Notes: a model not told the origin generated them from the sequence alone. 64,000 nt of DNA from Myxococcota bacterium (GCA_041288095.1 JBGGMJ010000158.1:1-64000); one strand, 5' to 3'; positions 1 to 64,000 are shown, numbered from the stretch's first letter. Program-made: numbers and translations.

Positions 1-1
1 G

Positions 2-157
2 CTGGTCGACGACTTCACCCGTGCCTATCTGCAAGATCTATCGAACCGCTATAACGGAAACATCTCGACCATGGCGCAGGTGGCCGGCATCGCCCGCCAC
101 TACCTGCGTGACCTCATGGTCAAGCACGGCCTGCGCAAAGACAGCGACGAGCCCTGA
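2..157 (+). CDS. 3' end of a probable sigma-54 (NtrC/Fis-family) transcriptional activator, partial at window edge
   Basis: Frame 2 reads LVDDFTRAYLQDLSNRYNGNISTMAQVAGIARHYLRDLMVKHGL..., a Fis-type HTH tail (GNIS..A..AGI.R..L...M.KHGL); TGA at 155-157. Confidence 0.7.
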   Translation: MVDDFTRAYLQDLSNRYNGNISTMAQVAGIARHYLRDLMVKHGLRKDSDEP

Positions 158-186
158 CGAACACCTACGGGTGGCAGTGCGGCACC

Positions 187-852
187 TCAATGCACGCGCT
201 CGGCTTCGGAGACCTTCAGGTAGCGCGGAACCAGCTGGGCGACATCGTCGGCGGCGCCTCCGCGCAGGCGGGCCTCGGCAAGCAACAGACTCCAAGCCAC
301 GCGCATGGGCTTCACGTGAGCGTCATCGAGGACCCGCGCGGCGGGAAAGCGAGCGCGCACAGGAGCAAAACCCTCCGGTGTCGTCAGCGCATCCGCGGCG
401 AGCTCCCGTGCTCCGCCCTCGCCTACCTCGTAGACCGCCGTGAAGATCTCGCCCCGACGTGCCTCGAGGGTGAACGCCACGATTCCGGGTTCTTGCGAGG
501 CAGCGAGGGTTGCAAGGCTCGATACGCCGTAGAGCGGCACGCCACCCGCGTAGGCCATGCCCTTGGCGAGCGCGAGCCCGACGCGCAAGCCGGTGAAAGA
601 ACCGGGGCCCAAGCCGACGACGATAGCCTTCAAGCGCTTCACCGCCTCGGGATGCTCGCCCGCCGCCTTCGCAAGCGCCGCCCCGATGGCCTCTGACTGC
701 TGCGACTCGGAGGCGAAGCTCTCCTCGATCACTTCGCCCGGCGCCCAGGCGACGCGGCAGAGGGTCGCGACGCCGGAGGTGTCGATGGCGAGCAGCGGTC
801 CACCGAGCGCATCAGCGAGCGCGAGCAGCCGATCTTCGAAGGGCGATGCCAT
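187..852 (-). CDS. tsaB: tRNA threonylcarbamoyladenosine biosynthesis protein TsaB
   Basis: LLAIDTS start, GLGPGSFTGLRVG motif, EARRGEIF, C-terminal P.YL..SEAER. Confidence 0.93.
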   Translation of the reverse strand: MASPFEDRLLALADALGGPLLAIDTSGVATLCRVAWAPGEVIEESFASESQQSEAIGAALAKAAGEHPEAVKRLKAIVVGLGPGSFTGLRVGLALAKGMAYAGGVPLYGVSSLATLAASQEPGIVAFTLEARRGEIFTAVYEVGEGGARELAADALTTPEGFAPVRARFPAARVLDDAHVKPMRVAWSLLLAEARLRGGAADDVAQLVPRYLKVSEAERVH

Positions 853-894
853 GCGGCCGTGCGGCTATCACAGGGAACCGCGCGCGCAAACCGC

Positions 895-1785
895 TCAGAC
901 GGGAATGCGCCACCCGAGAGTCGCGCCTTCGATGGCGGCGAGCAGGTCGGGGTTCCCAAGGTTGAGCTTACGGGCTTGCTCTTGGGCCGCGGTACGCGTG
1001 GCGACGCCGGCGAAGTGTGGCCGCACTTGCTCGCGCGCGAAGGCGAGCGCGGTGGTCATGCGCGCGTTCGGAATGCCCTCCTGCTCGCCCTGGTAACCGA
1101 AGGGCACGAGACCGGTCTGCAAGCTCGAGAGCACCTGCTGCAGGTTCGACGAGGCCGACGGGTAACGCGCCTCGATGGCGTCGAGCCCTTGGCGTAGGTT
1201 CTTCGGCTGTCGCTCGAGGAGCATCGAGAAAACTTGGCGCTGGTTCTCGGGGCGGGCGAACCATTCGCGGAAGTCGACCGAGACGCCGCGAAGCTGGCTG
1301 TGATCGGGCAGCTGCCGCCCAGCACGACGTGGCGCGGATTTCGGCTCGGCCAAAACGGGTCGCGGTGTCTCGGGCACGACCGGCGCCGCGCCTTCGGGCG
1401 CGCGGCCGGCGAGCGGGGTCTGGGTGCCGAGCGCCTCTGTCATGCGGCGCAGCGCCGACCAGGCACGCGCCTGCACCTGAGTCGGCTGGCCCTGGAGGCG
1501 CGCAAGATCGAAGACAGTCACCGACCCGCGCTCGCCGTTCATGGCGCGCGCCGCATCGGCGACGGCGCGACCGAGCTCACTGTCGGGCTCGAATCCGCTG
1601 GCGCGGACATGGGCGGTGATGCCGGGCCCGCGGTGCGTCAGGTCGCGCTGGACGAATAACTGCTCCGGCGGACCGAGCTCCTCGGGGAAACCGATCGAGC
1701 GCACGAGCTGCTCGACCTCCGGGGAAAGGACGGGAGCGGAACCTTCACGCGCGCCAACGACGCCCGACACCGGTTGCAGAGCCAT
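895..1785 (-). CDS. Hypothetical protein (~296 aa)
   Basis: Fills the gap between rseP and tsaB on the same strand; AGAGG upstream of ATG at 1785; no recognisable motif. Confidence 0.6.
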   Translation of the reverse strand: MALQPVSGVVGAREGSAPVLSPEVEQLVRSIGFPEELGPPEQLFVQRDLTHRGPGITAHVRASGFEPDSELGRAVADAARAMNGERGSVTVFDLARLQGQPTQVQARAWSALRRMTEALGTQTPLAGRAPEGAAPVVPETPRPVLAEPKSAPRRAGRQLPDHSQLRGVSVDFREWFARPENQRQVFSMLLERQPKNLRQGLDAIEARYPSASSNLQQVLSSLQTGLVPFGYQGEQEGIPNARMTTALAFAREQVRPHFAGVATRTAAQEQARKLNLGNPDLLAAIEGATLGWRIPV

Positions 1786-1847
1786 ACACAACCTCTACGC
1801 GCCCCGCCGAAAGCCGGCTACGCCGCGCGGCCTGCCAGTTTGTCAGA

Positions 1848-3515
<1,668 letters not shown>

Positions 3516-3665
3516 AGGGGGCCTCGAGATTTAATGTCGACCGCCGGGTCCGAGAGGTCAAGCGCACCTGTTGGACGCCCGAGAATCATCAGAAATTCCG
3601 ACAAAACAGCCACTTACGTGCTAGGAAACGCGCCTTCGAGCCGGAGCTGGTCCCTGGGGGTGGGC

Positions 3666-4805
3666 ATGCAGCGCATCGACGCCGAGTTTCGCGACCGCTT
3701 TGGGCGCGCGCCGCGAGTCTTCAGGGCGCCCGGCCGAGTCAATCTCATCGGCGAGCATACCGACTACAACGACGGCTTCGTCATGCCGGTCGCCATCGAC
3801 TTCGCCGCGACCGTCGCAATCGCGCCGCGCGACGACCGCGTCCTGCGCATGTATTCACCGAGCTACGGCGAGACCTGCGAGGTCGACCTCGCGCTTGCGC
3901 CGCGACCGCGCCGGCATTGGAGCGACTACATCGTCGGCGTGGCGGTCGCGCTCGAACGAGCCGGCATGCGGGTGCGCGGCGGCGACATGCTCGTCCACGG
4001 CTCGGTGCCCATGGGAGCGGGGCTGTCCTCGTCGGCGGCCCTCGAGGTGGCGAGTGGGCTCGCGCTCGCCGCGAGCAGCGGCGTTGCCGTCGATCGCGTA
4101 ACCCTCGCGCGCGCGTGCCAAGCGGCGGAGAACGACTTCGTCGGCATGCGTTGCGGCATCATGGATCAGTTCATCTCGAGCTGCGGCGAAGCTGGTAAGG
4201 CGCTGATGCTCGACTGCCGGTCGCTCACCTATGCGCTCGTGCCGCTGCCGGGCGACATCAAGGTCATGGTCGTGAACTCGATGGTAAAACACGAGCTCGC
4301 GAGCAGCGCTTACAACGAGCGCCGGGCGCAATGCGAAGAAGGCGTGCGCCTGTTGCGCGAGTTCCACCCTCGCGTCGCGGCGCTGCGTGACGCGAGCGAG
4401 CAGATGCTGGCCGAGGTTGCGTTGCCACCGGTGGTTTCGCGGCGTTGTCGGCATGTCGTGCGCGAAAACGCGCGCGTGACCGCGGCGGCGGATGCGTTCA
4501 GCCGCGGAGATCTCGCGATGGTAGGCGCCTTGATGTGGACTTCGCACGCGAGCTTGCGCGACGACTACGAGGTGAGCTGCCGCGAGCTCGACGTGCTGGT
4601 CGAGCTTGCCCGCGAGGCGCCGGGAGTGCTCGGGAGCCGCATGACGGGCGGCGGCTTCGGCGGCTGTACCGTCTCGCTCGTCGATGCCGCTAAAGCGGAT
4701 GCTTTCGCCGCGGCCATGAGCCGTGGTTACGTTGCCGCGGGCTACACCATGCCGGAGATTTACGCCTGCGTCCCCTCGCGCGGCGCGCACGAGGTGACCG
4801 CGTGA
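3666..4805 (+). CDS. galK: Galactokinase
   Basis: APGRVNLIGEHTDYNDGFV, GAGLSSSAA, CGIMDQF and SRMTGGGFGGC; true start is ATG 3666 inside the 936-aa ORF. Confidence 0.95.
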   Translation: MQRIDAEFRDRFGRAPRVFRAPGRVNLIGEHTDYNDGFVMPVAIDFAATVAIAPRDDRVLRMYSPSYGETCEVDLALAPRPRRHWSDYIVGVAVALERAGMRVRGGDMLVHGSVPMGAGLSSSAALEVASGLALAASSGVAVDRVTLARACQAAENDFVGMRCGIMDQFISSCGEAGKALMLDCRSLTYALVPLPGDIKVMVVNSMVKHELASSAYNERRAQCEEGVRLLREFHPRVAALRDASEQMLAEVALPPVVSRRCRHVVRENARVTAAADAFSRGDLAMVGALMWTSHASLRDDYEVSCRELDVLVELAREAPGVLGSRMTGGGFGGCTVSLVDAAKADAFAAAMSRGYVAAGYTMPEIYACVPSRGAHEVTA

Positions 4806-5896
4806 GCCACCTCATTGGAGCCGTGTTCGTCATGACGACCCTTTCCGCGCAAACGACCGTGACCAAAGCGAGCTGGGGCACGACGCAGGACGGCAAGCCG
4901 GTCGAGCTCTACACGCTCACCTCGCCGAGGCTCACGGTGCGCCTGGCGACCTACGGCGCGCGCATCGTCGGCATCGACGCCGCGGACGCCAAAGGCAAAA
5001 AGGCGGACGTGGTGCTCGGCTACGCCGATCTCGCGAGCTACGAGCGCGACCGCAGCACCTACTTCGGCGCCATCGTCGGCCGCTACGGCAATCGCATCGC
5101 CAAGGGCAAGTTCGCGATCGACGGCGTGACGTTCCAAGTGCCGCCGAACAACAACGGTAACGCCTTGCACGGGGGTCCCACGGGGTTCGACCGGCGGGTG
5201 TGGTCGGCGCGCGAGATGCCGGGTGGCGTCGAGATGACCCTCGTCAGCCCCGACGGCGATATGGGTTTTCCCGGCTCATTGACCGCTAACGTGGAGTACA
5301 CGCTCGACGGTGCCGCCCTGCGCATCACGTACAGCGCGACGACCACCAAGGCGACGGTCGTGAATCTCACGAACCACGCCTATTTCAACCTCGCCGGTGA
5401 AGGCTCGGGCAACATCGAGAAGCACGTTCTGACTCTCGCCGCCTCCCGCTACACACCGGTCGACGCGGGCGTCATCCCCACCGGGGAGCTCGCCCCCGTG
5501 ACCGGCACACCGTTCGACTTCCGCCAGCCGACCGTCATTGGCGCGCGCATCGCGGCGGCGCATCCACAAATCGAGATCGGGCACGGCTATGACCACAACT
5601 TCGTGCTCGATGGTGACGAGAGCCAGCGCCTCGCCGCGCGCGTCCGCGACCCAGCGACTGGGCGTGTGCTCACGGTGACGACCACCGAGCCCGGCGTGCA
5701 GTTTTATGCCGGCAATTTCCTCGACGGTACGCTCACCGGGAAATCGCGCGTGAAGTACGCGCCACGCGCCGGCTTTTGCTTGGAGACCCAGCACTACCCC
5801 GATTCGCCTAATCGACCCGCGTTCCCGACGACGACGCTGCGCCCCGAGGCCACCCTGCGCTCGCAGACGGTGTTCGCGTTCTCCACCGAGCCCTAA
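4802..5896 (+). CDS. galM: Aldose 1-epimerase (galactose mutarotase), possible short signal peptide
   Basis: GRYGNRIAKG, LHGG, NLTNHAYFNL, GYDHNF, CLETQHYPDSPN; 4-nt overlap with galK stop. Confidence 0.95.
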   Translation: MSHLIGAVFVMTTLSAQTTVTKASWGTTQDGKPVELYTLTSPRLTVRLATYGARIVGIDAADAKGKKADVVLGYADLASYERDRSTYFGAIVGRYGNRIAKGKFAIDGVTFQVPPNNNGNALHGGPTGFDRRVWSAREMPGGVEMTLVSPDGDMGFPGSLTANVEYTLDGAALRITYSATTTKATVVNLTNHAYFNLAGEGSGNIEKHVLTLAASRYTPVDAGVIPTGELAPVTGTPFDFRQPTVIGARIAAAHPQIEIGHGYDHNFVLDGDESQRLAARVRDPATGRVLTVTTTEPGVQFYAGNFLDGTLTGKSRVKYAPRAGFCLETQHYPDSPNRPAFPTTTLRPEATLRSQTVFAFSTEP

Positions 5897-5901
5897 AGAC
5901 G

Positions 5902-7299
5902 CTAACGAAAGACGTAGGCCGCGCCCGAGCTTTCAATCGAGTCCGTGCCGGGATCTCCAGAGAGCTCGGCGCCGGCGCCGTCTTCGCCGGGCGCCCCGAC
6001 CACCACGGTCTCGCCACGGGCGTCGATGGTGACGGCGACGCCACCCAGGTCGTTCGCCGACGCGTTCGCCGCGATCAGCGGCTCGCCAGGGAGCCACGCC
6101 TTGCCGTCCCAGCGAAAGACGCGGGCGCCGCCGCGGTAGTTGAAGCGATCGACGGCGTTGCCGATGACCAAGGCGTTGCCGGCGAAGTCGAGGGCGAGCC
6201 TCTCTCCAGCGCCGGGAAACTGCGCCGCCGCGAACCAACCATGCTCACCGTTGCGATAGACGTGAACGCAATCGCGGGCAGGCTCGATGGCCGCGACGAC
6301 GTGGCCGCTGCCTGAAACGACGCCGCGCTGGCCCGGGAGCGTCAGGACCTCGCGCATGCCGGCCTTGGTTTGCGTGTAGACGCGGGTCGTGACCTCGCCG
6401 CTGACCGCGAGCGTCGTGCCGTCGGCGCCCAAGCTCACGGCTTCGCCGAAGCGCTCGCCGGCCGGCGCGCCAGCGACACGCTCGACGGTCCGCCAAGCAC
6501 GTTTGCGCGAGACCAGGTAGGCGGCGTCCTCGCCGGGAGCGCCCACGACCAGCGTATCCCAGCTCAAGGCTACCGAGGCGCCGAAGCCGCCGCCGCGCGT
6601 GGGCTCTCGAGGCTTCACCAGCGTGACGTGCCGCCAGCCTCGGCGTTGACGCTCGAAGATTTCGACGGCGCCGCTACCGGTCGCGCCGCTGTCCTCGTCG
6701 GGCTCGCCGACAGCGAGGAGCTTGCCGTCGCTCGACAATGCCACCGCCGCGCCGAACCCGTGCGCGGGCAGACGCGACTTCACGTAGCCGTCGAAGCGCC
6801 AGCTCTCCCCCGCCCGGCTGTACACGTAGACCGCCCCGCTATCGACGCGCTTGTTGTCGGTCTGCTTACCGCCGGCGCCGAGTGACTTGCCGTCCTCGCC
6901 CGGCGCACCGACCGCCAAAGCAGACCCGTCCGCGGATATGGCGAGCGCCACTCCGAACCCGTCACCGACGTCGGGGTTGCTCGCCTTGACGTAAGCGGTT
7001 TGCTTGGGCGGACGAGAGCGCATGGTCACCAGCGTCGTGGCGCCACTCTCGTCCGTCACCTCGACGCGCGTCGTGGTGCCACGCGGCACCGTGGTGAGCC
7101 GTACGGCGACACCGTCGATGTGCACCCGAGCATCGGGTGATTTCGGCGCGATGGACAACGAGAACCCCGCCGCGCCGAGCGGCAAGTCGACGTCGTAGGC
7201 CTCGATCTCCGGCGCGAACGGCGGATAGAGCTTGCCCGGAAAGACGGTAATGCCCGCGATAGCGGAGGCATCGGCGAAAGCCGAGACCGGAGTCGACAA
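5902..7299 (-). CDS. FG-GAP/integrin-like beta-propeller protein with N-terminal cadherin-like beta-sandwich; start uncertain (TTG 7299 or ATG 7458)
   Basis: YVKASN...FG..LAIS.DG..LAVGAPGED repeats and SGAVYVY/SGAAYVF repeats. Confidence 0.8.
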   Translation of the reverse strand: MSTPVSAFADASAIAGITVFPGKLYPPFAPEIEAYDVDLPLGAAGFSLSIAPKSPDARVHIDGVAVRLTTVPRGTTTRVEVTDESGATTLVTMRSRPPKQTAYVKASNPDVGDGFGVALAISADGSALAVGAPGEDGKSLGAGGKQTDNKRVDSGAVYVYSRAGESWRFDGYVKSRLPAHGFGAAVALSSDGKLLAVGEPDEDSGATGSGAVEIFERQRRGWRHVTLVKPREPTRGGGFGASVALSWDTLVVGAPGEDAAYLVSRKRAWRTVERVAGAPAGERFGEAVSLGADGTTLAVSGEVTTRVYTQTKAGMREVLTLPGQRGVVSGSGHVVAAIEPARDCVHVYRNGEHGWFAAAQFPGAGERLALDFAGNALVIGNAVDRFNYRGGARVFRWDGKAWLPGEPLIAANASANDLGGVAVTIDARGETVVVGAPGEDGAGAELSGDPGTDSIESSGAAYVFR

Positions 7300-7313
7300 G
7301 CACGCAGCGAGCG

Positions 7314-8114
7314 CTAGAAAACGAAGACCGCCAAGTACAAGTAGATGGCAGGCGCCACGAACATCACCGCGTCGAAGCGGTCGAGCACGCCGCCGTGCCC
7401 CGGAATGAGCGTCGAGCTGTCCTTGGCGCCGACGCTGCGCTTCAGCATCGATTCGCATAGATCACCCGCGGTGCCGAGGAGCGCGGCGATGCAGCCGATG
7501 ACGACGGCGTCGACCATGGAGATGGGCAGCGCGAAGAAATGGCGCACGAGGACGGCGACGAGCACCGACAAGAGCAGGCCGCCGACCAAGCCCTCGATGG
7601 TCTTCGAGGGGGAGATCTTGGGATAGAGCTTGTGCTTACCGAGAGCGCGCCCCGCGAAATAGGCACCGGTGTCCGAGGCCCAGGTGCAGAACAAGGCACC
7701 AAAGGCGAAGCCGAGACCGCCGGTCGTGTCGCGCAATAGCGACAGGTAGGGAATGAGGCCGCAACAGTAGCCGACCCCCAGGACCATGAACGCGGTGCGA
7801 CGAATCGAGGCATCGATGGGCTCCGGACGCAGCAGCGCCGAGAGCAAGAGCACGATGGTCGACAGGGGCCACAGCGTGCCGAGTGGTACGCTATAGCGCC
7901 AACCCAACGTACCGATGCAGACGGCGATGCCTAGCGCGTAAGCGAACGCTTTAGCGTACGCTTCCTTGGAACCCAAGGTGAGCTGGAGGTATTCCCACAG
8001 CCCCACCATGGCGATGGCCACGCACAAGCCACCCAGCCAGTACCCACCCAGCCAGACCAGCAGGGCAAGCAGCGGCGCGAAGATCACCGCCACGATGACA
8101 CGCGTCTTGAGCAA
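7314..8114 (-). CDS. cdsA: Phosphatidate cytidylyltransferase
   Basis: DTGAYFAG, ISPSKTIEG, GDLCESMLKR..GAKDS..IPGHGGVLDRFD. Confidence 0.96.
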   Translation of the reverse strand: MLKTRVIVAVIFAPLLALLVWLGGYWLGGLCVAIAMVGLWEYLQLTLGSKEAYAKAFAYALGIAVCIGTLGWRYSVPLGTLWPLSTIVLLLSALLRPEPIDASIRRTAFMVLGVGYCCGLIPYLSLLRDTTGGLGFAFGALFCTWASDTGAYFAGRALGKHKLYPKISPSKTIEGLVGGLLLSVLVAVLVRHFFALPISMVDAVVIGCIAALLGTAGDLCESMLKRSVGAKDSSTLIPGHGGVLDRFDAVMFVAPAIYLYLAVFVF

Positions 8115-8120
8115 AGTCGG

Positions 8121-8921
8121 CTAGCCCTTGGCACCCGGGAGGACACGGAGGGGCGATGGTCGATCGTCGAGGACCGGTTCCGCTTTGGCGTCGTTCGAGG
8201 AGATGGCGCCGAAGCGCCGGTCGCGTGAGGCGTACTCCATGAGCGCCTTGTCGAAGTCGGCGCGGCTGAAGTCCGGCCAGCGCACGTCGGTGAAGCAGAG
8301 CTCGGCGTAGGCGAGCTGCCACAACAGGAAGTTCGAGACGCGCTTCTCCCCGGAGGTGCGGATGACGAGGTCCGGATCGGGCATGTCGCAGGTGTCGAGG
8401 CGGCTGCTCACCAGCTCCTCGTCGATGCTCGACGGCTCGAGACGGCCCGCCTTCACGTCGGCGGCGATGAGGCGCGCCGCTTTGACGATCTCCTCGCGCC
8501 CGCCGTAGTCGAGGGCCAAGGTCAGCGTCATGTGGCGGTTGCGGTGCGTCGCATCCATGGTCGCCTGGACCGCCGTGCGCGTGCGCGGCGGAAAGCGCCC
8601 CAAGTCACCGATGACCGACAAGCGAATGTCGTTCTTCATCAGCGTCGGCAGCTCGGCGTTGCAGTAGTCGTGCAGCAGGGTCATCAGCCCAGCGACCTCG
8701 AGCGGTGGCCGGCGCCAGTTCTGGGCGGAGAACGAGTAGAGCGTCAGGTAGTCGATCTCGAGCTCGCGCGCATAGGTCGTGATCTCGCGCACGACGTCGG
8801 CGCCGCGCTTGTGGCCTTCGATGCGCGGCAAACCGCGGTCGGCCGCCCAACGTCCGTTCCCGTCCATGATGACGGCCACGTGCTTCGGCCGGCGGCTCTT
8901 CTCGGGAAACGGTTGCTTCAT
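8121..8921 (-). CDS. uppS: Undecaprenyl diphosphate synthase
   Basis: HVAVIMDGNGRWA, DLVIRTSGEKRVSNFLLWQ, RRFG. Confidence 0.96.
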   Translation of the reverse strand: MKQPFPEKSRRPKHVAVIMDGNGRWAADRGLPRIEGHKRGADVVREITTYARELEIDYLTLYSFSAQNWRRPPLEVAGLMTLLHDYCNAELPTLMKNDIRLSVIGDLGRFPPRTRTAVQATMDATHRNRHMTLTLALDYGGREEIVKAARLIAADVKAGRLEPSSIDEELVSSRLDTCDMPDPDLVIRTSGEKRVSNFLLWQLAYAELCFTDVRWPDFSRADFDKALMEYASRDRRFGAISSNDAKAEPVLDDRPSPLRVLPGAKG

Positions 8922-8942
8922 ATGTTTCGACTCTCGAGAGCG

Positions 8943-9506
8943 TCAGATCTCGAGAATCTCTTTCTCTTTGGCCGCCAAGATCTCGTCGACCTGCTTGGTG
9001 CCGCGATCGATCTCGCCCTGCACCTTCTCGAGGCCCTTCTTGAGCTCGTCTTCCGAGATATCTTTGCCCTTCTCGAGCTCCTTGAGCATGTCATTGGCGT
9101 CGCGGCGGTGATTACGCATGCCGATCTTGGTCTCTTCGCCCTGATTCTTGGCGCGCTTCACCAGATCCTTGCGGCGCTCCTCGTTGAGCGGCGGCACCGG
9201 CAGGCGGATGAGATCACCGTCGTTCTGCGGATTGATGCCGATGTCCGAGTTGCGGATGGCCTTCTCGATCTCGCCGATGAGGTTGCGCTCCCACGGCTTG
9301 ATGGTGATGAGGCGCGCGTCGGCCACCTGGAGGTTCGCCACTTGGTTCAACGGAGTGGGAACGCCGTAGTAGTCGACTTTGATTCCGTCGAGGACACTGA
9401 CGCTGGCGCGTCCGGTACGGAGCTTGCCGAGCTCGGACTTGAACGCCGCGATGGCGGTGTCGATGCTTGTTTTCAGATCGCCGACTACGTCCTCGATCAT
9501 GCCCAT
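8943..9506 (-). CDS. frr: Ribosome recycling factor
   Basis: LRTGRAS, VDYYG, PPLNEERRK, RNHRRDA. Confidence 0.97.
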   Translation of the reverse strand: MGMIEDVVGDLKTSIDTAIAAFKSELGKLRTGRASVSVLDGIKVDYYGVPTPLNQVANLQVADARLITIKPWERNLIGEIEKAIRNSDIGINPQNDGDLIRLPVPPLNEERRKDLVKRAKNQGEETKIGMRNHRRDANDMLKELEKGKDISEDELKKGLEKVQGEIDRGTKQVDEILAAKEKEILEI

Positions 9507-9533
9507 GATGTTCGCTCTCTTTGGTTGTCCGCT

Positions 9534-10295
<762 letters not shown>

Positions 10296-10317
10296 TCAAG
10301 GCAGCATCTCGGGCCTG

Positions 10318-11055
10318 ATGGCCCCACGCATTGGAATTACTTGCGATTTTGAGACCGTGACCGATCGCCGGGGCGCTCCGTCGCCGCGCTTCGTGGCGCC
10401 TGCGGCCTACGTGGCGGCGGTGACCAAGGCGGGCGGCGACCCGATCCTGCTCCCCCACGTCGATCCCGAGCGCGCCCACGCCTATCTCGCGATCCTCGAT
10501 GGTCTCGTGATCGCGGGTGGCGACTTCGATATCCCGCCACGCTACTACGGCGAAGAAGCTCGCCTAGGGCTCGGCAAGCTCCTCGAGGAGCGCAGCGCCT
10601 TCGAGCATCGCCTGCTCGATCTGGCGTTGCAGCGCGACCTCCCCGTGCTCGGCGTCTGCGGCGGCATGCAGCTCCTCAACGTCGTCCTCGGCGGAACCTT
10701 GCATCAAGATCTCACCGAGCGGCCCGGCACCACGGTGCACGTGCAGCCTCATGACAAGCGCACGCCCAGCCACGACGTGAAGGTCATGGCTGGCTCGCTG
10801 CTCGGCCGGGTGACCGGCGCCGCGTCCATCGCCGTGAACAGCACCCATCATCAGATCATCAACACCGTTGGGAAAACGCTGACCGCGAGCGGCATCGCGA
10901 CCGACGGAGTCATCGAGGCCATCGAGGGTCCGCAATACCGGTACGCTCTAGGCGTTCAATGGCACCCTGAGGTGCTCAGCGCTCCCGAGCACGCAGCCAT
11001 CTACCGAGGCTTGGTCGAAGCGTGTCGAGCCGGAGGAAGCTCGCGATCGCCGTAG
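10318..11055 (+). CDS. PuuD-like class I glutamine amidotransferase (peptidase C26 family)
   Basis: GGDFDI.P..YG, LGVCGGMQ, VNSTHHQ, GVQWHPE (Cys-His-Glu triad). Confidence 0.9.
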   Translation: MAPRIGITCDFETVTDRRGAPSPRFVAPAAYVAAVTKAGGDPILLPHVDPERAHAYLAILDGLVIAGGDFDIPPRYYGEEARLGLGKLLEERSAFEHRLLDLALQRDLPVLGVCGGMQLLNVVLGGTLHQDLTERPGTTVHVQPHDKRTPSHDVKVMAGSLLGRVTGAASIAVNSTHHQIINTVGKTLTASGIATDGVIEAIEGPQYRYALGVQWHPEVLSAPEHAAIYRGLVEACRAGGSSRSP

Positions 11056-11058
11056 CGA

Positions 11059-11703
11059 TCAGAGTCCGTCGTCGACCGAGTGCTTGTGCGCGGTGAACAC
11101 TTCGCGGGCTCGGGTAGCCGCGTCATGCGCGGCGCACAACACCAAGTCCACCTTGATGCCCTTCTCGGCGAGACGGGCCGCGACTCCGCGAATGACCGAA
11201 CCATCGGTGAACACCTCGTCGACCAGCACGGTGGTCTTGCGCGGTGACGCGGTGAGCGGATTGTCGTGGACGATCGCCTGCTCGAAGTAGTGCTTGGCCG
11301 GGTGGTCGCCCTGCGGAATCGGGCTCTGCCAGCGGAGCACGTCGAGGACATAGGCGTCCTTGGCCAGGCTGTTCGCGAGCTCGGCGGCCTGAGCCGAGGT
11401 GTCGCAGCTCGCGCGAATGTCGATGGCGCCACCGTTGGGGATCGGGATGAGCGCTACCGGTGTTTGGATCTTCGAGTCGAAGAGATAACGATGCGCGACG
11501 TTCGCGAACCACCGAAGCGCGACCTCGCGTTCGCCGGAGCGGACACCGACCGGCTGCCCGCTGATGCGGACGCTGCACCGGCCGCTGAACGGCTTGCGCT
11601 TCAGGGCCTTGGTGACGAAAAGGCCGTTGTAGTCTTCCTCGTTCCAGTCGAGGCGTTTGTCGTCGCCGGCGCTGGCCGCAAATGAGATGACGGGTAGACC
11701 CAT
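11059..11703 (-). CDS. Phosphoribosyltransferase-like protein with variant PRPP loop
   Basis: LIPIP strand and VLVDEVFTDGS (compare VLVDDVxTTGxT). Confidence 0.6.
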   Translation of the reverse strand: MGLPVISFAASAGDDKRLDWNEEDYNGLFVTKALKRKPFSGRCSVRISGQPVGVRSGEREVALRWFANVAHRYLFDSKIQTPVALIPIPNGGAIDIRASCDTSAQAAELANSLAKDAYVLDVLRWQSPIPQGDHPAKHYFEQAIVHDNPLTASPRKTTVLVDEVFTDGSVIRGVAARLAEKGIKVDLVLCAAHDAATRAREVFTAHKHSVDDGL

Positions 11704-11744
11704 GGCGTGGGGAACCCTACACCGCGACGAAGAGTCGCGCCAAT

Positions 11745-12644
11745 CTAGAAGCCCTCGAAAATGGCGACGCGCTTCTCGCTGCGACTGCGCGCCTGCGCGA
11801 GGCTCACGTTGACGGCGCGATAAAGGGTGCTGGCTTGCGCGATCTCCGGGTGCGGATACGTCGCCGCGGCGATCGCCAGGGACTTGCCGCGCTCGAGGCC
11901 TTCGCCAGAGAGGGCCTCGTCGACGCGCTCGATGACCCGGCGAGCACCCGCGGGCGGCGTGCCCGGCAGGAGCATCACGAACTCGGAGGCGTCGACGCGA
12001 AACACCATGTCGGCGCCGCGCAACACCTTCTCGATGGTGGTGGCGATGACCCGGAGGCGATCATCGGCGGACTCACGGCCGTTCCCGGAGAGGAGCTGCG
12101 AGAAGGTTTCGTCCGAAATGACGACGCACGAGAGCTCCTTGCCGGTGACGCGGGCGCACGTGAAGTGCGCATCGAGCGCCGCCGACAACATTCCGAACGA
12201 GCCGACTCCGGTGACCGGGTCCTTGGCGCGCATCTCGAGCAAAGTGGTCTCGGCGTCGCGCAGACCGTTTTCGAGCTTGGTGATCGATACGGCGCGCTGA
12301 ATACGCCTGCGGAGCTCGACGACGCGGAAGGGCTTCTCGACGAAGTCGATGGCACCGAGCTCGGTGCCGCGCATCTTGCCAGCGGCGTCGGCGGAGGCGG
12401 TAACGACGATGACGGCCGGCATCGGCTTGCCGTCGCCTTTGCGCAGGCGCTCGAGCACGCCGAAGCCGTCGAGCTTGGGCATGTTGAGATCGAGGAGCAC
12501 GACATCCGGTCGTTGCCGGCTCATCTGGTCGAGCGCGTCTTCACCGTCGACCGCGGACAGCACGGTCATGCCCATGCCCTGACAAAGCTCGACGACAACG
12601 TCACGCGTGGCGTCGTCATCGTCGGCTACCAACGCTACTGCCAC
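11745..12644 (-). CDS. Response regulator: receiver plus degenerate GGDEF domain
   Basis: VADDD...LLDLNMPKLDG...KPF receiver; DPVTG; RGADMVFRVDASEF in place of RxxDxxxRxGGEEF; GGAGG RBS. Confidence 0.85.
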   Translation of the reverse strand: MAVALVADDDDATRDVVVELCQGMGMTVLSAVDGEDALDQMSRQRPDVVLLDLNMPKLDGFGVLERLRKGDGKPMPAVIVVTASADAAGKMRGTELGAIDFVEKPFRVVELRRRIQRAVSITKLENGLRDAETTLLEMRAKDPVTGVGSFGMLSAALDAHFTCARVTGKELSCVVISDETFSQLLSGNGRESADDRLRVIATTIEKVLRGADMVFRVDASEFVMLLPGTPPAGARRVIERVDEALSGEGLERGKSLAIAAATYPHPEIAQASTLYRAVNVSLAQARSRSEKRVAIFEGF

Positions 12645-12789
12645 CGCTGCCTCCGAACCGGGCGTCCACTCGGAGATCTCAGTTTAGCCGTGGCCGCGAT
12701 GGCGGTCCAATTCGTGGGAGGAAAGATCCTCGGGGCATGCGCATGGGACCTACATCAGCTGCCTGCGCGGCTTACGGAGGTTACACCCC

Positions 12790-14448
12790 ATGCGGCCCTC
12801 GAGGCTCGCCACGGTACTCGTGTGCGCTGTAACGGCGGGATGCTTGGGCATTATCGACCAAGCGCCGACACAAGCGACCACATCCACCGACGAGGAGGGG
12901 CTTGCGTGCGTGGGGGCACCGGTCGATCTCGGGGCGACGCCTTTAGCGCGCCTGACGAACTTCGAATACGACAATACCGTCCGCGATCTCCTGGGCGTCG
13001 ACTTGCGCCTCGCGGCCGAGTTCACCGGTGAGCCGCGCGCTCCCGGCTTCGACTTCGACAACAACGCGACCATCCTGAGCACGCCACAACTGCTGGTGGA
13101 GCAATACGGCAACGCCGCGACCCGGATCGCCGCCGCCGCGGTCGCGAATCTGACGAGCCTCCTGCCATGTGCGCCGGCGGGCGCGGAGGCTGCTTGTGGC
13201 CGGCAGTTCGTCGACCAGCTCTTGCGCCGCGCTTTTCGCAGGCCACCCATGCCCGACGAGCGTGACCGCTATCGCGCCTTCTTCGCGGACAATCTCGCGG
13301 CCTACGACTTCGGCACCTCGGCGCGCATGTTCGTCGAGGCCGTGCTCCAGTCTCCACAATTCCTCTACCGCGAGGAGGTCGGCGACGTCGCCGGCAAGGT
13401 GGGCAGCGCCATTCCGCTGACCTCGCACGAGCTTGCCTCCCGCCTCTCCTATCTCTTGTGGCGCTCGATGCCGGATGCCGAGTTGTTCGCCGCGGCGGAC
13501 GCGAACCTCTTGTTGCAGCCGGACGCGCTCGCGAGCCAGGTCGAGCGCATGCTCGAGGATCCGCGGGTCCAGGAATCGGTCGACCACTTCCATGCCCAGT
13601 GGTTGCACCTCGAAAAGCTCGACCGCTCCGAGAAGGATGCGACGTTGCATCCAGAATTCACGAACGACCTGCGCGCTTCGATGCGCGAGGAGACCCTGCG
13701 GTTCACCCGCGCGGTCTGGCAAAACGGAGGCAGCCTCGACGAGCTGCTGACCGGCGACTTCACTTTCGTCGACGATCGCTTGCGTGAGCATTACGGAATG
13801 TCCCCGCGCAATCCCGGAAGCGCGCTCTGGCAACGTGTTCCATTGGGGAGCACGTCGCGAGGAGGGGTGCTCACGCAAGCATCAATCTTGTCGCTCACCG
13901 CGCACGCGGGCGACACGTTTCCGACGAACCGGGGCAAGCTCGTGCGCGAGCAGCTCTTGTGCATGCCGATGGCTCCGCCTCCGCCCGGGGTCAGCGCCGA
14001 CCTCGGCGCCGTGCCCGCCGACTTGCCGGTCCGCGAGAAGCTCGTGCGCCACGCGACCGACGGGAGCTGCGCGAGTTGCCACCGCCTCATGGATCCCATC
14101 GGCTTCGGCTTCGAGGGCTTCGGGCCGACCGGCGCCGAGCGCACCCAGGACCGCTGGGGCAATCCCGTTGAGACGCACGGCGAGCTCATCGGCACCGGCG
14201 ACATCGACGGCACCTTCGCGAATCCCAAGGAGCTCGCGGGACTCCTGGCATCGAGCACGCAGACGCAGGAGTGCGCGGTCATCCAGATGTTCCAGTTCGG
14301 CTACGGCCGCCGCGTGACGCGCGCCGACGGGTGCACGGTGAAATCGCTGCGCGACCAGTTCGCCGCGAGCGGCGGCAGCCTGCGCGAGCTGGTCACGGCG
14401 CTGACGACGACGCATGCGTTCCGCTATCGCGTACCCGTGAAGGAGTAG
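12790..14448 (+). CDS. DUF1592/DUF1588-family exported protein with C-terminal CxxCH
   Basis: Lipobox-like TAGC, RLTNFEYDNTVRDLLG, LQSPQFLYR, ELASRLSYLLW.SMPD, CASCH..MDPIGFGFE. Confidence 0.88.
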   Translation: MRPSRLATVLVCAVTAGCLGIIDQAPTQATTSTDEEGLACVGAPVDLGATPLARLTNFEYDNTVRDLLGVDLRLAAEFTGEPRAPGFDFDNNATILSTPQLLVEQYGNAATRIAAAAVANLTSLLPCAPAGAEAACGRQFVDQLLRRAFRRPPMPDERDRYRAFFADNLAAYDFGTSARMFVEAVLQSPQFLYREEVGDVAGKVGSAIPLTSHELASRLSYLLWRSMPDAELFAAADANLLLQPDALASQVERMLEDPRVQESVDHFHAQWLHLEKLDRSEKDATLHPEFTNDLRASMREETLRFTRAVWQNGGSLDELLTGDFTFVDDRLREHYGMSPRNPGSALWQRVPLGSTSRGGVLTQASILSLTAHAGDTFPTNRGKLVREQLLCMPMAPPPPGVSADLGAVPADLPVREKLVRHATDGSCASCHRLMDPIGFGFEGFGPTGAERTQDRWGNPVETHGELIGTGDIDGTFANPKELAGLLASSTQTQECAVIQMFQFGYGRRVTRADGCTVKSLRDQFAASGGSLRELVTALTTTHAFRYRVPVKE

Positions 14449-14451
14449 ACG

Positions 14452-15822
14452 ATGAAGACCAGGATTGACCGCCGCACCTTGTTGCGTGGCCTCGGTGGCG
14501 CGGCCATCGCCCTGCCCTTCCTGGAATCGATGACGCCTGGGTCGGCGTCCGCTCAGACGGCGACGGCGCCACGCCGCGTGCTCGTGGTCTTTTCGCCGAG
14601 CGGCACCCTGCGCAACGAGTGGATCGCGAGTGGTGGGCTCAGCGACTTCACGTTCGGGCCACTGCTCGCGCCGCTGAACGATCACAAGGACAAGATCATC
14701 GTCATGCAGGGCCTGGTGATGGGCACCATTCCCTCGACGCCCGTCGGCGATGGTCACACCAAGAACTTCGGCGCCATGCTCACCGGCGGTCGCCTCACCT
14801 CCAACAACGGCGCCTGGGACTTCGCCGACCGCGCCTCATTCGACCAGCTGATGGCGCAGGACCCGAACATCGGCGGCAAGACGCGCTTTCGCTCCCTCGA
14901 GCTGTCGTCGGGGCGCGACGGCAACGACCTCTGGAACCGCATGATCTACGCGGGCCCGAAGCAGCCGGTGGCGCCACGCCGCAAGCCGGACGAAGTCTTC
15001 GACCTCTTGTTCTCCGACTTCACGCCGGAGACGGGAGCGGCGCCGGACCCAGCGGCCGAGGCACGACGTCTGCAAAAGCGGTCAGTGCTGGACTTCGTGG
15101 GCGGCGAATACACGCGTTTGAAGTCACGTATCTCGGCGCAAGATCACTACGTCGTCGACCAGCACTTCACGGCGATCCGCGAGCTCGAGCAGCGCGTCGC
15201 CGGCGCCGCGGAGCAGCAGCAACAAACGTCGTCGTGCACGGTACCGGCGCGGCCGGCGACCCATGCATCCGACTATTACGGCAGCGACGCGGCGTACCCC
15301 GAGATGGTGAAGCTCCACATGGACCTCACGGTACGAGCCCTCGCCTGTGACTTGACGCGCATCGCCTCGCTGCAGCTATCGGCCTGCTCGAGCGGCACGC
15401 GCTTCACGTGGCTCGGCGTGACCGAGGAGCACCACACGCTGTCGCACGATCAACACGGCGATCCCAACGTGGCGCGGCCGAAGTATCGCCAGACCCAGGT
15501 CTGGTACGCCCAGCAGATCGCCTACCTGCTGGCCGAGATGCGGAAGATCGACGAAGGAAACGGCAAGTCGCTGCTCGACAACACGGCGGTGCTTTGGTGC
15601 ACCGAAGTGAACCACGGCAACGATCACAGCTACCACGACATGTCGTGGCTGCTTGCCGGGAGCTGCGGCGGCGCCTTCCAGACCGGCCGCAACCTGCAGT
15701 ACGCGCCCTACGGGACCAACTACACGCAGGACCTGCTCACCTCGCTGATGCAAGCGATGGGCTCTAGCGTCGCGAAGCTCGGCGACCCAGCGTTCTGCAA
15801 CGGGCCCCTCGCCGGCCTCTAG
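14452..15822 (+). CDS. DUF1552-family Tat-type protein
   Basis: RRTLLRGLGGAAIALPFLESM, SFDQ, SVLD, HFTAIRELE, ALACDLTR, HTLSH; 3 nt after its usual DUF1592 partner. Confidence 0.88.
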   Translation: MKTRIDRRTLLRGLGGAAIALPFLESMTPGSASAQTATAPRRVLVVFSPSGTLRNEWIASGGLSDFTFGPLLAPLNDHKDKIIVMQGLVMGTIPSTPVGDGHTKNFGAMLTGGRLTSNNGAWDFADRASFDQLMAQDPNIGGKTRFRSLELSSGRDGNDLWNRMIYAGPKQPVAPRRKPDEVFDLLFSDFTPETGAAPDPAAEARRLQKRSVLDFVGGEYTRLKSRISAQDHYVVDQHFTAIRELEQRVAGAAEQQQQTSSCTVPARPATHASDYYGSDAAYPEMVKLHMDLTVRALACDLTRIASLQLSACSSGTRFTWLGVTEEHHTLSHDQHGDPNVARPKYRQTQVWYAQQIAYLLAEMRKIDEGNGKSLLDNTAVLWCTEVNHGNDHSYHDMSWLLAGSCGGAFQTGRNLQYAPYGTNYTQDLLTSLMQAMGSSVAKLGDPAFCNGPLAGL

Positions 15823-17168
15823 TCGTCCTTCGCCAGATTCTCGAACTTCGTATACTCGTTGAAGAAGCGAAGTCTCACCGTGCCCGTCGGCCCATTACGC
15901 TGCTTGCCGATGATGAACTCCGCGACACCTTTATCTGGTGACGCTGGGTTGTAGTACTCATCGCGGTACACGAAGCAGATCACGTCCGCGTCTTGCTCGA
16001 TAGCGCCCGACTCGCGAAGGTCCGAGAGCATTGGCCGCTTGTCCTGCCTCTGCTCGAGCGAGCGGTTCAGCTGCGACAACGCGATAACGGGCACCTTGAG
16101 CTCTTTACCGAGCGCCTTGAGGCCGCGGGAGATTTCGCTGATCTCGCGCTCGCGGCCTTCGTTCGAGGTGCGGCCGCGCATGAGCTGCAGGTAGTCGACC
16201 ATGATGAGTCCCAGCCCGCGCTCGGCTTGGAGGCGCCGCGCCTTGGCGCGCATCTCGAGGACGCTGATCGCTCCGGTATCGTCGAGGTACATGGGCGCTT
16301 CAGCGAGAGCGCCGGCCGCGCGCGCGAGCTTCGGCCAATCGGTCGAGTTCAAGAAGCCGCCGCGCATGCGCTGGCTGTCGATACGCGCCTCGGAGCAAAG
16401 CATACGCATGACGAGCGCCTCCTTGCTCATTTCGAGCGAGAAGACGAGCGCCGGCACCTTCTGATGAACGGCCGCGTACTGGGCGATGTTGAGCGCCACC
16501 GCCGTCTTTCCCATGGAAGGACGGCCGGCGATGATGATGAGGTCGGACGGCTGGAAGCCGGCGGTCATCTTGTCGAGGTCCTGGAAGCCGGTGGGCACCC
16601 CGGTGACCAGCTCCTTGCGCTCGTAGAGCTTCTCGATGGTCTTGAAAGCGTCTTTGACGACGTCTTTGAGCGGCGTGTAGCTGCGGTGCTCGCGGGCGCT
16701 GGTGATCTCGAAGATCTTGGCTTCGGCTTGGTCGAGCAGGATGTCGACCGTCTCGCCGCCTTGATAACCCGAGGTCGCGATCATGGTCGCCGCCGCGATC
16801 AAGCGTCGGGACAGAGCCGCGTCGCGAACGATGCGCGCGTAGTGGATGGCGTTCGCCGCCGTCGGCGTGAGCTCGGTGAGGTGCGCGATGTACTCGCTAC
16901 CGCCGACTCCGTCGATCTTGCCCTGGCCGCGTAGGTCGTAGCAGACGGTGACCTCGTCGATGGGCTCGTTGCGCTCGAAGAGGCGCAGAACTGCCTCGTA
17001 GATGGCGGCGTGCGCGGGCCGATAGAAGTCCTCGGGCTTGAGCAGCTCGATGCATTCGCTGACGGCCGCGCGCTCGAGCAGCATGGCGCCCAAGACGCTA
17101 CGTTCGGCGTCGACGTCTTGGGGGGGCAATTTGCCCTGGGGGCGCTGAGGGGAGGCGTCGGCCAACAT
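15819..17168 (-). CDS. dnaB: Replicative DNA helicase
   Basis: AERSVLG, AGRPSMGKT, FSLEMS, VDYLQL, ALSQLNR, SDLRESGAIEQDAD, KQRNGPTG; no intein. Confidence 0.98.
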   Translation of the reverse strand: MLADASPQRPQGKLPPQDVDAERSVLGAMLLERAAVSECIELLKPEDFYRPAHAAIYEAVLRLFERNEPIDEVTVCYDLRGQGKIDGVGGSEYIAHLTELTPTAANAIHYARIVRDAALSRRLIAAATMIATSGYQGGETVDILLDQAEAKIFEITSAREHRSYTPLKDVVKDAFKTIEKLYERKELVTGVPTGFQDLDKMTAGFQPSDLIIIAGRPSMGKTAVALNIAQYAAVHQKVPALVFSLEMSKEALVMRMLCSEARIDSQRMRGGFLNSTDWPKLARAAGALAEAPMYLDDTGAISVLEMRAKARRLQAERGLGLIMVDYLQLMRGRTSNEGREREISEISRGLKALGKELKVPVIALSQLNRSLEQRQDKRPMLSDLRESGAIEQDADVICFVYRDEYYNPASPDKGVAEFIIGKQRNGPTGTVRLRFFNEYTKFENLAKDD

Positions 17169-17258
17169 CGGTCACTTCGTGCAAACGAGGGAAACAGACT
17201 ATGCCAGATCGACTTCTGGAAATGCACGCTGATCTCTGTTGCGGCCCCCCTTGGCATG

Positions 17259-17264
17259 TATACT
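17259..17264 (+). promoter_or_regulatory. Candidate -10 hexamer TATACT 6 nt before the GTG start of the kinase gene (possible leaderless transcript)
   Basis: TATACT-ggggtc-GTG; pattern match only. Confidence 0.3.
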
Positions 17265-17270
17265 GGGGTC

Positions 17271-18947
17271 GTGAGCCTACGCCTTCAGGTGATGGTCTTG
17301 GTCGCCGTGCTGGTGGCAATAAGTGTCGCCGCCATCAGTGGCATTCTGATCGCGCGTTTCCAGACGGACATGCAGCGTGAGATGACGGGCTGGTCCGAGG
17401 TGATCCGCGCCGACTTGATCGATCGCGGCAAAGCCGTGGCGACGAACGCAGCCATGTCGGCCTCCGAAGCGATCGACTCGCGTGACTTCTTGTTCCTGGC
17501 CGCGCTGGTGAAGACCGCGACGACCCAGGATCCCGACATCGAGTACGGCTTCCTCGCCGACAAGAACGGCCGCATCCTGGTGCACAGCACGCCGCAGGAG
17601 ACCGGGAAAATCCTGAAGGTCGAGGAGTACAAGGAAGCCGTCACCTCCGGCTCGGCCCAGCCGCGTGACACGGTCGTCGAAGGCAAGCCCACCATCGAAG
17701 TGGTGGCGCCGATCACCGTCGGCAACTTCCTCTGGGGCACGATGCACTTCGGCCTCTCGCTCGCTAAGCTCGATCAAGCGCAGCAGCAAAGCCGCGCGGT
17801 CATCTCGACGCGCATGAAACAGGGCATTACCGCGACCGCCATCGGTGGCGGCGTGGTCCTCGTGCTGGGCGCGCTACTCGGAGCTTTCGCGGCGACACGC
17901 ATCTCGGCGCCGCTCAAGCGCTTGAGCGAAGACATCGATCGCATCCGCAGTGGTGATCGTCAGCACTTGGTGCGCGCCGGTGGCTGCCGCGAGTTCGCGC
18001 TCTTCGGCATGGGCATCAACGAGCTCACGAACCAGAACCAGCAATCGGAACAATCGCTGAAGAAGAACATCGAAACGCTGGGCAGCGCTCTCGACGAAGC
18101 GCAAAACGCCTCGCGCTCACGCGACCAGTTCCTCGCCAACGTCTCGCACGAGCTGTCGACGCCGCTGAACGCCATCCTCACCGTGCCGCGCTCGCTGCTC
18201 GATGACTATCGCATGATGAAGGTCTGGCACTGCGGCAACTGCGGCTCGGTCTTCGAAGTCGAAGGCAAGGCGAGCGGCGCCCAGCAGTGCCCCGACTGCC
18301 ACATCCCCTTGAAGCTCGAGGATCGCCATATCTTCACCGGCGATCCCAACGAGCATTTCCACTTCATGGGGCGCGTGCGCCAGGCGACGAACCACATGAA
18401 GCGCATCATCCAGGCCTTCGTCGACTACTCGAAGCTCAAGGGCGCGCGCATGGTCGCGAGGCGCGAGCAGGTGCGCGTCGCCGACCTGGTCGCCGACGTC
18501 CGCGACATCATCGGCCCGCTCGCCGAAGAGAAGAAGGTCAAGCTCGAGCTGCCCAACATCGACCCCAGCATCGTCATCGATGCGGATCGCACGATGTTGT
18601 CGCAGATCCTGGTGAACCTCGTGGGCAACGCCGTGAAGTTCACCCCCGCCAGCGGCACGGCGACGCTCGAGATCGGCGGCCGCAACGGCATGCTGTCGTT
18701 CCGCGTCCGCGACACCGGCGTCGGCATCCCCCGCGAGGAGCTCGACAACATCTTCCGCGCCTTCTACCAGGTCGATGGCTCGCACACGCGCGCCTTCGGC
18801 GGCACGGGCTTGGGCCTTGCCATCGCCCGTGAGATGGTCGAGCTGCATCAAGGCCGTGTTTGGGCCGAGAGCGAAGGTCGAGGCAAAGGTAGCGTGTTCA
18901 CCTTCGAGTTTCCGGGTACGGCCGCCAAGGCCGCGAGGGCCTCATAG
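17271..18947 (+). CDS. Membrane sensor histidine kinase (TM - Cache-like - TM - HAMP - HisKA with Zn-ribbon insert - HATPase); start at 17256 or 17271
   Basis: Two TM segments; H-box FLANVSHELSTPLNAI; N-box QILVNLVGNAVKFT; G1 DTGVGI; F-box IFRAFYQ; G2 GTGLGLAI; CGNC-x15-CPDC insert. Confidence 0.93.
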   Translation: MSLRLQVMVLVAVLVAISVAAISGILIARFQTDMQREMTGWSEVIRADLIDRGKAVATNAAMSASEAIDSRDFLFLAALVKTATTQDPDIEYGFLADKNGRILVHSTPQETGKILKVEEYKEAVTSGSAQPRDTVVEGKPTIEVVAPITVGNFLWGTMHFGLSLAKLDQAQQQSRAVISTRMKQGITATAIGGGVVLVLGALLGAFAATRISAPLKRLSEDIDRIRSGDRQHLVRAGGCREFALFGMGINELTNQNQQSEQSLKKNIETLGSALDEAQNASRSRDQFLANVSHELSTPLNAILTVPRSLLDDYRMMKVWHCGNCGSVFEVEGKASGAQQCPDCHIPLKLEDRHIFTGDPNEHFHFMGRVRQATNHMKRIIQAFVDYSKLKGARMVARREQVRVADLVADVRDIIGPLAEEKKVKLELPNIDPSIVIDADRTMLSQILVNLVGNAVKFTPASGTATLEIGGRNGMLSFRVRDTGVGIPREELDNIFRAFYQVDGSHTRAFGGTGLGLAIAREMVELHQGRVWAESEGRGKGSVFTFEFPGTAAKAARAS

Positions 18948-18949
18948 CG

Positions 18950-20659
18950 ATGGCGCGAGCGCCGCAGCTTCGTCTACGAACTCAGTTCTTCCTGGTCGTG
19001 CTCCTGCTCGTCGGCATCGCCGGCGCGGCAATCACGGCGTTCTTCGTCCGCATGCATCAGGCGGCTCTCGCCGATGTCACGGAAAAGAAAGTCGCGATGA
19101 TCCGCGCCGACCTAGGCGACAAGGCCGCGACCCTCGCCCGCAACGGCGCGGTTAGCTCGGCGCGCTCCGCCGTGATGATGGACTTCACGTTGCTGCAAAA
19201 CGTGATCGGCGCGACCGTGCAGGCCGACCGCAGCATCAAGTCGGCGCTGATCGCCGACGCCTCGGGCAAGATCGTCGTTCACAGCGATCCCTCCAAGGTC
19301 GGTCGCCGCGTCACCGGTGACGCGTTGCCCAACGCCGGCAAGGACCTCACCGTGCGCGAGGTCGTCGACGACAACGGCGTGCCCTCGCTCGAGGCCATTG
19401 CTCCCATCCACGTTGGTGGCGACGTCTGGGGCAGCGTCCGCTATACCGTATCGCTCATCCCCTGTTTGATCGCGACCGAGAACAGCAAGACCGAGCAAAG
19501 CGCGGTTGCGCGCCGAGCCATCATCTTCGCGGGCGGCGTGGGCCTCGTGCTCCTGCTCATCAGCGTCGTCGCCACCGCGCTCGCGGCGAAACCCGTCGTG
19601 CGTCCCGTCTCGCTGCTCGAGGACGCCGTGCAGCGCGTGCTCGCGGGCCAGCAGAACGTGCACGTCGACATCGAGAACCCGCCCGACATCGCCCGGGTCG
19701 GCCGCACCTTCAACGACATGATCGAGGCGATCGGCAACCGCACGAAGCTGCTGCGCCAGGACCGCCGCCGAGTCGAAATCGCGCTCGAAGAAGCCCAGCA
19801 GATCTCCAAGACCAAAGAGGTCTTCCTGGCGCGCGTCTGGCAAGACCTGCTCAACCCGCTGCAGCGCATCGAGCAGGACGGCCAGACCATGCTCAAGAGC
19901 TTCTCGGGCACCGAGGGCTTGGTTTGCGCCTCGTGCAAGACCGCCTTCGAAGCCGCCGACGGCACCGCCGCGGTCGGCAAGCCCTGCCCACGCTGCGGCG
20001 GCAAGCTCGGCAAGAGCACCGTCATGCAGCTCGTCGGCGACGCCGAGGTCGTGCAGAAATCGCTGCGGGACGTCGAGACCCGCGGCACCGAGCTACGCCG
20101 CCTCGTCGGCGAGATCCTCGAGTTCTCCGCGCTCGAGGCCGACCAGAAGAAGCTCAATCTCGAGCAGCTCGAAGTGCCCAAGCTGATCGAAGCGGCCAAG
20201 GTGAGCATGACCGTCATGGCCGAGGGCAAGAAGCTCATCTGGCCCACCAAACCGCCGGCGGTGGGACTCGAAGGCGATCGCATCCGCATCGAGCAGGGCG
20301 TCACGCTCGCCGTCGAGCTGGTCTGCCAGATCTCGCCGCAGCCCTCCGACGTACGCCTCGAGGTCGACGAAGTGACTTACCACGGCGAGCCCGGCATTCA
20401 GTTCGTCGTGCGCGACGCGGGCTCCGGCTTCGCCAAGGAGTTCCTCGACGCCCTGCGCAGCGGCGCCGGTCCTGACGCCCGCGCGACCCTGTCGATGATG
20501 GCCTTACGCCGCGTCGCGGACCTCCACCACGGCGAGCTCTCCATCGAGAGCGACGTTGGCCGCGGCGTCACCGTCCGGCTCATCTTGCCCCGTGGCCAAC
20601 CGCAAGTGCAGCCCCGCCCGGCCCCGCGCCGACGCCAGGCTGAAGGTACAGCTTCGTAA
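18950..20659 (+). CDS. Pseudo-histidine kinase, paralogous architecture with the same Zn-ribbon insert
   Basis: Same TM-Cache-TM-HAMP layout; H-box is FLARVWQDLLNPL (His replaced by Gln); N-box Asn residues absent; DAGSGF retained; G2 box lost; CASC-x16-CPRC. Confidence 0.85.
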   Translation: MARAPQLRLRTQFFLVVLLLVGIAGAAITAFFVRMHQAALADVTEKKVAMIRADLGDKAATLARNGAVSSARSAVMMDFTLLQNVIGATVQADRSIKSALIADASGKIVVHSDPSKVGRRVTGDALPNAGKDLTVREVVDDNGVPSLEAIAPIHVGGDVWGSVRYTVSLIPCLIATENSKTEQSAVARRAIIFAGGVGLVLLLISVVATALAAKPVVRPVSLLEDAVQRVLAGQQNVHVDIENPPDIARVGRTFNDMIEAIGNRTKLLRQDRRRVEIALEEAQQISKTKEVFLARVWQDLLNPLQRIEQDGQTMLKSFSGTEGLVCASCKTAFEAADGTAAVGKPCPRCGGKLGKSTVMQLVGDAEVVQKSLRDVETRGTELRRLVGEILEFSALEADQKKLNLEQLEVPKLIEAAKVSMTVMAEGKKLIWPTKPPAVGLEGDRIRIEQGVTLAVELVCQISPQPSDVRLEVDEVTYHGEPGIQFVVRDAGSGFAKEFLDALRSGAGPDARATLSMMALRRVADLHHGELSIESDVGRGVTVRLILPRGQPQVQPRPAPRRRQAEGTAS

Positions 20660-20729
20660 ATCTTGAGCGGCGGCGCCTTTGCGTCTATTCAAGAGCCGGC
20701 AGCCGCAGCACCCCCGACACCGTTGAGCC

Positions 20730-22985
20730 ATGAAGGAGCTCATGCGCTTCTCACTTTTGACGGTCCTCGCTATCGCGTTGACTTCGACAACCGCCTCGGC
20801 TGTCGAGCCCGAATCACCGTTCAAGCAACAACAGGCACTCGATACGCCACCACCACCCGCTGGTGGGTCGGCGCAGCTGAAGAACGTCTTCCGCTTGCTC
20901 GGTGAAGAAGCCGAGATCAAGACGGCGGTCGCCACCAAGGTCGCGCAGAGACAGATCGACGCGCCCGCGGTCATCGAGGTCATAACCTCGCAGCAACTCC
21001 AGGCCGCCGGCTACACGTCGGTCGCGGAGGCGCTCGAGCGTATCCCTGGCCTCGCTCTCAACTCCGACCTCGTCTACTCGAACGTCGGCGTTCGCGGCAC
21101 CAGCGGCGGTCTGCGCAGCGGCGCCCGCCACCTCAAGGTGCTGATCGACGGCCAGCCGGTCGCGTTCCGCCCGGACGCGCAGAACTTCCTCGGCCAAGAG
21201 CTCATCCCCATCAGCGTCATCGACCGCATCGAAGTCCTGCGCGGCCCGGCGTCGGCTCTCTACGGTCTCAACGCCTTCCTCGGCGTCGTGAACATCGTCA
21301 CCAAGCAAGCCGCGGCTCCGGCCGACGGCACCCACGTGCCCGGCGAATACGCTGTCCTCGGTCGCGGCTATGCGGTCAACTCCAACTGGGGCGCCGGTGG
21401 CGAGGCCCTCCTCGTCGACCGCTATGGCGGTCTCGCGGTCACCTTGGCGGCGCACTACAGCTACATCGATCGCTCGGGTCTCACCCTGCCGTCGCGTGGC
21501 CCGGCCGTCTCGGACTACTCGCTCACCGAAGAGAGCCGCGACGATATCTCGCGTCCGGCGTCGGCGTTCGCGTCGTTCGGCTACGACACCGGCAGCTTCG
21601 GCAAGTTCACCCTGACCGCCAACTATCAGCAGCTCGATAACGTCGGTGAGTTCGTCGACTACGGCGCCTTGAGCCACGGCACGCGCATCAACCTGAACAA
21701 CTGGTTCGTGCGTCTGCGCCACGAGCTCGAGCTCGACATACTCCGACTGACCACCTACGCCGCCTACTCCGGCGGTGGGCCGATGGGCAACGACGTCATC
21801 CAGCCGGTGGTCAACGGTCTGCCGCTCTCGTATCGCATCGAGCGCGACTTCGGCTATCGCGCCATCGACGTCGGAACCGAAGCGTCGGTGCCCTTGCTCA
21901 CCCAGAGCGTGGTGCTCGCCGGCGCCGAGTTCACCAACGACCAGGAAAGCATCCGTACCAACAGCTTCGTCTCGAACACGACCGGCGTCCGCCTCGATGG
22001 CGGCAGCCCCGGGACCCAGAACTTCAACAACATCGCCGGTTACGCGCAGGCTCTGTGGCGCGAGCTCGAGTGGCTCCAGTTGGCGGCCAACATCCGCTAC
22101 GACCACAGCAACCAGTTCGGCTCGAACATCAACTATCGTGGTGGCGCGGTCATCGCGGTCGGCGACGACCTGCGCATCAAGCTGCTCTCCGGCTCCTCCT
22201 ACCGCGGTCCGACGCCCGAGCAGCTCTACGGCACCCCGCTCGCGCCAGGCGACGTTCAGGGCTCGCTCTCGGCGGTCAATCCGCGCCAGCTCGACCCGCA
22301 GACGGCGTTGACGCAGGAGATCTCGATCAATCACGAGCTCCACGCCGACCAGACGACTTTGCGCAGCCAGCTCAACGGCTACTACACGAGCATCAAGAAC
22401 CGCATCGAGTTTCTCCGTGAAGCCGGTCAGCTGCGCCCGACCAACAGCGCCACGTCGAAGACCTGGGGCGGCGAGCTGTCGCTCTCGTGGATCCAGAATC
22501 AGATCGCCGACGTGCTCTCACTGCAGCTCTCGGGCTCGGTATCGTTCGCGGACACCACCATCGACGCCAACGCCAACGTCTTGACGGACCGCGAAATCGA
22601 GCGCCTCACCATCAACGAGCTCTATCCCAAGTGGATGTACAAGGGCTTCGCGACGCTCCAGGCGCCGACGCTGCACTTGCGCCTCTACGGCCAGATCATC
22701 GCCTACGGTGAGCGTCTGCAATCGCAGATCAACCAGACCTACAATCGCCCGTTGGTCGGCGAGCCGGCTTACACCCTGCCCGCCTCCTACCCGGTCGACC
22801 TCACGCTTTCGACGATGGGCCTGAGCATCATCGAGGGCACGGTCGACAGCGCGGAGTACGAGACGGTGCTGTCGGTGAGCGTCCGCGACGTGTTCAACTC
22901 GCAGTCGCCGGAGCCGGGCTTCAACGGCATCAACCTGCCGCCGCTCGGCCGCCGCTACTACATCACGCTGCGCCAGCAGTTCTAG
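20730..22985 (+). CDS. TonB-dependent outer-membrane receptor
   Basis: Signal peptide; plug motifs APAVIEVIT...AEALERIPG and IDRIEVLRGPASALYG.NA..GVVNIVTK; C-terminal Phe. Confidence 0.93.
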   Translation: MKELMRFSLLTVLAIALTSTTASAVEPESPFKQQQALDTPPPPAGGSAQLKNVFRLLGEEAEIKTAVATKVAQRQIDAPAVIEVITSQQLQAAGYTSVAEALERIPGLALNSDLVYSNVGVRGTSGGLRSGARHLKVLIDGQPVAFRPDAQNFLGQELIPISVIDRIEVLRGPASALYGLNAFLGVVNIVTKQAAAPADGTHVPGEYAVLGRGYAVNSNWGAGGEALLVDRYGGLAVTLAAHYSYIDRSGLTLPSRGPAVSDYSLTEESRDDISRPASAFASFGYDTGSFGKFTLTANYQQLDNVGEFVDYGALSHGTRINLNNWFVRLRHELELDILRLTTYAAYSGGGPMGNDVIQPVVNGLPLSYRIERDFGYRAIDVGTEASVPLLTQSVVLAGAEFTNDQESIRTNSFVSNTTGVRLDGGSPGTQNFNNIAGYAQALWRELEWLQLAANIRYDHSNQFGSNINYRGGAVIAVGDDLRIKLLSGSSYRGPTPEQLYGTPLAPGDVQGSLSAVNPRQLDPQTALTQEISINHELHADQTTLRSQLNGYYTSIKNRIEFLREAGQLRPTNSATSKTWGGELSLSWIQNQIADVLSLQLSGSVSFADTTIDANANVLTDREIERLTINELYPKWMYKGFATLQAPTLHLRLYGQIIAYGERLQSQINQTYNRPLVGEPAYTLPASYPVDLTLSTMGLSIIEGTVDSAEYETVLSVSVRDVFNSQSPEPGFNGINLPPLGRRYYITLRQQF

Positions 22986-25147
22986 GCGATATCGATCAGG
23001 ACCAGGGTCATGTCGTCCCCCTGCGGCACGTCGCGGGGGTGGACGGCATCGACGCTGCGCATGATACCGCGCAGGGCTTCGTCCAAGGGCAGGTTACGGC
23101 TGTCGCTCAAGAACTTGCGCATCGAGCGCACGCCGAGCTCCTGTCCGCTCGCCGTGTGAAACTCGTAGAGACCGTCGGTGAAGCACATGAGGCGCGAGCC
23201 CGGATGAACCGAGACCTCGGCACGTCCGACCGTGAACGTCTCCGTGGGCAGCCCGAGCGGTGTGCCACGCGTGACCGCCGCCGAGACCTTGCCTTCGGCG
23301 TTCATGGCGAGGATGTGCGGCGCGGCGGCGCTGTAGATGTGCGCGGTGCTGCCCTGCTTCGGGATCTCGAGGATGGCCATGGTCATGTGGTAGTCGCCGT
23401 GCGCCATGCCCCAGAGCTCGTTGTGGAGGAGCTGGAGCAGGTCGACGGCGCCTATGTGCGGCGAGAGCGTGCGCGCCAATCGGGTTGCACTGGCGATCGA
23501 TCCGGTGACCATCGCGGAACCTGCACCATGGCCGGAGACGTCGCCGATGAAGACACGGACGCGCTCTTCGTCTTGATCGTGCCACCACCAGTCGCCACCA
23601 CAGTCGTCGGCGGCGCGGTAGAAGGCGGCGAGCTGGACGCGGTCCCTGCGAACGAGCGTATCGCGCGGCAGCAACATCGTCTGGACGGCGGCAATGAGCG
23701 CCAGGTCCTTCTTGTGGGACGCCGCGAGGATGTCGTTGGCGCTCGCCAACCGGTCCGCGAGGCCGCGCTTTTCGGCGAGCAGCGCTTCCGATGTGCTCTC
23801 AAGCTCGCGATAGGCGCGCGCCAGCACGGCGAGCGGCGGTGTCGCCGACCCGATCCAGGTCTTATAGGGCGTCTGCGCGGGCAGCTCGGTGTCGGTGGTC
23901 TCGCCCAGCAGACGGACGCGGTCGGGTAGCTCTTCGAGCAGGGCCTCGACGTCCTTGCTCATGAGGCCGAGCGCCTTGCCCGTGGCCATGGCGGCGGCGT
24001 TGTTGGCGACGATGTCCCCGGTCTCGAACACCGCGGCCAGACGCTCGGCGGCCCAAGCGACGCGCGCCAGAGCATCGCCGGGCACCTCACGCTCGTGATG
24101 GCTCTGGACCGCCACGATCATGTCTTCATCGAGGTTCCAGGCTTGGGCGACCTCGAGGATGCGCTCGGGGTGCTCGATCTCGTTGCCGACGTGCTCACGC
24201 TGTAGGCGCGACGCCGCCGGAGCCATGCCGATCTCGAGAGCGCCCGCCGGGTCGTGGATGGCGCGGATCAACAGGCCGGCATCGAGCAGGAAGCCCGTGG
24301 CCGTGGCGCGCTCGACGTCGACGACCGCGGTGCGCGTGGCGATGAGGTGACAAGCGATGGCGCGGCGGTAGACCAGCGCCGTCAGATAGCCGCTCATGTC
24401 GCTACGTCGGTGCACGAGGTCGAGCACGGTGGCGGCGACAGCGGCGGCATCCACACCCTGCTTGCCGAGGGTCCCGAGCAAGGCGCCCACGTCGCTCGCG
24501 TAGCCGCGCGGCGCGAACAAGCCGGCTTCGGCGAGCGACTTGAGATGCGCGTGGAACCGCGGATTGTCGGTGAGCAAGCGAGCGACGCCGCTCACCTGCG
24601 ACGACTTCTGCGGACCAGCGATGGTGTTGCTCGACGCCCCGAACGCCAAAGCGGACAAGGCCATCGACAGCTCACCGAAGTTCACCGGCTTGGTGAGCAT
24701 GCGGTTGCCGCCCTGGGCGATGAGCTCGTTCTCGGTGTAGCGCGCGCTGTAGCCGGTCACGAAGATGATGGGCAGGTCACGCCGGACCGGCACCTGCTTG
24801 GCATAGGGCGGCAGCTTGCTCGTATCCAGGGCGCCGCGCACCAGCTTGGTCAGGTCGATGCCGGAGAGCCGCGAGCCTTGCAGCTCGATGTCCATGAGCA
24901 CGGCCGCGAATTGCCGTGACTCGTCGCTGAGAGCCTTGCACGCCTCCTCGTCGTTGCGCGCCCACACGAGATCGAAGCGCCGCCGCAGCTGCAGCTCGGT
25001 GACCTCCCAGTTGTCGCGGTTATCCTCGATATAGAGGAGCGTCGCGCGTTCCGCGGTAGCGGCCAAGTGGGCCGGCCGCCCCGCAGTGCCGGCGGACCCG
25101 CCGCCGCCCAAACGTCGTAAGCCAGTCCGACCAATCTCCCGCATCAA
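22982..25147 (-). CDS. REC - HDOD-like - coiled coil - SpoIIE/PP2C phosphatase
   Basis: YIEDN...LMDIEL...TKP receiver; GFLLDAG...AWNL...VQSHH HDOD-like region; QTMLLP, GGDW, GDVSGHG, FTDGL, DDMT phosphatase motifs. Confidence 0.88.
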   Translation of the reverse strand: MMREIGRTGLRRLGGGGSAGTAGRPAHLAATAERATLLYIEDNRDNWEVTELQLRRRFDLVWARNDEEACKALSDESRQFAAVLMDIELQGSRLSGIDLTKLVRGALDTSKLPPYAKQVPVRRDLPIIFVTGYSARYTENELIAQGGNRMLTKPVNFGELSMALSALAFGASSNTIAGPQKSSQVSGVARLLTDNPRFHAHLKSLAEAGLFAPRGYASDVGALLGTLGKQGVDAAAVAATVLDLVHRRSDMSGYLTALVYRRAIACHLIATRTAVVDVERATATGFLLDAGLLIRAIHDPAGALEIGMAPAASRLQREHVGNEIEHPERILEVAQAWNLDEDMIVAVQSHHEREVPGDALARVAWAAERLAAVFETGDIVANNAAAMATGKALGLMSKDVEALLEELPDRVRLLGETTDTELPAQTPYKTWIGSATPPLAVLARAYRELESTSEALLAEKRGLADRLASANDILAASHKKDLALIAAVQTMLLPRDTLVRRDRVQLAAFYRAADDCGGDWWWHDQDEERVRVFIGDVSGHGAGSAMVTGSIASATRLARTLSPHIGAVDLLQLLHNELWGMAHGDYHMTMAILEIPKQGSTAHIYSAAAPHILAMNAEGKVSAAVTRGTPLGLPTETFTVGRAEVSVHPGSRLMCFTDGLYEFHTASGQELGVRSMRKFLSDSRNLPLDEALRGIMRSVDAVHPRDVPQGDDMTLVLIDIA

Positions 25148-26148
25148 GCGCTCGTGCTGCGCGGCGTCTCGATGCGGCTGCGACGCTGATACTCCTGCAG
25201 AGCTCTCTGGTAAGCGACGTCTTCTTGGCTGCAGAGCGCGCCGTATGCGAGCCGCCAGTTGTACAGAAACAGCCGCAGGTCATGCTGGAACTCGGACCGG
25301 TATGCTTCGCCGACGTCGCCATCGAAGTTGACGACGATGCCCGCCTCGACAGCCTGCAAGGCCGGTGAGCGCCGGGTGTCACCGAAGATGCTGCGCCAGC
25401 CCCGCTTCATCGCGGCGCCGAGGCCCTTCTCGAGCGGCTGGCCGAGCACGCGCACCTGCACCGGGTAGGCGTATTCGCCGGGCTTCAAGCCAATCTCGGT
25501 GCCGGAGTGCAGGCGGTCGTAGCCGTTGTCTTGGCGCGCGCGCGTCAACGCTGCTCGCAAGCGCTCCGAGAGCTCGGCGTCGAGGTCGACGTTCGAGAAG
25601 AACGTCAGCTTCGCGGCGAACTTGTACTCGAGGTGCTTCAAGCTGCTGCGCATGACCGCCTCGAGATCCGTCTTCGAGGACAGCTTCTGGAAGCAGGCCG
25701 CGAAGCCCTCGAGCTGGCCCTTGAGCGCCACGAGAGTGCGGATATCCTGCGAGGCACGCAGCGCCGCGCGGATGACCGCATAGAGACGATCGGGCGTGGC
25801 GTCGGGCTTGGCCAAGTAGCTGTCGATGTCGTATTCGTTGAGGACCTTGTCCTCGGGCGCGACACCGGGCTGACCCGTACGAAGGACGATGCGCAGCGAC
25901 CGCTCGCAGACGCGGCGCAGGACGCGGCACAAGTTCAGGCCGGCGTCGTCGCTCTCCATGATGACGTCGACGAGAGCTACGTCGAAGACATCGGGTTTGT
26001 CCTTGACGATCTCTTCGGCCTCTTTGGCGCTCTTCGCACTCGTGATCGTGAATTTCCGACCGCGCCAATGCTTATGCTTCAGCGCCAGCTCGGTGATGGT
26101 GTGAACGTCGGGCTCATCGTCGACTACCAGAACGTGCCAATTGTGCAC
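25144..26148 (-). CDS. Response regulator: receiver domain plus uncharacterised C-terminal domain
   Basis: VLVVDDEPDVH, LVDVIMESDDAGL, IVLRTGQPG.APE; GGAG RBS before GTG 26148; 4-nt overlap with the phosphatase gene. Confidence 0.85.
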   Translation of the reverse strand: MHNWHVLVVDDEPDVHTITELALKHKHWRGRKFTITSAKSAKEAEEIVKDKPDVFDVALVDVIMESDDAGLNLCRVLRRVCERSLRIVLRTGQPGVAPEDKVLNEYDIDSYLAKPDATPDRLYAVIRAALRASQDIRTLVALKGQLEGFAACFQKLSSKTDLEAVMRSSLKHLEYKFAAKLTFFSNVDLDAELSERLRAALTRARQDNGYDRLHSGTEIGLKPGEYAYPVQVRVLGQPLEKGLGAAMKRGWRSIFGDTRRSPALQAVEAGIVVNFDGDVGEAYRSEFQHDLRLFLYNWRLAYGALCSQEDVAYQRALQEYQRRSRIETPRSTSA

Positions 26149-26227
26149 TTCGGACTCCGAACCTGAGTGTTGTCTTCTGTCGACCGGACAAGGGTAGCCA
26201 ATGAAGCTTGGCGTTTCAACGTAGACG

Positions 26228-28150
26228 CTATCGTAACATCGACGGATCGTACGCCACCCACGCGTCGAGACCGAGCGTGCGCATTGCACGGGCCCCCGCG
26301 GCGTCGGTGTTCATCCGTTTCATCGCCGCTACGAGCTTGGTTTGCAGCTCCGGCGTGGCCACATCCGAGATCGCGCACATCGGCGGACGCACGATGGGCT
26401 TGGTCTCGCTGAGCTTGCGGATGGCGTTTTCGGCGCCCGGCTGGATGGTTTTGATGACCTCCAGGCTCTCTGGCATGACCAGCGCCGCGTCCACCTGGCC
26501 GAAGACCAAGGCGAGCAACGCGTCCACGTCCTTCGAGACCGGAATCACCGTTACGCCTTCCATCTTCACGCCGCTCGCGGTGAGGGTACGCACCACATCG
26601 GCGGCGCCGCCGCCCGCGGAGGTCGCCGCGACGGTAGCCATCTTCTCGCTACCCGCGGCGGCGAACAAGACTTTGCGATAGCGGACATCGCCCTTGTACG
26701 ACGGGACGAGGAGCGGCACGAGATTGCCCGCTTTGCCGCGGCGCTGCACGTAGGCGGAGGGCAAGATGGCGAAGTCCGCCTGACCGTTGCGCGCGAGCTT
26801 CTCGAACGTCCCGATGCTGCGCACCGGCTGCAGCTTGAGCTGCGGATCGACGCTACGCAAGAACTCGCTGAACCAGTTGGTGATCTGCAAGATGGCTTCG
26901 TGGTTGGCGTCGGGATCGTAGAAGACGACGGTGCGCCCCTCGCGCGGCTTGCGTACCCGCGGCGGATCGGCCGGCTTCGTCGTGGTCCCATCAGGCTTGG
27001 TCACCGTGCCGTCCGGCTTGGTGCCGGTCGTGCCGGTCTTGCCGGTCTGCTTCGGGTTCGTCGTCGAGGTCCCGTGGTCGTCGGGCTTGTCGGGTTTGGT
27101 CTGCGTCGCGGTGGCCACCGTCGTCTCGCCTGGACCGGCCTCGACCTCCTCGCTGGCTTCGGCGGCGCGCAGCTTGTCGGCGTCGGAGGAGATGATCTTG
27201 TTGATGCTGCCGAGGTTCGCGACCGGGATGTCGAGGCTAATCTTCCGCGCCACGTCGAGGTTGAGGGCGAGATAGGCGCCGATCGGCGGCTGCAAGCCGA
27301 TCTCGGCGGGCGATTTGCCGCCGAGGATGGCGTTCACGATATTCGCCGTCTGGGCACCGAGCGACGTCAGGTCGACGGAGACCGCGGCGGTGGCGCCGGC
27401 CTGCGCGAACTCCTCGGCGAGCGAGGCGAGGAACGGCACGCGCGTCTCGTGCGACTTGTCGCGGAGGAAATAGAACTCGCTCTCGGTGAAGATGACGGGG
27501 TCGTTGATCTGCCAGATGGCGTCATAGCCGGCGAGCGACTTGGGGAAGCTCGTCTTCACCTCGTCGGGGCCCGCGACACTCATGGCGACGAGCTCGATGT
27601 CGAGCTTCGCGAGCTGCTCCTTGGCCCGCGTCGCGAACGCCTGGCTGCTGGGCGAGTGGAACGCCAAGACCTTGCGCATGCCGGGCAACACCAAGCGGAA
27701 CTGCGCGAAGGTGTTGACCACCGAGGTCTCGAGCGCGACGCCAGCGACTTGTGGCTGCCCGAGCACCTTCAGGCGATCGGGATCGAGCACCATGGCGAAG
27801 ACGTTGGGCAAGTCCGGGAAGGCGCTGCGCGCGAACACGGTCGCTTGCGAGCCGAGGGTGAACAGCAGCGCCGGCTTGTCCGCTTTGACGGCACGCGCGA
27901 GCGCCGACTCTTGTCCGCTCTTCACGGTGTAGAGCGAGACCTGACCCGGTACCGACTCGGTGAAGCCGCGGATCGGGGTGTCGTAGATAGGATTATCGCT
28001 GCTCCGCAGAACCACGACTGTCGGCGCGCCCGCGGTCGTCGCCGGACGCACGTTGTCGGCCGGCAATGGCGCGCAGGCAGCGGCGAAGATCGCCAGTGCG
28101 ACTAACGCGATGACGTTCGTGGGATGAAGCCGGCCCGTGGGAAGGGACAT
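26228..28150 (-). CDS. Lipoprotein fusing an ABC substrate-binding-like domain to a PhnD-like binding domain via a Thr/Lys/Pro/Asp-rich linker
   Basis: Lipobox-like FAAAC; GA.AAVSVD...G.Q.A......L.G and LNL.VA...L.IP (ABC_sub_bind-like); TKPDG repeats; DALLALVFGQVDAAL (phosphonate-binding-like); start uncertain. Confidence 0.72.
   Translation of the reverse strand: MSLPTGRLHPTNVIALVALAIFAAACAPLPADNVRPATTAGAPTVVVLRSSDNPIYDTPIRGFTESVPGQVSLYTVKSGQESALARAVKADKPALLFTLGSQATVFARSAFPDLPNVFAMVLDPDRLKVLGQPQVAGVALETSVVNTFAQFRLVLPGMRKVLAFHSPSSQAFATRAKEQLAKLDIELVAMSVAGPDEVKTSFPKSLAGYDAIWQINDPVIFTESEFYFLRDKSHETRVPFLASLAEEFAQAGATAAVSVDLTSLGAQTANIVNAILGGKSPAEIGLQPPIGAYLALNLDVARKISLDIPVANLGSINKIISSDADKLRAAEASEEVEAGPGETTVATATQTKPDKPDDHGTSTTNPKQTGKTGTTGTKPDGTVTKPDGTTTKPADPPRVRKPREGRTVVFYDPDANHEAILQITNWFSEFLRSVDPQLKLQPVRSIGTFEKLARNGQADFAILPSAYVQRRGKAGNLVPLLVPSYKGDVRYRKVLFAAAGSEKMATVAATSAGGGAADVVRTLTASGVKMEGVTVIPVSKDVDALLALVFGQVDAALVMPESLEVIKTIQPGAENAIRKLSETKPIVRPPMCAISDVATPELQTKLVAAMKRMNTDAAGARAMRTLGLDAWVAYDPSMLR
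26965..27105 (-). repeat. Low-complexity coding repeat (TKPDG/TGKT) in the lipoprotein linker
   Basis: TKPDKPDD...TGKTGTTGTKPDGTVTKPDGTTTKPADPP. Confidence 0.6.
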
Positions 28151-28243
28151 TAGGGAGCTCATGTGGTCGGTGACCCCAGAAATAGCGTTGATTCGGTTTA
28201 GCATTCGTTGGACTGGGGTGCTAGCATCGCATCAACCCCTCGC

Positions 28244-30082
28244 ATGCTCCCTCTCGCTCTGTGGCTAGCCACCGTCGCAGTCGGCCAGACGCCCAACCCC
28301 GTCGAGATGGCCAGCCAGGCTCGCGCTCTCCCTGGTTCGCCGCGCGCGTACTTGGTGGACGCCGACACGGGGCTGTCGTTCACCGCGCACGGCCCTACCT
28401 TCATCCTCCTACAGGTGCGCACAAAGGTGCAGCGCAGTAAGACCCTCATCGACATCACCCGTGACGATCGCTACGTGTCCCGCAATCAAGTCCGCTTTCG
28501 AAGACTGCGCGGCGTGGCGGGCTACGATTACGTGACCCTGCTGTCCCTCAAGGTGCCCGAGGGAGACCACCAGTACAGAATCTCGGGTAACGGCGTCGCC
28601 TTCGTCGCCATCGTCGACGTCACCCCCTCGTTCGCCAAGCCTTTCGCCGCGGCCGCCGAAGAAGACACGCGCGCGGTCGCGCAGGCCGAGCAACCGATCA
28701 CTCCGACCAATCCACCACCAGGCGACACGACTCCGCCACCCACCGATCAGACGGCGCCAGGCGACACGGGCGACATCAGCTACGACCTGGGCGACCTCGG
28801 CACCGAGCCGGCGACGGTGAGCAGCACCTCGAGCTCGGCCCTGCAAGTACCCCTTTCGGAGAGCGCGATCTTGTCGAAGCTCGACCAGGCCGACGACGCC
28901 CTCGCCATCGGCGGCCAGCTGTTCCCGCGCTTCTTCTACAACAACGTCGAGCCGCGCTCGGCCGCGACGAAGGAGCACCAGGTCGTCCAGAGCAACCTCG
29001 TGGACGTCTACTTCGACGCTCGCCCAGCGGACCAACTGCGTGGCTACTTCCGCGTGCGCCTCATCAACAGCCAGGGGCTCACGCGCGGCGCGCCCGACAA
29101 CAACATATTCGTGCTCGATCAGCTTTGGCTCAAGTGGAGCATCGCCCGGACGCTCTTCATCACCCTCGGCAAGCAGCCCGTCCGCTGGGGCGTGGGCTAC
29201 TTCTGGAACCCGAGCGACATCTTGAACCCGACCAAGCGCGATCCGCTCGCGCCCTTCGATCAACGCACCGGCCTGGGCCTGCTCAAGCTCCACATGCCCA
29301 TCGAGAGCCTCGGCTGGAACTTCTACGCCATCCTCGATCTACAAGGGCTGGACGAGCCCCAGCGCGTACCCGTGGTGACGCGCGGTGAGTTCGTCTTGGG
29401 TCTCGCCGAGCTCACGGTGACGGGCTTGTTCGCCAAGGGCCGTCACCCGCTGCTCACCAGCACGCTCAACGCCGGCTTCTGGATCTTCGACTTCAAGGGC
29501 GAGATCGCGACGTCGCAGGGGCCGATTCAGCCGCGCTGGCGCGGACCGTTCGAGCCGGAGAACGGCATCATCCCGGTGCGCGAGTCCACGGGCGACACCT
29601 GGCGCATCCAGGCCTCGGCGGCGCTCGAGATGACGCTCAAATACGTCACCAACGATGCCAAGGTCGCCGAGGACCAGGTGATCATCGGCGTGGAGGTCTA
29701 CCACAACGACGACGGCTACAACGAGCTGACGAAGCTCGCGTGGTTGCAGGCTCAGGGTGAGTTCAACTCGATCTACAGCGGCCGCGACTACGCCGGCGTT
29801 TACATCGTCGTACCGAAGCCCGGCTCCTGGGACGAGACGACGTTCGCCTTGTCGGGCATCACCAACCTTCGTGACCGCTCGTGGTTCACGCGCTTCGACT
29901 ACCGCGTCTCGCTGATGCGTTATCTGGCGCTGTCCGCGGCGGCGATTTACCACGGCGGCGACATCGGCTCGCTGCGCATGGGCTACGATCTCCCGGCGGT
30001 GGACGCGCCGGGCTTCACGGAGGGTCGTGAGCTGCCCACCGAGCGCTTCGAGCTACAGCTCGGCCTGCAGATCGCGCTGTAA
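28244..30082 (+). CDS. Probable outer-membrane beta-barrel protein with N-terminal domain and Pro/Thr linker
   Basis: Signal-like N-terminus; LDQLWLKW, TLGKQPVRWG.G.FWNPSD.LN motif; alternating beta pattern ending FELQLGLQIAL. Confidence 0.7.
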   Translation: MLPLALWLATVAVGQTPNPVEMASQARALPGSPRAYLVDADTGLSFTAHGPTFILLQVRTKVQRSKTLIDITRDDRYVSRNQVRFRRLRGVAGYDYVTLLSLKVPEGDHQYRISGNGVAFVAIVDVTPSFAKPFAAAAEEDTRAVAQAEQPITPTNPPPGDTTPPPTDQTAPGDTGDISYDLGDLGTEPATVSSTSSSALQVPLSESAILSKLDQADDALAIGGQLFPRFFYNNVEPRSAATKEHQVVQSNLVDVYFDARPADQLRGYFRVRLINSQGLTRGAPDNNIFVLDQLWLKWSIARTLFITLGKQPVRWGVGYFWNPSDILNPTKRDPLAPFDQRTGLGLLKLHMPIESLGWNFYAILDLQGLDEPQRVPVVTRGEFVLGLAELTVTGLFAKGRHPLLTSTLNAGFWIFDFKGEIATSQGPIQPRWRGPFEPENGIIPVRESTGDTWRIQASAALEMTLKYVTNDAKVAEDQVIIGVEVYHNDDGYNELTKLAWLQAQGEFNSIYSGRDYAGVYIVVPKPGSWDETTFALSGITNLRDRSWFTRFDYRVSLMRYLALSAAAIYHGGDIGSLRMGYDLPAVDAPGFTEGRELPTERFELQLGLQIAL

Positions 30083-30088
30083 ACCGCT

Positions 30089-30919
30089 TTAGCGGATCAA
30101 GCCTTCTTGAGCTCCGTCGGGACCGCTGTCCAGGCCGCCGAGACTCGTCAGCGAGGTGCGCAGCGAGGCGTCAGCGTCGCGACGCAACCGCGTGCCGCGC
30201 AGCATGAGCGTACGCAGGCGCGAGAAGGTCTTCAAGTGGTCGATGCTCTCATCCGTTATCGTGGAGTAACCGAGATAGAGACGGACCAACGTCGGCGCCA
30301 GCGGCAACAAGCTCGCGACGCCGGCGTCGCCGACCTGCGTCTCTTGCAGCCCGAGCGTTTCGAGAGCGGTCATCGAGGCCAACTGCTTGAGGCCGGCATT
30401 GCTGATGCGGGTGCTGCGCAGGTCGAGCATACGCAGGCTCTTGATGCGCGCCAGCGGCTCGAGCGCGGCGTCGCCAATGCTCGTCCAGCCGAGGTGAAGG
30501 CGCTCGAGACGCTCCAGACGGGCGAGGCTCGCCGTGGCGCTGTCGGTCACGGCGGTGCCGGCGAGATTCAGGCTCTTGAGATTGGACAGCCGCGAGATGG
30601 TCGCGGCCCCGACATCGCCGATGCGCGCGTTGAAGAGGTCGAGCGTCTCGAGGTGCTTGGCCGCGAGGAGCTTCTGCAGGCCGGCGTCGGTCAGCCGCCG
30701 ACAGCTGGCGAGCGACAGCCCGGGAATCTTCTTGGCGACGACCTCGGCCACCAAGACGTCCAAATAGTCGTCATCGATCTGATCGTCGTTGTGGCGCACG
30801 TACCAGGTCACGCCGTCCGGGACGGAAACCCCGCCGTCGAGCGTGTACCCGAGCGGTTTGTCGTTTCCGAGAAAGACTTGTTGGTACACACGAAGCGGCA
30901 ACTGCGACTGCAGCTCCAT
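30089..30919 (-). CDS. Leucine-rich repeat protein (24-aa RNI-like repeats)
   Basis: About seven repeats of L..L.L..T.I.D.G...L..L. Confidence 0.88.
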   Translation of the reverse strand: MELQSQLPLRVYQQVFLGNDKPLGYTLDGGVSVPDGVTWYVRHNDDQIDDDYLDVLVAEVVAKKIPGLSLASCRRLTDAGLQKLLAAKHLETLDLFNARIGDVGAATISRLSNLKSLNLAGTAVTDSATASLARLERLERLHLGWTSIGDAALEPLARIKSLRMLDLRSTRISNAGLKQLASMTALETLGLQETQVGDAGVASLLPLAPTLVRLYLGYSTITDESIDHLKTFSRLRTLMLRGTRLRRDADASLRTSLTSLGGLDSGPDGAQEGLIR

Positions 30920-31035
30920 CCTGGTTGGCTCCTGGCTCGGTCTAACGCCCCAGGCAGGTTACCAAACAAGCGGGCGACAAGCACGGTAAGCGTTCGCCCT
31001 AACGGCATCGGGTCGAAGCTCGTGTTATCCTCGCC

Positions 31036-32595
31036 ATGGCGATGCGATCGACCTATGACTATGTCGTCGTCGGCGCGGGCAGCGCGGGTTGCGTCGTCGC
31101 CGGCCGCCTAGCCCGCGGCGACGCGCAAGTGCTCCTCGTCGAAGCCGGTGGGACGAACCGCATTCCCGCGGTCACCGTGCCGGGCAAGTGGCCTTTGCTG
31201 CTCGATACCGAGGCCGACTGGGGCTTCCGCACAACGCCGCAGCCGGGGCTCGCCCAACGCAGGCTGCACTGGCCGCGCGGCCGCATCCTCGGCGGCACCG
31301 GCTCGATGAACGCCATGGTGTACATCCGCGGCAGCAAGAGCGACTTCGACGGCTGGCGGGAGCTCGGCAACGAGGGCTGGGGCTACGACGACGTCCTCCC
31401 CTACTTCCTGGCCAGCGAAGACAATCACGAGCTTCATGACCGCTATCACGGCCGAGGCGGTCCGCTCGCCGTGACCACCGCCCCTTATCGCCATCCGCTC
31501 ACCGCCGCCTTCTTGGAGGCCGCCCAGCACACGGGCTTGCGTCACAATCCAGACTTCAACGGCGCGACTCAGGACGGCTACGGCACCTACCAAGTCCTCG
31601 CCAAAGACTGGGCTCGCTGGACCACCGCCGACGGCTATCTGACCGGCCAGCCGCAGCTCGACGTCATGCTGCACGCGCGCACCCTGAACATCATCATCGA
31701 TCGAGGTCGCGCCGTCGGCGTGAGGCTCTTCCATGAGGGCGCCGTGCACGAGGTCCGCGCACAGCGTGAGATCGTGCTCTGCGCGGGGGCTATCGGCTCG
31801 CCGCAGCTCTTGATGTTGTCGGGCGTCGGCCCGCCGGACCACCTGCGCGAGCACGGCATCCCGGTCGCGGTCCCCTCGCCCGGCGTCGGCGGTAACCTCG
31901 TCGACCACCTGAGCGTGCGCGTGCGCTGGGCGGTGCGTGCTTCGGCTGGGGAGTGGCCGCCCTCGGCCGAGGCCGCCGAGCGCGAATACGCCGAGCATCG
32001 CCGCGGCCCCTTGAGCAGCCCCATCGTCGAAGCCGGCGCCTTCACCGCTACAGCGGACGGCACGCCGTTCCAGGTGTTGTTCCTACCGACGCTGGGCTCG
32101 GCGCACGACGGCGCTCGTCCGAGCCGCCCCGGCTTCCACATGACGGGCTACCAGCTGCTGCCCGCGAGCCACGGCACCGTCCGGCTCGCTTCGAACGATC
32201 CGCTCGATCCGCCGCGCATCGACCCCGCCTACTTCTCGGAGGCCCACGATCACCGCGTCGCCGTCGACATCGTGCACGCGATGCGGCGGCTCGGCGCGGC
32301 GCCCGGCTTATCGGCTCACGTCGAGAGCGAAACCGCGCCCGGCCTCGAGGCCCATGATGACGCCGCCATCGACACCTACGTCCGCACGACCGCGGCGACG
32401 CTCTTCCATCCGGTGGGTACGTGCAAGATGGGCATCGATGCGCACGCCGTCGTCGACCCACAGCTGCGCGTGCGGGGCGTCGAAGGCTTGCGCGTCGCGG
32501 ACGCCTCGGCGATGCCGACCATGGTCAGCGGCAACACCAACGCCACCGTCATCATGATCGCGGAGAAGGCTAGCCGCCTCATCCTGGGCGGCTAG
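31036..32595 (+). CDS. GMC-family flavin oxidoreductase (choline dehydrogenase-like)
   Basis: VVGAGSAG, RGRILGGTGSMNAMVY.RG, GAIGSPQLLMLSGVG, HPVGTCKMG, GNTNA. Confidence 0.95.
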   Translation: MAMRSTYDYVVVGAGSAGCVVAGRLARGDAQVLLVEAGGTNRIPAVTVPGKWPLLLDTEADWGFRTTPQPGLAQRRLHWPRGRILGGTGSMNAMVYIRGSKSDFDGWRELGNEGWGYDDVLPYFLASEDNHELHDRYHGRGGPLAVTTAPYRHPLTAAFLEAAQHTGLRHNPDFNGATQDGYGTYQVLAKDWARWTTADGYLTGQPQLDVMLHARTLNIIIDRGRAVGVRLFHEGAVHEVRAQREIVLCAGAIGSPQLLMLSGVGPPDHLREHGIPVAVPSPGVGGNLVDHLSVRVRWAVRASAGEWPPSAEAAEREYAEHRRGPLSSPIVEAGAFTATADGTPFQVLFLPTLGSAHDGARPSRPGFHMTGYQLLPASHGTVRLASNDPLDPPRIDPAYFSEAHDHRVAVDIVHAMRRLGAAPGLSAHVESETAPGLEAHDDAAIDTYVRTTAATLFHPVGTCKMGIDAHAVVDPQLRVRGVEGLRVADASAMPTMVSGNTNATVIMIAEKASRLILGG

Positions 32596-32602
32596 CAAGG
32601 CT

Positions 32603-34024
32603 CTAGCGAGGCGCCGGCAGCTTGACGTCGATGAGCTGGCTCTGCGCGTACTCGCGGAGCCCCCAGATGCCGTGCTCGACACCAACACCGCTGGTCTTGG
32701 CGCCCCCGTAAGGCAGGAACGGCGTCATCGCGGAGTGCTGGTTGATCCACGCCGTGCCGACGTCGAGGGCTGCCGCGACCGGAGTGGCGGCCTCGGGGTC
32801 CGACGTCCACACCGATGCGTTCAAGCCGAAGGTCGTGTCGTTGGCGCGGCGCACGGCGTCCGCCGCGTCGGTGAAGCTCAAGATCGGCAAGACCGGCCCG
32901 AACTGCTCCTCGGCGACGAGTCGCGCGTCGTCCGCGATGGCGCTCACGATGGTCGGCCGCACGAAGTAGCCGGGACGCGCCAGGCGCTCGCCACCGGTAT
33001 GGATGCGCGCTCCACGCCGTTTGGTGTCGGCGAGGAGTTCCTCGACTCGCGCCAGTTGGGCGGCATTACTGATCGGTCCCATCTGCGTCTGCGGATCGCT
33101 GCCGGGTCCGACACGGATACCCTCCGCGATGGCGGTCAGAGCCTCGACGAGCCGGTCGTGAACGCTCGCATGCACGTAGAGCCGCTTGATGGCCGCGCAC
33201 GATTGTCCGCAATTGACGAAGGCGGCGTTGTAAATGCCCTCGGCGACCGCGGCGACGTCGGCGTCGGCGAGCACGATGCCGGCGTCGTTGCCGCCGAGCT
33301 CCAGGGTCACGCGCTTGAGCGACGGCGCTCCCGAAGCAAAGACGCGCCGACCGGTGGCCGTGCTGCCGGTGAAGGAGATCTTGCGGACGTCGGCATGCTG
33401 CGTGAGCGCATCACCGGCGTCACCGTCTCCCGGCAGCACATTGAGGACACCCGCCGGAAAATGCGAGGCCAGCAAGTGACCGACGGCGAGCGAGGCGATC
33501 GGCGTGAAAGGGGACGGCTTCACCACCACGGTGTTGCCCGCGCGCAGCGCCGGCGCCAGCTTCCAGGCCATCAAGGCGACGGGGAAATTCCAGGCGGGGA
33601 TGGCCGCGACCACGCCCAGAGGCCGCAAGTGCAAGGTCGATACGCGATCGGCGGCGCGATGCACGACCTCGGGCGTCACCTCGAGCTCGGCGAAGTACTT
33701 GAACCAGCGGGCGGCGTTCTCGACCTCGAAGCGGGCCCGTCCGACGGGCTTGCCCTGCTCGCGGCAGATGAGTCCGGCGATGCGGTCGGCGGCGTCGAGG
33801 AGGCTCGTGGCGCAGCTCGCGAGCGCCTGGCGGCGCTTGGCCTCGTCACGGCTCCAGGATGGAAACGCGCGGCTCGCGCTCTCGACGGCGCGACCAATCT
33901 CCTCGGGTGTCGCCTTGGGATAGCTGGCGAAGGGGCGCTCGTCCGCGGGATCGATGACCTCGGCGCGGCGGCTGGGCGCGACGGCGCGGCCGTCGATGAG
34001 GAGGGATGGCTCGAGATCGTTCAT
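32603..34024 (-). CDS. Aldehyde dehydrogenase
   Basis: WNFP, VVKPS, FTGS..TG, LELGGND, GQSC.A, EEQFGP. Confidence 0.95.
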   Translation of the reverse strand: MNDLEPSLLIDGRAVAPSRRAEVIDPADERPFASYPKATPEEIGRAVESASRAFPSWSRDEAKRRQALASCATSLLDAADRIAGLICREQGKPVGRARFEVENAARWFKYFAELEVTPEVVHRAADRVSTLHLRPLGVVAAIPAWNFPVALMAWKLAPALRAGNTVVVKPSPFTPIASLAVGHLLASHFPAGVLNVLPGDGDAGDALTQHADVRKISFTGSTATGRRVFASGAPSLKRVTLELGGNDAGIVLADADVAAVAEGIYNAAFVNCGQSCAAIKRLYVHASVHDRLVEALTAIAEGIRVGPGSDPQTQMGPISNAAQLARVEELLADTKRRGARIHTGGERLARPGYFVRPTIVSAIADDARLVAEEQFGPVLPILSFTDAADAVRRANDTTFGLNASVWTSDPEAATPVAAALDVGTAWINQHSAMTPFLPYGGAKTSGVGVEHGIWGLREYAQSQLIDVKLPAPR

Positions 34025-34043
34025 GGGTCGGGTCCTGGGTCGT

Positions 34044-34082
34044 AAAAAAAAAGGTCGGCGTACGCGAAAGCATACGCCGACC
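34044..34082 (-). terminator. Intrinsic (Rho-independent) terminator
   Basis: Minus strand GGTCGGCGTATGC-TTTC-GCGTACGCCGACC hairpin followed by T9, 25 nt after the stop at 34108. Confidence 0.85.
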
Positions 34083-34107
34083 TCGAGTCAGTCAGCTTGC
34101 ATCAACG

Positions 34108-35535
34108 TTATTGAACGGTGATGGGCGTCGTGGTCCACAACGGAATGCCGTTCGTCTGAACGAGCACGTTGTTGTAGACGAGACCCTGAGCATCACCGCG
34201 GTCGTCGAACTCGACGCGGCCCGAGGCGCCTTCGTAGTCGATGTCGACGCCCTGGAAGATCAGGTCGCGCGCGTGCTCGTAATCGTCCGGGTAGACCACT
34301 TCGCCCGGGCCGTTCGCGAGATCACGCACCGCCTGCGCCAGCGTCGCCGCGTCGGCGTCGGCGCCAACCTTGGTGATCGCGAGCGAAAACAGGAAGTACA
34401 TGTCGAAGTTGCGCAGCGTCTGCACGCTCTCGATGACCTTGGTCGGATCGTAGTCCGCCAAGATGCGCGCGTACGCTTCGGTGCCCGGCCAGGCCAGGTC
34501 GAAGTTCACGCCGACCGACTCCATCTGGTTCGACGCCAAGAACGCCAAGGCCGCGGCGCTGACGTTCGAATAGTCGGTGCCGTAGGTCGGGGGCGCGAGG
34601 TAGAACTTGACGGTGTTGAAGCTGGCCGGCTTCGCACCCCAGGTCGTATCCGCCTTGAGCTGCGAATAGGCCTCGGCGAGCTGACGCACGTTCTGCTGCG
34701 GCACGTAGCCGAAGATGACCTGCGGATCATTCGTGGTGATGGTCTGCAGGATGGTCTTGAACTCGTCCACCGTCGGGCTCGCGGTGATACCGGACTCCGG
34801 AATGGTGCCGAAGCCGGCCGCGGCGGCCCGGGCCACGATGCCGCGCTTGACGGCATCACCGGTCGGGTTCGACGCCGTCATGATGGCGGCGCGCGTCGCC
34901 GTGGGATTCACGTCGATACCACGCTGAACGACCGTGCGGCCCCAGTCGAAGGTGCGGTGGCTCAGACGGAAGTGGTAGCCGTGGTTGTCCCAGCAGGTGT
35001 TGGCCGCGTTCGACGGCGTCGGCGACTTGGTGATCGCCCCGTCAGCCAGCTGAGCGGCGCTGCAGCCCGAGAGGCTGTCCTGCGTGCCGATGTACGTACC
35101 GAGCAAGACCCCCGCGGCGACCGGGATGTTCGCGTTCGGCGCGGTCGTATCGTTGGCGCCGATACCCGTCATCGCCTTGACGCCCGCGTCAACCAGCTGC
35201 TGCGTGACCGCTTGAGCGGTCGTGACGCTGCCCTGGGTGTCGAGCTCGGTGATGGCGAGCGGCACGCCTGCTTCGGTCGCGCTGCCCAAGATGCCGCAGT
35301 GGCGGTTGATCTCGAAGATCGCCACCGGAGTAGCGTCCTTCGCGAAGATCGACGTACCACCCGCGCCCGTGATCGGGCTCGCGGAGCCGATGGCGTAGGG
35401 TTCGCCCTCGTCGTTGAAGCAGTCGAATTCTTCTTCTTCTTCTTCTTTCTTGTCATCGCCGCACGCGCTCATTGCGAACGCGCCAAACGCCAATGCCAAG
35501 GTCCAGTGCAGCCACTTTGTCTTCATGAAGTTCAT
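34108..35535 (-). CDS. LivJ/Leu-Ile-Val-type (type I periplasmic binding) lipoprotein
   Basis: Lipobox AMSAC; AIFEIN..CGILG, ELDTQ, DIDYEGASG.VEFD..GD; start 35535 or 35526. Confidence 0.82.
   Translation of the reverse strand: MNFMKTKWLHWTLALAFGAFAMSACGDDKKEEEEEEFDCFNDEGEPYAIGSASPITGAGGTSIFAKDATPVAIFEINRHCGILGSATEAGVPLAITELDTQGSVTTAQAVTQQLVDAGVKAMTGIGANDTTAPNANIPVAAGVLLGTYIGTQDSLSGCSAAQLADGAITKSPTPSNAANTCWDNHGYHFRLSHRTFDWGRTVVQRGIDVNPTATRAAIMTASNPTGDAVKRGIVARAAAAGFGTIPESGITASPTVDEFKTILQTITTNDPQVIFGYVPQQNVRQLAEAYSQLKADTTWGAKPASFNTVKFYLAPPTYGTDYSNVSAAALAFLASNQMESVGVNFDLAWPGTEAYARILADYDPTKVIESVQTLRNFDMYFLFSLAITKVGADADAATLAQAVRDLANGPGEVVYPDDYEHARDLIFQGVDIDYEGASGRVEFDDRGDAQGLVYNNVLVQTNGIPLWTTTPITVQ
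35428..35445 (-). repeat. (GAA)6 trinucleotide run encoding poly-Glu just after the lipobox
   Basis: (TTC)6 on the + strand. Confidence 0.8.
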
Positions 35536-35602
35536 TTCCTTTTTTGTCGCGCCCGATTCCGGCCCATGCCGGACCGCCGAAAACGATTCGTTCCCACACA
35601 CG

Positions 35603-37450
35603 TTACTCTCTCAGAATCGCTCCGACGTTCCCGGGCTCGACTGTCGATACTTGGTAAAACCCGCGCTTGCTTCCTTGCGATGCGATCTTCCAGATTTGAA
35701 CGGTGTTGAGCACGTCACCAGCCGGGCTCAGGGCCAGGTTGCCGCTGGCACCGAGTAGCTTGATCTCGGTCCCCGCCGAGAGCGCGGTTTTGGCGCTGGC
35801 GAGCTCGTCGGCGGCGAAACCGGAGACGGGGTTCGTGCACAAGATGGTCTGCGGGTTCGGAAGGATTTGCGTGATGCAACCCAGCGAGACCGGCTGAATC
35901 GAGTTCTTGATCTGGGAGGCGGCGCTCTGATCGAGCGGACCACTCTGCGAGCGGGCGCGCTGCCAACCGGCCCGTTCGATCGCCAAAGCGGACAAGACGA
36001 CGGCGTCGAAGGCGTTGCCGCTGTACTGATCCGGTGGCTGGCCCCAACGGGCGGCGTAGAGGTCGGGGAAGAAGCTGCGATCGGGCGCCAGCGTGTACGG
36101 GTCGACGCTGAACAGGTTGCGAATCGTGTTGCTGCCGAGCTGGTCGACGACCAACTGGCTGCGCACGAGGTCAGTGCCCATCCAGAAGACGCGGTCGGAG
36201 CCGGTCGGCAGGGAAGCGGTCTGCAGCTGCCACTCTTGCATCAGCAACGCCGCCTCGGTGGCGCGCGCGAAGATGAAGACGACGGTGTCCGCGAAATCGT
36301 AGTTGGCTGGCAGGTCGCCGGCGGTGATCGAGGCGTCGAGACCCGCGCGGCCGGCCTCGAAGAGATCCTGGATGTTCTGGTTGAACGCGATCGGATTCGT
36401 CGGGTCGAACGCCACCCGCGACAGGATGATGCGGTCGCGCGCGCCGACCCAGGTGTCTTCGACGTCGGTCAGGAGGCTGCGGCCGAAGGCGCTATCCTCG
36501 TAGATCACCATCGCCGAGCGGGGCTGCGTGGTCAGTGTGCAATAGCGGCGCTCGCGGAAGCGCTGGCAGATGCCGTCGACGCACTCGAAGTTGGCGCCGA
36601 GCTTGTCGCAGAAGCCCTCGGCCTCGCCGCCGCAGGATTCCTCGGTCTGCTGGTAGAAATCTTTCTCGGGCTCGGCCAAGGCGAAGTTGCGCTGGCAGGA
36701 ATACTGGGCGCCGTATTTGCTCTCGCAGTAGGTCGCCGTCGGGGCGGCCGTGCACTCGTCCTCGGTGCGATCCTCGGCGCGGAAGAGCACCTTGCCGCGC
36801 GCCTCGGTGTTGGTGCCGACCGTCGCCAACACGTTCATCTGCACGTAGTCGGCGACGATGAGCCGGTAGACGTAGCCCGGCAGCTGCGAGACGGTGTCCT
36901 GGGCGGTCCTATCGGGCAGCTTCGAGATGCTGTCCGAGGTGACCACCGGAGAGATCAGCGAGGTGGAGGTCCCCGTGACGTTGGTGAACACGCTCTCCAT
37001 CTCGTCGGCGGTGCAAGGCCCGATGATGATCGGCACCTCGTAGTCCTCGACGAGGGAGGTGGCGGTCGCCACCGCGGTTTGCGTGTCTTGCTCGGTGTCC
37101 GCGACGATGACCTTGATGGGCGCGCGCAAGGTCGTGCCCGAGGAGTCGCGGCCGGCCCAGACGCCGCAGTTCCCACGAGCGCGGCACGGAATGTCGTCTT
37201 CGTCGACGTCGGGGAAGGCGCGGACGCTGCCGTTCACGAGCTCTTCGGCGAGCTTGACGCTGCGCTCGAGGCCGCTCGCCTTGGCGGAGATGTCACCGGT
37301 GACGCACATGAGCGCGCCCACGTTGACGGCGGGCGCGTCGAAAGCAGGCAGCCCCTCTTCGCCGGTGAGGGGGTCGGTCCCACATCCGCTCACGAGGACG
37401 AGAGGTAGGACGAAGGGGAACAACAAGGCGAACGCGGAGTTGAGTCTCAC
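35603..37450 (-). CDS. Second LivJ-type binding lipoprotein with Cys-rich insertions
   Basis: Lipobox VSGC after GTG 37450; VADTE, IIGPC, LISP..TS..IS, AFDAV, GASGNL.L...GD; Cys-rich segment mid-protein. Confidence 0.8.
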   Translation of the reverse strand: MRLNSAFALLFPFVLPLVLVSGCGTDPLTGEEGLPAFDAPAVNVGALMCVTGDISAKASGLERSVKLAEELVNGSVRAFPDVDEDDIPCRARGNCGVWAGRDSSGTTLRAPIKVIVADTEQDTQTAVATATSLVEDYEVPIIIGPCTADEMESVFTNVTGTSTSLISPVVTSDSISKLPDRTAQDTVSQLPGYVYRLIVADYVQMNVLATVGTNTEARGKVLFRAEDRTEDECTAAPTATYCESKYGAQYSCQRNFALAEPEKDFYQQTEESCGGEAEGFCDKLGANFECVDGICQRFRERRYCTLTTQPRSAMVIYEDSAFGRSLLTDVEDTWVGARDRIILSRVAFDPTNPIAFNQNIQDLFEAGRAGLDASITAGDLPANYDFADTVVFIFARATEAALLMQEWQLQTASLPTGSDRVFWMGTDLVRSQLVVDQLGSNTIRNLFSVDPYTLAPDRSFFPDLYAARWGQPPDQYSGNAFDAVVLSALAIERAGWQRARSQSGPLDQSAASQIKNSIQPVSLGCITQILPNPQTILCTNPVSGFAADELASAKTALSAGTEIKLLGASGNLALSPAGDVLNTVQIWKIASQGSKRGFYQVSTVEPGNVGAILRE

Positions 37451-37539
37451 TGGTATCAAGTTCCTCGAGACGAGCGAGATTGTACACCCTAACTGGTGAC
37501 ACTCGCGACGCTGTAACGAACACCGGGAAGCCGGTCGAG

Positions 37540-38865
37540 TCAAGTTCGCCTCCAACGTACGTGCGAGGAGGTAACGCCTTTGACGTGCGTCACACCACAT
37601 AACTTCAATGTCGTGGTGAGCTCGGCGTCGAGGATTTCCAGCAGCCGGGTGACCCCCGCTTCGCCGAAAGATCCCAGCGCCCAGGCCTGCGGCCGGCCGA
37701 CCGCTATAGCATCCGCGCCCAGCGCCAGCCCTTTCACTACATCCACCCCTCGCCGCACACCGCCGTCGACAATCAGCGGCAGACGCTTGCGGATGACATG
37801 GACGACTTCCTCCAGGGCCTCGATTGGCGCCATGCCGCTGTTCTCCTGGCGGCCGCCGTGGTTCGACACCCAGACCCCGTCGGCGCCGTGCTCCACCGCC
37901 AGGGTCGTGTCCTCGGCGGTCATCACGCCCTTGAGAACGATACGCAGCTTGGTGATGCCGCGGATCTTCGAAAACAGCTCCCAGGTAATGGGGACGATCG
38001 CCGCCTTGACGTTCGTCAGATCGAGATCCGCGAACATGGGGAAGTGCCGCAAGTAGCCGGTGAGCGATCCGCGCCCTGGATAGACCGGGTTGACGTCGGC
38101 GCCGTGGCACGTCGCGCATTGAGCGCTGTCCGTGCGGGCCGCGCGAGCGAGCGATAGGCGGTTGCCGCGCGTTGCCATGTCGGTCGACAAGACGAGGGTC
38201 GAGCACCCCGCCTCTTCGACCTTGCGGATGAGGCGCGTCGTCACCTCGAAGTCGTTCGTCGGGTACATCTGGTACCAGACCAGGCTCGGGTCACCCGCGG
38301 CTCGCGCCACCGCGCCGATGTCGCGGGACGCGGTGCCCGACAGCACGAAGATCTGACCGCGGCGCGCACTGGCGCGTGCGGTCGCCTCTTCGGCCTGCGC
38401 ATCGAACAAGCCCTGCGCCGCGACCGGCGCGAGGATGATGGGGCTCTTCAGCTTGGCGCCGAGCAGCTCGAGCTTGGTGTCGACGACGCGCGTGTCGATG
38501 AACCGTCGTGGCCGCAATTGCAGACGCGAAAAGGCGGTCTCGTTGACGCGGACGGTGGCGTTGTCGTCGGACCCGCCCATGAGCTGTTCCCAGTGACTCG
38601 GGCTGACGCGCGACTTCGCGAGCGCCTCGAAGTCGAACACATCGAGGGCATCCTCGACCCGCTCGATGAGGCCGGTGGGCACTTTGGGGAGCGCCGGCAG
38701 CGGCACCGCGCTCGGGTCAGCGTCCGCCATAGTGGACGGAGCTCCGGAGGTATCGCGGCACGCGAAGTGCGCGAGCAGGGGTGAAGCAGCGAGGAACCGC
38801 AGAAACTCCCGGCGAAACAACGCGCGTTGATCGCGGGGAAGCGACGCATCGAAGGGGGGCGGCAT
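37540..38865 (-). CDS. FMN-dependent alpha-hydroxy-acid oxidase/dehydrogenase with Tat-like signal and CxxCH insert
   Basis: RREFLRFLAA; PIILAP, WYQMY, VLKGV, VSNHGGRQ, DGGVRRG.DVVK.LALGA; CATCH. Confidence 0.92.
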   Translation of the reverse strand: MPPPFDASLPRDQRALFRREFLRFLAASPLLAHFACRDTSGAPSTMADADPSAVPLPALPKVPTGLIERVEDALDVFDFEALAKSRVSPSHWEQLMGGSDDNATVRVNETAFSRLQLRPRRFIDTRVVDTKLELLGAKLKSPIILAPVAAQGLFDAQAEEATARASARRGQIFVLSGTASRDIGAVARAAGDPSLVWYQMYPTNDFEVTTRLIRKVEEAGCSTLVLSTDMATRGNRLSLARAARTDSAQCATCHGADVNPVYPGRGSLTGYLRHFPMFADLDLTNVKAAIVPITWELFSKIRGITKLRIVLKGVMTAEDTTLAVEHGADGVWVSNHGGRQENSGMAPIEALEEVVHVIRKRLPLIVDGGVRRGVDVVKGLALGADAIAVGRPQAWALGSFGEAGVTRLLEILDAELTTTLKLCGVTHVKGVTSSHVRWRRT

Positions 38866-38981
38866 GGGCCCGCAGGTTAGCGCGAGTCTGGCGACTCACC
38901 AAATGTTTGAGCCTTACCCCTGGCTGCGGTACACAGGCTCGCCCCGTTCCCGGCCGCATCCTAACGATGCCTGGAGTCGAA

Positions 38982-39941
38982 ATGCGTTTCGCTGTCCTCA
39001 TCGCGCTGGCCACCAACATCGCGTGTGCAACCTCGGGAACCACCGCGGGGGCGCCGTCCGCCGGCGCGCACAGTGCTCACTCCGCGCCGAAAGCCGACGC
39101 CGCTCCGGCCACCCCGCCCGCGGTGCTCACCACCTTCGACATGCCGAAGCTCGACGGCTTGACCGGCCTGAAGGGCCGCATGGTCAACGAGCGCGTCTAT
39201 CGCGTCGACATGATCCGCCCCGAGACCCCGGTGACCGCGGAAAACGTGAAGATCATCAGCGGCTTCGCGCTCCCCACGTGGGCGACGTTCCAGCACGTCG
39301 ATGCGCAGACCACGATGGTCATGGGCGACATCTTCCTCACGGAATATCAGATCACCCCAATCATGAAGAAGGCGCTCGAGCTCGGCTTCGAGGTCACCGC
39401 CCTGCACAACCATTTCCTCTGGGAAACGCCCAAGGTGATGTTCATGCACTTCGCGGGGATGGGGAACATCGACCAGCTGGCCGGGAACGTCGGCACCTTG
39501 TTCAAGGAGCTCAAGGTCCCCGTGGTCACGCGCCCCGTGCGGCCCGTCATCGACTCCGGCGCTTCGAAGCTGAACGCCGAGGCGATCGACGCCGCCATCG
39601 GCTACAAGGGCCGCGACCGCAACGGCACCTACTTGCTGGCCATCGATCGCCCCGTGAAGATGGGCGGCCACGACGTCGCTCCGGGCATGATGATGGCGAC
39701 GCTGGTGCTCATGGCCGGCACGCAAGAGATGGCGTTTGCCACCGGTGACATCGCCGTCTACCCGCAGCACATGCAAGCCGTCATCAAAGCGTGTCTCGAT
39801 CGCGGCATGGACGTCGTGTCGATCCACAACCACATGGTCGACGACGAGCCACGGACGATGTTCGTCCACTACTGGGTCTATGGCCCCGCCGTGGAGATCG
39901 CGACCAAGCTCAAGGAAGTCTTTGCGAAGGCACCGCAATAA
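38982..39941 (+). CDS. Tandem DUF1259 (LppY/LpqO-like) lipoprotein
   Basis: Lipobox-like NIAC; two repeats GD...ALHNH...P..MFMH and GD...SIHNHM...PR.MFVHYW; GGAG RBS. Confidence 0.85.
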   Translation: MRFAVLIALATNIACATSGTTAGAPSAGAHSAHSAPKADAAPATPPAVLTTFDMPKLDGLTGLKGRMVNERVYRVDMIRPETPVTAENVKIISGFALPTWATFQHVDAQTTMVMGDIFLTEYQITPIMKKALELGFEVTALHNHFLWETPKVMFMHFAGMGNIDQLAGNVGTLFKELKVPVVTRPVRPVIDSGASKLNAEAIDAAIGYKGRDRNGTYLLAIDRPVKMGGHDVAPGMMMATLVLMAGTQEMAFATGDIAVYPQHMQAVIKACLDRGMDVVSIHNHMVDDEPRTMFVHYWVYGPAVEIATKLKEVFAKAPQ

Positions 39942-40851
39942 CGGTCAGGCGAGGCGCCGCGAGCGCCACGCCGATGCCTCCCAAGACCGCGGCACCGCCG
40001 AGCACGAGTCGCACCGTCGGGTGCTCGCCGAAAGCGAACACCGCGACGCCGGCGGTGATGACCGGCTGCAGGTTCATGAACATGAGCACCTGCGTCGGGC
40101 TGAGCTTGCTGAAGGAATACGACCACAACAGCGACATCAGCGCGCCGCCTAGTGTGCCGAGGAGCACGATCGCCGTGATGGTGCTCGAGGTCAGTGCTCG
40201 CGCCGTGGCGGTGAGATAGTCCCAGTCGGTGGCGATGGCCGCCGGCAAGAGCAGCACGGCGGCGCTCGCCATGCGGTAGACGGCCACGGTGAACGGCGCG
40301 TAGCGTGTAAGGGCGCGCTTCTGCAAGAAACCGCCGAGCGCCATGCCGAACGCCGCGGCGAGAACGACCGCGTCGGCGACCAGATCGCCGCTCACCGCCA
40401 GGTCACCGTTCGACGGCCAGACGAGCACGATGACGCCGGCCAGAGTCGCGGCCGCGCCCAACAGCTTACGTAGAGAGATGGGCTCGGCGCGCAAGAGGAT
40501 GCCGAGCCCCAAGCTCCACAGAGGCGTGGTGGCGAACAAGATGGAGACGCGCGCCACCGGACTTTTCGTGAGCGCGTAGGCCAGCCCAACGGTCGTCAGG
40601 CAGAAGGTCATCAGGCCGACGAAGGCGAGCGACGGTAGGTCGCGTGCGCTCAAGCGCATCACCTTGGCTCGGCCCATCGCCATGCCGCAGGCGAGCAAGC
40701 AGCCCGTGCCGACCAGATAGCGCAGGCAGCCCAAGGAGACGGGAGGGACTTCCTTCACCGCCACCTTGAGCAGGAGCGTCGACATCGACGCGCACAGCGC
40801 CGCCCCGAGGCACGCCAACAAGGCCACGAACTCTTTGGCAGTGCGAGTCAC
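39910..40851 (-). CDS. EamA/DMT-family transporter, probable exporter for the PKS product
   Basis: About 10 TM helices in two EamA repeats; GTG start overlaps the TGA of the last PKS gene. Confidence 0.88.
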   Translation of the reverse strand: MTRTAKEFVALLACLGAALCASMSTLLLKVAVKEVPPVSLGCLRYLVGTGCLLACGMAMGRAKVMRLSARDLPSLAFVGLMTFCLTTVGLAYALTKSPVARVSILFATTPLWSLGLGILLRAEPISLRKLLGAAATLAGVIVLVWPSNGDLAVSGDLVADAVVLAAAFGMALGGFLQKRALTRYAPFTVAVYRMASAAVLLLPAAIATDWDYLTATARALTSSTITAIVLLGTLGGALMSLLWSYSFSKLSPTQVLMFMNLQPVITAGVAVFAFGEHPTVRLVLGGAAVLGGIGVALAAPRLTVIAVPSQRLP

Positions 40852-43172
40852 TCGTGCGTGATGGCTTCGCTGAGATGCGACACCAGCGCATCGACAGTGG
40901 GATGTTCGAACACGAGAGTCAACGGCAATGTGAGGCGCAAGCTGGACTGCAAGCTGTTGCGGACCGACATGGCGAGCACCGAGCTCAGACCCGCGTCGAC
41001 GAGGTTGCGGTCGCCCGGCAGGGCGCCGGCGATGTCGCTGCCGAGAGCGGTGACCAGCTCCGACGTCACGCAGTCGCGCAAGAGGCGGCCGCGCTCGGCC
41101 GCGTCGGCGAGCCGTATGCGATCGGCGATGCTGCTCGCGTCGTTGGCCGCCGCGAAGACGACGCCGTCCGCGGTACCGCGCGTCGGCGATATCGTCGCCC
41201 AGAAACGTGTCCGCTGAAACGGATACGTAGGCAGCGGTAGCGCGTTCTGACGGCGGCCGCCGAGCACACGCTGCCAGTCGCAGCGGATGCCGCGCAGCTG
41301 CAGCGACGCCGCGAGCCGCACGACGGTCTGGCGCTGCGGCACGGTCGCGGCGTCACCGACGACCAGCACCAAGCCCCCCTGGCGATCCTGCTCGACCGAG
41401 GCGTGCACGAGCTCGTCGCCGCCCTGCCCGCCGGCGGCCGCGCCGCGCGCCGCGAGCGCTTCGTCGACGACGGGCATGCCGAGGGCCGCGAGCTTCGCCG
41501 CGTCGGTCGGGGAGCCGCGAAATTGCACGACGAGCTCCGGCGGCTCTTCGTTGGGCTTCTCGCTATGACGGGTCACCCGCGAGAAATCGCCCCTCCCTAC
41601 CTCGGCGAGGCGCGCCGCCAGCTCATCGCGATCCTCGGCGAAGATGGCGAGGCGCTCGGGAAACGTAGCGCCGGACGAGTTGGCCGCGGCGCAAAGGTCG
41701 GCAATCGCGATGGTGGGACGCTCGCGCATGTACGCGACGTAGGACTTCGCCATGTCGGACAAGGCGGCGCTGGTCTTCCCCGAGAAGATCAAGCTCACTG
41801 GGCCTCGGCGGCTCGACGCCGGCGCCGACGGCTCGAAGGGGCGTTCCTCGAGAATGACGTGGCCGTTGGTGCCGCTCAATCCGAACGCACTCACGCCGGC
41901 GCGTCGCACCCCGTCCTGCGGCGGTACCCAGGGCCGGCGCTCGGCCGCGAGCGCGAGTGGCGTCTCTTCGAGAGCGATGTGCGGATTGGTGTCGAGCAAG
42001 TGGAGCTGCGGCGGCATCTCGCCGTGCTGGAGCGCCTGGACCACCTTGATGACGCTGATGACGCCCGCCGCCGATTCGGTGTGACCGAAGTTGGTCTTCA
42101 CCGAGCCGACGACTGTCCGCTTGAGCGACCCGTCCGGGGATTCGAAGACGGCGGCCAGCGCGCCCACCTCGATGGGGTCGCCAAGGCGCGTGCCGGTACC
42201 GTGCGCCTCGACGTAGTCGATTTGCTCCGGGCGCACGCCGGCGTTGGTCATCGCCTGCTTGATGAGCGCCCGGTGCGCGATGCCATTCGGCGCGGTGAGG
42301 CCCTGTGCTCGGCCGTTGTGATTGACCGCTGAAGCGGCCACGACCGCGAGCACCCGGTCGCCGTCACGCTCGGCGTCGGCGAGGCGCTTGAGCAACAACA
42401 AGCCGCAGGCGTCGCCGCGAACCATGCCGTCGGCGCCGGAGTCGAAGGCCCGACATCGGCCGGTCGGAGAGATCGCTCCCATGGCCGACAGGCAGACGTT
42501 CAGCCACGGGTCGACGACGATGTTGACGCCACCGGCGAGCGCGAGGTCGCACTCGCCTCCACGCAGGGCGACGCAGGCGCGGTGCAAGGCAACGAGGGAC
42601 GACGAGCAAGCCGTATCGACGGACTCGCACGGGCCATGGAAGTCGAAGAAGTAAGAGACACGTCCCGCGGCGATGTTGTGGGATGTGCCGGTCGCCGCGT
42701 ACATGTCGAGCGTCTTGGGGCCGGTGTACGTCGACAAGAAGTAGTCGCCGTTCATGATCCCCAAGAACACTCCGGTCGAGCTCCCGGCGAGCGCGGTCGG
42801 GTCGATGCCGGCGCGCTCGATGGCTTCCCACGCCACTTCGAGGACCAAGCGCTGCTGTGGATCCAACTGCATCGCCTCGGGACGCGAAATGCCGAAAAAT
42901 CCCGCGTCGAACTGGTCGACACCTTGGACGACACCCGCCCAGCGCGTGATCATCTTGCCCGGCGTGCCCGGATGCGGGTCGTAGAAGCTCTCGGCGTCCC
43001 AGCGATCCATGGGGATCGCGCCGACCATGTCGCGTCCGTCACGCACCAAGGTCCACAGCTCCTCCGGCGTGCTGGCGCCCGGGACGCGGCAAGCGGCGCT
43101 GATGATGGCGATGGGCTCGCTCAAGCGACCACGGAGCTTCCGCGCCAATATGCCGCGCTTGTCCTCGCTCAT
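40848..43172 (-). CDS. Type I PKS, terminal module KS - AT remnant - ACP, no thioesterase
   Basis: DTACSSS, EAHGTGT, NFGHTE; post-AT linker LPTYPFQR only about 100 aa after the KS-AT linker; ACP AGLSS. Confidence 0.92.
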   Translation of the reverse strand: MSEDKRGILARKLRGRLSEPIAIISAACRVPGASTPEELWTLVRDGRDMVGAIPMDRWDAESFYDPHPGTPGKMITRWAGVVQGVDQFDAGFFGISRPEAMQLDPQQRLVLEVAWEAIERAGIDPTALAGSSTGVFLGIMNGDYFLSTYTGPKTLDMYAATGTSHNIAAGRVSYFFDFHGPCESVDTACSSSLVALHRACVALRGGECDLALAGGVNIVVDPWLNVCLSAMGAISPTGRCRAFDSGADGMVRGDACGLLLLKRLADAERDGDRVLAVVAASAVNHNGRAQGLTAPNGIAHRALIKQAMTNAGVRPEQIDYVEAHGTGTRLGDPIEVGALAAVFESPDGSLKRTVVGSVKTNFGHTESAAGVISVIKVVQALQHGEMPPQLHLLDTNPHIALEETPLALAAERRPWVPPQDGVRRAGVSAFGLSGTNGHVILEERPFEPSAPASSRRGPVSLIFSGKTSAALSDMAKSYVAYMRERPTIAIADLCAAANSSGATFPERLAIFAEDRDELAARLAEVGRGDFSRVTRHSEKPNEEPPELVVQFRGSPTDAAKLAALGMPVVDEALAARGAAAGGQGGDELVHASVEQDRQGGLVLVVGDAATVPQRQTVVRLAASLQLRGIRCDWQRVLGGRRQNALPLPTYPFQRTRFWATISPTRGTADGVVFAAANDASSIADRIRLADAAERGRLLRDCVTSELVTALGSDIAGALPGDRNLVDAGLSSVLAMSVRNSLQSSLRLTLPLTLVFEHPTVDALVSHLSEAITHE

Positions 43173-46100
43173 GCTTCGCTGCCGAGGAGCTCGTCGGCCA
43201 ACACGCCGAGCTCGCCTTCGTCGAGTTGCTCGATCGCCGACAAGACCGCGGCAAGGCGAGGACTGACGGAGGCCGAGGCCGCGAGGTTGGTCGTCTTGGT
43301 GACTGCCTTCTGCGGCGCGGCGGCGGGCGCCGCCACCGCCGGCTGAGCGGCCGCTGTAGCGGGCACGACGCGACTACCGAGCTTCTCGGTGATGAAGCCC
43401 AGCAGGAGCTGCAAGGTCGGATACTCGAAGAGCAAGGTGACCGGCAGCGAGATGCCCAACGCCGTCTGTAGACGGTTGCGCAGCTGGACCGCGACGAGTG
43501 AGTCGAGGCCGAGGTCCTTGAGCACCTGCTTGGCGGCGACACGTTGGTCGGCGGCGAGCCCCAGAGCGGCAGCGACCTCGCGGTGCACGAGCTCGCGCAA
43601 GCCCTCCCCGCTTCCGACCACCGCCGGCTCGGCCGCCGCGGCGACCGTCGCCTGCGCTACGGCGCTGGCCGGCGCCGGCTTGCTGCCGAGCTTCGACAAG
43701 GTGTCGGCCTCGATGCCGAGGTTGCGCACGCCGAGCATCTCGACGACGACCCGCCCCGAAGCGTCGTAGACCCTTATGTCGGAGGAGAACACGGGGCGCG
43801 TCGCCGTCGTCGACACGGGGCGCGCGACGACGTGCGACCAAACCTCGCGCCCGAGCTTGCCGTAGACGCGGATACGGTCCGCTCCAGCGAACATGAACGA
43901 GCCGGGCGTCTTGGCGTCGCCACTCACGGCCACGTAGGTGGGGTGGCCGCAAGCATCCAGCAGGGCCGGGTGCGCGAACGCGAAGTCGCCCTCGCCGACG
44001 ACGTGCTCGGGGAGCACGATGTGTCCGAGCGCCTCGCCCACGGCGTCCGGCGCCCGCGAGACCTCGCGCATGCCGCGAAACGCGGCGCCATAGTCCTGGC
44101 CGTTGGCACGCATGGCCGCGTAGAGTTGCTCGACCGAGACGGACTTCTTCAAGCGGGCCCGCAGCGCCGCGAGCGACTCGTAGCCGGGCGCCGCCTGGCT
44201 CTCGGGTGCGCGTGCGATCGAGCCCGTCGTATGGGTCACCCACTCACCACCGCCGGCGGCGCGACTCTCGATGACGTACGCCAAACGGCCGGGCTCGGTC
44301 ACTTTCGCGTCGAAGCTCACCTCGCGCGGCACTGCCTCGAGCAAGAGAGCGCGCTCGAAGCTCACGTCCAACAAGGCGGTCGCTTCTCCGTGGAACGCGT
44401 CGCGCGCCGCCGCGAGCGCCATCTCGATGAAGCCCATCCCCGGAAACACCGGGATCCCGAAGTTACCGTGATCCTGGAGGAAGGCGTGCTTGCCCGTGCC
44501 GTGCTCCGACACATAGCGCGACATCGATCCGCTTTCGCGGCGGCCGAGCAGCGGATGCGCCGCCGCCGCTTCGACAGCGGGCTTCGACTCGAGCCAGCAA
44601 CGTTGACGCTCGAAAGCATAGGCTGGCGTCGACAGCGAGCGCGGGGCACCGGCGGCAGGCCGTGGTGCGCTGCCGCCCGCGGCGAAGGCAGCCGCCAGAG
44701 CGACCGAGAAGCGCAGATCATCCGGTACATCGTCATCGAGACTCGGCACCACCGCGATGGCGCTGTCGGTCAACCCGGTGAAGACGAGCTCGCCGAGCTC
44801 GGTGCCGGCCCCGACCTCGACGCAGACCTCGCAGCCCAGCTTGGCGAGGCTGCGCACGGCTTCCTTGACCTGCACCGACGACCGCAACAAGCGAACCCAA
44901 TAGTCCGGGTTGGTGACGTCGCCCGGCTTGGCCGGACGCCCGGTGACCGACGAGATGATCGGCAGCCGCGGCTCACCAAGGGTGATGCGGCCGATGATGG
45001 CGGAGATGTCGGAGGCCTTCGCGTCAGCCAGCCGGCTGTGAAACGGCAGTCGCGCGGCGAGGCGCGTCGCCGGCACACCCTGCGTCTGCAGCTGGGTGAG
45101 CACCCCGGCGAGGTCTTCCTGCTTGCCGCCGATGAGCGTGCGCTTGCTGCTCTCCGATGCGAGCACCTGAACCCTCGGGCTCGTGCCCAAGAGCGCCCTG
45201 GTGCGTTCGAGATCTTCCTCCACGGCGTAGGCGACGAAGCCTTGCGCGGCCTCCGCGTAGATCTTCGCCAACGCGTGCAGCGCTCGCGCTCCGTCCTCGA
45301 GGCCGATGACACCCGCGGCATACGCCGCCGCCAGCTCGCCGAGTCCGCTTCCGAAGACAGCGAGCGGCACGGGGCCGTGCTCCGACCAGGTCTCCCAGAG
45401 CGCGCACTGCGCGACGTACGAGACCACCGCGGCACTCGCGAGGGAGCCGTCCGTACTCGGGCGACCGCTGGCGAAGATCTGGGTCAACGGCGTGTCGAGC
45501 TTGAGCACCGCGTTGCAGCGCTCGACGACGTCGCGAAAGCGCGCATGATTCGCGTAAAGGTGGCGCGTCAGCGCCGCGATGTTCGGCTGCGTGCCGGGGA
45601 AGATGAACCCGGTCTTGGGCGCGCCACGCTGAGCACGCTCGCCACGGCGCACGACCGCGCCGGCGACAGGCTCACCGCCGGCCTCGAGAGCCGCGAGCAG
45701 CTCGTCGCGACTACGGGCCACCACGGCAAGGCGGTGCGCGAGGCTTGCTCGCCCACGGCTCGCCGCGGCGACCAGCGCCGCCGCCGATGAGCCCGGATGC
45801 TCGCGCATGTAGCGCGCCCACGATGCGACCAGCGTGTCGAGCGAGGAGCGGGTGCGGGCGGAAAGCGCGAAGACGTAGGGCCCGCCATCGACCGCTTTAG
45901 CGGACGTGATCGGTGGTTCTTCGACGATCACGTGGGCGTTGGTGCCGCTCATGCCGTACGACTGCACGCCGGCGCGACGCGGCCTGAAGCCGCGCGCCCA
46001 GGGTCGTGACTCGGTAGCGACGATGAGCTCGCCGTTCTGCGGCCGACACTCGGGGTTGAGCTCGCGCAAGTGCAAGTGAGGAGGCAAGGCTTCGTGACGC

Positions 46101-49100
46101 ATGGACACGAGCACCTTGAGCAAGCCAGCGAGGCCCGACACCGATTCGGTGTGGCCGACGTTGGTCTTCACCGAGCCGATGAGCAGCGGCTTCGCGCGCA
46201 TCAGCGAGGCGCCGAAGACCTCGGCAAGCGCCCCGTATTCGATCGAGTCGCCCATCGAGCTGCCCGTGCCGGCGCATTCGACGTAGTCGATGTCGTCGTC
46301 GGAGAGGCCGGCATCACGCAACGCGGCGCGCGCGATCTCGGATTGGGCCGGACCACTCGGCGCGACCAGGCTGGCGCTGCGCCCATCCTGATTGACGGCC
46401 GTTCCGCGAATGACTCCGTAGACTACGTCGCCATCGCGCACGGCGTCGGCCAGCCGCTTGACGACCATGACACAGCCGCCCTCGCTACGGCCGTAACCGT
46501 CGGCGCTCGCATCGAAGGCCTTGGAGCGGCCGTCGCGCGACACCATGCGCGTCTTGCTGAGCAAGATGTGGCCATGCGGGCTGAGCATGGCGCTCGACGC
46601 GGCGACGACCGCCAGGTCGGATTCGCGCCGGCGCAAGCTCGCGGCCGCGAGGTGCACGCCAACCAACGAGGACGAGCAGGCGGCGTCGAGAGTGGTGCTC
46701 GGGCCGTGCACACCGAGCAGATACGACAGGCGGCCCGCCGCCACGCCGTGGGCAATGCCGGCCGCCGTGTAGACGTCGATCGCGTCCCAGCCCGCGCGCG
46801 CCACACGACCGAGATGATCGGCGCCGTACACCGCGGCGAACACGCCCATCTTGCTGCCGCTGACGTCCTCGGGAGCATAGCCGGCGTCAGCGAGCGCTTG
46901 CCAGGTGAGCTCGAGCAGAATCCGCTGTTGCGGATCGGTGGCGGTCGCCTCGCGCGGCGACATACCGAAGAACAGTGGATCGAATTGTTCCCAGCCGTCG
47001 ATGAAGCTGCCCGAGCGGGTGATCGACTTGCCGGGGGCGTCGGGATCGGGATCGTAAACGGCGTCGGCGTCCCAGCGCTCCTTGGGCACCTTGCGCACCG
47101 GGTCCGCGCCGTCGGCGAGGAGGCGCCAGAACGACTCGGCGTCCTCTACTCCCCCGGGAAAACGACAGCTCACGCCGACGATGGCGATCGGCTCTTCGTA
47201 ACCCAAGGCGATCTTGGGCGCGGCAACGGGAGCCGCTGGAACGAACGCCTCGATCGGGGCAGGCGCCGCCGGCGGTGCTTCGACCTTCGCGACGACGACG
47301 GGCACCTCGGCGCGCGGCAGCACGTCGGTGAGGATGTGCTCGACCAAGGATTGAACGGTGGGAAAGTTGAAGACCAGCGTCGCCGGAAACGCGCCACGGG
47401 GCAGACCCAAGTCGGGCGCCAAGCGCAGGCGGAAGTCGTTGGCCAACAGAGAGGTCATGCCCAGGTCGATGACCTGACTTTGCGGATCCACGACCGTGCC
47501 GGCGTCGAGGCCAAGGATCGCGATGATCGAGGTCTTGACCTGCGCTTCGAGGAGCGTGCGCGCTTCCGGTGGCGACAGCTCGCGAAGCCGCGCGACCAGC
47601 GGGCGCTTGTCATCGACGACCGGCTGCCCGCTCACCTCCCGTTGAAGCTCCGAGAAGAGCGGCGGGTCACCCTTACCGTGCTGGTACCAGGTGAACTTCT
47701 CGGCATCGACGATGGGATGGACGACGATCTGCGGCGGAATACGCGTGCCGCCGCCAATCACGAGCGACATGACGGCGCCGCCGTCGTTCGGGTCGATGTT
47801 GCCGACGCCGGACGCGGCGATACGGTCCTGATCGGCGCGGGACAAGCGCAAGACACCGCCGATGCCCGCCCAAGCGGTCCAATCGATGGCGGTCGCGGGC
47901 GCGCCCTGCCGCCGGCGCCAGTACGCAAAAGCGTCCATGAAGGTGTTGGCCGCCGCGTAGTTGCTGCTTGCCTCGTAGCCGAAGCCCGAGAGCGACGCGT
48001 ACATCGCGAAGAAGTCGAGCTGCCGGGCGCGGCTGTGAGCGTGGAGGTTCCAGGTGCCCGAAACCTTGGGCGCGAGCACGTCCGTGAAGCGCTTCCACGT
48101 TTGCTGCCGCATCATGCCGTAATCGACGACGGCGGCGGCGTGCACCAGGCCGCGAACCGGCGCCATTGTCCGATCGACACGCTCGAGGAGCCCGGCGACA
48201 TCGCCGTCCCGCGTAATGTCGCATTGCATCGGCACCACGCGGGCGCCGTGGGCCTCGACACGCGCGATTGCGGCCGCGACCTCGGGCCAGGGCGCCTTGC
48301 GACTCACCAGCGCGATGTGGCGAGCTCCACGCGAGGCGATCCACTCGGCAAGGTAGAGCCCGAGGTCGCCGAGGCCTCCGGTGATGACATAGGCACCATC
48401 GGCGACGAGCTTTGGCTGCGGGATGCTCTTGGCGTCGATCTGCGCCTTGACGAGCCGCGAGACCAGAGGTCTGCCGTCGCGCCACGCAGTCTCGCCCTCG
48501 CGCGCCGGCGAGCGTAGGTGCGCCACCAAGCCCTCGGGGAGCGTGGCGTTCGGCTTGGGATCGAGATCGACGAGCCCGCCCCAGAGCTCGGGATGCTCGA
48601 GCGCGACGCAACGACCGAAGCCCCACAGCGTCGCCTGGGCAATCGCGACCGGCGAGCCATCGCCGATGTCTTGCGCGCCGCGGGTAAACAACCAGAGCCG
48701 GGGCTCGGCGCCACCACCGCGGCTGATCGCCTGGGCGACGTGCAGCGCACCCGCGAGCACGAGCTCTTGATCACGCGCCAGCGAGTCGGCGCTGGTCGCG
48801 GCCTCCGCCGTGGTATCGAGCGGCCAGAGATAGGCGATGCGCCGTACATCCGCGGCGGTCGCCATCCAGTTGCCGATGACGGCGCCGACCGCGTCGGGGC
48901 TCGTCGGCTCGACGCCATCCGCACGGCCGTTGCGTGCCGCGTGCACTACCTGGCAGACCGCTCCAGCGGACGTCAGCGCGCGCGCCAGCGCCTCACCCAC
49001 GCCGCTTGCGTCGGCGAAGACGAGCCACGACTCGCGACCGTTGGAGCCGCCCGGGTGCTCCACCGTGAAGGGTCGCCAGGTCACGTTGTACAGCCACTGC

Positions 49101-49204
49101 GCCGCGCGCTGCCGATCGGCTTCGCGCCGCAACAAGATGTCCAGCGCCCGGCGACGCTCGGGGGCGAGCTTCGCGATCTTCGCTTCGATGTCGTTCTTGC
49201 TCAC
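43169..49204 (-). CDS. Type I PKS: docking - KR - ACP - KS0 - AT(inactive) - DH - ACP - docking
   Basis: KR TGGLGDLG and NYAAAN; ACP LGMTS; KS DAACSSS but ECAGTGS; AT GSGLG and PFHS; DH HPLLG, DHGNFGIPVFP, HPALLDACGH; ACP LGLDS. Confidence 0.92.
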   Translation of the reverse strand: MSKNDIEAKIAKLAPERRRALDILLRREADRQRAAQWLYNVTWRPFTVEHPGGSNGRESWLVFADASGVGEALARALTSAGAVCQVVHAARNGRADGVEPTSPDAVGAVIGNWMATAADVRRIAYLWPLDTTAEAATSADSLARDQELVLAGALHVAQAISRGGGAEPRLWLFTRGAQDIGDGSPVAIAQATLWGFGRCVALEHPELWGGLVDLDPKPNATLPEGLVAHLRSPAREGETAWRDGRPLVSRLVKAQIDAKSIPQPKLVADGAYVITGGLGDLGLYLAEWIASRGARHIALVSRKAPWPEVAAAIARVEAHGARVVPMQCDITRDGDVAGLLERVDRTMAPVRGLVHAAAVVDYGMMRQQTWKRFTDVLAPKVSGTWNLHAHSRARQLDFFAMYASLSGFGYEASSNYAAANTFMDAFAYWRRRQGAPATAIDWTAWAGIGGVLRLSRADQDRIAASGVGNIDPNDGGAVMSLVIGGGTRIPPQIVVHPIVDAEKFTWYQHGKGDPPLFSELQREVSGQPVVDDKRPLVARLRELSPPEARTLLEAQVKTSIIAILGLDAGTVVDPQSQVIDLGMTSLLANDFRLRLAPDLGLPRGAFPATLVFNFPTVQSLVEHILTDVLPRAEVPVVVAKVEAPPAAPAPIEAFVPAAPVAAPKIALGYEEPIAIVGVSCRFPGGVEDAESFWRLLADGADPVRKVPKERWDADAVYDPDPDAPGKSITRSGSFIDGWEQFDPLFFGMSPREATATDPQQRILLELTWQALADAGYAPEDVSGSKMGVFAAVYGADHLGRVARAGWDAIDVYTAAGIAHGVAAGRLSYLLGVHGPSTTLDAACSSSLVGVHLAAASLRRRESDLAVVAASSAMLSPHGHILLSKTRMVSRDGRSKAFDASADGYGRSEGGCVMVVKRLADAVRDGDVVYGVIRGTAVNQDGRSASLVAPSGPAQSEIARAALRDAGLSDDDIDYVECAGTGSSMGDSIEYGALAEVFGASLMRAKPLLIGSVKTNVGHTESVSGLAGLLKVLVSMRHEALPPHLHLRELNPECRPQNGELIVATESRPWARGFRPRRAGVQSYGMSGTNAHVIVEEPPITSAKAVDGGPYVFALSARTRSSLDTLVASWARYMREHPGSSAAALVAAASRGRASLAHRLAVVARSRDELLAALEAGGEPVAGAVVRRGERAQRGAPKTGFIFPGTQPNIAALTRHLYANHARFRDVVERCNAVLKLDTPLTQIFASGRPSTDGSLASAAVVSYVAQCALWETWSEHGPVPLAVFGSGLGELAAAYAAGVIGLEDGARALHALAKIYAEAAQGFVAYAVEEDLERTRALLGTSPRVQVLASESSKRTLIGGKQEDLAGVLTQLQTQGVPATRLAARLPFHSRLADAKASDISAIIGRITLGEPRLPIISSVTGRPAKPGDVTNPDYWVRLLRSSVQVKEAVRSLAKLGCEVCVEVGAGTELGELVFTGLTDSAIAVVPSLDDDVPDDLRFSVALAAAFAAGGSAPRPAAGAPRSLSTPAYAFERQRCWLESKPAVEAAAAHPLLGRRESGSMSRYVSEHGTGKHAFLQDHGNFGIPVFPGMGFIEMALAAARDAFHGEATALLDVSFERALLLEAVPREVSFDAKVTEPGRLAYVIESRAAGGGEWVTHTTGSIARAPESQAAPGYESLAALRARLKKSVSVEQLYAAMRANGQDYGAAFRGMREVSRAPDAVGEALGHIVLPEHVVGEGDFAFAHPALLDACGHPTYVAVSGDAKTPGSFMFAGADRIRVYGKLGREVWSHVVARPVSTTATRPVFSSDIRVYDASGRVVVEMLGVRNLGIEADTLSKLGSKPAPASAVAQATVAAAAEPAVVGSGEGLRELVHREVAAALGLAADQRVAAKQVLKDLGLDSLVAVQLRNRLQTALGISLPVTLLFEYPTLQLLLGFITEKLGSRVVPATAAAQPAVAAPAAAPQKAVTKTTNLAASASVSPRLAAVLSAIEQLDEGELGVLADELLGSEA

Positions 49205-49216
49205 GTCACCCTCAGC

Positions 49217-50185
49217 TCAGACCGAGACCAGCATCGAGCTCCAGCAGGCGGCTGGACTGTTGTTCTGAATGAGAACCGTATCGCCGGAGGCAATTTCGCC
49301 GCGCGCGAGGCCGGTCTTGTAGTTGAGAAGCACGTCGATGCTGCCCAAGTGTCCATAACGGGCGCAGTTGTCGCGGCAGGAGCCGATGAAGCGGACATCG
49401 AGCGCCTCTTCGTTGTAGCGGAAGGCCTCGATCGACAAGTTCTGCATGACGTGCGCCTTGACGCGAACGTCGGTGTTGCGCTCGAGCAGCCGGCGATTGA
49501 TCGCGTTGAAGTTGTTGCGGCTCGCGATCGCGAGCTCGAACTTGTAGCGCTCGCTGGTGCAGGACTCGACCATCTCCTCGATGCGCTTGTTCTTGTACTC
49601 GACGCGGAACAGGTCCCAGTACTTGCCGTCGGTCATCAGCTCGACGTCGCGGATGACGTGGTCCTCGCAATCGCGCGACACGACGACGCCCATCCCAGCG
49701 TCGCCGTTGACCGTCACTGCTTCGCGATAACGGACGACGCCGAACGGCTTGCTGCCCGAGCAGATGAGCACGTTGTTGATCGACGAGCTGCCGTTGATCA
49801 TCGTGCGTGCCACCATCACCGCGTTCGAGATGTTGGCGCAGCCGAGGTCGCCGACCGAAAAAGCGACCGCCTTCTTGAGGCCCAGGAGATCCTGGATGTG
49901 CGTGGCCTCGGAGGCCATCAGGTACGTCGGCGCGCGGCTCTGGATCGAGATCAACACGTCGATGTCGGTGGGCAAGAGCGAGCTGCTGTCGAGCGCCAGC
50001 TTCGATGCCTCGACCGCCAGCTCGACGGCTCCGCGCGATTCGTCGATGGCCACCGTCTGCATGCCGGCGAGCGTCAGGTCGAACACCTTGCGCTTCTGGG
50101 CGTCGAGGCGCTTCACCTCGTCGAGCTCGCTGACGGGCACGAGGTTGGGTGGTAGCGCGAATTCGATGGCTTTGAACCCGATCAT
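49217..50185 (-). CDS. Atypical stand-alone KS III (FabH-like)
   Basis: AFSVGDLGCAN, NGDAG.GVVV, HVMQNLS, YGHLGSID. Confidence 0.8.
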   Translation of the reverse strand: MIGFKAIEFALPPNLVPVSELDEVKRLDAQKRKVFDLTLAGMQTVAIDESRGAVELAVEASKLALDSSSLLPTDIDVLISIQSRAPTYLMASEATHIQDLLGLKKAVAFSVGDLGCANISNAVMVARTMINGSSSINNVLICSGSKPFGVVRYREAVTVNGDAGMGVVVSRDCEDHVIRDVELMTDGKYWDLFRVEYKNKRIEEMVESCTSERYKFELAIASRNNFNAINRRLLERNTDVRVKAHVMQNLSIEAFRYNEEALDVRFIGSCRDNCARYGHLGSIDVLLNYKTGLARGEIASGDTVLIQNNSPAACWSSMLVSV

Positions 50186-51348
50186 GAGTCAGCGGCTCCG
50201 TAGGACGCCAAATTGTACTTCTGGAGGGCGTGCTTCGCGATGATCTGTTGCTGCACCTGGGAGGTACCCTCGATGATCTCGAGGATCTTGGCTTCGCGGA
50301 AGTAACGCTCCACCGGGTAGGCGTCGCTACAGCCGTTGCCGCCGTGAACCTGTATCGCCTCCCGGGCGATGTCGTTGGCCATGGTCGAGGTGAAGTACTT
50401 GGCGATGGAGGTCTCGATCATCGCGTCCGGGGCATCGGCCTTGCGCAGCTCCCCCACCCGCATGCATAGAGCGCGGCCGGCGCACATCTTGGCGGTCGCG
50501 TCGCCGAGGATCGCCTGAACCTGCGGGAACTCGAGCAACTTCTTGCCGAACTGGCTGCGTCGCCGCGCGTAGCTCGCCATCGACTCGACGCATGCGCGCG
50601 CCAGGGCCTGGCCGGCCCAGGCAATGCTATAGCGGCCATGGTCGAGAGCCCAGTTCGCGACGTAGCGAAAGCCGTTGCCGATCCCGCCCACGACGTGGCT
50701 CGCGGGGACGACGACGTCATCGAAGAGGATCTCGCCGAGGTGACCGCCGCGCAGGCCCAACAGGCCCGTCATCGGCTTGACCGAAACACCGGGGGCCCGG
50801 CGCTCGACCAGGAAGGCCGTGATGGTCTCGTTCTCCCGGGCGAACACCAGGTAGAGGTCGGCAAGCGCGCCGAAGGTCATCCACTTCTTGTGACCCTTGA
50901 TGACGAACGAGTCGCCGTCTTTCCTGTAGATGGTGCCGACCGAGCGCGCGTCGGTACCGACCTCGGGCTCACTGAGCGCAAAAGCGGACAGCACGTCGCC
51001 GGAAGCCAACCGAGGGATCCAGGTGGCGACCTGTTCCGGGGTGCCCCACTTGAGGAGGCTCTCGCCGACGAGAGACACCTGCAACGTCAGCAGGGCGCGC
51101 GAGTTGCTGCAGACCGTCCCGATGGCCTCGGTCAGCAGACCATAGGCGACGGGGTCGAGGCCCATGCCGCCGCGGTCACGTGGGAACGTGGCTCCGAGCC
51201 ACCCCTGCGCGGCCATCTTCTCGATGAGGTCACGCGGCAGGCCTTCACCACCGGCGTCGATGGCTCGGGCTCTCGGGCGTATCTCTGCCTCCACGAACGC
51301 CCGAGTCTTCGCGACCAGGTCCGCGTACTGCTGTTCAGCACTCGCCAT
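50182..51348 (-). CDS. Acyl-CoA/acyl-ACP dehydrogenase, FkbI-like
   Basis: AIG.VCS..RALLT, FALSEPEVGTDA, GHKKWMTFG, R.QFG, QVHGGNG, EIIEGTSQ. Confidence 0.85.
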   Translation of the reverse strand: MASAEQQYADLVAKTRAFVEAEIRPRARAIDAGGEGLPRDLIEKMAAQGWLGATFPRDRGGMGLDPVAYGLLTEAIGTVCSNSRALLTLQVSLVGESLLKWGTPEQVATWIPRLASGDVLSAFALSEPEVGTDARSVGTIYRKDGDSFVIKGHKKWMTFGALADLYLVFARENETITAFLVERRAPGVSVKPMTGLLGLRGGHLGEILFDDVVVPASHVVGGIGNGFRYVANWALDHGRYSIAWAGQALARACVESMASYARRRSQFGKKLLEFPQVQAILGDATAKMCAGRALCMRVGELRKADAPDAMIETSIAKYFTSTMANDIAREAIQVHGGNGCSDAYPVERYFREAKILEIIEGTSQVQQQIIAKHALQKYNLASYGAADS

Positions 51349-51358
51349 TCCCACTCCA

Positions 51359-53979
51359 TCACGCGTTGGCACGCAGCAATGTTTCGATTTCGGCCTCCCC
51401 CATGCTTTCGACCGTGTCGAGCGTACGGGCCATGTCGTCGGCCGAGGGACCGTGGTCGGTCAGCAGCACCGGCGTCGCCGGAACTTGCTCGGTCTCGAAC
51501 CAATAGCGCTGGCGTTGGAAAGCGTAGGTCGGCAGCACCACGCGTTGACGTTTGAAGCCGGCGTCGACCGCCTTCCAAGCCACGTCGAACCCGGCGGCGT
51601 AGAAGGAAGCAACGGCCTCGATGATCGTCTTCCATTCCACGGCGCGGTCGCTGGTGCCGAGGAAGACCTGACCCTTGCCGAAGGTGTCCTGCTGCGCGGC
51701 GCCGCAAACGTCGAGCAGCGCCGTGCAACCATGGCGCTTCGCGGCGGCGAACGCCGGCGCGAGACGCACCTCGGACGCGCGCTTCCAGTGCTCGATGCCC
51801 AACTCGGAGACGCCGCTCGCAAGCTCGCCGCTCACATTGGACGCGAGGAGAATGCGCGGCGGCGCGACGCGCCTGACGAGCTCGGTGGGCAAGTGCAGAG
51901 GTCCGCCGGCCGCGCTTGCCTTGGCGACTCCGATGCTGATGGCCAGGGCGTCGGCGAGGCTCAAGCTCTGCGCGAGAGTGGCGGCGACGACCGCGCCGAT
52001 GCCGCGTCCGAGCAACACCTCGGGACGCAAGCCCAGCGACAGCCACGCTTGCCCCAGCGCGTATTGGACCGCGAAGGCGAGCACCGCGCCGGTGGCCGTA
52101 TCCATGCCGCCGCGCAACGGGCGGTCGGTCGCCAGGCCCGTCAGGTCGAGGCTCGGCACGGTGAGCAGGGGTCGCGCGTGCTCCTCGCAGCTGGCGAGTG
52201 CCGCGCGGATCGCGGGCATGGTCGTGAGCAAGGAGCGCTCGATGACCGGCGTCACGCTGAGCGTGTCGAAGCACCAGGCGAGCTTGCCGTCGCCCGCGGC
52301 GGCCGAGCTACTGCGTAGCCCTTCGCCGCCGGCTCCCCTCGCGAAGGCATCGACGCCTTGCAGGAGCTCCGCGGTGGTAGCGCCGGTGACCGCGAGCCGG
52401 TGCTGAAAATGGGTGCGCCCGGTGTTGGCGGTGAAGCAAACGTCGGCGACGCGTAGGCTCGGGGTCTCGCGCAGGGTCCGCGCATAGCGACGCGCGAGCC
52501 CCTGCAGGGCGGCTTGCGAGCGCGCCGACAAGGCCAGCACGTGGAGCGGCCGCTCGAGCGGATTCTCGGGCGCGGCGACGACGGGCGGCTCTTCGAGGAC
52601 GACGTGAGAGTTCGTGCCTTGGAAGGCGAACGCGCTGATGCTCGCGATGCGCTTGTTGCGGTGGCGCGGCCACGGCCGCCGCTCGGTGGGGAGCAGGAGG
52701 CGCAACTCCTCGAGCGGAATGTCCGGGTTCGTTTCGTTGAGGTTCAGGTTCGGCACCAGCTCGTCATGTTGCAGCGTCAGGATGATCTTGAGCAGGCCCG
52801 CCATGCCGGCACCGGCTTCGAGGTGGCCGACGTTCGTCTTGACCGCGCCGACCGGCAACGGCACCGGACGCTCCACTCCGGTGAGCACGGAAGCGATGCT
52901 TTGCAGCTCGATGGGATCGCCGAGCGGCGTCCCGGTGCCGTGAGCCTCGGCGTAGAGCACGGCCTCGGGACCGACTCCGGCATTCTGCAAGGCCTCGCGA
53001 ATCACGGCGCGCTGCGCGAGACCGTTCGGGGCGGTGAGGCTGCTGCTACGGCCGTCTTCGTTGACGGCGGTCCCGCGCACGACGGCGAGAATCTTGTCAC
53101 CGCGCTCGATGGCGTCGGCGAGGCGACGGACGACGAGCACGCCGCAACCCTCACCCCGCGCATAGCCGTCGGCACCGACGTCGAACGTCTTGCAACGGCC
53201 GTCCGCCGCGACGAATCGGCCCTTGCAGCAGTAGACCGTGAACTCGGGGTTCACCATGACGTTGACGCCGCCGACCAACGCGAGATCACAGCGACGCTCG
53301 CGCAGATGTTGCCCGGCGAGCTGCAGCGCCACGAGCGAAGAGGAGCACATGGTGTCGACCGCCATGGCGGGGCCTTGCAGACCGAGCACGTAGGAGATGC
53401 GGCCGGCGGCGACACAAAAGCCGGTGCCCGAGAACCAATAAGCGTCGATACCTTCCGCACCGGTGCGCTTGAGGTGCTCCATCATGTAGTCGTTGGTGCT
53501 GACGCCCACGAACACGCCGGTGCGCGAGCCCACGAGCTCGCTGGGCGCTTGACCAGCGCGCTCGAGCGCCTCCCACGAGACCTCGAGCAACAGGCGCTGC
53601 TGCGGATCGAGGCTCGCCGCTTCCGGCGGCGCGATGCCGAAGAACTGTGCGTCGAACTCCGCCAGGTCGACGTCCTTGAGAAAGCCCGACTCGCGCACGT
53701 ACATCTTGCCCGGCACGTCGGGGTCGGCGTCGTAATACTTGTCGAGGTCCCACCGCGCGCTGGGAACCTCGCAGATGGCTTCGCGGGCTTCGCGCAGCAG
53801 CTGCCAGTAGGCCTCGGGGTCGTTGGCGCCGCCGGGAAAACGACAGCTGACGCCGACGATGGCGAGCGGCTCTGGTCCCGAGGAAGCCTTGACGCCGTCG
53901 ACACCCGCGAGCTCGAGAGCGAGCAGCTTGCGTTTGGCGGGGGACAACTTCGCGAGCAGCTCTTTCAATGCATCCTGGG

Positions 53980-53983
<4 letters not shown>
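51359..53983 (-). CDS. Type I PKS half-module: docking - KS - truncated inactive AT - docking
   Basis: DTMCSSS, EAHGTGT, NVGHLE; AT motif GRGIG and AT shortened; LPTYAFQR then helical tail; no ACP. Confidence 0.92.
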
Positions 53984-60963
<6,980 letters not shown>

Positions 60964-60978
60964 CCGGAGTGTAGCGGC

Positions 60979-62661
60979 CTATGGTTGGCCCAGCAACTTG
61001 AGCGACGGCGGTATCGTAAATGGCTGTGGCGGTTGCCATAGGAAGCGGGTTGGGGAGGCCGCGGTGAGGCCGGACCGCTTGAGGAAGTCCAAGGTTACTG
61101 AGTTTTTCTCGGTTGCCACGTACTCGGCGGCGACACCCGCGAGCCCGACGCGGGCAGCGTGGGCCGTGATCACCCCGAGCATGGCGTCCTCGACGTGACG
61201 GTTGAAGACGCGGCAGCTCAAGAGGAAATCGGCGACCCGGCCCCCGTCACCGTCCCGCTCGAGGCTCGCCACGCCGACCAACCCCGAGTCCCCGAACTTG
61301 TCGGCGACGCGAAAGGTCCACATCCAGCGCTGTTCGGCGCCCAGCCAGCGGCGCAGCTCGTCGGCGTCGACCCGGCGCGTGCGCAGGTTCATTTGGTTGG
61401 TCTTGTTGATGAGCTGCAGGGTGCGCTCGAAGCTGTCTTCATCGAGCAAGCGCACGGTGACCTCGGTCCCGAGGGAGTGCAGCCACTCGTCGACCGAACC
61501 GACGCTTTCGCGCACGCGGTTGCGCTCGCGCTCGGCGACGTACATCCGCGTGCGTTCGCTGTCCTCGCGGCTCGAGGTGACGGAGTCGAAACAACGCAGG
61601 TCCGCCAGCGCGTCCGCATAGCGCGTGACGTCCACGGGCCACTCGGGCACCAGCACCTTCGGCAACGCGTCGCGCACACGGGCGCGCTCCACCGGGTTGT
61701 CGTCGATGAATACGACGGCGTCGAGACCGAGGTTCAGCTCCGACGCGAGCTCGGCGATGTTGGCGGCTTTGTCCTGCCAGTTGATGCGCCACGCGGCGAT
61801 GTCGTCCTGGGAAAGCACCATCTCGGGATGACTCTTGATGGCGGCAAGCGCGCGCGCCTCGTCGTTCTTGCTGGCGACCGCCAGGACGACGCCGCGACGG
61901 GTGAGCGCCTTCAGAGCGCGCTGAAAGTCGACGTAGGCCTCGCCGATCGGGTCATGCCCGCCAAGGCGGAGCTTCTCCCAACCCACTTCGCCGACCACCC
62001 CACCCCACAAGGTGTTGTCGAGGTCGAGCACGAGAAGCTTCTTGGCGAGGCCGCGCGACGCCCGCAACGTGGCCAGCATATCGGTGGCGGCGCGCTGGAA
62101 AACCGCCGGCGCGTACGGAACCTTGGCCGCGTACCACATCGTCGGGTTCGCGGGCTCGGCGCCGCTCATCCAGCGCTGCGTGTCGAAGACGTAGACGCCG
62201 GCGACGCCCGCGAGCCTGGCCGCGAGGTGCGCGTTCATCTGCAGCAGCATGCCGCCGACGCCGCGATCGCTGGTCATGTCGAGAGGACCGTGGCCGCGGA
62301 TGCGCGACGGGTAGGAGAAGGTAGGCACGAAGACCACGGCGGTGCCGCGGTCTCGGCAAGCCAGCACGGCATCGCAGAAGACGTCGACGTCGGCGATGGC
62401 GGCCTCCACCTCGGCGGGACGGTGCTCGACCCGAGCCGCGAAAGCGGCCGACATCGCCTCCGGCCGCGCCCACACCACGCAAAAGTCGGCTTTGGCGGAC
62501 CACAGATCGGACGAGCCATCGAGGAGCGGCGCGATGACGTTCATGCCGCTCGTCGAGTGGAGCTCGAGAGACCAGCCGTGGTCGCCCGCCTCGAAGGCCT
62601 GCGCCAGCGGACCGATGGTGAAATCCGCGACCAGCACGCCGCGGAGGTTGAGGCTAGCCAC
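60979..62661 (-). CDS. fkbH: FkbH-family HAD-IIIC glyceryl transferase/phosphatase
   Basis: VLDLDNTLWGGVVGE, ASKND, INWQDK, FIDDNPVER, KTNQMNL, DKFGDSG, LSCRV; GGAGG before GTG 62661. Confidence 0.93.
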   Translation of the reverse strand: MASLNLRGVLVADFTIGPLAQAFEAGDHGWSLELHSTSGMNVIAPLLDGSSDLWSAKADFCVVWARPEAMSAAFAARVEHRPAEVEAAIADVDVFCDAVLACRDRGTAVVFVPTFSYPSRIRGHGPLDMTSDRGVGGMLLQMNAHLAARLAGVAGVYVFDTQRWMSGAEPANPTMWYAAKVPYAPAVFQRAATDMLATLRASRGLAKKLLVLDLDNTLWGGVVGEVGWEKLRLGGHDPIGEAYVDFQRALKALTRRGVVLAVASKNDEARALAAIKSHPEMVLSQDDIAAWRINWQDKAANIAELASELNLGLDAVVFIDDNPVERARVRDALPKVLVPEWPVDVTRYADALADLRCFDSVTSSREDSERTRMYVAERERNRVRESVGSVDEWLHSLGTEVTVRLLDEDSFERTLQLINKTNQMNLRTRRVDADELRRWLGAEQRWMWTFRVADKFGDSGLVGVASLERDGDGGRVADFLLSCRVFNRHVEDAMLGVITAHAARVGLAGVAAEYVATEKNSVTLDFLKRSGLTAASPTRFLWQPPQPFTIPPSLKLLGQP

Positions 62662-62959
62662 CCGCGGCCTCCACGAAGGCCGTGACCCGGGCAACGAGGT
62701 CGGCGACCTTGGCGGGTCGCTGGCTGCGGCTGAAGAACGACTCGTCGGTCGTCAGGCTCGGCGCGGCGGCGAAGGCTTCCCGCAGCTTTCCGTCGAGGGC
62801 GACGATCAACGTGACCAAGCCGAGCGAATCGAGGCCCGCGAGGCTCGTGTCATCGGTGCTTTGCAGGTGTTTCGCCGCCGGCAACTGCTGATTCACGGCG
62901 GCGATGGCCGCCTGCACCGCGCCGCGCACCTGTTGTTCGCGTCCTCCAGCCATCACCAA
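62654..62959 (-). CDS. Stand-alone acyl carrier protein
   Basis: GLDSLGLVTLIV phosphopantetheine motif; overlaps the fkbH start. Confidence 0.85.
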   Translation of the reverse strand: MVMAGGREQQVRGAVQAAIAAVNQQLPAAKHLQSTDDTSLAGLDSLGLVTLIVALDGKLREAFAAAPSLTTDESFFSRSQRPAKVADLVARVTAFVEAAGG

Positions 62960-62968
62960 CCTCCACCG

Positions 62969-63958
62969 CTATCGCGGATGAGAAGCATAGAATCGGAGCA
63001 TGCGTTCGGCGTCCTTGACCAGCGTTTGCGCCACCGGTGGCAGGGCGATGACCTTGCGGGTCCGGGACGCGACTACCAGCGCGTTGGTGCGCTCGAGATG
63101 AATCTCGGAGACCGTGTCGACGACGCCGACGACGGTGAAATCCTGCGCTGGCGTGCCGAGCGCCTCGAGGTCGTTCGAGATGCTCACGCGCAAATCGATG
63201 CGCAGGACATCCTCGCCGCGGCAACGGTCGAACAGCATGGTCTCGCTGTCGACGACCGACAACATGTCCACGATCGCGGTCGGGAAAGGCGTTTGCACCA
63301 TGCGCGTGAGCACCTGGCGCTGCGCGAAGTCGAGCACGCGCACGAACTGGCTGCAGGTCACCGGGTGGCCGGGCGCGCAATCGCGGCCGGCGCTGATTTG
63401 GTAAGAGAGGCGCGCGCCACGGGTGACGTTGCCGACGAAGCCCTCGTCGAGCGTGCCGATGCCCCGCACGTCGCGAAAGCGTTGAATGGATTGTGGCGCG
63501 GCGTCGAGCTGCGGCAACGTCGCCAGCAGCTCGGCGCGCGGCAACGACATCTCGGGCTCGCGACCGTCGTCCTCGAGCCAGAAGGCACCGCTCGCCGCCA
63601 TCGACGGCAAGTCGGTCGGGGCGCGTTTTTCCGGGTCTTCGGTGAGCTCCGACGTCGAGCCCAACGCGCACTTCGTCTCGAACAGCATGTTGCCGTAGCT
63701 GCCGCCGGTGACGCCGAGCCGCAGGTGGTCCCAGGCGCTGAAGCGGCGCAGCAAACGCGATACCGGCACGGTGAGGCGAGTGACGTAATTGCCGAAGTGC
63801 AGGATCTTGCCGGCCCGATTGGTGATCTGCGCCGCGGTGTTCGAGCGACCGGCGACCAAGCGCGACGACTGCGCCGCGGCGGCGAGCGTCGTCGCGGCGT
63901 ATTCGTCGACGACGCCGACCCCGACGTGCGCGTAACTGAGCTGTTGCTCGATCAACAT
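62969..63958 (-). CDS. Divergent LnmK-like double-hotdog protein
   Basis: Blocks ITNRAGKILH, FSAWDHL, LPQLDAA...FRDVR, Y.I...RD..., SVVDSE are collinear with the LnmK family as I recall it; GAGGAGG RBS. Confidence 0.6.
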   Translation of the reverse strand: MLIEQQLSYAHVGVGVVDEYAATTLAAAAQSSRLVAGRSNTAAQITNRAGKILHFGNYVTRLTVPVSRLLRRFSAWDHLRLGVTGGSYGNMLFETKCALGSTSELTEDPEKRAPTDLPSMAASGAFWLEDDGREPEMSLPRAELLATLPQLDAAPQSIQRFRDVRGIGTLDEGFVGNVTRGARLSYQISAGRDCAPGHPVTCSQFVRVLDFAQRQVLTRMVQTPFPTAIVDMLSVVDSETMLFDRCRGEDVLRIDLRVSISNDLEALGTPAQDFTVVGVVDTVSEIHLERTNALVVASRTRKVIALPPVAQTLVKDAERMLRFYASHPR

Positions 63959-63974
63959 CCGCCGCGATTCCTCC

Positions 63975-64000
63975 TCAGCGCGCCTTGGTCTCGATCCAAG
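63975..64000 (-). CDS. Probable 3' end of another co-oriented cluster gene (...WIETKAR*), partial
   Basis: TGA at 63975-63977 merges into the GAGGAGG RBS of the next gene; only a few codons visible. Confidence 0.35.

Follow-up and report, generated by a model that had tools for sequence, protein, structure and literature searches.

A histidine kinase and its pseudokinase paralogue with a four-cysteine ribbon in the DHp hairpin, and a predicted cognate receiver family in Myxococcota

The stretch of DNA analyzed here (the window; 64,000 nucleotides from a Myxococcota bacterium) contains two consecutive genes on the plus strand, which encode related sensor proteins. Gene 1 (17271-18947, plus strand) codes for the histidine kinase P0001 of 558 amino acids, composed of a transmembrane segment, an sCache_3_2 domain, a second transmembrane segment, HAMP, a DHp domain with a ribbon insert and HATPase_c, and gene 2 (18950-20659, plus strand) codes for the paralogue P0002 of 569 amino acids with a P0001-like architecture. 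The junction reads TAG (18945-18947), CG and ATG (18950), so that the genes are separated by 2 nt, which upholds the spacing given in an earlier note on this DNA. An in-frame ATG at 17256 represents an alternative start of gene 1, and the close relative P0004 starts with MYTGVV at the matching position. A promoter scan of the region 17000-25400 returned 0 promoter-like sites, and 8 terminator-like sites were observed in this region compared with 4.6 expected.

Analysis of P0001 with Pfam revealed HATPase_c (102.7 bits), sCache_3_2 (39.1 bits) and HisKA (34.4 bits, cut-off 26.9), and the HisKA match covers only profile positions 2-23, N-terminal to the insert, because the insert interrupts it. 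The H, N, G1, F and G2 boxes were all found (alignment A1), which provides both the H-box and the ATP-binding boxes of a HisKA-type sensor kinase (PF00512 and PF02518). The predicted phospho-accepting residue is His293 within SHELSTPL (codon 18147-18149, plus strand), which aligns with the H-box of HK853, and a histidine occupies this position in 108 of 108 active family members. Judged by its sequence, P0001 is an intact membrane sensor kinase that is predicted to work. None of the curated NCBIfam models reached its cut-off, whether with the kinases, with the DHp-ribbon segment or with the receiver described below.

P0002 is 26% identical to P0001 over 552 columns (E 1e-48) and reads VWQDLLNPL in the H-box region, where P0001 has VSHELSTPL; the phospho-accepting histidine is thus replaced by glutamine. 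The DHp segment of P0002 lacks any histidine, as it does in three of the four members of its clade, and the HisKA score of 11.7 bits (cut-off 26.9) places P0002 outside the H-box definition. Furthermore, the Asn residues of the N-box, the F box and the G2 box are gone and D-x-G-x-G is retained (alignment A1). The HATPase_c score of 33.3 bits (cut-off 26.4) points to a HATPase fold, yet the protein is probably not an ATPase. The same losses were found in the relatives P0008, P0009 and P0010 (67, 45 and 39% identity), all of which retain the four cysteines. The absence of the histidine and of the N, F and G2 boxes bears out the proposal that gene 2 encodes a degenerate kinase. In addition, the docking residues in helix 1 of P0002 deviate from those of the family (QDLLNPLQRIEQDG versus HELSTPLNAILTVP).

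Both proteins carry the motif CxxC-x15/16-CxxC, which extends from C321 to C343 in P0001 (18231-18299, plus strand; all four cysteines are invariant in the alignments) and from C326 to C349 in P0002 (19925-19996, plus strand), exactly at the positions noted before. The ribbon peptides quoted in the earlier note run a few residues beyond these intervals. The best match of P0001 in the PDB, by sequence (E 4e-33) as well as by structure (TM by target about 0.8, with 271-277 alignment columns for 233-238 target residues of the HK853 chains), is HK853 of Thermotoga maritima, which together with RR468 forms the reference HisKA kinase-receiver complex (PDB 2c2a, 3dge). P0001 shares with HK853 the H, N, G1, F and G2 boxes and the DHp-CA arrangement. 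A phmmer comparison aligned residues 8-44 of HK853 (2c2a_A) with residues 272-308 of P0001 and residues 60-246 with 365-548, and between these aligned parts of the DHp helices HK853 has 15 residues, whereas P0001 has 56 including the Cys4 ribbon. The difference amounts to about 41 residues inserted between the DHp helices, net, and confirms the suggested location of the ribbon in the DHp hairpin.

The AF2 model of P0001 (mean pLDDT 82) shows a helix at 240-310, strands at 313-320 and 348-355 and a helix at 359-390, and from this secondary structure and the alignment to HK853 we delimit the insert at the DHp tip to residues 311-358 (18201-18344, plus strand). In detail, the first strand is followed by the knuckle C321/C324, a variable loop, the knuckle C340/C343 and the second strand. 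The block means of pLDDT over residues 311-360 are 88, 86, 72, 88 and 86. The model is metal-free, its strands flank both cysteine knuckles, and the insert is modelled as a two-stranded beta stalk carrying the two knuckles.

Comparison with known ribbons gave a weak resemblance only. Zn_ribbon_8 (PF09723, FmdB-type) scored 18.5 bits for P0001 and 15.1 bits for P0002 (E 0.0021 and 0.023) against a cut-off of 34.4, RUBY_RBDX scored 10.6 bits against 26.5, and an E value of 1e-4 with Zn_ribbon_8 was reached by 2 of 82 family members and by 1 of the 26 long ones. The original assignment to an FmdB/rubredoxin-like ribbon is thus reduced to a weak resemblance. The ribbons of the window have in common with Zn_ribbon_8 the two-knuckle pattern CxxC...CPxCG, the aromatic and acidic residues that follow the first knuckle as a pair, and a proline after the third cysteine. 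The span from the first to the last cysteine is merely 23-24 residues in P0001 and P0002. Ribbons of the FmdB type occur as small proteins on their own or at protein termini and are not known as inserts of a helical hairpin. Neither the sequence nor the structure search of the PDB returned a solved chain covering the insert of P0001, the literature searched contained no description of a ribbon kinase family, and a Protein Atlas search with residues 270-400 returned generic HisKA clusters only, with nothing on the ribbon. This is in line with the statement that no characterized kinase of this architecture is known.

Downstream of the pair lies a gene for a TonB-dependent receptor (Plug and beta-barrel by Pfam; 20730-22985, plus strand), followed in convergent orientation to the kinases by a gene for a 721-residue protein with a receiver, HDOD and SpoIIE/PP2C domain by Pfam (22982-25147, minus strand), which has no operon in common with the kinases. 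The receiver scored 32.2 bits with Response_reg (PF00072, cut-off 30.2). The AF2 model of the REC fragment (24623-25072; pLDDT 91.8) has the (beta-alpha)5 fold, and its Foldseek matches are receivers. The model contains a helix at 71-79, a short helix at 89-93 and a strand at 102-106, with block means of 96 for residues 81-100 and 92 for 101-110; residues 80-101 (24770-24835, minus strand) form an insert between helix 3 and strand 4. A structured insert of about 20 residues at this position characterizes a whole receiver family. In an alignment of 33 sequences E16/D17, D61, T106 and K128 are invariant, P88 of the insert is nearly invariant, G80 is conserved, and the insert is net positive in 25 of the 33. 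RsbY of Bacillus cereus is a receiver-PP2C response regulator of a partner-switching pathway. The REC-HDOD-PP2C protein resembles RsbY-type regulators in the combination of REC with a SpoIIE/PP2C phosphatase domain, but differs in the HDOD domain in the middle and the family-specific receiver insert, and no STAS or anti-sigma genes were seen near it.

The kinase, the pseudokinase and the REC-HDOD-PP2C protein occur together in the source genome G000, in G002, where the orthologue of the latter is located beside the pair, and in G011, where it is about 6.4 kb away. A gene for a fused periplasmic binding protein (ABC_sub_bind and Phosphonate-bd by Pfam; 26228-28204, minus strand) is also present in the window, and in G011 the same fusion (L094:6036-8027) immediately precedes the orthologous kinase. 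It is possible that this protein belongs to the same sensory neighbourhood. Paralogues of the TonB receptor (30-33% identity) are encoded near the ribbon-kinase loci L095, L096 and L097 and were absent near L093 and L094.

The family comparison used 150 representatives chosen as best matches to P0002, so that the following conservation figures describe a non-neutral sample: the ribbon is present in 113 of the 155 proteins of the collection, the distance from the histidine position to the first cysteine is exactly 28 residues in 112 of these 113, a proline directly follows the third cysteine in 102, and none of the four cysteines varies in the alignments, which comprise 34, 82 and 113 sequences. 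The observation that all four cysteines are kept in both genes therefore extends to every relative examined. The ribbon was not kept independently in two diverging paralogues, but is an inherited trait of the subfamily (113 of 155 proteins). We also rejected the idea of the pair as an oddity of a recent duplication, as the ribbon is older than the duplication, and chance or misannotation is ruled out because the cysteines are invariant and their spacing is fixed.

The ribbon occurs behind a broad range of input domains: sCache_3_2 (29), HAMP (31) and 7TMR-DISM_7TM (16) among 82 ribbon kinases, and Pkinase (6), AAA_16 (7), GAF (7) and Reg_prop (4) among 26 long ones. This suggests that it is built into the transmitter module of this subfamily, irrespective of the sensor domain. 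Helix 1 of the DHp domain is nearly uniform at three positions among the 108 active members, with Asn at H+7 in 106, Asn at H+11 in 100 and Pro at H+13 in all 108; the P0001 clade deviates at H+11 (T/S/A) and pairs with a distinct receiver subtype. The loop between the knuckles is net negative in 95% of the 108 active members, with a mean of -3.8. Within the phylum, seven or more families have conserved the additions in kinase and receiver. The kinases represent a large, undescribed subfamily of histidine kinases. A profile search of genome contigs with the DHp-ribbon alignment (80 loci retained) mainly detected the generic H-box pattern: L013 and L014 were the only loci matched across the ribbon, and most of the others matched query residues 1-24 to 1-41 only.

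Several lines of genomic evidence connect the ribbon kinases with the insert-type receivers. In the source genome, which has two active ribbon kinases, 2 of 48 H-box matches carry the ribbon, and an HMM of the insert-type receiver gave exactly two strong matches (237 and 211 bits, the next at 39), each adjoining a ribbon-kinase locus; the REC-HDOD-PP2C protein of the window is the 211-bit match, and the other insert-type receiver is located at G000:C69:9178-9585. Among 401 genomes of the phylum both components were detected in 33, the ribbon only in 1, the receiver only in 16 and neither in 351, a table that overstates independence because the genomes are related. The 16 genomes with a receiver and no detected ribbon have to be seen against a census in which 10-11 candidates were scored per genome and many contigs are short. 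An insert-type receiver is located within 2 kb of 35 of 71 ribbon matches and within 10 kb of 44, and for the remaining 27 none was found within 10 kb, subject to the same limits of the census. At the fetched loci the receiver gene is usually downstream of the kinase on the same strand. Furthermore, an insert-type receiver is fused to the C-terminus of 2 of the 113 ribbon kinases (P0061, 149 bits; P0083, 126 bits). Linkage, co-occurrence and fusion thus all point to ribbon kinases and insert-type receivers as a predicted cognate pair, and the idea of a partner-selection module gains indirect support from a co-occurring, co-located and occasionally fused receiver with an insert of its own. About one third of the ribbon kinases scanned are hybrid kinases with a Response_reg match (25 of 82 and 14 of 26), and apart from P0061 and P0083 none of the attached receivers exceeds 20 bits with the insert-receiver model. 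As these hybrids still retain the ribbon, docking of the insert-type receiver cannot be its sole purpose.

The anatomy, conservation and kinase-receiver linkage are direct observations; zinc binding, a contact between ribbon and receiver and any interaction of P0001 with P0002 are inferred. The reading we favour, with confidence somewhat short of even, is that the locus encodes a two-component module of the undescribed subfamily, in which the ribbon is a zinc-stabilized extension of the receiver-docking surface and P0002 modulates P0001. In both proteins a Cys4 ribbon, probably with bound zinc, takes the place of the short connector between the DHp helices and would jut on its beta stalk from that end of the four-helix bundle which is farther from the membrane. 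The subfamily would signal to a dedicated receiver family, the one distinguished by the insert that follows helix 3. A stimulus at the periplasmic sCache domain or domains may lead to autophosphorylation of P0001 at His293 and to transfer of the phosphoryl group to Asp61 of the REC fragment, and phosphorylation of the REC-HDOD-PP2C protein (22982-25147, minus strand) would then control its protein phosphatase output. The acidic loop of the ribbon would face the basic insert of the receiver and in this way insulate the channel from the other kinases of the cell, and P0002 may act as a non-phosphorylating second sensor that modulates P0001 through mixed dimers or competition. A complex prediction in which residues 262-400 of P0001, in two copies, were combined with two zinc ions and the window receiver, run without controls, gave a score of 0.00 and speaks neither for nor against binding.

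The strongest competitor, less likely in our estimate, is that the zinc-stabilized Cys4 cap simply clamps the DHp helices together and neither binds a partner nor senses anything. Small Cys4 ribbons are mostly structural, and the cap might perhaps also set the handedness of the hairpin and thereby the choice between cis and trans autophosphorylation, which is known to depend on the DHp loop. The invariance of the cysteines and of the spacing from the histidine across sensor domains is in favour of such a clamp, and so is the ribbon in a pseudokinase with diverged docking residues, as expected of an element essential for the fold. Retention in P0002 fits a requirement of the fold, and hence a purely structural role, and is no sign of a regulatory role. 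A purely structural cap leaves unexplained, however, why the kinase subfamily travels with a receiver family bearing a conserved insert and why the loop between the knuckles is acidic in 95% of the members.

It is considerably less probable that the ribbon serves as a cytoplasmic redox or metal input, in which the ribbon unfolds when its thiolates are oxidized or its metal is lost or exchanged, and thereby shifts the kinase/phosphatase balance or receiver docking, as a second input shared by all members. Four thiolates are located in the cytoplasm beside the catalytic helix, CxxCG...CPxC also resembles rubredoxin knuckles (a weak Pfam match), and zinc-thiolate redox switches occur in other regulators, for example in zinc-binding anti-sigma factors. 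On the other hand, the rubredoxin-type matches are far below their cut-offs, no redox-related genes were consistently found near the ribbon-kinase loci examined, and an identical module stands behind many unrelated sensors. Slightly less probable still is the option that the ribbons mediate contacts between kinases, in mixed dimers or higher-order assemblies in which P0002 gates P0001: the two adjacent genes (2-nt gap) stay together in G000, G002 and G011, and there are published precedents in FasB/FasC of group A Streptococcus, a mixed pair with FasC as proposed pseudokinase (PMC12675982), and in RetS, which heterodimerizes with GacS in Pseudomonas aeruginosa (PMC12189002). Most ribbon kinases, however, have no pseudokinase neighbour, which rules out such contacts as the purpose of the ribbon in general. 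Only four pseudokinase clusters were found among the library representatives, and a metagenome scan for pseudokinase relatives gave 6 weak, partial loci (26-37% identity), none spanning the DHp domain, and no further pair.

P0002 itself resembles DivL (Caulobacter, PDB 4q20), RetS and FasC in having a DHp-CA fold without normal autokinase chemistry and in being encoded with, or acting on, an active kinase as partner; the PDB searches with P0001 also returned chains of DivL and RetS. P0002 differs from these three proteins in the complete loss of the histidine (Gln) and of the N, F and G2 boxes, and it possesses the ribbon, which DivL, RetS, GacS, FasB and FasC all lack. The kinase/pseudokinase pair is also a natural case for studying the effect of a dead histidine kinase on a live one.

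Returning to the ribbon as a docking extension, the subfamily has two matched additions, the putative metal ribbon of the kinase and the structured insert of the receiver. Where a cell has dozens to hundreds of two-component systems, their insulation is currently explained by a handful of residues in DHp helix 1 and receiver helix 1. As the specificity code of helix 1 seems frozen at H+7, H+11 and H+13 in the ribbon kinases, discrimination between paralogues might have shifted to a second, modular interface between the acidic zinc-ribbon loop and the basic structured receiver insert, a proposal that is speculative and in our view unlikely. If it is true, it would be a new way to insulate two-component pathways, and the thiolate-bound metal could also make docking sensitive to redox state or metal. 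If the two additions touch, they would provide a second docking interface, one that might be transferred to synthetic pathways in order to insulate them. Should the ribbon be labile to redox state or metal, kinases with very different sensors would share one cytoplasmic input. Members of the subfamily were found in the complete single-contig genomes G247 (9.0 Mb) and G227 (9.4 Mb), and therefore genetics should be feasible.

The active sensor histidine kinase P0001 (17271-18947, + strand, 558 aa after translation) and its paralogue, the pseudokinase P0002 (18950-20659, + strand, 569 aa), are encoded on the same strand in a window with a G+C content of ~63-70% and are separated by only 2 nt (TAG-CG-ATG). 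Both proteins align over their full length with 26% identity (E 1e-48) and share the Pfam domains sCache_3_2, HAMP (weak in P0001) and HATPase_c. HisKA exceeded the cut-off in P0001 only, and there it covered just profile positions 2-23. In a search of solved structures the reference HisKA kinase HK853 aligned to P0001 in two blocks (272-308 and 365-548), with 56 intervening residues in P0001 versus 15 in HK853. This gap contains the CxxC-x15-CxxC ribbon of P0001 (C321, C324, C340 and C343; 18231-18299, + strand), and P0002 has a CxxC-x16-CxxC ribbon from C326 to C349 (19925-19996, + strand) at the matching position. In P0002, Gln replaces the phospho-accepting His, the DHp is devoid of any His, and the N-box asparagines, F box and G2 box are lost, with DxGxG being retained. 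Translation, Pfam, the HK853 alignment and these box losses confirmed the earlier note, which had described a kinase/pseudokinase pair with zinc ribbons in the DHp hairpin, including its coordinates.

In the AlphaFold2 model of P0001 (34-sequence alignment, mean pLDDT 82), DHp helix 1 ends at residue 310 and DHp helix 2 starts at residue 359. The insert in between consists of a strand (313-320), the first knuckle, a short strand (327-329), a variable loop, the second knuckle and a further strand (348-355), with the variable loop as the lower-confidence part (block mean pLDDT 72). Because of this order of elements, the insert is modelled as a two-stranded stalk that extends from the hairpin tip and bears the two knuckles of the ribbon. 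HK853 chains top the Foldseek matches of this model (TM by target ~0.8), with ~40 alignment columns beyond the target residues, and no solved structure among the matches listed covers the insert. As Zn_ribbon_8 and rubredoxin-type Pfam models matched far below their cut-offs, the term zinc ribbon describes the structure and assigns no family, and the metal is putative.

The ribbon is a family trait found behind many sensors and no peculiarity of the pair. A HMMER search with P0002 against 1.84 billion cluster representatives provided the best 150 matches, which as top hits to one query are not a census and which together with a few further proteins form a set of 155 proteins. In 113 of these, an H-box or its degenerate form is followed by the ribbon. 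The spacing from the His position to the first Cys is 28 residues in 112 of the 113, the third Cys is followed by Pro in 102 and the first knuckle by Phe or Tyr in 111, and the inter-knuckle loop varies from 13 to 30 residues. Only the four Cys and one Pro are invariant columns in alignments of 82 and 113 sequences. According to Pfam, the shorter ribbon kinases (n=82) carry sCache_3_2 (29), HAMP (31), 7TMR-DISM_7TM (16) and a C-terminal receiver (25), and the longer ones (n=26) Pkinase (6), AAA_16 (7), GAF (7), Reg_prop (4) and a receiver (14). The 1433-aa protein P0040 has two complete 7TMR-DISM kinase modules in tandem; a script picked up a ribbon near residue 494 of the first module, and the second has its four Cys at 1198-1222 according to alignment A6.

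Using a profile of the DHp-ribbon segment, we found matches in at least 34 genomes, in seven families, among a sample of 401 genomes of the window's phylum, with counts that are lower bounds because 11 candidates were scored per genome (at least 2/3 in f1, 1/1 in f2, 3/6 in f6, 1/4 in f9, 2/2 in f13, 21/172 in f17 and 3/11 in f23). At the same depth of 11 candidates per genome there was no match in f10 (0/18), f12 (0/20), f16 (0/21), f21 (0/67) and f30 (0/17). The genome of the window has 48 H-box matches, two of them with a ribbon, namely the kinase of the window and C69:7046-8707; its third ribbon gene is the pseudokinase P0002.

Downstream of the pair, Pfam identified a REC-HDOD-SpoIIE/PP2C protein (22982-25147, - strand). 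A tblastn search of the window's proteins against paralogous loci revealed close relatives of its REC domain directly downstream of other ribbon kinases: at C69 of the same genome (41% identity), at G003:C152 and at G025:C104. The G025 locus has a second copy with a Ser/Thr protein kinase domain fused at its N-terminus (L097:10410-11840, - strand), ~2 kb away from a ribbon kinase for which a separate single-domain receiver is present as well. LYVED..NWE is common to the receivers, as is an extra segment that separates helix 3 from strand 4; in the AlphaFold2 model (receiver domain pLDDT 91.8) this segment is confidently placed at residues 80-101 and partly helical. The solved structures closest to the insert-type receiver model m6e98c690de7d include eukaryotic and fungal hybrid-kinase receivers that bind Hpt four-helix bundles (4euk_A, Sln1 and Chaetomium hybrid kinases), which rank ahead of RR468.

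An HMM of the insert-type receiver gave exactly two strong matches in the genome of the window (237 and 211 bits; next 39), and each ribbon-kinase locus is adjoined by one of them. In the 401-genome sample the receiver profile matched in 49 genomes; ribbon and receiver occur together in 33, the ribbon alone in one, the receiver alone in 16 and neither in 351, a table whose nominal significance overstates the evidence because the genomes are related. The stronger point is the physical linkage in seven families: the distance from ribbon match to receiver is up to 2 kb in 35/71, up to 5 kb in 41/71 and up to 10 kb in 44/71 cases, and for 36/88 receiver matches a ribbon lies no more than 2 kb away. 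The receiver gene is usually located 3' of the kinase on the same strand in 27 inspected loci (L013 among them), which were picked for closeness of both matches and are not an independent count. Two of the 113 ribbon kinases, P0061 (149 bits) and P0083 (126 bits), carry the insert-type receiver fused to their C-terminus; the remaining hybrids have an ordinary receiver (at most 20 bits against the insert-type model). These ordinary receivers share a conserved LPKPW motif. Our conclusion is a predicted cognate partnership between ribbon kinases and insert-type receivers, which makes the REC-HDOD-PP2C protein the predicted partner of the window's pair.

On the kinase side, the helix-1 stretch H-6 to H+13 hardly varies among the 108 active members: 106 have N at H+7, 100 have N at H+11 and all 108 have P at H+13. 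Positions that normally vary to set partner specificity fall within this stretch. The exception at H+11 is the clade of P0001, whose partner is the REC-HDOD-PP2C subtype. The loop between the knuckles carries a net negative charge in 95% of the 108 active members (mean -3.8), and 25 of 33 receiver sequences have a net positive insert. In the HK853-RR468 complex the receiver is docked against the lower DHp half and its helix 1 points to the hairpin tip, so that a stalk from this tip could meet the insert on the underside of the receiver. As a whole, a cognate pairing in which the ribbon stalk meets the receiver insert is our preferred but tentative reading, at slightly below even chances, and the contact itself is the less probable part of it. 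The main competing explanation is a staple of purely structural function, which might set the handedness of the hairpin; it accounts just as well for the ribbon being kept in hybrids and in the pseudokinase. Since the ribbon belongs to the transmitter core irrespective of the sensor, a signal-specific role is disfavoured. Other possible roles are those of a redox or metal switch and of a kinase-kinase contact.

P0002 has few relatives that share its losses among the best 150 matches (P0008, P0009 and P0010 with 67%, 45% and 39% identity), and all of them keep the four Cys. Kinase, pseudokinase and REC-HDOD-PP2C occur together in three genomes, namely that of the window, G002 of the same genus, with the receiver gene immediately next to that of the pseudokinase, and G011 of another family in the same order, where ~6.4 kb lie in between; a metagenome scan found no further kinase/pseudokinase examples. 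The helix-1 surface of P0002 is unlike the almost invariant one of the family, and judged from its sequence P0002 probably does not dock a receiver in the usual way. Precedents for a divergent or dead kinase acting on a live one are FasC with FasB (PMC12675982) and RetS with GacS (PMC12189002).

Both proteins fall into the HisKA/HATPase_c kinase superfamily, in the case of P0002 by fold only. The predicted mode of action is like that of an ordinary two-component system with PP2C output; what sets the proteins apart is the matched inserts of kinase and receiver. Such matched inserts are not described in Pfam, NCBIfam or PDB, nor did we find a description in the full-text literature outside subscription journals and supplements; where zinc ribbons come up in PMC5847659, the context is a different one.

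A 658-aa fused periplasmic binding protein (ABC_sub_bind and Phosphonate-bd) is encoded at 26228-28204 (- strand), ~1 kb past the receiver gene. The same fusion lies directly upstream of the orthologous kinase in G011 (L094:6036-8027), and the C69 paralogue is preceded by a single Phosphonate-bd protein (L095:5219-6058). The window also has a TonB-dependent receptor at 20730-22985 (+ strand). The binding proteins and TonB-dependent receptors nearby suggest that the sCache kinases are part of a sensory cassette linked to uptake. Receptor paralogues with 30-33% identity are found near four of six compared ribbon-kinase loci (the window, L095 at 438-2597, L096 and L097) and not near L093 or L094. 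Further upstream in the window are a REC-GGDEF response regulator with an ordinary receiver (11745-12644, - strand), ~5 kb from the kinase pair, and a gene pair of a DUF1592-type multi-domain protein (PSD2-5, PSCyt3; 12790-15822, + strand) followed by a DUF1552 (HXXSHH) protein. At the C69 ribbon-kinase locus, a DksA/TraR-type C4 zinc-finger gene (L095:9722-10141, + strand) is located directly 3' of the single-domain receiver.
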